Below are positions 1 through 24,000 of a stretch of DNA of 24,000 bases, in pieces. Numbering within the stretch: position 1 is the first letter of the stretch; the number at the start of each line of letters is the position of its first letter. The stretch covers positions 2,476,493 to 2,500,492 of the forward strand of contig CBDDKT010000002.1 in NCBI GenBank assembly GCA_965230315.1. Direction: 5' to 3'. Position numbers and translations under genes: made by a program. The stretch is from Arenicella sp. GTDB taxonomy: Bacteria > Pseudomonadota > Gammaproteobacteria > Arenicellales > Arenicellaceae. Under the pieces are notes generated by a model, which did no database searches, had not been told where the DNA came from, and was given only the letters and a program-made list of their open reading frames with translations.

Positions 1-68
1 ACCACAGGAAGCCAGGAAGGCGGTGGCTTTAAGCCTATATTTTTAGATATTAGCGTTGAAATATTCAT
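1..68 (-). CDS. 5' end of next ICE T4SS operon gene (partial, runs off window)
   Basis: Minus-strand ATG at 68..66 with GAGG 8 nt upstream. The frame stays open to the window edge (MNISTLISKNIGLKPPPSWLPV...). Too short to classify. Confidence 0.3.
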   Translation of the reverse strand, partial: MNISTLISKNIGLKPPPSWLPV

Positions 69-92
69 CAGTAGCACCTCGGTAGAGTTGAT

Positions 93-374
93 TTAAGTTA
101 GGGTTAGAATTACAAGAACACAGAGAAAGACACTTCGCGCAATCAATGAAAATATTGAATAACCGTCTCCATCATTTGCTTTGGCGAGCTGCTTTAAACT
201 CGATTGAAGCACCCATATGACGAGCACGCACATAGCCAAAAAGATTAGGCTTTGGCCAACGGTGTCGAGCCATTCGGCTTTTAAGCCACCACTGCCTTGT
301 TCAAAATCTTCGCTGACACCCGCGAATGATGGAAAAGGCAATAGAGCAAAAATGAGGAGGGCGATGGATTTCAA
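93..374 (-). CDS. Small ICE T4SS membrane / pilin-like protein (PFL_4701/PFL_4702-type)
   Basis: 93 aa with signal peptide MKSIALLIFALLPFPSFA and two hydrophobic helices. 4-nt overlap with the upstream gene. Size, topology and position right after the RAQPRD gene fit the TIGR03758/TIGR03745-type proteins (from memory). Confidence 0.6.
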   Translation of the reverse strand: MKSIALLIFALLPFPSFAGVSEDFEQGSGGLKAEWLDTVGQSLIFLAMCVLVIWVLQSSLKQLAKANDGDGYSIFSLIARSVFLCVLVILTLT

Positions 375-685
375 CGTGTGTAGTTTCCTTCTATATCGCG
401 GAGCACATTGGCGTCGCCTTTAGGCTTACTTGGAATATCGCTTAAGTACTCCGAGATACCGTGCTTCAGTATGTTTAGATCACCGTCGAGTCGCTTATAA
501 TCAAAACGCGATCGAACATTGTGCTTCTGAGACGATTTGGTTTTCTGCAAATAGACTTGCAGGTAGCTAAGCTCATTCATCACGCTTTCTAAGCGTTGTC
601 GCTCCGTCACCGTTTGCATATCGTTGGCTAGTACGCCAGCGGCACTAGCGAGCAAGAAAATTAGTAATATTAATTTTTTGAACAT
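371..685 (-). CDS. RAQPRD-family ICE protein (TIGR01690-like), motif degenerate
   Basis: 104 aa, signal peptide. RFDYKRLDGDLNILKHGISEYL...PSKPKGD...L..IEGNY matches the family pattern (..Y.FDY.RL..DL..I..GI..YL...QPRD). SKPKGD stands in place of RAQPRD. Confidence 0.7.
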   Translation of the reverse strand: MFKKLILLIFLLASAAGVLANDMQTVTERQRLESVMNELSYLQVYLQKTKSSQKHNVRSRFDYKRLDGDLNILKHGISEYLSDIPSKPKGDANVLRDIEGNYTR

Positions 686-706
686 AGATTTCTCCGAGAG
701 TTAGGC

Positions 707-1399
707 TTACCAATTCTTTTTGAATTTGCTAGCCATTACGAACCACGATGCGCCATAGGCAAATGCACACGGCCCGAATATGAGCAATGGTGATAACTCG
801 TTCGGCCAGGTGAGATAAACGATCACAGGCAAAACAATGGACCAAAATTTAATCCGTTTCGCATGATGGAATATCCAAGAGGTTTCGTTACGCACTTGGT
901 ACTTACGAATTGCTCTTTGAACTAAGCCAGCATTAATCGACCAGATCATTAAGATAAGAAAAATAGGAAGTGAGAGTAGAATCACCACCACTTTAAGAGT
1001 AATTACGTTAATCATGTTGAGCATGCTGACTGCATAGACATGCGGATCAAGAAGTCCCATTCGATTGAAGCCATGCTGGACAAACCGAAGATCGGAAAGA
1101 CCGTTCAATGCAGCTTCCATCTTTAATGTTTCAGCAACAAATAAGTAAGTATGCTGTTGCGCGATTAACAGTCTTGATATGAGCGTATTGCCATAACCGG
1201 TGGTCACTAACTGCGAATTCGCCAGATAAGACATTTCCGCCTCAAGCAATCGTAACGAACGATACGCACCTTGCTCTGGGTAATACTTGGTCATAATGAA
1301 CCACTCCAGAACGATGCCAAATAGCACGCAAAGCAAGAACCACAGCATGGTTTTAAATATCATCCAAAATGGACCGGTCTTTTCTTGTTTAGCCGCCAT
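707..1399 (-). CDS. ICE integral membrane protein, PFL_4697/TIGR03747-like
   Basis: 230 aa with multiple hydrophobic helices. Its ATG overlaps the traD stop (TAATG). Its position immediately downstream of traD matches the family. Confidence 0.65.
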   Translation of the reverse strand: MAAKQEKTGPFWMIFKTMLWFLLCVLFGIVLEWFIMTKYYPEQGAYRSLRLLEAEMSYLANSQLVTTGYGNTLISRLLIAQQHTYLFVAETLKMEAALNGLSDLRFVQHGFNRMGLLDPHVYAVSMLNMINVITLKVVVILLSLPIFLILMIWSINAGLVQRAIRKYQVRNETSWIFHHAKRIKFWSIVLPVIVYLTWPNELSPLLIFGPCAFAYGASWFVMASKFKKNW

Positions 1400-3645
1400 T
1401 AGGTTTCTCCTGAATGAATAGAGAATTCGGCCGCATCAGCTTCCATTTCAGCTTCCATCGGACCGGTCATGGTATTGAGTGGGAAGTAACCGTCCTTATC
1501 TTGTTTTAGCAATTGATCGTCACTCGCAAGCGACTCCTCATCAACTCCAGTAAAACTGAACTCTGGGTACACCGCTTTAAACCAAGTGTCTTCATAGCTG
1601 TCAGACGACACCTTACTCAGGTCGTTCTTCTTCATGACATCAATCATTTGACGGATGCTGTCCGGTGCCACGCCTTCTTTTACCTCAATCAGTGGCATTC
1701 TGATCTTTTCTAACCGTGTGCCATTGGTAAGCAAGAACGCTTCACCCGTTGGTAGCGACATAACACTTTGATGAGAAAGTAATGAACGCGTATCAGCATC
1801 CTCACGCTGCATGGAACTCGAACCAAAGTCCTCTGGCGTTTCTGGACTTGCCGAATCGGAAAAGCCATACACCTTTCCTTCTTTCTCAATCGTCACTTCA
1901 TTGAGTCGACTGACCAGAATGTTGGCGGTGTTCCAGTTATTAACTCGGAACATCAAAATCGCTCCAAAGTTATCGATGGCCGCTTCCGCGTTTTCACGAC
2001 TGCCTAAGGTATTAACTAAATCCGCATGAGACTGGGTATAGATACGAAGCTTAACGCCAACTTCGCCCGCTCTGGCAAGTAAGTTCTTAACCGCCGTTGT
2101 TTTAATCGCTGACAGCTCATCAATGTGCAGAGCCACTGTTTTAGGTAGAAACCCTTTGTCATCGTTCGCAGGAGAAATTCGGCCGTAGTCTTTACCGTAC
2201 TGATAGACCGACCCTAAATAATTCATTAAGTCTTCGAGTAATATCTGAATGAACGTACTCGAGATGGTTGGGTCACCTAAGGCGTTAGTACCGACGTATA
2301 AAATTTCGCCATCGTTAAGTAATTGCCCCCAATCCAAAATCGCTCGATCTGAATCCAAGTCGTCATAATCAGGAACTAGAATTTGCGCGATTGAACCCGT
2401 AGTAAGCTTCTCTAGAATAGGCTCAATATTGCGAATCAGTTTGCGCTCATGCATTACGTTCTCATGCAAGTAACTGATCATAGTTTGGAGCTCTGGGCTA
2501 TCAGGCATATGCTCCTTACTAATGAGCTCCTTAACAGCCGCAACCGTTTTAATTGATTTTGAGTCATGGCCTGTGCGATTAGGCCCATCCATCGCCTGCT
2601 TTAAATGCGTCTTTAAAACATCATTCGCAATTTCTGAATTCGAACAGTTACGTTTGATATAGAGCTCGCAATAGCTCTTAACCAGTTCATCGCAGCGAGT
2701 CATGTAATACTTGATTTTGTCGAAGGTTGCTTGCTCACCTAAGTAATGCAATCCAACCGCGATGAAATTAGATTTAAGCCAAGCAAACTGTTTAAAGTTT
2801 TCCTCGGAGTCAATGCCTTCGGTAATACGTCCAGAAATTTCAGTGATGCGATGATAAGAACCAATCGCATTGTATTGACTGCTTAACTCAGGAAAGGCGA
2901 GGTGGATGATTTTGAATTGATCCACTTTGCCATTGCGAACCGCAGCATCGTACATCGCTGAAAAGACCTTAAAGCCACCTTTGGGATCAATCCCAATGGT
3001 GGGTCGACCTGATTCAATGTCTTGTGTTGCAAGCACTTGAAAGCCACAGGACTTACCAGCCCCGGTGCCACCAACGATGAGAATGTGGTTCGTTGCATCG
3101 ATATTCATCAAAATGCTGTCTTCGCCTTCCCACGTGCCGATTGCGTGTATGGCCGCCGTTCCCGTTTGGTTGCGCGGAGGGAAAGGGTTGAGAATGTAAT
3201 ATGAGTTAAAAAACACAAACAGATGAGCGATAACCCACTTGCGCTTATGAACCAAAAGCCAAGCTTTAAAGGTTTTCTCAAACTTAGAAGCGTATAAAAA
3301 CACCGTGTTCTTGCGGTCGTACAAATCCTTTATTCGCTTAGTATGCTCGGCTGTCCACTCGTAGCCCTTCCCCATGAAATAGACTGACTCACTCTTAAAT
3401 ATCTTATGGCTCGCCAATGAGTAAGGAACCGAGGAAGACAAACTCCGATGGTAGCAATACAGCCTAAATGCCTTGAGCGTATAGTAAATGGCCGACACCG
3501 CGAAAAAGATACAAAGCGCGACGCCCAACTCGGGTAAAAACAACATCGCTTCTTTGAGGTAATACGTTGCTATGATCAATAGACCGCTCACTGTAGCGCC
3601 TCTAACTTCGGCTATCGGTCGCAGCAAGTTGTTGAACTCGTTCAT
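1399..3645 (-). CDS. traD: Conjugative coupling protein TraD (VirD4-type, PFGI-1 class)
   Basis: 748 aa with N-terminal TM helices, Walker A GGTGAGKS, Walker B-like VALHIDEL and an acidic C-terminal tail. ATGA overlap with the upstream gene. Confidence 0.9.
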   Translation of the reverse strand: MNEFNNLLRPIAEVRGATVSGLLIIATYYLKEAMLFLPELGVALCIFFAVSAIYYTLKAFRLYCYHRSLSSSVPYSLASHKIFKSESVYFMGKGYEWTAEHTKRIKDLYDRKNTVFLYASKFEKTFKAWLLVHKRKWVIAHLFVFFNSYYILNPFPPRNQTGTAAIHAIGTWEGEDSILMNIDATNHILIVGGTGAGKSCGFQVLATQDIESGRPTIGIDPKGGFKVFSAMYDAAVRNGKVDQFKIIHLAFPELSSQYNAIGSYHRITEISGRITEGIDSEENFKQFAWLKSNFIAVGLHYLGEQATFDKIKYYMTRCDELVKSYCELYIKRNCSNSEIANDVLKTHLKQAMDGPNRTGHDSKSIKTVAAVKELISKEHMPDSPELQTMISYLHENVMHERKLIRNIEPILEKLTTGSIAQILVPDYDDLDSDRAILDWGQLLNDGEILYVGTNALGDPTISSTFIQILLEDLMNYLGSVYQYGKDYGRISPANDDKGFLPKTVALHIDELSAIKTTAVKNLLARAGEVGVKLRIYTQSHADLVNTLGSRENAEAAIDNFGAILMFRVNNWNTANILVSRLNEVTIEKEGKVYGFSDSASPETPEDFGSSSMQREDADTRSLLSHQSVMSLPTGEAFLLTNGTRLEKIRMPLIEVKEGVAPDSIRQMIDVMKKNDLSKVSSDSYEDTWFKAVYPEFSFTGVDEESLASDDQLLKQDKDGYFPLNTMTGPMEAEMEADAAEFSIHSGET

Positions 3646-4157
3646 TGTTCAACGCCTCGTTTTGAAATCAATGCGGGGTAAAACGGTACATCAAACTTAT
3701 TGATGATGAGGCTTGGATCTAACGCAAAGATCCGTATTCCCTCTGCTGCTTTACGGACTGAATCCAAGTCTGATTCATCATCTAACTTAACCAAATAACA
3801 AACCGCTTTTACCTCAGATAATACGGAGCTACTTTTAGCTAACCAGTCCTTGGAGCGTTGATCGTTCGCAATCAAGCACAGAGGCTGTGTGACCTTAGCT
3901 GTAACTTCTTGGGTTAGAGTGAAAGGGGTAAAACTCCCTGGAGTTAGTCCAGAATCATAGCGATGATCTCCAGCCCAGCGTTTAGCTCGCGTTATACTTT
4001 GTGGGCTTAGTTGAATCGAAGTATCTGCTGTTTGTTTTAATAGTAGGGTTTCGTAGTACGGTTTTGCCGGAGTCACCGGACCAACGACTCCCAACACCTC
4101 GAGAGCCGATGTGGTTAGAGGAACAAGAGAACTAAGAAGCAGTAGCAAGATTTTCAC
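3642..4157 (-). CDS. Secreted ICE protein, PFL_4695/TIGR03765-like
   Basis: 171 aa, signal peptide MKILLLLLSSLVPLTTSA. Sits between the SLT gene and traD, as in PFGI-1-class ICEs. Confidence 0.55.
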   Translation of the reverse strand: MKILLLLLSSLVPLTTSALEVLGVVGPVTPAKPYYETLLLKQTADTSIQLSPQSITRAKRWAGDHRYDSGLTPGSFTPFTLTQEVTAKVTQPLCLIANDQRSKDWLAKSSSVLSEVKAVCYLVKLDDESDLDSVRKAAEGIRIFALDPSLIINKFDVPFYPALISKRGVEQ

Positions 4158-4716
4158 TGCACTCCTCCTTTACATACTTTTCGTAAATTCTTTTTACTCG
4201 GTCAGCGTAACGCTTGGCTGCCCTCAATGAAGCGGCTTTCGTTGATGCACCAGCGTTATAAAAACCTACCGCCTGCCAAACGTCATCGGCCTGATCTAGA
4301 AACTCGCTAAATATCTTCGCGCCTGCTCGAATGTTGGCTCCAATATCAAGAGCGTAACGCGCATTCTCCTTAAACGTTCCCTTATGAAACCGCCAGCTGA
4401 CTTGCATCAAGCCAACATCAAATTGATCGCTGCCTTGACTAATAGCTTGTTCAATTAGCATCAGCGCAGCTTGCTGAGATTCCGGGTAGTGCGATTCATT
4501 GTTGATATTGAGCGCCCAAGGCCAAACCTTAAAGCCAAACCCCTCGGTGGTGCGACCTGACTCTGCGAGCGCGATCGAATAGAACACATCGGCTGGAACA
4601 TCATATTCCAAGGCCGCCCGCTCGAACGCTGGCGGTACACACGCTTTGCTAAAACCACTAAAAGCAAGGGCTAGCAAACCTAATAAGACAACTCGAGTGG
4701 TAATATTAGTCTTCAT
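4132..4716 (-). CDS. Lytic transglycosylase (SLT domain) of the T4SS
   Basis: 194 aa, signal peptide. SLT motifs ALAESG (catalytic Glu), GLMQV and YNAG. Confidence 0.85.
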   Translation of the reverse strand: MKTNITTRVVLLGLLALAFSGFSKACVPPAFERAALEYDVPADVFYSIALAESGRTTEGFGFKVWPWALNINNESHYPESQQAALMLIEQAISQGSDQFDVGLMQVSWRFHKGTFKENARYALDIGANIRAGAKIFSEFLDQADDVWQAVGFYNAGASTKAASLRAAKRYADRVKRIYEKYVKEECSENLATAS

Positions 4717-5366
4717 TCTTCGATCACCTTTAGGCGACTCAGTCTTTGCCCGTATGAACGTTGAAAAATGCCTTTGTCATCGTTAAGGGTGACTTTATTG
4801 GGTGGTAGATTCAAAGCACTCGCCCAGCTGACTAATTGCTTTTCAATATCTAACTTTCGATTCAAACTTGTAACGTAGATATCCACTTTTTGATTCGCAC
4901 CCGTGACAATCGACTGAACCTCACTGGCGCAATCTTTGCAGTCGACATTCACAAATAAGATAGTCGGCTTCGAGGTTAGATAACTAAGCGAATCACTGAG
5001 TTCATCAGCCAAAATTTCTCTAGCCGCTGAGTACATTGCAATTGCAGACTTACGCTCCGCCTGAGCTTTTGGGTTGTTTGACTTCAAATACATCTTGGCG
5101 AACCGACGACGCTCATTTTCAGTCTTTGCTGAATACATCATCATTTCCATCGGAGAGAGATGCCCCCACCACTGCCCTTCTATGGTGTTCAAGCGACGCT
5201 TGTATTCCTTTAGATCATTTTTATCAAATCCGAAATCGCTGAGTTGCGATTCGGTATATTCAATACGCTCAAATGTTGTCTCTAATTCTGGCGCTATCTT
5301 TGACTCAGCAGCTACAGTCGATGTAAACGTAAAAACAATCCCGAAGAGTAGAAAGAACTTATTCAC
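4713..5366 (-). CDS. ICE periplasmic protein with CxxC motif, PFL_4693/TIGR03759-like
   Basis: 217 aa, signal peptide. VDCKDCASE (CxxC) suggests a thioredoxin-like fold. ATGA-type overlaps on both sides; position fits the family. Confidence 0.55.
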   Translation of the reverse strand: MNKFFLLFGIVFTFTSTVAAESKIAPELETTFERIEYTESQLSDFGFDKNDLKEYKRRLNTIEGQWWGHLSPMEMMMYSAKTENERRRFAKMYLKSNNPKAQAERKSAIAMYSAAREILADELSDSLSYLTSKPTILFVNVDCKDCASEVQSIVTGANQKVDIYVTSLNRKLDIEKQLVSWASALNLPPNKVTLNDDKGIFQRSYGQRLSRLKVIEE

Positions 5367-5965
5367 AGAACCACCGCACCCAACACTTTCACAACCGCTT
5401 GAAGCCCAGGGATAGAAGCATCGTAGGGCATGATCGCGATACGCTCATCTTCAACTCCCATCGCCAGAAGTTGGCCTTTCACATACTTAGCCCGTGCAAG
5501 ACCAAGTTGTTCGGCGCGTGGCCCTTCAAAGCCTGCCGCACCATATATTTGAAATTTGGTAGTGCCTACACGATAGCTTTGAAGCTCTGATAGATTAGCG
5601 TCAGTAGTTTCAGCGGCTAGCGCCTTCTCTCGTATCGCAAATGAAATACTGAGCTCCTTTTCGACCAGCCATTGTTGATGTTCAACTCGCTGAGGTCTCT
5701 CAATATTGGCAACTGAACAGTCTATGCTTTGCTCATCATTCTTAGATGTAGTCGTTCTAGATTCTTGGTCCGCCCAAGCAACAGAAGTCATATCACAAGG
5801 GCTACTTAAATCACGGTAGTAAACCGACGTTCCCGCGTAGTCAAATGTCTCAAAGCGTTGGCCAACCTTCGAAGACGTTCCACCTCCAAGCCAAGGAAAT
5901 GTCGAAGCACACCCTGTCAACCAAAGGATGCTCGCAATGACGACAAACTTAGTTAAGGTATTCAT
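5363..5965 (-). CDS. ICE lipoprotein, possible OmpA-like C-terminal domain
   Basis: 200 aa with lipobox LTGC. The C-terminal ...LGLARAKYVKGQLLAMGVEDERIAIMPYD resembles the OmpA_C peptidoglycan-binding pattern (weak). Confidence 0.5.
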   Translation of the reverse strand: MNTLTKFVVIASILWLTGCASTFPWLGGGTSSKVGQRFETFDYAGTSVYYRDLSSPCDMTSVAWADQESRTTTSKNDEQSIDCSVANIERPQRVEHQQWLVEKELSISFAIREKALAAETTDANLSELQSYRVGTTKFQIYGAAGFEGPRAEQLGLARAKYVKGQLLAMGVEDERIAIMPYDASIPGLQAVVKVLGAVVL

Positions 5966-6182
5966 TACTACCTCCTTGGAGTAACTCCGTTTGAGTCTTC
6001 AGCCCCGTGCTAATTGCGTCATACCGATTCGACTGCAAAACCCAAAAGATCAACGTAGAAGAGGCGCTGGCAACAACCCAAATTGCCGTCCAAACTTTGA
6101 ATAGGTTTTCCAACTTGGAAAAATTGACATTACTCGAATTCATAAACGGCCTCGAATGCAACCAAGCGATTAATTGGATCAA
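5949..6182 (-). CDS. Small membrane protein (uncertain)
   Basis: 77 aa with one hydrophobic helix (WTAIWVVASASSTLIFWVL). Fills the gap in a tightly packed operon. Its start overlaps the pilL-like gene, so the true start may be the internal MNSSN. Confidence 0.35.
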   Translation of the reverse strand: MIQLIAWLHSRPFMNSSNVNFSKLENLFKVWTAIWVVASASSTLIFWVLQSNRYDAISTGLKTQTELLQGGSNEYLN

Positions 6183-6531
6183 CTACGGGCTTGTAGCCCA
6201 GCCCCGCAATGATCGATAGCATCTCAATCACAGGCAAGTTCACTAACTCTCTGTTAGCCAGGGCCAGAGGTTTGCTCATGAGCGCTACGTCTTGCGGTGA
6301 TCGCACTTCATATGCAGCCTGCGCATAACCCGTGCGCATCAAAATAAAATCGACGGCCTCACCCGTTAGACGAATATTCATAGGAATAGCTTCAGACCTT
6401 ACTTCGACCAATGGAAAGCGTTGAGCTTTAGAGGGTTCTGTATTCGCTAACTCATAGCGCCCGACAGATACTTCACCTGCAATGCAAAACGAGTTCGCCA
6501 ACAACAAGACGATAACAATGATTTTTTTCAT
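6130..6531 (-). CDS. pilL: PilL-like ICE protein (PilL N-terminal domain, TIGR03748-like)
   Basis: Start placed at the second ATG (6531), which has GGAG 8 nt upstream. Signal peptide MKKIIVIVLLLANSFC. GRYELANTEP..AQ...L and TGEAVDFILMRTGY match the PilL pattern. Confidence 0.6.
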   Translation of the reverse strand: MKKIIVIVLLLANSFCIAGEVSVGRYELANTEPSKAQRFPLVEVRSEAIPMNIRLTGEAVDFILMRTGYAQAAYEVRSPQDVALMSKPLALANRELVNLPVIEMLSIIAGLGYKPVVDPINRLVAFEAVYEFE

Positions 6532-6633
6532 GTACATTTCTCCAGTTGTCTAATGAGTTTATTAAGCTAGATTTCCTAGCACCATGAAAAGGCGTTACAT
6601 AAATTTGTGCACGCCTTTTAAAATTGTTCGACC

Positions 6634-6669
6634 AAAAAAAGGCCACACACGAGTTCACGTGTATGGCCT
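6634..6669 (-). terminator. Rho-independent terminator after the 6690-7223 gene
   Basis: ggccacacacg / cgtgtatggcc stem (11 bp, 1 mismatch, 6-nt loop), followed on the minus strand by T7 (A7 at 6634-6640 on plus). A second weaker hairpin, aaaaggcgt/acgcctttt, lies at about 6588-6620. Confidence 0.7.
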
Positions 6670-6689
6670 TCTTGTTTAAGTGGTAAAGT

Positions 6690-7223
6690 TTAACGAGGGT
6701 CGAATGGAATATGTCCATCGATGTCATTGTTACTTTGACCGGCTTGCTCGCTTACCGTGTTTTCGACTGGTTTATCTTTTTCGAAAACGCGCATATCAAG
6801 AATGTTGTTGATACGAAAGCGCGCGACACCCACAGGCTCAGTTTGACCTTTAGGAATAAACGCACTGACACCCTCAAAACGAGGAGTCTTAGCGGTAATT
6901 CCTACGGATCTCTTAAGCAAGGGATCGCCCGCATTAATGGCGGCTATCATCGGCTTTAAAACGGTTAACGCCCGCTCTGACAAAGTACCTTCAACGGAAA
7001 TATAGTTATTGCCGTCTTTCTTGCCAGTCTTGATGTTGCCGTTGTAAAACCAAGTAATTGCACCGGTATTCTGATCTACATAATCAGTGATCTTGTAGAT
7101 GTAGATAATCGGATTGCCAGATAAGTAATGATTGATGTAATCGTTACTTTTATCTTGGTTAGCTGCGCCATTAGTAGGGCTAGCTTGAGGATCATTTTTT
7201 ACTGCTTGTTGTTGCATAGTCAT
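6690..7223 (-). CDS. Hypothetical ICE backbone protein (possibly DUF3577/STY4534-like)
   Basis: Start set at ATG 7223 (MTMQQQAVK..., GGAG about 10 nt upstream) rather than the longer ORF-track start. Terminator downstream. The family hint is only a loose pattern resemblance from memory. Confidence 0.55.
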   Translation of the reverse strand: MTMQQQAVKNDPQASPTNGAANQDKSNDYINHYLSGNPIIYIYKITDYVDQNTGAITWFYNGNIKTGKKDGNNYISVEGTLSERALTVLKPMIAAINAGDPLLKRSVGITAKTPRFEGVSAFIPKGQTEPVGVARFRINNILDMRVFEKDKPVENTVSEQAGQSNNDIDGHIPFDPR

Positions 7224-7650
7224 GGTAGGAAATCTCCAGTTATTATTTAAGGAAAGAAAAATAAAAACTGCGCCTACTAAACAATGATCACTACGTATCC
7301 AATGGACATATTCATTGTCCAATGGACACAATTTTCGGAAAATCTGACTTCGGTGTTTTCAGTCAGTAATACACCTTGAAAATTGAGTCGTACTAAAGAA
7401 CGAGCATGCAAAGATTAGCGCCTCACATTGCTCATACTTGGGAATTATTGAGTGAGCTAACTCACTGCACAGGCACTGAGTGCCAAATAGAAAATCCAAT
7501 CCGTTGGCATGAATCAAGCTATCTCAATTCGAGGTAACACTCCTGTGTTCCTGCGTTATTTTTACGCCCTGTTTAGACTAATGTCAAATATGATTTTTTT
7601 GACGATAATCAATTGAAATTAATACTAATTAGTCGAAACAAAAATCGATA

Positions 7651-8517
7651 TCAAGAAGGAATAAATAATCGAAACCCGTCCTCAAGATACCATTCACTAT
7701 TCATTAACGCGTAAAAGAATGCTGTTCTCCATCCATTTAGTTCGATATCTTTTTCAGCTCCATATTGATATTTAATCTCAGAAAACCTAAGTGTTTTAGT
7801 GCTAAAGCGCTCAATACTCATCGAAGTAGAAATAAGTAATCTTGATGCTTCTTTTCCGAAACGATTTTTTAGTGCGAATTCGGAAAAATGGGAGTTCGCT
7901 CTTTGCGCGATCGCAGGCGGCCAATAACTAGGCGCGTCAACATAAAATTCAATAGCGGCAGAATGATTCTCAACTACTCTGGCGTATAGCCATTGATCAT
8001 TTTCAATCAGATGCTGATCAAAATATGGGTGAAATGCTTGGCAACCTTTGCTTGTTACAACCGAAGCCGATTTTCCACTATTACAGTCTCGGCAAGCTGG
8101 CACGAGGTTAATGGCTAAAATCGAATACAGGGGGTATTTTGATTTAACTAAATAATGATCCAGTGTGTATACATGACCGAGTCCACAGGTCGGACATATG
8201 CCTCCACTAGCGGCATTGAGTAGTTGATCATAGATTCTACGTGCGGGCTTTTTCTTAGGAACGAGATGATTTGTATAGAGGTTTTTTAATTCTTTTTTAG
8301 TCACTTCACCGACTACAGCTTCTCTATTTTTCTCAACGCAAGGGTCGATTTTATAGAGTTCGGAATTCTGTACTCGCTCCTCATAGACCTGCTCTGCATC
8401 TTGAATACATGGGTATATAGATTTGTATCGGCTAACTAGATCGGCGTCTTGAATGGTTTCTATACATAAATCGAAAATTTCTGAGGTAGCCACCTCAGGC
8501 CTGTCTATCCCTTTCAT
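7651..8517 (-). CDS. HNH endonuclease, PtuB/TIGR02646-like
   Basis: 288 aa. CPTCG...LDHYLVKSKYP...NLVPACRDCNSGK is a Cys-flanked H-N-H core. Only 2 nt separate it from the upstream ATPase gene (TAGtaATG). Confidence 0.8.
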   Translation of the reverse strand: MKGIDRPEVATSEIFDLCIETIQDADLVSRYKSIYPCIQDAEQVYEERVQNSELYKIDPCVEKNREAVVGEVTKKELKNLYTNHLVPKKKPARRIYDQLLNAASGGICPTCGLGHVYTLDHYLVKSKYPLYSILAINLVPACRDCNSGKSASVVTSKGCQAFHPYFDQHLIENDQWLYARVVENHSAAIEFYVDAPSYWPPAIAQRANSHFSEFALKNRFGKEASRLLISTSMSIERFSTKTLRFSEIKYQYGAEKDIELNGWRTAFFYALMNSEWYLEDGFRLFIPS

Positions 8518-8519
8518 TA

Positions 8520-10112
8520 CTATCCTTCATTGTCTCGACTGTAGATAAGAGAATTAAGTAATCCTCTAGCTTCTAGTCCAAACTGGTGGTCATAAAGCTC
8601 TAAAATTTCTTCGTATGAGAGGCCTTTCGCAACTTCTTTATTCAGAATACTATGAAAACCCGAGTCGCTGGCTTCTAGCTTAAAAACATCATGTGTCAAC
8701 AATCCAACATTTTCACCAAAGGTTTCTCTTTCGGGACGTTCAGCTGTCAACTCAAGCTGTTGCCGTCGCAGCATCCAAACACAACTTTTAGGAACCTCTT
8801 GTAAAACCACGGGGGAATGTGTAGCGATTAATGCAACGCCATTGCGGTCCATCAATAAATCTGAAAGAGCACGAATGAACGCCGATAGTAAAGGAGGATG
8901 CAAATGGCTTTCTGGCTCATCTATCAATATTAAGGTCTTCTCTTCTACGCTCTCGATAATTCGCGTTATCGATAATAGGACGGCTCCATGTCCGGAGCTC
9001 ATTAGCCTAAAAAGGCGGATTGCCTCTTGTTCACGCTTTTTAGATTTGAGTCCTAGTAGGCCTTTAAGATCCATTTGAGCAAAATTGTTATCCGTCTCCA
9101 ATGTGGAGATAGCGGCTTCCCATCTGGATTTTTTAGTGTCAGAACTAAAACACCCTGTTAAGCCATTGGCAAATTCAAATGCTAGGTCTTCCGGTCCTTT
9201 AAGTGCGCTAGAAATCTTAAGCTGGCTTGGCTCCTCTAAATCTTTGTCGAATTGGTCGTCTTCGGCTGCGCGTTTCTTCAAACCTATGTACGTGTAACTA
9301 ACACCTCCTTGATCTTTTTTTCTATCTGGAGGAGGCACAGAGTTATCAAAGGCACTAAATGCAACAGAGATAACCCCTGTGAAATAATCATCATCAACGA
9401 CATTTATTGATCTTCGAAAGGCTGCATATTCGTAAAAACCTCCATTTTCTGAGACATCACTTTCTAAACTCACTAGGCTATTTATCATTCCATTCAAAAG
9501 GGTTGTTTTACCAATTCCATTGCGTCCAATTATTGCGTGCATATTGGTGGGAGGCTTCGAATCTGGAGTCACTTCAAAATCTAATTCAACTCCAGAATAT
9601 CTCTCGTTAGCAGCCTTTCGATAGCAGAATTTGTATTCAGTTAACGCTGCCCCTCCATCAAGAACCCTTTTAAACTGTACTTTAATAGCTGCATAACTGA
9701 TTCCCCTTGTAATCGAAGTTTTGAAAACATCCTCCTTTAACAGTTGGTCAGTTGCACCGCCTCTGTGCGCAACATCATGCAATCCAACCAATATTTTTTT
9801 AGCTAACTCATCCGAGAGCTTTTGTTTAATATCACTGTAGTAAGAGACATCTTGACCCAGAGAAAAATACTTACGATCCAGTGAGTCGAATTGCTCTGGC
9901 ATTTCATCACAAGTAGCGGCACCAGTCTCTTGCCCTAAAAATCCTATTTTTACCTGACGGAGGTTATGGCGCTCTCCACTCTTATCAAAAACAATCATTG
10001 CAAACTGCGTTTGAAAACCAAAATCGTCCCATCTATCGATCACCAAATAAACTATTTCCTGACCAGCTGGCGGACTAAATCCTTTTTTACGTACTACATT
10101 AAATAGCTTCAT
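8520..10112 (-). CDS. ABC-type (AAA_15/AAA_21-like) ATPase with ~190-aa unknown N-terminal domain, PtuA-like core
   Basis: 530 aa. Walker A GRNGIGKTT at about residue 195, signature-like MSSGHG, Walker B/D-loop LILIDEPESHLHP, H-loop ATHSP. The N-terminal IDRWDDFGFQTQF... domain is unassigned. Confidence 0.8.
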   Translation of the reverse strand: MKLFNVVRKKGFSPPAGQEIVYLVIDRWDDFGFQTQFAMIVFDKSGERHNLRQVKIGFLGQETGAATCDEMPEQFDSLDRKYFSLGQDVSYYSDIKQKLSDELAKKILVGLHDVAHRGGATDQLLKEDVFKTSITRGISYAAIKVQFKRVLDGGAALTEYKFCYRKAANERYSGVELDFEVTPDSKPPTNMHAIIGRNGIGKTTLLNGMINSLVSLESDVSENGGFYEYAAFRRSINVVDDDYFTGVISVAFSAFDNSVPPPDRKKDQGGVSYTYIGLKKRAAEDDQFDKDLEEPSQLKISSALKGPEDLAFEFANGLTGCFSSDTKKSRWEAAISTLETDNNFAQMDLKGLLGLKSKKREQEAIRLFRLMSSGHGAVLLSITRIIESVEEKTLILIDEPESHLHPPLLSAFIRALSDLLMDRNGVALIATHSPVVLQEVPKSCVWMLRRQQLELTAERPERETFGENVGLLTHDVFKLEASDSGFHSILNKEVAKGLSYEEILELYDHQFGLEARGLLNSLIYSRDNEG

Positions 10113-10116
10113 TTGC

Positions 10117-11163
10117 TCACTTCGTTTTTTTGAATGGAATCAGCTCAAGTGTATTTATGCTACTGGGAACCACACTCAATACTTTATAGCTTTTATCATT
10201 TCGGCCCCTTCTCTCTACCTCTTCAATACGCCCATAGAAATGACACCATAGGTAGTTGCTAAAATCTTCGTCAAGGTACGCTGCTTTGATCGACTCAGCG
10301 AGCACATGGGCTGCTGGGCTTTCATCGAACATTTTCTTGGTTATATATAAAGTAGGGGCGCTTGTTGTATCGCCTACTGTGACTTTTTGGTAAAACTTTA
10401 AAACTATGCCACTAGGCAAACCTTGGGCAAAGTCAAAGTCCTTGGGGTAGACCTTATCGACTTTCACACTACCGAAATAAATGTGCTCACTAGCTTTAGT
10501 ATCGTCGTACCATTCCAATTTTTTAAAAAATTGCCCGTAGGTATTTGCGCGACACCCTTCAACTTTCAGCGGTGTGTCCCATAACTTTTGCCGACTAATT
10601 TCGAGATAGTTCGAGACCAACTCACTAAAAGAGGCGGAGGTATACCCTCTTTCAATACTGCTTATCGCTTTTTTAATTCTAGCTGATCGATTCGATGCTT
10701 TAAGTTTAGGCGTATCTATTCCCTTTTCGACTGGTTTACTTGACTCCTCAGTATGCGACTTTTTCGACTTAGTACGACTTAGAAACGTCGATACTTCGAT
10801 ATAATTTTGTTCAGTAGTGCGCCGATGCCTGTTCTTTTTTTCCTTTTTGGAATCGCCTTGATCGATGTACTCACGTCTTGCTTCTTCCTCGATAACCCAG
10901 CGGCAATCCTCTGAATGGCTACCTTTATCTTTACTTCTAAAATGTGCCTGAACATAGTTTTCGTCATCTGTGATTAACTTATCGTAGTTCACACCGACAA
11001 TTTTTACGTCAAGGTCGCCTTGGCATTCAGGCGACGAACATGAAAACGTGAATCTAGTTCTGGGAATGTCTTGACGAAAGTATTCGTTACGCGCTTGGCT
11101 GATATCGATACTGCGACCAAGTTCATGACAAAATGCTTTTTCTATATTCAAACGATCCCCCAA
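10117..11163 (-). CDS. Unknown protein: N-terminal Cys/His zinc-ribbon-like region, basic linker, unassigned C-terminal domain
   Basis: 348-aa ORF with no in-frame ATG near the 5' end. TTG at 11163 or, more likely, TTG at 11151, which has GGGGGA 4 nt upstream. Motifs FCHE, CSSPEC and HF-x7-H-x3-C. K/R/S-rich segment at about residues 100-165. 4-nt gap to the ATPase gene. Confidence 0.65.
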   Translation of the reverse strand: MGDRLNIEKAFCHELGRSIDISQARNEYFRQDIPRTRFTFSCSSPECQGDLDVKIVGVNYDKLITDDENYVQAHFRSKDKGSHSEDCRWVIEEEARREYIDQGDSKKEKKNRHRRTTEQNYIEVSTFLSRTKSKKSHTEESSKPVEKGIDTPKLKASNRSARIKKAISSIERGYTSASFSELVSNYLEISRQKLWDTPLKVEGCRANTYGQFFKKLEWYDDTKASEHIYFGSVKVDKVYPKDFDFAQGLPSGIVLKFYQKVTVGDTTSAPTLYITKKMFDESPAAHVLAESIKAAYLDEDFSNYLWCHFYGRIEEVERRGRNDKSYKVLSVVPSSINTLELIPFKKTK

Positions 11164-11177
11164 TCTGGTTCAGTTCT

Positions 11178-11206
11178 ACAATACTTCACTCTTTAAATGC
11201 TGACAA
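11178..11206 (-). promoter_or_regulatory. Sigma70-like promoter for the three-gene operon
   Basis: On the minus strand: TTGTCA (11206-11201), 17-nt spacer, TATTGT (11183-11178). Sits just upstream of the GGGGGA/TTG start region. Confidence 0.4.
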
Positions 11207-11297
11207 GAAAAGTATTATGCAGTTGCTCGATTGTGCGTAAAAGTTGTGCGTTAACTCCGCAGGAGTTATCCATGACTTTTTCCACATGAGAGCTGTA

Positions 11298-11396
11298 GTA
11301 CTTATCCACAGATTTTCACTTCATGGCATAGCCATTAAAAAGGATCATCCAAAAGATCCGTTCATTGCTGAGAAGGGAAAATCTGTGGGTAAGTAC
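11298..11396. repeat. 19-nt inverted repeat pair (1 mismatch) flanking 61 nt, each arm containing a DnaA-box-like 9-mer
   Basis: GTACTTATCCACAGATTTT (11298-11316) versus AAAATCTGTGGGTAAGTAC (11378-11396). The interior has hairpins atggc-ata-gccat and ggatc-N8-gatcc. Confidence 0.8.
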
Positions 11397-11420
11397 GAAC
11401 GAGAAATGTAAGGAGTATCG

Positions 11421-12305
11421 CTAACCCAAATAGTGACGGGTAATGTCAATTCGTGAGTGCCCCAATTCTCCAGAGAGAATTAGCCGAGCTTTTTCGTCTA
11501 GAGCTTTCTCATTTTCATCGAGCTGACCTCTACTCTTACCACCAAGACGCGGCGGCTTCATCCCATTTGTAAGTTCGAGGTAACGTTGTTGGGCGTAGTG
11601 ATAACGCAAACCATGTGTTGGAGGCACTTGAGAGCCGGCCAATATGTAATTTCGATGCGACAGGTATTGATCGTAATTCATTCTTGATGGAATCAAACTT
11701 CGCTTGGGTGCATACGCACGAATTTCCTCAAGCAATACTCTCTGCCGATCATTCAGAATTGGAATACTTCGAGCTCGGCCACCCTTTGTCCAAGATGCCA
11801 CCAATCTTATATGGTCATCATGCTCGGCTTTAGAGAGCGTAAATTTTGCTGCCTCTTCTCGGCGAAGCCCAAACTCTTCTTGCAGGCGCGCACTCAAATT
11901 CAAGTAACGTGGCAAGTCTTCTTTTTGTTCATCGGTTAGTTGAAACGCTTTATCGGTTGCGGGTAACCGTTGGCGATTATTAATACCAAGATCTTTGTTT
12001 CTTCTTGGAATGATATTCTGTTTGCCAATTTTTTCAGCCCACCACCTCAATGCTGACATACGGTTTTTAATTGTGCCGTTTGAAACAGTCTTGCCGGTGT
12101 GCTCTGAAACAGTTGATTGCCAATATCGAACCAATGCCCAGATGTGTTTAGTCTTTAACGATGAGACAGTCATATTTTTAAAACCAAGATCATCGAGCTG
12201 CTTAGCAATAAGTTGCAGCGAGCGATTCCTCTCAGCCCTAGTCCCGTAACTGCCGTCCCGGTTTTTATTGACCATTTTTCTTAAACCATAGTTTAGTTTT
12301 TTCAT
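11421..12305 (-). CDS. Tyrosine recombinase / integrase-family protein
   Basis: Start chosen at MKKLNYGL (ATG 12305). Catalytic pattern TKGGRARSIP (Arg), HGLRYHY (H-x-x-R), LGHSRIDITRHY (His...Tyr). The N-terminal region resembles the Integrase_1-type N-domain (from memory). Confidence 0.8.
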   Translation of the reverse strand: MKKLNYGLRKMVNKNRDGSYGTRAERNRSLQLIAKQLDDLGFKNMTVSSLKTKHIWALVRYWQSTVSEHTGKTVSNGTIKNRMSALRWWAEKIGKQNIIPRRNKDLGINNRQRLPATDKAFQLTDEQKEDLPRYLNLSARLQEEFGLRREEAAKFTLSKAEHDDHIRLVASWTKGGRARSIPILNDRQRVLLEEIRAYAPKRSLIPSRMNYDQYLSHRNYILAGSQVPPTHGLRYHYAQQRYLELTNGMKPPRLGGKSRGQLDENEKALDEKARLILSGELGHSRIDITRHYLG

Positions 12306-12817
12306 AACGAATCTCAAATTGGTTAGTGTTAATCCCGTCTCAATACGCAAGGTATTGATGGTTACGCGGGAAATTTATGTCGCTCGTTACACGACAGCCC
12401 TAAGGCTCGTTATGATTCGAAAAGTCATAACGTATTGCTAAGTAAAACCCGTATATGGATAAATCATAATTACCTCCTTTTGGATTTCGGATTGAATAGA
12501 AATACACCATCCACTTTCGCAAGAAAATGATGCACAGATAGGCTCCACGAAAAGAGCTGGTTAGACTCTTCATTACAGAAGATGAATGAATAGATGGATG
12601 AATTCGATTACTCGAATTAAACCGATAAGAAAACTATTTGGGAATAAATGCCACAATCAGAGTTGACTGAGACGAGTTGGAAAAATCGCTAATAAGCGGA
12701 GTTAAAAATCGATTCGAGTAATAGCTCATCGCTTTTTTCGAAACTGTGAGACGAGCAAGATGCTGCTTATTTGTCTACGTATTCACTGTAGCATAAGAAA
12801 ATTTGTGTTGAAAGTTT

Positions 12818-12854
12818 ATGATACAGAATAGTCTTTCCGTCATGTCTGTATCAT
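12818..12854. repeat. Hairpin, 10-bp perfect stem (atgatacaga/tctgtatcat), 17-nt loop
   Basis: Read directly from the sequence; lies in a 700-nt region with no ORF of 60 aa or more. Confidence 0.7.
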
Positions 12855-12895
12855 GCGCCGGAACGGCTGCAATGAGGCCAAGGAACGGACGTCGC

Positions 12896-12938
12896 AAGCC
12901 TCGTCATTGTTCGCTACGCATTAACAATGACGAGGCTT
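12896..12938. repeat. Hairpin, 16-bp perfect stem (aagcctcgtcattgtt/aacaatgacgaggctt), 11-nt loop
   Basis: Read directly from the sequence. Followed on plus by only TTTC, so it is not a canonical terminator on either strand. Confidence 0.75.
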
Positions 12939-12991
12939 TCTGCGCGTTGACGATTCTCAAGTTAGTTTGATTTTCTTTGTTTATGAGCGAT

Positions 12992-13020
12992 AAAAAAGCC
13001 GCGATAAATCGCCGCTTTTT
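12992..13020 (-). terminator. Bidirectional-type rho-independent terminator after the PFL_4669-like gene
   Basis: A6-agccgcga-taaa-tcgccgct-T5. On the minus strand the stem (1 mismatch) is followed by T6. Lies 39 nt downstream of the stop at 13059. Confidence 0.65.
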
Positions 13021-13058
13021 AAAAACCACGGGTTCGTTAACATCGATATTTTTCTATG

Positions 13059-13727
13059 TCACAACCCCAGTTCGCTGATCCTTTTATGCTTAAACGAAAC
13101 TTCGCCAGATAATATTTTGTCGTTCGGCATTCCTAATTTATCAATCATTGTTTTGGCTTTCGCTGTCTTTTTAATAATGTCATCACGCGTCAAATTAGGC
13201 TCAATTTTCTTAGCGTAAGAACTCGATCGATCAAAAATCATTCTGACTTTCCGACGAAGACTTTTGATCATTTCGGTTGCAAGCTCTGCTTCCAAATAGC
13301 CACCAGAATGAGCTGTTCTGATATACCGAAAAGCAAGATCTACTTGAAGCATCATCTTGGCTAAAAGATTACTGTATTCCGTCGAATATGATATCTCATG
13401 TGTGATCGGCTTATTACGAGTCAATAGTGCTATTTTCATGCCTTCTTGTTCTGCTACGTCGAGCCCAATCTTAGCTTTCGCAATGTATTGATCGGTTATA
13501 TCTCGGACTTCATCGAAGCGTAAATCCATCTCCATCAGAGCAGCTTCCGCATAGGGATTCTCCTTCATTCCCATCGCAAAGAGAGCATTTAATTTTTTCT
13601 GGGCAAAGAAAAACCCCGGAATGAACTGCTTGGTTCGAGTTCCGCCTTTGAATAATAAATCAGCGTCGCTACTGTGAAGCGTAAGAACTATCTTGCTTAG
13701 AAACATGACTATTTTCCATTGAATCAT
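13059..13727 (-). CDS. ICE protein, PFL_4669/TIGR03761-like
   Basis: 222 aa. The N-terminal VLTLHSSDADLLFKGG matches the remembered LTLHT..A..LW.G signature of this family. Either candidate start (13727 or 13706) overlaps the upstream gene. Confidence 0.6.
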   Translation of the reverse strand: MIQWKIVMFLSKIVLTLHSSDADLLFKGGTRTKQFIPGFFFAQKKLNALFAMGMKENPYAEAALMEMDLRFDEVRDITDQYIAKAKIGLDVAEQEGMKIALLTRNKPITHEISYSTEYSNLLAKMMLQVDLAFRYIRTAHSGGYLEAELATEMIKSLRRKVRMIFDRSSSYAKKIEPNLTRDDIIKKTAKAKTMIDKLGMPNDKILSGEVSFKHKRISELGL

Positions 13728-14241
13728 TCGACTTAGAGAGGTCTCTTACCACCATCCACACATCGTTTATTGGCACCTTCGAATAATGATGTGTTCTCAC
13801 CAACCGGACCACTCGATTACCTTTGAAACGTCTCCATGCATCGATAATAAATTGACGATCACCGGCATCCAGTTGAGTAGGTCTACCTTGCCCTGGCAGC
13901 TCCGAATCCATGATTTTTCGCTTTGATACGATCTTAGTTTGATGCACGCCAGTTAATTCACTGATTACATTTTTTGAGGCTCCAAACTGAATTAAGACGC
14001 CGACTTCATCTTCTACTATTTCACTGGTAAATGCGGCTTTGACTCTGTTCTTGAATGCCTTCATATCGACAACAATACTAAGGCGCCCATCTTGACAGTT
14101 GATCTCGGCATTTTTAACCATGTCGGCCATGAGTCGATCGAGGACATTCGCGGGCAATCCTTGCATTGAATTTAGAAAAGGGTCACGACTGTGCTCTAGA
14201 AACATATTGAACACGTCGATCATCGAGGTTGGATTAGTCAT
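13669..14241 (-). CDS. DUF2857-like ICE protein
   Basis: 190 aa. QFGASKNVISELTGVHQTKIVSKRKIM....GQGRP...D......IIDAWRRF fits the DUF2857 pattern (LGAS..M....FG....V..RR......GR.......LW..W). GGAG 11 nt upstream of the ATG. Confidence 0.6.
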   Translation of the reverse strand: MTNPTSMIDVFNMFLEHSRDPFLNSMQGLPANVLDRLMADMVKNAEINCQDGRLSIVVDMKAFKNRVKAAFTSEIVEDEVGVLIQFGASKNVISELTGVHQTKIVSKRKIMDSELPGQGRPTQLDAGDRQFIIDAWRRFKGNRVVRLVRTHHYSKVPINDVWMVVRDLSKSNDSMENSHVSKQDSSYASQ

Positions 14242-14330
14242 GGCTAAGTATCTCCGTTATAAAACCGTGAATCGCAAAACCCATATGACCATTCCCAATA
14301 GCGAACACTAATTTGGTGGAGAAGAACATT

Positions 14331-15608
14331 CTATCGCTGGTCTGAAAATAGGTCTTTTAAGCCCATCTTCTCTGACGTGTTATTTGGAAGTTGGGATTTC
14401 TCCCGTGACTCAGGTTGAGCCTCCAATTGTGCCGCTGAATGTTCTTCGGCTGTTCCCCTATCAGTATCGCTTATCGCGACATTCCGTTGCAGTGTGCTTC
14501 TTTGTATTCGCTTACGATCACTTGGCTGATAGTAAGGAACTGCTTTATAACTTAACGCTACCATATTACGTAATTCTATGGCCACACATTCTTGACTATC
14601 GTCTATTATATTTTCGTTAGCCTTTACGGTGTATATGGCGGTCCTATCGAGTTGTTTTCCGAGTTCAAATACTTGACTCAACATCGCTTCAAATACTTTT
14701 TTACCGAGTGGGCGATTCTCACTGATCGCATATCCTCGATGCAGTTCCCATAGAAAATTTCTGTCTATGAGTAGATAAGATGTTCCTTCAAATACGAATG
14801 CGTCTTTCGAATTTTTAGAGAATGTGTTTTGCTCGATTAGGGTCAGTACGACCTTCATGGTTTGTTGAAAGACACTTGCCGCGTTCAATCGTTCTCCATT
14901 CACATGACTTTCTACTTGCTCAATAATTGAATAAAAGGGATTGATCCTCTCCTGATAGAAGCCTGAAACACTGTTCAAAATAAAAGGGTATATGCCAGCC
15001 TTTGAAAATCGCTCGATGGTTTGAGGAGATAAAACTTTATCGATGAGGTGGATGTTTAAGCTGTTAGAGCGAAAGCAACTGCGTCCACCACCGCCGCTTT
15101 TATCACATTCCGAAATGTCGTTTAGAGTCAGTAGAAAAGGACTGACAGCAATGCCCGCTCTCTTAAATTCAAATGCCTGATAGCGCTTAATGATATGCCT
15201 GATTGAGAGTGCGCAAAATATCGCAAATGTCCAAAGCGCTTTCGTTTCTTGGTCTTTCTCCGATGACCCGAACTCAAATATTGACGCTCTTCGTTTGCGC
15301 AGTGCCTTATAAATTGTTTCAAAATAATGGCGATCTAAAACTTCGCCGAGGACTCGCTCATAGTCCTCGACCTTCTGAATGACCGGACTATAAAATGTTT
15401 GAAACTCATCTTTTTCAATCAATGCGATTTGGCGAATACTTTCCTCAATAGGTGTTCGGTGCACTCCCATGTCGCTGTCGTTAGCATCTAGACTCAGCGG
15501 TTGCGCTTGATGCTTGTTCGCAACGCTCATGCGATTCCAGATAAATACTCCAGCCACAATGACGACGCCAATCAGAACACCAACCCATGATTCGCCTAAG
15601 GATTTCAT
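14331..15608 (-). CDS. Membrane-anchored ICE protein, unknown (possible degenerate MobH/TraI_2-like domain)
   Basis: 425 aa with N-terminal TM helix WVGVLIGVVIVAGVFIW. FQTFYSPVIQKVEDY...LDRHYFE...ALWTFAIFCALSIRHIIKR loosely parallels F..L..PVIERYA...H.LE...W....F.LLHDVGK of MobH relaxases, but without the HD residues. Confidence 0.55.
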   Translation of the reverse strand: MKSLGESWVGVLIGVVIVAGVFIWNRMSVANKHQAQPLSLDANDSDMGVHRTPIEESIRQIALIEKDEFQTFYSPVIQKVEDYERVLGEVLDRHYFETIYKALRKRRASIFEFGSSEKDQETKALWTFAIFCALSIRHIIKRYQAFEFKRAGIAVSPFLLTLNDISECDKSGGGGRSCFRSNSLNIHLIDKVLSPQTIERFSKAGIYPFILNSVSGFYQERINPFYSIIEQVESHVNGERLNAASVFQQTMKVVLTLIEQNTFSKNSKDAFVFEGTSYLLIDRNFLWELHRGYAISENRPLGKKVFEAMLSQVFELGKQLDRTAIYTVKANENIIDDSQECVAIELRNMVALSYKAVPYYQPSDRKRIQRSTLQRNVAISDTDRGTAEEHSAAQLEAQPESREKSQLPNNTSEKMGLKDLFSDQR

Positions 15609-15958
15609 GAGGATAATGTCAGCTTAAGAAAACGTAGTATCTCTGCATTGGAGTATTGCTTTTCAGCGAAAAGATGAGCGGTAAGCAAATCATGTCGTTT
15701 TGCGTAACTCGCAAGTGGCTCCTTAAACGGGCTCCATACCTCTGAATTATCATTGTTGGTGATTCGCACAAACCAAATGTCTAAGTCACTTATCGCGGTG
15801 ATAAGACCAAATTCGGATTCGGCATCATCCAGTTTGGTAAGCATCTCAGGCAATGGTTCAAGCATATCTAAATACTCCTCTAGGCCATAAAACTGCTCCA
15901 GTACTCGAAGCTTTATGGCGTTACTTTGTGTTGCATCAATTTGCATTAACTTATGCAC
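15605..15958 (-). CDS. Hypothetical protein (acidic, 117 aa)
   Basis: ATGA overlap with the downstream 425-aa gene. No motif recognised. Confidence 0.5.
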   Translation of the reverse strand: MHKLMQIDATQSNAIKLRVLEQFYGLEEYLDMLEPLPEMLTKLDDAESEFGLITAISDLDIWFVRITNNDNSEVWSPFKEPLASYAKRHDLLTAHLFAEKQYSNAEILRFLKLTLSS

Positions 15959-16315
15959 TTACTGATTAATTGGGAGTCTTCAGTATTTTATTTAGACACG
16001 ACAAAGACAACAGAAAGGCGTAACAGTTTTCAAACGACGCCTTTCTTGTTTGTAATAAAACAGAGGGGAAAAGAGAGATTAAAGGGAGGGAAAGTAACTA
16101 TTGATGACCCCGCCTTTCGACGAAGCCATCAACACGGAAGGTGCAACCTTCTTGGGAAACTCGAGGGGTATTAACCGTCTCGGTCATTGTGTAAATCCGA
16201 TGTTCGCTGCATTTCAATCGGTATTGCAGATATAGATTTCTTGCTACTTACCGAATCAGTATAGGAGCCCTAATTGCAGTAATTCAAGACGAATTGAATA
16301 TATTTAATGCAAATT

Positions 16316-16358
16316 AGAAAAACTAAGTTCTCTCGTCAGATTAATCTAACGAGAGAAC
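16316..16358 (-). terminator. Rho-independent terminator after radC-like gene
   Basis: 10-bp perfect stem gttctctcgt/acgagagaac (16327-16336/16349-16358). On the minus strand it is followed by ttagTTTTTTct. Confidence 0.7.
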
Positions 16359-16364
16359 AAAGGG

Positions 16365-16874
16365 CTAATTCAACGATCCGATCTCCGCAAAAGAAACGGC
16401 GTTTTCATAACCACCTGATCCAAAAATAAAGTGGTCAAGCAATTTAACTCCCACCATATTGAGTGCCAGATGAATGGCTTCGGTAAGAGCTTTATCCGCT
16501 ACAGATGGCTCACTTATACCCGAGGGGTGATTGTGAGCCACTATCAGCGCGGCCGCATTACACTTAAGCGCCTCTTTGACTATCTCTCTCACTGGAACGC
16601 TACAACAGTCGATTGTTCCTCGAAAAAGTTCATCAACTTTTATGATTCGGTGTTTTGAATCTAAAAACATCGCTACGAACACTTCGTGTTCTCGATGCAT
16701 CATTAAATACAATTGCTCGCGCGCGACAGTAGGACTGCTGATGGCCGTCTTATTATCGCGCTGGTATAACGATGCAACAATGTCATGAGCGGATTGTACA
16801 ACCTCATCTGGGTCGGCAATCGCATAGCGGCCATTGGTTTGCTTCACATATAAAAAATGATCTTGGCGTTTCAT
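16365..16874 (-). CDS. radC: RadC-like JAB/MPN domain protein
   Basis: Start set at MKRQDH (ATG 16874, GGAG 8 nt upstream), giving 169 aa. JAMM motif VAHNHPSGISEPSVAD. The longer ORF-track version reads through the hairpins and the T8 run. Confidence 0.8.
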   Translation of the reverse strand: MKRQDHFLYVKQTNGRYAIADPDEVVQSAHDIVASLYQRDNKTAISSPTVAREQLYLMMHREHEVFVAMFLDSKHRIIKVDELFRGTIDCCSVPVREIVKEALKCNAAALIVAHNHPSGISEPSVADKALTEAIHLALNMVGVKLLDHFIFGSGGYENAVSFAEIGSLN

Positions 16875-16886
16875 AATTGATGCTCC

Positions 16887-16938
16887 AAAAAAAACGGGGA
16901 CACCAATCCCCACGCGGGGATAAGTATCCCCGCGTGGG
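16887..16938 (-). promoter_or_regulatory. Tandem GGGGA-N6-TCCCC palindromes / alternative 12-bp hairpin followed by T8, directly upstream of the radC-like RBS
   Basis: GGGGA(16896)-caccaa-TCCCC and GGGGA(16916)-taagta-TCCCC, centres 20 bp apart. Alternative fold 16909-16920/16927-16938. A8 on plus (16887-16894) reads as T8 on the transcribed strand. Confidence 0.5.
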
Positions 16939-16975
16939 TTGAATAAAGCGCCGTTATGATAGGCGCACGAATACC

Positions 16976-17010
16976 TATCGAGCAGGCACACGAAACGTGC
17001 CTGCTCGATA
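16976..17010. repeat. Hairpin, 14-bp perfect stem (tatcgagcaggcac/gtgcctgctcgata), 7-nt loop
   Basis: Read directly from the sequence; lies in the radC-like leader. Confidence 0.75.
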
Positions 17011-17183
17011 AATTCTTTGTGTAAATCTCTGATTAAGAGTGGAGACAACGACTAGAAAGTGTCGTTGTTGGAAATCTGGTTTGCAGCTAGTTTCAACCAG
17101 CAGTTAGCTTAATACACATTACCCTAGCATAAACTTAAACCGGATAATCAACATTTGTCCATATTGGTAATTTATTTTTTGAT

Positions 17184-17218
17184 GTTTAATAAGGGCAAGA
17201 AAGTTGCCCTTATTAAAC
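17184..17218. repeat. Hairpin, 15-bp perfect stem (gtttaataagggcaa/ttgcccttattaaac), loop gaaag
   Basis: Read directly from the sequence; 19 nt downstream of the 269-aa gene stop. The T-run is on the wrong side for a minus-strand terminator. Confidence 0.75.
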
Positions 17219-17236
17219 AATGCCGTAGCGTAATAA

Positions 17237-18046
17237 TTAGATTTTCTGCATTCGATCTACAGCTTCATCTGTGAATTTGAACGCCATTTCAGCATCTGGA
17301 TCGAGGAGATTTTTAAGTGTTGGTTTTGAAATGGCAGCGTAGGTATTCCTACTCAAAGACTCTAGAGATAACTGCAAATGATAGGCTTCCATATTTTCGA
17401 AAATCTCCTCGTCGTTAAAGCTAAATTTATTTGGATGATTAGGATCATCTATCAGGATTGCGGCAGCTTTTAAAACAAATACAACTTCCATGATAATTTT
17501 CATCATAAAGACAAAATCTTCGTCATCATCGTCCACGACGATTGTCGGGTTCTCAAGCCATTTTCCGAGCGCCTCAATCATGGGTTGCAGCAAATAATCA
17601 GGTAAATGCTGTGGTAAATATGACTCTGGCCCCATACTTTCTAATCTAGGCATCAATTCCTTGATCGCTGTGTCTACCGATATTTTTTTAGTTTGAAGCT
17701 TGGATTCTTTTTTAATCAGAGATTCCATAACTTCATGCTGTTGGACAAGGAAGCGTCGGTAGTTATCTGAAGTATCAGCCAAATTATGTGACTCTCGATA
17801 CGCGTCAAAATGTGATTGATAGTTTGATTTGTTGTAGAAGCGCTCACCGAAAAACTGGTCTCTAGATTCGCAAACTGGCTCGTAAATTACTTGCTTCCAA
17901 CCAGGGTATCCAATCTCAGCTGCAACTAACTTTCTTGCTTGTGTACGGCTTATACTATTATTTTTTACAAGCTTACTTACACGTCGATTTAATGATGTGT
18001 GTGAATAACCATTAGACGTAAAACGCGAATAATTTTTTTTGGGCAT
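17237..18046 (-). CDS. Hypothetical protein, 269 aa, acidic patch VVDDDDEDF
   Basis: Long ORF on the same strand as its neighbours. No catalytic motif recognised. Confidence 0.55.
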   Translation of the reverse strand: MPKKNYSRFTSNGYSHTSLNRRVSKLVKNNSISRTQARKLVAAEIGYPGWKQVIYEPVCESRDQFFGERFYNKSNYQSHFDAYRESHNLADTSDNYRRFLVQQHEVMESLIKKESKLQTKKISVDTAIKELMPRLESMGPESYLPQHLPDYLLQPMIEALGKWLENPTIVVDDDDEDFVFMMKIIMEVVFVLKAAAILIDDPNHPNKFSFNDEEIFENMEAYHLQLSLESLSRNTYAAISKPTLKNLLDPDAEMAFKFTDEAVDRMQKI

Positions 18047-18266
18047 GACTAATTCCTAAAATACGGAGTTTCTGACCCCACTCAGTAACCATATTGAAAT
18101 TAGTTGTTTTAGATAATAACCATACAATCAATGACCGGTTATTTAGCGTAGTTCGCACGCAAACTATTTTATGCCTGGAGTTTAGGCATGTGGGATAAAA
18201 GGCCTCGCTGCAACCCATAAATAATATACAACACAAATGTAATAGCGTAAATACAGCCGGATAGTT

Positions 18267-18839
18267 TTAACCTTCGGCAGCTTCACTAAAGCAAGCGATT
18301 AGAGATTCAGCTTGCTCTAAATGTATCGACGCATCTTCTATAAAGGACAATACTAATAGATTTTTAAGCCATTCAAACATAGCAACCATTTCCAAAATAT
18401 CAGAATTTTTAATCTCTAAATCTTTGAGACTACTGGGATGTACAACTCTGTTTCTAATAGTGATACATCGTTTAAAACGCTGCCAATCTTGGTTACTTCC
18501 TTTAATGTTTCTTGCAACGCCCATTACAGCACCTGAGGCGTCAAATGAAAAAGATAGGTTTCGTGCAAAGCCGTTTCGGACAAAAATTTCTTTTTCTTTA
18601 CCGTCTTTTTGCACTCTTCTTTTATCTTGTACGGCTAGATAAAAATCATGTCCAATTGATTCAGGTGATTCCGATAGAAAAATATTAGTTTTCAAGGCGG
18701 ATGAAACACCGTCAACAAATTGAAATACAGATCGACAAAAAGCCCTTCTCATTTCCTGACAATCTTCTAAATGCAGCTGTTCACCAAAGAACATTACCTC
18801 ATCCACTAAGGCTTCGATAAAACTTGTATTACTGTCCAT
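18267..18839 (-). CDS. HEPN-like protein (Rx4H motif)
   Basis: 190 aa, predicted helical. ITIRNRVVHPSS contains R129-x4-H134, the HEPN RNase signature spacing. Starts 30 nt after the SMC-like ATPase gene on the same strand. Confidence 0.55.
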   Translation of the reverse strand: MDSNTSFIEALVDEVMFFGEQLHLEDCQEMRRAFCRSVFQFVDGVSSALKTNIFLSESPESIGHDFYLAVQDKRRVQKDGKEKEIFVRNGFARNLSFSFDASGAVMGVARNIKGSNQDWQRFKRCITIRNRVVHPSSLKDLEIKNSDILEMVAMFEWLKNLLVLSFIEDASIHLEQAESLIACFSEAAEG

Positions 18840-18869
18840 ACCTAGTCAGCGACTGAAAATTTAAGAAGG

Positions 18870-20789
18870 CTAAACAACATGGACATTTTTAAGCTTTATT
18901 TCCGAAGCATTTTCAATACCGTCAAATGATGCGCCAGTCATAATAACTTGACCCCCATCATTGAACTCGCTGAGTAAATCAATAAACGGTTGAACTATAA
19001 AATTGAGACCATCACCGAGAGCCTCCCCGATAAACTCGGCGGGGGTATCAATAATGATGAGTCCGGGGAAGTTTGATGCATCATGTCGAATAAGTGATAG
19101 CAAGCCATATTGATATGCCATAAGCACGAAAAGAGTATCCGTTCCACCCAAAAGACGTTTCCACCGCTTATCACCAATTCTTAGGGTAAAGGTTGACTTT
19201 GACAGGTACACACCCAACGGACTATGCTTCCAGCTATCCGGTCGGATAGCATTAATTGCATTAAGGTATTCGTTCATACCCTCTTCTAACCAAGCAGCAC
19301 GCTCCTCAAAGTCGGCTGAACCTTGAGACTCTTTTACCGCCTCGGCCAATGGTTTTATTTTATCCTCAAGATCAGTGATCTTAGTGGCAATAGCAACATC
19401 GAGACCCACTGCGCTTTCTACCCTCTCCAATTGAATATTACGCTCATTCAATTGTCCAATCTCTAGGTCGATTTGACTAATATTTTCCTGTACGAGCGCG
19501 CCAACCGCTGCGCGTGCTGGCTTAAGCTGTAATTCAATCCGCTTAAGATCTTCACCCAAATCTCTAGCTTCTGATAACACTTGGTCATGCTCGCTGATTG
19601 CAACAGATAGAAGCTCCTCAGCTTCTTTAACCTCTGCGCTTAAACGATCAGACTCAAATTTGATTCGTTCTTTCCCAATCTCTGCCGTCAACACAGGCTG
19701 AACAACCTCTTGATGACAAAGCCCACATTGCCCTAAGTGAACAGCCGCATTACTTACATTCTGGTCGCATGAAGGGCAATGTGTGATCTTTAGGTCGGAC
19801 AAGACTTCACTGGCATCACTGGCTCTACCAATTCTATCAATCTCATCCACCAGCGTATTCCGCAACTGCCTTAAAGCTGCGATCCGTTCCTCCATGCCAT
19901 GCAAGTTCTCTTGCCTTTGCTCCATACGTAGAACCAGTTCCGATCGCTGCTTCGCCAGCGTTTCAATACGGCTTTTATCACTCTTATCGATTTCAGAACT
20001 GGTGGCTTGATTAACGATGCTTTCCTTACTTGCTTCAAGTTCTGAGATTTTGTTGATGTTAGCCGCCTTCGCTTTTGCAATGGACACAGACGTGACACTC
20101 ACCGACAAATTATCGTCATCAACGAGATCTCTCGCTAAATCATTGAGAGTGTCACTGTATTGATCTTTACGTGCCTCAAGCTTCTCTACTTGGCGTCTCA
20201 GGTCGATTAACTCACCATAATCGTCTGTGTATATTTGATCCGCTAGACCTAAAAAGTTCTGAATACAAGCCAGCAATTCCGCTTCGGGTTGCTTATCTAC
20301 CAGATCAGACCAAAATGTCTGACGCCGGTAAAGGTGTCTATACATTGAGCGGAAACTCAATTCTGGCCAAGTCTGGCCCGACATCGGATTACCTTTGGGG
20401 AAATTTAATAAAGGAATATCTAATTTTTCCAGCATCCAATGTTGAAACTCTTTTGTCGATTTCGGCTCATTATCGATAAAGACTTTTGATTTTGCGCCAG
20501 GCTCTCGCCATCGCCGACCTATCATGTAGGTAATGTCTTCATCTTCATCGAATGATATGCACGCACTCATTGATACATATTTATCAGCTAAAAAGTCTTC
20601 TGTTTCGCTTGCGAAAGGCTGCTCGCCTGAATCTCCTAAAACATAGTCCAAAGTTTGCATCCACTTTGTTTTACCGGTGTTTGGTACGCCAATAATAAGA
20701 TTCACACCATCATGCAAAACTAAACGTTCTGTGCTTCCATCAGACAATGCTCGCTCAACGTACTTTATCGAAAGTAGTGGTTTTCTCAT
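18870..20789 (-). CDS. lmuB: SMC/Rad50-like ABC ATPase (DUF3732-type), Lamassu LmuB / ABC-3C ATPase
   Basis: 639 aa. Walker A GVPNTGKT followed by LDYVLG, long heptad-rich middle, CPSC(338-341)...CGLC(355-358) at the midpoint (hook-like), LGGTD signature-like, Walker B GLIIIDTP. ATGA overlap with the upstream gene. Confidence 0.75.
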   Translation of the reverse strand: MRKPLLSIKYVERALSDGSTERLVLHDGVNLIIGVPNTGKTKWMQTLDYVLGDSGEQPFASETEDFLADKYVSMSACISFDEDEDITYMIGRRWREPGAKSKVFIDNEPKSTKEFQHWMLEKLDIPLLNFPKGNPMSGQTWPELSFRSMYRHLYRRQTFWSDLVDKQPEAELLACIQNFLGLADQIYTDDYGELIDLRRQVEKLEARKDQYSDTLNDLARDLVDDDNLSVSVTSVSIAKAKAANINKISELEASKESIVNQATSSEIDKSDKSRIETLAKQRSELVLRMEQRQENLHGMEERIAALRQLRNTLVDEIDRIGRASDASEVLSDLKITHCPSCDQNVSNAAVHLGQCGLCHQEVVQPVLTAEIGKERIKFESDRLSAEVKEAEELLSVAISEHDQVLSEARDLGEDLKRIELQLKPARAAVGALVQENISQIDLEIGQLNERNIQLERVESAVGLDVAIATKITDLEDKIKPLAEAVKESQGSADFEERAAWLEEGMNEYLNAINAIRPDSWKHSPLGVYLSKSTFTLRIGDKRWKRLLGGTDTLFVLMAYQYGLLSLIRHDASNFPGLIIIDTPAEFIGEALGDGLNFIVQPFIDLLSEFNDGGQVIMTGASFDGIENASEIKLKNVHVV

Positions 20790-21358
20790 GTCGTTATCCG
20801 TTCTCCCATTGGCCGCTCACCGACTTCTTTATCAAAGATCTCATAGATCATTTTTTTTAGTGTATTTCCCGATTTGCCGCCAAAAGTAGATTTGACTTGT
20901 TTCATATGTAGTACGAGGTTTTTAAAAGATTCAAGTTCAGAGAGCGTTTTTGCACGCTCTCTGCCCAGTTCACTAAGTTCTATCCTATAACCTCGACCTT
21001 GCTTCTGGATGGCAATCAGCCCCTTCGACTCCATATGTGCAAGCGCGTGATAATAACGTTTATCCCAAGGCCCATAGTGATGCCGGACCATAGCCGACTC
21101 AACCGTTTGATGACTATCATTGCTGAGCGATGGACGTTCCTGTTGTTCCGGATCTACAAATGAGCGAGCCGTTTCAAAAAAATCAGGATATCGGCTGAAA
21201 AAATCTAGTTTGGCGAACTTCGTTAGTCCATTGATCTTGCCCGAGACACCACAAATATGAAGTAAGCATAAGAGCCTCGCCAGATGAAATTCAACAATCT
21301 CATCAGCATCAAGTGGCAAACTTGCTGGGTAAGCACCGATTGAATATATGGATTGCAT
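20786..21358 (-). CDS. lmuC: Lamassu LmuC / ABC-3C middle component (winged-helix-like)
   Basis: 190 aa. FAKLDFF...YGPWDKRYY...MESKGLIAIQKQGRGYRIELSELG suggests a DUF4065/wHTH-like fold. Translationally coupled on both sides (TAATG and ATGA). Confidence 0.55.
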   Translation of the reverse strand: MQSIYSIGAYPASLPLDADEIVEFHLARLLCLLHICGVSGKINGLTKFAKLDFFSRYPDFFETARSFVDPEQQERPSLSNDSHQTVESAMVRHHYGPWDKRYYHALAHMESKGLIAIQKQGRGYRIELSELGRERAKTLSELESFKNLVLHMKQVKSTFGGKSGNTLKKMIYEIFDKEVGERPMGERITT

Positions 21359-22524
21359 TACTCTTGCCTCTCAAAGGTAAATAAACAGCGATCGGTGATG
21401 TCATACAGACATCCGCTTAAGTATGAGGCGATATCGCCATTAGCGCTTTCTTCATCTGTGTTTATTCGCTCCAGGCGCTTTAGACATTCGGCATGAAACT
21501 CTTTAGTACTCATATCCAAGAGACCAGCGGCATATTCAGTTTGGAGTTTCATAGCTTCAAGACGCACCCGTCTATTCAGACGGCTCTGAATACCCTCATC
21601 CATATATCTCGGGGTTCTGGTTTCGCTGATATAGTCGCGTCGCAAAGACATGGCAAGATTAATCGTCGGTTCATTAAATCGTGCTGTTTCCATTTTCTTA
21701 CGCAACTTACCACCCGAAACAATGCCTCTGTTTTGCATTTCTTCTAACAACGAGTCTTCCCACCATTTCATCGCAAACGCGCGCTCGAGTATCTTTTTTT
21801 CCCGATCTGGCACCCACTTAGCATCTCCCGCTCTTTTTACAATGTTAAGTAAATTATTTAAAACTTTTTCGGCATGTTCGTACAGGAGTGGTGCCTCGTC
21901 TTGCTGTGATTTTTGTATGATTCTAATCAACAATGCTTGCTTTACAGCATCTTGAGTCTCGGCAACCTCCCACCGTGTATTAGCTAACCAATAGTCAATA
22001 CCATTCCCTTTCTCACTTTTAATATCTGGAAACCTTCCGTTAAGATCATCGAATAGAGATATGATGTTTTGACTTTCAGGAGCTCGGTCAACGTGGCCAA
22101 TAGGATAAGTTAATGGCTTTAAACTCGTTACAACCTCTCTAAGGGTAACAATTCGAAATAAAGCAACTTCAGAAACCTTGTCGCGTGACAGTGATTTTTC
22201 AAATATAGATGTACCAGCGCGCTTATTTTTCTGCTGACTAATATCGGCAACCGACCATAGTTTGTCGGGTTCAGAGGCTTTAACTTGAACGAACTCAGCA
22301 AAACGGGTGCCATTGCTACCTTGCCGCACTACAAGAATGTCATCGTGGGTTTCACAATGAACTTTGATAATCAGAGGGTCACAAATCATATCGAAGACTA
22401 ATTTCGCAGCAATATAATCTTGATAAGTGAAACCTCGTCGGGCTATAGGGCCACCCTGTTCATCCGGTGGAAGGTCATCTACCGAAGGGAAAACCTTCTT
22501 TTCTTCACTTCCTTCTTGTGTCAC
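21358..22524 (-). CDS. lmuA: Cap4-like (DUF4297) PD-(D/E)xK nuclease effector, Lamassu LmuA-type
   Basis: 388 aa. GTG start with AAGGGGGA 6 nt upstream. GFTYQD...CETHDDILV...FVQVK is the DUF4297/Cap4 nuclease-domain pattern. The C-terminal helical half is unassigned. Confidence 0.7.
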   Translation of the reverse strand: MTQEGSEEKKVFPSVDDLPPDEQGGPIARRGFTYQDYIAAKLVFDMICDPLIIKVHCETHDDILVVRQGSNGTRFAEFVQVKASEPDKLWSVADISQQKNKRAGTSIFEKSLSRDKVSEVALFRIVTLREVVTSLKPLTYPIGHVDRAPESQNIISLFDDLNGRFPDIKSEKGNGIDYWLANTRWEVAETQDAVKQALLIRIIQKSQQDEAPLLYEHAEKVLNNLLNIVKRAGDAKWVPDREKKILERAFAMKWWEDSLLEEMQNRGIVSGGKLRKKMETARFNEPTINLAMSLRRDYISETRTPRYMDEGIQSRLNRRVRLEAMKLQTEYAAGLLDMSTKEFHAECLKRLERINTDEESANGDIASYLSGCLYDITDRCLFTFERQE

Positions 22525-22671
22525 TTAGAGTCCCCCTTAGAACTAACAGACAGAATGTAATGAGTATCCAAAATACGCTGAGTTACGCGAAACAATCTCG
22601 CAGACCGTCGAAAATTCGCATACACATTCATTAATATAACCAAGTAAATTTTCCCATTTTTATCTAATCTA

Positions 22672-23097
22672 CTATTCGCTTCGATTAACAATACTAAGGC
22701 GTCTGTTTTGTGCGTTTTGTTTAAATTGCTTGATAACGTCTTTGACTAGCCCTGATGGCAGATAACCATAATAGGTTTGGTTATCTTGGGTTTTTCTGAC
22801 ATCGGGGCCGACCCAGATAAAACGGTTTACTTCACTGGTGATTAGCCAGGAGGTTTGGTGGTCGAGTTTGAGTCGGCGCTTAGTGGCTTGTGGTAATTCG
22901 ATTGCTTGGGTTTTGTCTCTGGGTTCGGTGTGAGTGACTGGCACAATGTAGACCTCCTTTTCTTGGTATTCGTTATCTCGTACATGGACGATTAGGCAGG
23001 GTCTGGCTTTACGGCCTTCTTCTCGGCCCTGTCTGGCTTCGTCGCGCCAGAGGTACATATGCCGTATGAGTATGCCGATCTGCGGCGTAAAGTCCAT
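22672..23097 (-). CDS. MazF/PemK-like type II toxin (divergent)
   Basis: 141 aa. G.LIRH.Y........EGRKARPCLIV resembles the G.I....F......K.RP.LVV N-terminal strand pattern of PemK/MazF. Starts 7 nt after the antitoxin gene. Confidence 0.55.
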   Translation of the reverse strand: MDFTPQIGILIRHMYLWRDEARQGREEGRKARPCLIVHVRDNEYQEKEVYIVPVTHTEPRDKTQAIELPQATKRRLKLDHQTSWLITSEVNRFIWVGPDVRKTQDNQTYYGYLPSGLVKDVIKQFKQNAQNRRLSIVNRSE

Positions 23098-23104
23098 TTA
23101 GTGT

Positions 23105-23365
23105 TTAACCTTGTGTGTATTCCTTATCGAACTCTTTAGCTTCTTTGGGTAGGGGTAGGCTGCCCATTTCATCGAGGATGTTAGGATCAAGCTCATCAGC
23201 GTAAAACGCTTGTTGATCTAATTGACGTAAGCGGTTGTATTCTTCGGCAGAAATAAGCGCCAGATCATCACGCCCATGATTGGTGATGATCACGGGGCGT
23301 TTATGCGCTTCCATCCGGTATTGGCCGAAGCCTTTTTGAAACTCGGCTGAGGTTATTTTAGTCAT
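23105..23365 (-). CDS. Phd/YefM-family type II antitoxin
   Basis: 86 aa. MTKITSAEFQKGFGQY......PVIITNHGRDDLALISAEEYNRL is the classical Phd/YefM N-terminal domain pattern. Confidence 0.8.
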   Translation of the reverse strand: MTKITSAEFQKGFGQYRMEAHKRPVIITNHGRDDLALISAEEYNRLRQLDQQAFYADELDPNILDEMGSLPLPKEAKEFDKEYTQG

Positions 23366-23390
23366 GCGTAAAGGTCTGTCTTAATCAATT

Positions 23391-23425
23391 AAATCCATAT
23401 TATACGAAAAATACGGATTTTTCAA
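23391..23425 (-). promoter_or_regulatory. TA promoter with overlapping palindromic operator
   Basis: On the minus strand: TTGAAA (23425-23420), 15-nt spacer, TATAAT (23404-23399). Inverted repeat aaatccatat (23391-23400) / atacggattt (23411-23420), 9 of 10 complementary, spans the -10 box. Confidence 0.5.
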
Positions 23426-23853
23426 TTGAGTGATCCTAACTGCGTTCTCGCTAAGGAGTTCATGGGCGTTACTGGCCTCCCTGCCAGCCGTGCTCTCCAG
23501 CCTTCGCTAATCGCTCATCACCGCGCGCGGCGACTGTCGGGCTTCTGATCATTAACGTTTTCGGGCGCGGCCCGACAACGGCGTTGGCTTTGCTTTTGTT
23601 TATGGGCTTGCAGCCCGGCGCTCCAAGCCCCTAAAGCCTGCGGTAAGCCACAAAATAAATTGCCCTCTCGTCTCGTCTTTTTCTGATCAATTTTTTTTGC
23701 GTCTTAGGGCTGTTTCTCTGCCTCCTGGCTTCTCCGTTTGGTTGCTACCAAATGAGCGAGCGCGCCCTATGCGCGACCGCATCATTTGATAGACAAGCTT
23801 TTTAAAGACTGGGTCTGTCGGTACTTTTAAATTACGCAATGAGGTAACTAGTT

Positions 23854-24000
23854 ATGCTAACCACACAAATACAATCGTTTAACCCGCAAGAGACCATTTG
23901 CTCGAAAGTCAATGTTCGCCCTGCGGCCAAGGCCACTGACATCGACGAGCTTGCCAATGACATTGAGCATCACGGCCAACTGCAACCCGTTATTATTCGC
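23854..24000 (+). CDS. ParB/Srx N-terminal domain protein (5' partial, runs off window)
   Basis: ATG 23854 with GAGG 9 nt upstream. MLTTQIQSFNPQETICSKVNVRPAAKATDIDELANDIEHHGQLQPVIIR; the NVR...I.ELA..I...GQLQPVI.R stretch is ParB box-like. The only plus-strand gene I accept. Confidence 0.55.
   Translation, partial: MLTTQIQSFNPQETICSKVNVRPAAKATDIDELANDIEHHGQLQPVIIR

What the first reader, a model, noticed from the sequence alone, without database searches (positions are those of the whole stretch)
7651..11206. Three-gene operon: unknown Zn-ribbon protein + N-terminally extended ABC ATPase + HNH nuclease (Septu-like core with unexplained extra parts)
Seen: three minus-strand ORFs separated by 4 nt and 2 nt (TGAgcaaATG, TAGtaATG) sit behind a TTGTCA-17-TATTGT promoter-like site. 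Gene 2 (530 aa) carries ABC/AAA_21-type motifs GRNGIGKTT, MSSGHG and LILIDEPESHLHP. Gene 3 (288 aa) carries CPTCG...LDHYLVKSKYP...NLVPACRDCNSGK, the PtuB/TIGR02646-type HNH pattern. An ATPase+HNH pair is the Septu (PtuAB) core, but two things are not explained by that. (i) About 190 residues (IDRWDDFGFQTQF... domain) precede the P-loop, whereas in the PtuA proteins I remember the P-loop is near the N terminus. (ii) Gene 1 (348 aa) has no ATG start (TTG with a GGGGGA Shine-Dalgarno). It has an N-terminal FCHE / CSSPEC / HF-x7-H-x3-C arrangement reminiscent of CoiA-type zinc ribbons, then a K/R/S-rich linker, then a C-terminal domain with no motif I recognise. Inference: the layout (extra gene + PtuA-like + PtuB-like) parallels retron-Septu operons (ncRNA, RT, ATPase, HNH), yet gene 1 has no RT motifs, so it may be a different sensor or regulator module. 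The operon sits next to its own tyrosine recombinase inside ICE cargo, in the same element as a Lamassu system and a TA pair.
Basis: partly seen in the sequence, partly recalled or inferred. Interest (0 to 1): 0.85.

Follow-up and report, generated by a model that had tools for sequence, protein, structure and literature searches.

The report
Two-gene Septu-type defence cassette in ICE
The ATPase and HNH nuclease genes are an ordinary member of a large, already catalogued two-gene Septu-type anti-phage family carried as cargo in an integrative conjugative element, and the upstream zinc-ribbon gene is most likely a separate, uncharacterised mobile-element gene rather than a third component.

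Summary
The three ORFs, their 4-nt and 2-nt spacings and all quoted motifs are real.

**Genes 2 and 3.** They are a complete, catalytically intact member of a large, catalogued two-gene family. Both match PADLOC candidate PDC-M01 over their full length. PDC-M01 calls duplicate Septu calls. Gene 2 also matches one PADLOC PtuA model over its full length.

**N-terminal domain of gene 2.** The ~155-residue domain is not an extra part. It is conserved in thousands of full-length homologues and lies inside those models.

**Co-occurrence.** In 80 of 80 diverse genomes the ATPase has the HNH partner directly downstream. None of the 80 has a gene-1 relative.

**Gene 1.** It belongs to a separate, unannotated family of 343 clusters. 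It has a CCHC zinc site and an SSB/OB-like C-terminal domain. Relatives occur in ICEs, conjugative plasmids and defence islands, beside many different neighbours.

**This lineage.** Gene 1 precedes the pair only in this PFGI-1-class ICE lineage, including a 69%-identical relative. Closer siblings (92–94%) keep gene 1 but carry a different two-gene cassette in the same slot.

**Best reading.** This is a two-gene Septu-family system in an ICE cargo slot, downstream of an independent accessory gene that probably supplies its promoter. An accessory role for gene 1 is not excluded (about 25%).

The parts
11178..11206 (-). Promoter-like site TTGTCA-17-TATTGT upstream of gene 1. It is the probable but unproven driver of gene 1 and of whatever cassette follows it.
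   Evidence: 9/12 match. The number of such sites in the region is not above the shuffled expectation. The sequence is conserved (93%) in sibling ICEs as far as 11273.
10117..11151 (-). Gene 1: 344 aa from the second TTG (348 aa if from 11163). It is a member of an unannotated family, and an accessory gene of mobile elements rather than a Septu component.
   Evidence: There are no Pfam, NCBIfam, PADLOC, PHROG or PDB sequence hits.
10879..11151 (-). Gene 1 N-terminal domain (residues ~5-95 in 348-aa numbering). It has an invariant C42, C47, H83, C87 set and a nearly invariant C12, read as a putative CCHC zinc-binding module.
   Evidence: Alignments A1 and A4. The AlphaFold model is of low confidence here, so the fold is not established.
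10639..10878 (-). Gene 1 K/R/S-rich variable linker (residues ~96-175), probably disordered.
   Evidence: The region is poorly conserved and full of indels in A4. pLDDT is below 50.
10129..10491 (-). Gene 1 C-terminal beta-rich domain (residues ~225-345) with weak but consistent SSB/OB-fold resemblance.
   Evidence: pLDDT is 73-85. Foldseek top hits are almost all SSB proteins in two independent libraries: PDB at E~1e-3 with target-normalised TM (TMt) 0.45-0.52, and BFVD at E 3e-4.
7620..10125 (.). Variable cargo segment. It is the stretch with no counterpart in sibling ICEs that are 93-97% identical on both sides; they carry a 1.9-kb segment with two other genes instead.
   Evidence: The left break is at the last codons and stop of gene 1. 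The right break is ~30 nt after the HNH stop. No flanking repeats were found.
8520..10112 (-). Gene 2: PtuA-like ABC ATPase (PADLOC PDC-M01A), 530 aa. It has Walker A K202, signature MSSGH 371-375, Walker B D398-E399 and H-loop H432.
   Evidence: E 2e-195 and 1e-184, full length. (AAA_21 and AAA_15 above cut-off). (all motif residues invariant). (pLDDT 83). (best PDB structural matches are PtuA proteins).
9648..10112 (-). N-terminal domain of the ATPase (residues 1-155): a beta-sheet plus helical bundle, with an invariant W28-(D)-D30, K55 and LGQ 85-87. It is a family-specific domain of unknown role, and a candidate sensor.
   Evidence: It has no Pfam or PDB relative. It is found only in PDC-M01A models, PtuA model PDLC00282 and the C-terminus of PDC-S34.
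7651..8517 (-). Gene 3: HNH nuclease partner (PADLOC PDC-M01B), 288 aa. It has a Cys4 zinc site (C108, C111, C142, C145) and the catalytic residues D120-H121, N137 and N146.
   Evidence: E 1e-88, full length. (phrog_10378, HNH endonuclease). (these residues are invariant in 21 homologues). (a homologue lies directly downstream of the ATPase in 80 of 80 loci).
11421..12350 (-). Upstream backbone gene: Phage_int_SAM_2 plus Integrase_1 protein. It is a conserved ICE gene, not specific to the operon.
   Evidence: Orthologues lie next to AcaB in L002, L090, L096 and L102.
6690..7223 (-). Downstream backbone gene (177 aa from M37 of the mechanical 213-aa ORF). It is the first conserved ICE gene after the cargo slot.
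   Evidence: It is 98.9% identical to the 177-aa gene of L005. The same synteny is seen in L090 and L102.

Best explanation
The locus is a composite of two units.

Unit 1 is genes 2 and 3. They form a self-contained two-gene Septu-family system, PADLOC candidate PDC-M01.
- Shown: both proteins are full-length, catalytically intact family members, and the pair is always found together.
- Inferred by analogy with E. coli Septu and retron-Eco7 PtuAB: the ABC ATPase oligomerises and clamps the HNH nuclease between its C-terminal regions.
- Inferred: nucleotide binding keeps the nuclease off. A phage cue releases nuclease activity on DNA and/or tRNA, which arrests the infected cell.
- Inferred: the family-specific 155-residue N-terminal domain may sense that cue.

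Unit 2 is gene 1. It is an independent accessory gene of mobile elements. It has a CCHC zinc module, a basic linker and an SSB/OB-like domain. It is probably a nucleic-acid-binding protein (inferred), and its role is unknown.

In this PFGI-1-class ICE lineage the pair occupies a cargo slot that begins at the stop codon of gene 1. It has no room for its own promoter, so it is probably transcribed from the gene-1 promoter or from within gene 1 (inferred). The three genes are therefore likely one transcription unit but not one functional system. In closer sibling ICEs the slot holds a different two-gene cassette.
For: Genes 2 and 3 as a known pair:
- gene 2 matches PDC-M01A (3-507 of 510, E 2e-195) and PtuA model PDLC00282 (8-518 of 520, E 1e-184). 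Gene 3 matches PDC-M01B (1-282 of 285, E 1e-88).
- (PMC11811056): PDC-M01 is an unpublished PADLOC candidate whose calls duplicate Septu calls.
- at least 6,688 homologues at E<=1e-20, and the best hits are full-length at 508-535 aa.
- in 80 species-level loci the HNH partner is directly downstream in 80 of 80. There is no gene-1 homologue in any of them. No other third gene is conserved (largest neighbour cluster 3 of 72).
- the same result holds with profile HMMs, with 0 hits at E<=0.1.
- an annotated E. coli record shows the pair alone next to icd.
- the best PDB structural matches of the ATPase model are retron and stand-alone PtuA.

Gene 1 as a separate unit:
- sibling ICEs are 93-97% identical on both flanks. 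They keep gene 1 (92-94%) but carry a 246-aa weak AbiGi-like gene and a 330-aa gene instead of the pair. The breakpoints are sharp.
- gene-1 relatives occur in about a dozen other contexts, never with the ATPase or HNH.
- the ATPase is interrupted in several natural copies. Gene 1 is intact in L101, and apparently also in one of the split-ATPase copies (inferred only from matching contig length).

Mechanism by analogy:
- literature on PtuAB.
- Septu and retron-Eco7 cleave tRNA-Tyr.
Against: - The 4-nt spacing implies co-transcription with gene 1.
- The adjacency is not a recent accident. A relative with gene 1 at 69% identity and the ATPase at 71.5% has the same order. The two genes have therefore co-diverged side by side.
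- Distant gene-1 relatives are packed tightly against other defence-type modules: type I R-M, an E2/E1 ubiquitin-like operon, a Zeta-toxin-like gene, and HNH plus Mrr-helicase. That pattern would also fit a promiscuous accessory factor.
- No experiment exists on this subfamily. Sequence similarity to the solved PtuA and PtuB proteins is weak and local, so the mechanism is transferred by analogy only.
Confidence: 0.7

Rival explanations
1. Lineage-specific three-gene system. In this ICE clade, gene 1 has been recruited as a sensor or regulator of the Septu-type pair, much as retrons co-opted PtuAB. The gene-1 protein would bind a nucleic-acid cue through its zinc and OB-like domains and control the ATPase, perhaps through the ATPase N-terminal domain.
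For: - The spacing is 4 nt and there is a single upstream promoter-like region.
- The order gene 1 then ATPase is conserved, with parallel divergence of 69% and 71.5%, in L101.
- The three genes recur together in several samples.
- There is a precedent: retron PtuA uses an N-terminal extension to dock its regulator.
Against: - None of 80 other ATPase-HNH loci has gene 1.
- Siblings with 92-94% identical gene 1 have lost the pair and kept gene 1.
- In L101 the ATPase carries an in-frame stop while gene 1 is intact.
- The ATPase N-domain is the same in thousands of homologues that have no gene 1.
- Conserved order inside one ICE lineage is expected from synteny alone.
Confidence: 0.1
2. Promiscuous accessory or gatekeeper. 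The gene-1 family is a general nucleic-acid-sensing or regulatory protein that works with whatever defence cassette lies beside it: the Septu-type pair here, an AbiG-like pair in siblings, and R-M, E1/E2 or nuclease-helicase modules elsewhere. This would be comparable in logic to the shared regulators found upstream of diverse defence systems.
For: - Gene-1 relatives lie within 0-90 nt, on the same strand, of different defence-type genes in L092, L094, L096 and L098, and also in the window and L005/L090.
- The cargo slot starts exactly at the gene-1 stop codon, so gene 1 supplies the transcriptional context.
- The predicted OB-like and zinc domains suit nucleic-acid binding.
Against: - On at least four conjugative or mobilisable plasmid families the relative is a solo gene inside or beside transfer genes. 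It faces a convergent small ORF, and no defence gene is adjacent.
- In L001, L002 and L004 the immediate neighbours are unknown or backbone genes.
- No helix-turn-helix or other known regulator domain was found.
- Accessory regions of mobile elements are rich in defence genes anyway, so proximity is weak evidence.
- The sample is small, about 12-15 contexts.
Confidence: 0.15
3. Gene 1 is itself a stand-alone defence or anti-defence gene of mobile elements. For example, it could be an ssDNA-binding protein that protects or senses transferred DNA. It would then be merely adjacent to the Septu-type pair.
For: - Its distribution is restricted to ICEs, conjugative plasmids and defence islands.
- It has no consistent partner gene. 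The upstream ~265-aa neighbours are unrelated to one another.
- It has SSB-like fold hits.
- It is retained intact when the neighbouring ATPase is lost or broken.
Against: - It has no recognisable effector or enzymatic domain.
- The structural model is poor for two thirds of the protein.
- It has no hit to any PADLOC model.
- It has no phage homologue.
- This reading is compatible with the best explanation rather than opposed to it.
Confidence: 0.2

Closest known systems
Septu (PtuA ABC ATPase + PtuB HNH nuclease; Doron 2018; E. coli structures 8EE4/8EEA)
   Same: - It is a two-gene operon with the ATPase first and the HNH nuclease second.
- Gene 2 matches PADLOC PtuA model PDLC00282 over its full length.
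- Pfam AAA_21 and AAA_15 score above cut-off.
- PtuA proteins are the best structural matches in the PDB.
- The ATPase and HNH catalytic residues are intact.
   Different: - Sequence similarity to solved PtuA is confined to ~80 residues around Walker B and the H-loop. E is 5e-3 for stand-alone PtuA and 1e-7 for retron PtuA.
- There is an additional conserved 155-residue N-terminal domain.
- The HNH partner is 288 aa. It is not recognised by TIGR02646 or by Pfam HNH at threshold.
- It matches solved PtuB only at E 0.04-0.16.
- This subfamily has not been tested experimentally, as far as the searched literature shows.
PADLOC candidate system PDC-M01 (unpublished 'phage defence candidate')
   Same: Both proteins match the A and B models end to end at E 1e-195 and 1e-88. 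They are adjacent in the expected order. This is the family the pair belongs to.
   Different: Nothing in the pair itself differs. PDC-M01 is a computational candidate whose calls overlap Septu calls, not a validated system. It has no third gene.
Retron type I-A (Ec78/Eco7, Ec83) = retron + PtuAB
   Same: It is an extra upstream component plus PtuA plus PtuB. The PtuA has an N-terminal extension that docks the regulator. Retron PtuA is the best PDB hit of gene 2.
   Different: - There is no reverse transcriptase domain in gene 1 or its neighbours.
- There is no ncRNA match.
- NCBIfam PtuA NF041760 scores 52 bits against a cut-off of 500.
- The N-terminal domain here occurs in thousands of two-gene loci without any upstream partner.
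Defence-cargo hotspots of mobile elements (SXT ICE hotspot 5; P2/P4 hotspots)
   Same: A fixed slot between conserved backbone genes holds alternative defence cassettes in closely related elements. Literature: bioRxiv 10.1101/2020.12.16.423150 and PMC9122126.
   Different: - The ICE family is different. This one is PFGI-1 class by NCBIfam markers.
- Only two alleles of the slot were seen here, and the second allele is only weakly defence-like. Its AbiGi match has E~1e-3, below the Pfam cut-off.
SSB / OB-fold proteins, and CoiA-type zinc ribbons (for gene 1)
   Same: The C-terminal domain model gives SSB proteins as nearly all top hits in two libraries. The N-terminal C-x4-C ... H-x3-C arrangement is invariant.
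   Different: - No sequence-level relationship to SSB, CoiA or any Pfam or PDB family was found.
- Fold scores are weak (TM 0.3-0.5, rmsd above 6 A).
- The zinc domain is not confidently modelled.

Membership tests
Septu (PtuA/PtuB) | Adjacent, co-oriented ABC-type (AAA_15/AAA_21) ATPase gene followed by an HNH nuclease gene | tested here: met
   The arrangement is conserved in 80 of 80 homologous loci.
Septu (PtuA/PtuB) | ATPase recognised by a PtuA profile | tested here: met
   PADLOC PtuA1|PtuA PDLC00282 matches at E 1e-184, covering 8-518 of 520. However, NCBIfam NF041760 (retron-type PtuA) scores only 52 bits against a cut-off of 500.
Septu (PtuA/PtuB) | Nuclease recognised as PtuB / TIGR02646 family | tested here: not met
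   - There is no NCBIfam hit at E<=0.1.
- Pfam HNH scores 13.6 bits against a cut-off of 21.4.
- A profile of 21 homologues hits solved PtuB chains only at E 0.04-0.16.
- The HNH core does hit PDC-M62B, another candidate that duplicates Septu calls.
Septu (PtuA/PtuB) | Structural similarity of the ATPase to solved PtuA | tested here: met
   The Foldseek top 38 PDB hits are all PtuA chains, at E 9e-10 to 2e-6. TM-scores are low (0.25-0.36) because the domain arrangement differs.
Septu (PtuA/PtuB) | Anti-phage activity that depends on the ATPase and HNH motifs | not testable with these tools
   The motifs are intact and invariant. There is no experiment.
PADLOC PDC-M01 | PDC-M01A and PDC-M01B proteins encoded side by side | tested here: met
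   Both are full-length, at E 2e-195 and 1e-88, and the genes are 2 nt apart.
Retron type I-A (retron-Septu) | Reverse transcriptase gene next to PtuAB | tested here: not met
   Gene 1 and the flanking ORFs have no RT domain. Gene 1 has no Pfam hit in any of 30 family members.
Retron type I-A (retron-Septu) | msr/msd non-coding RNA upstream | tested here: not met
   An Rfam scan of 7000-12800 at E<=1 gave only two chance matches, far below gathering scores. Rfam coverage of retron RNAs is incomplete, so this is weak on its own.
Hypothetical three-gene system (gene 1 + ATPase + HNH) | Gene 1 relatives co-localised with ATPase-HNH pairs across lineages | tested here: not met
   - None of 80 pair loci has a gene-1 relative.
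- None of ~12 other gene-1 contexts has the pair.
- Co-localisation occurs only inside one ICE lineage: the window, L102-L105 and L101.
- It is lost in L005 and L090.
PFGI-1-class integrative conjugative element (context) | ICE backbone marker proteins | tested here: met
   Matches were found to PilL2 TIGR03748, TIGR03759, PFL_4695 TIGR03765, TIGR03747, RAQPRD TIGR01690 and SXT_TraD TIGR03743. TraD is above its cut-off; the others are just below theirs. AcaB, DUF2857 and Integrase_1 were also found.
SSB/OB-fold (gene 1 C-terminal domain) | Five-stranded OB barrel superimposable on SSB | tested here: inconclusive
   Hits are consistent but weak: E 3e-4 to 1e-3, TM 0.3-0.5. They come from a model built on 7 sequences with pLDDT 73-85 in that domain.
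CoiA-type zinc ribbon (gene 1 N-terminal domain) | Recognition by a CoiA or zinc-ribbon profile | tested here: not met
   There is no Pfam or NCBIfam hit. The invariant C42/C47/H83/C87 set supports a zinc site of some kind.

The most novel reading that the evidence does not exclude
The gene-1 family is about 343 clusters of ~320-345-aa proteins with a CCHC zinc module, a basic linker and an SSB/OB-like domain. It has no annotation anywhere. It could be an unrecognised nucleic-acid-sensing accessory or stand-alone immunity (or counter-immunity) protein of mobile elements. It would plug, as part of an operon, into diverse defence modules: the Septu-type pair here, an AbiG-like pair, type I R-M, an E2/E1 ubiquitin-like operon, and nuclease-helicases. 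In this ICE lineage it would modulate the Septu-type pair.
Probability: 0.2. Interest if true: 0.6.

Novelty: new member of a known kind. Interest (0 to 1): 0.3.

Why it matters
For the finding as stated, it matters little. The ATPase-HNH pair is one more member of a very large, already catalogued Septu-type family, and the 'extra parts' are explained.

Three points remain useful:
1. This abundant subfamily has no experimental or structural characterisation. It has a 155-residue N-terminal domain and a 288-aa HNH partner that standard PtuB models miss. The N-domain is a good candidate for the phage-sensing part of a Septu-type system.
2. The locus defines a cargo slot in PFGI-1-class ICEs, beginning at the gene-1 stop codon, where cassettes without their own promoter are exchanged.
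3. Gene 1 belongs to a sizeable, wholly unannotated family tied to mobile elements and defence islands. It would be worth a systematic neighbourhood analysis and a simple binding assay.

Tried and rejected
- **Clean recent insertion.** I first read the pair as recently inserted cargo. I revised this after L101 showed the same gene order at ~70% identity. A mosaicism test on gene 1 was negative.
- **A common upstream partner for gene 1.** The ~265-aa upstream neighbours in L002/L004, L092 and L096 are unrelated to each other.
- **The convergent ~130-aa plasmid partner.** It is homologous among three gammaproteobacterial plasmid families but not in Beijerinckia. It is absent from the window and from the other loci.
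- **Flanking repeats at the cassette borders.** None was found.
- **Retron-like ncRNA.** None was found.
- **Sequence searches of gene 1.** Pfam, NCBIfam, PADLOC, PHROGs and the PDB gave nothing, using both the single sequence and profiles.
- **The ATPase N-domain profile against the PDB.** Nothing was found.
- **More loci for gene 1.** Viral contigs gave none. Metagenome contigs gave only two. The broad alignment was too diverse for locus scanning.
- **A third large protein search with the broad alignment.** It added only one protein.
- **Source genome.** The exact-sequence look-ups found no record, so the host organism remains unidentified.
- **A promoter inside the 3' end of gene 1** (10274-10245). 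It is conserved in siblings, but it lies in constrained coding sequence, so this is uninformative.

Full report
**1. Observation**

The three minus-strand ORFs exist exactly as described: 10117-11163, 8520-10112 and 7651-8517. The junctions read TGAgcaaATG and TAGtaATG, and every quoted motif is present.

There are three corrections.
- Gene 1 most likely starts at the second TTG (11151), giving 344 aa. That codon aligns with the initiator Met of all homologues. It lies 4 nt after GGGGGA. The 344-aa form is the one found in public annotation.
- The TTGTCA-17-TATTGT site is real but is a 9/12 match. Such sites are no more frequent here than in shuffled sequence.
- About 195 residues precede the P-loop. 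The structure model shows that residues ~156-195 are the usual first strands of the ABC fold. The separate N-terminal domain is therefore ~1-155.

**2. Genes 2 and 3**

*PADLOC and other family models.*
- Gene 2 matches PDC-M01A end to end (3-507 of 510, E 2e-195).
- Gene 2 also matches one PtuA model end to end (PDLC00282, 8-518 of 520, E 1e-184).
- Gene 3 matches PDC-M01B end to end (E 1e-88).
- PDC-M01 is an unpublished PADLOC 'phage defence candidate'. Its calls were reported to duplicate Septu calls (PMC11811056).
- Pfam AAA_21 and AAA_15 score above their cut-offs.

*Family size and conserved residues.*
- At least 6,688 proteins match at E<=1e-20. The best 120 are 508-535 aa long and cover 95-100% of the query. 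They come from cyanobacteria, many proteobacterial groups and Desulfobacterota.
- In the ATPase, Walker A K202, the signature MSSGH, Walker B D398-E399 and H-loop H432 are invariant.
- In the nuclease, the Cys4 zinc site and D120-H121, N137 and N146 are invariant.

*Comparison with solved structures.*
- The AlphaFold model of the ATPase is good, with mean pLDDT 83.
- Its best PDB matches are PtuA chains, from type I-A retrons and from E. coli Septu.
- At sequence level the relation to solved PtuA and PtuB is weak and local.
- TIGR02646 and NF041760 do not recognise the proteins at threshold.
- The pair is therefore a member of the PDC-M01 family. It belongs to Septu in the broad sense, but it is a subfamily distinct from the characterised ones.

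**3. [quoted passage not shown]

It is not an addition peculiar to this locus.
- It is conserved across the family, with invariant W28, D30, K55, L85-G86-Q87 and Y91-Y92.
- It is confidently folded.
- It lies inside the PADLOC models. On its own it hits PDC-M01A at 9e-44 and PDLC00282 at 1.5e-39. It also hits the C-terminus of the single-gene candidate PDC-S34 at 2e-8.
- It has no Pfam or PDB sequence relative.
- Retron PtuA uses an N-terminal extension to dock its RT and ncRNA (PMC12819146). Here the domain occurs in thousands of loci with no upstream partner, so it is more likely a built-in sensor or oligomerisation domain. This last step is inference.

**4. Is gene 1 part of the system?**

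*Forward test.*
- I fetched 80 species-level genomic loci encoding ATPase homologues of 42-50% identity.
- All 80 have a gene-3 homologue immediately downstream.
- None has a gene-1 homologue within +/-6 kb by tblastn, or by profile HMMs at E<=0.1.
- No other upstream or downstream gene is conserved. The largest neighbour cluster is 3 of 72.
- An annotated E. coli record shows the pair alone beside icd.

*Reverse test.*
- Gene 1 has only 7 close homologue clusters. A profile search finds 343 representative clusters of ~310-345 aa.
- In the contexts I could read, no ATPase or HNH homologue is present. These contexts are L001, L002/3, L004, L092, L094, L096/7, L098, four plasmid families and J. 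lividum.
- One plasmid carries both genes, 125 kb apart.

**5. The ICE context**

The window is a PFGI-1-class ICE.
- Markers found: PilL2, TIGR03759, PFL_4695, TIGR03747, RAQPRD and TraD, plus AcaB, DUF2857 and Integrase_1.
- Sibling elements L005, L006, L090 and L091 share its gene order from RadC to DUF2859.
- They are 93% identical over gene 1 and its upstream region, and 97% identical from 7619 leftwards. Window 7620-10125 is replaced in them by a 1.9-kb segment.
- That segment encodes a 246-aa protein with a weak AbiGi match (E~1e-3, below cut-off) and a 330-aa unknown protein.
- The left breakpoint is at the stop codon of gene 1. The right breakpoint is ~30 nt after the HNH stop.
- There are no flanking repeats.

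The 'tyrosine recombinase' upstream is a backbone gene. It is conserved next to AcaB in relatives where gene 1 lies elsewhere.

Elements L102-L105 are 97.6% identical to the window over 15 kb and carry the same three genes. They have different cargo where the window has Lamassu, which indicates a second variable slot.

**6. A complication that I had to take on board**

- L101 carries gene 1 at 69% identity. It is followed, after 44 nt, by the same ATPase at 71.5% identity. The regions are colinear over 2.5 kb.
- The adjacency is therefore old within this ICE clade, and the two genes have diverged in parallel.
- Gene 1 shows no mosaicism.
- The simplest history is that the clade ancestor had gene 1 followed by the pair. 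The L005/L090 branch then replaced the pair and kept gene 1.
- This raises the chance of a functional link. It is also what plain synteny predicts.
- Evidence for independence includes the state of the ATPase copies. In L101 the ATPase has an in-frame stop at codon 118 while gene 1 is intact. Split ATPase products of 253+275 aa and 184+292 aa occur among the near-identical copies.

**7. What gene 1 is**

- It has no Pfam, NCBIfam, PADLOC, PHROG or PDB relative, as a single sequence or as a profile.
- Across 30 diverse members the invariant residues are F40, C42, C47, H83, C87 and G231. C12, N59, Y60 and W89 are nearly invariant. I read this as a CCHC zinc site.
- The middle of the protein is a variable basic linker.
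- The AlphaFold model is confident only for residues ~225-345. That domain returns SSB/OB-fold proteins as nearly all top hits in the PDB and in BFVD, with weak scores.
- I infer a nucleic-acid-binding protein. This is inference.

*Where its relatives live.*

| Context | Neighbours of the gene-1 relative |
|---|---|
| Providencia, Vibrio and Serratia plasmids | Solo gene beside or inside transfer genes, facing a convergent small ORF |
| Beijerinckia conjugative plasmid | Facing a convergent small ORF near the record end; no tra genes annotated in the stretch read |
| L094 | Between hsdS and hsdR of a type I R-M operon |
| L096 | 13 nt after a Zeta-toxin-like gene, near Hachiman, in another ICE |
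| L098 | Overlapping the E1 gene of a Multi_ubiq/E2-E1 operon, with a divergent HTH/M78 pair |
| L092 | Between a small HNH gene and an Mrr-helicase gene |

Its neighbours are unrelated to one another. The family is tied to mobile elements and defence islands, and it has no fixed partner.

**8. Mechanism (best reading, confidence 0.7)**

- Genes 2-3 act as a two-gene Septu-type system.
- By analogy with E. coli Septu and retron-Eco7, the ATPase oligomer holds the HNH nuclease between its C-terminal regions. Nucleotide state restrains the nuclease, and a phage cue unleashes cleavage of DNA and/or tRNA. The sources are PMC12819146, PMC12065111 and the abstracts listed.
- These steps are transferred by analogy and are not shown for this subfamily.
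- The pair has no room for its own promoter. It is probably transcribed with gene 1, so the locus is likely an operon in the transcriptional sense only.
- Rival readings are a lineage-specific three-gene system (0.10), a promiscuous accessory role for gene 1 (0.15), and gene 1 as an independent defence or anti-defence gene. The last is compatible with the main reading.

**9. Novelty and score**

- The pair is a new member of a known, catalogued kind.
One is a family feature. The other is most likely a neighbouring gene.
- Residual interest lies in three things: the uncharacterised gene-1 family, the N-terminal domain of this abundant Septu subfamily, and the cargo slot.
- Interest is 0.3.

Noticed in passing
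window 18870-22524 (minus strand): This is a Lamassu-type system, with LmuB (639 aa) and LmuC (190 aa). Its first gene (388 aa) matches Hachiman HamA/DUF1837 models far better (E 5e-59) than LmuA models (E 1e-12). It therefore looks like a Lamassu with a HamA-like nuclease head.
   Followed up: partly
window ~17108-23000 versus L102 1-2046: A second variable slot lies between ParB and RadC. ICE copies 97.6% identical to the window elsewhere carry a DUF2326/CTD10 protein plus a 384-aa gene where the window has Lamassu plus 190-aa and 269-aa genes.
   Followed up: partly
L101 1201-2652; cluster members P0275/P0276 and P0279/P0280: Several natural copies of this ATPase are interrupted. There is an in-frame stop at codon 118 in L101, and split products of 253+275 aa and 184+292 aa among near-identical copies. 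Gene 1 is intact in L101, and apparently also in one of the split copies, judged only from matching contig length. This suggests frequent inactivation of the pair, or assembly errors.
   Followed up: partly
L098 2312-5566: A gene-1 relative (28% identity) is the third gene of a Multi_ubiq/Prok-E2_E plus ThiF-E1 operon. It overlaps the E1 gene by 13 nt. A divergent HTH plus M78-peptidase pair lies upstream. This looks like a ubiquitin-like defence operon with a CapH/CapP-type regulator.
   Followed up: no
L094 677-11787: A gene-1 relative (24% identity) sits inside a type I R-M operon. The order is hsdM, hsdS, a 672-aa gene, the relative, a 173-aa gene, hsdR, and a DUF8426/Mrr_cat gene.
   Followed up: no
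L087 5903-6295, L088 5918-6313, L089 5912-6295, L106 1213-1617, L107 6836-7333: On plasmids the gene-1 relative is always faced by a convergent ~130-aa ORF that overlaps its 3' end. The three gammaproteobacterial ORFs are homologous to each other. The Beijerinckia one is not detectably so. No counterpart exists in the window.
   Followed up: partly
window 9648-10112 (ATPase residues 1-155): The N-terminal domain also matches the C-terminal 105 residues of the PADLOC single-gene candidate PDC-S34 (E 2e-8). It therefore appears to be a modular domain shared between defence candidates.
   Followed up: no
window 6690-7331: The mechanical 213-aa ORF is probably a 177-aa gene starting at 7223 (M37). 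This matches the 177-aa orthologue, 98.9% identical, in sibling ICEs.
   Followed up: yes
L001 10321-10964 and 13349-16881; L096 1-3082: Related ICEs carry other defence cargo near their gene-1 relatives. L001 has a PIN-MazE pair and a Gabija-like OLD-ATPase plus UvrD helicase. L096 has Hachiman HamA plus a helicase.
   Followed up: no
window 13059-15958: The block AcaB, DUF2857, 425-aa gene and 117-aa gene is conserved (42-62% identity) in all related ICEs examined. It is backbone, not a toxin-antitoxin pair specific to this element.
   Followed up: partly
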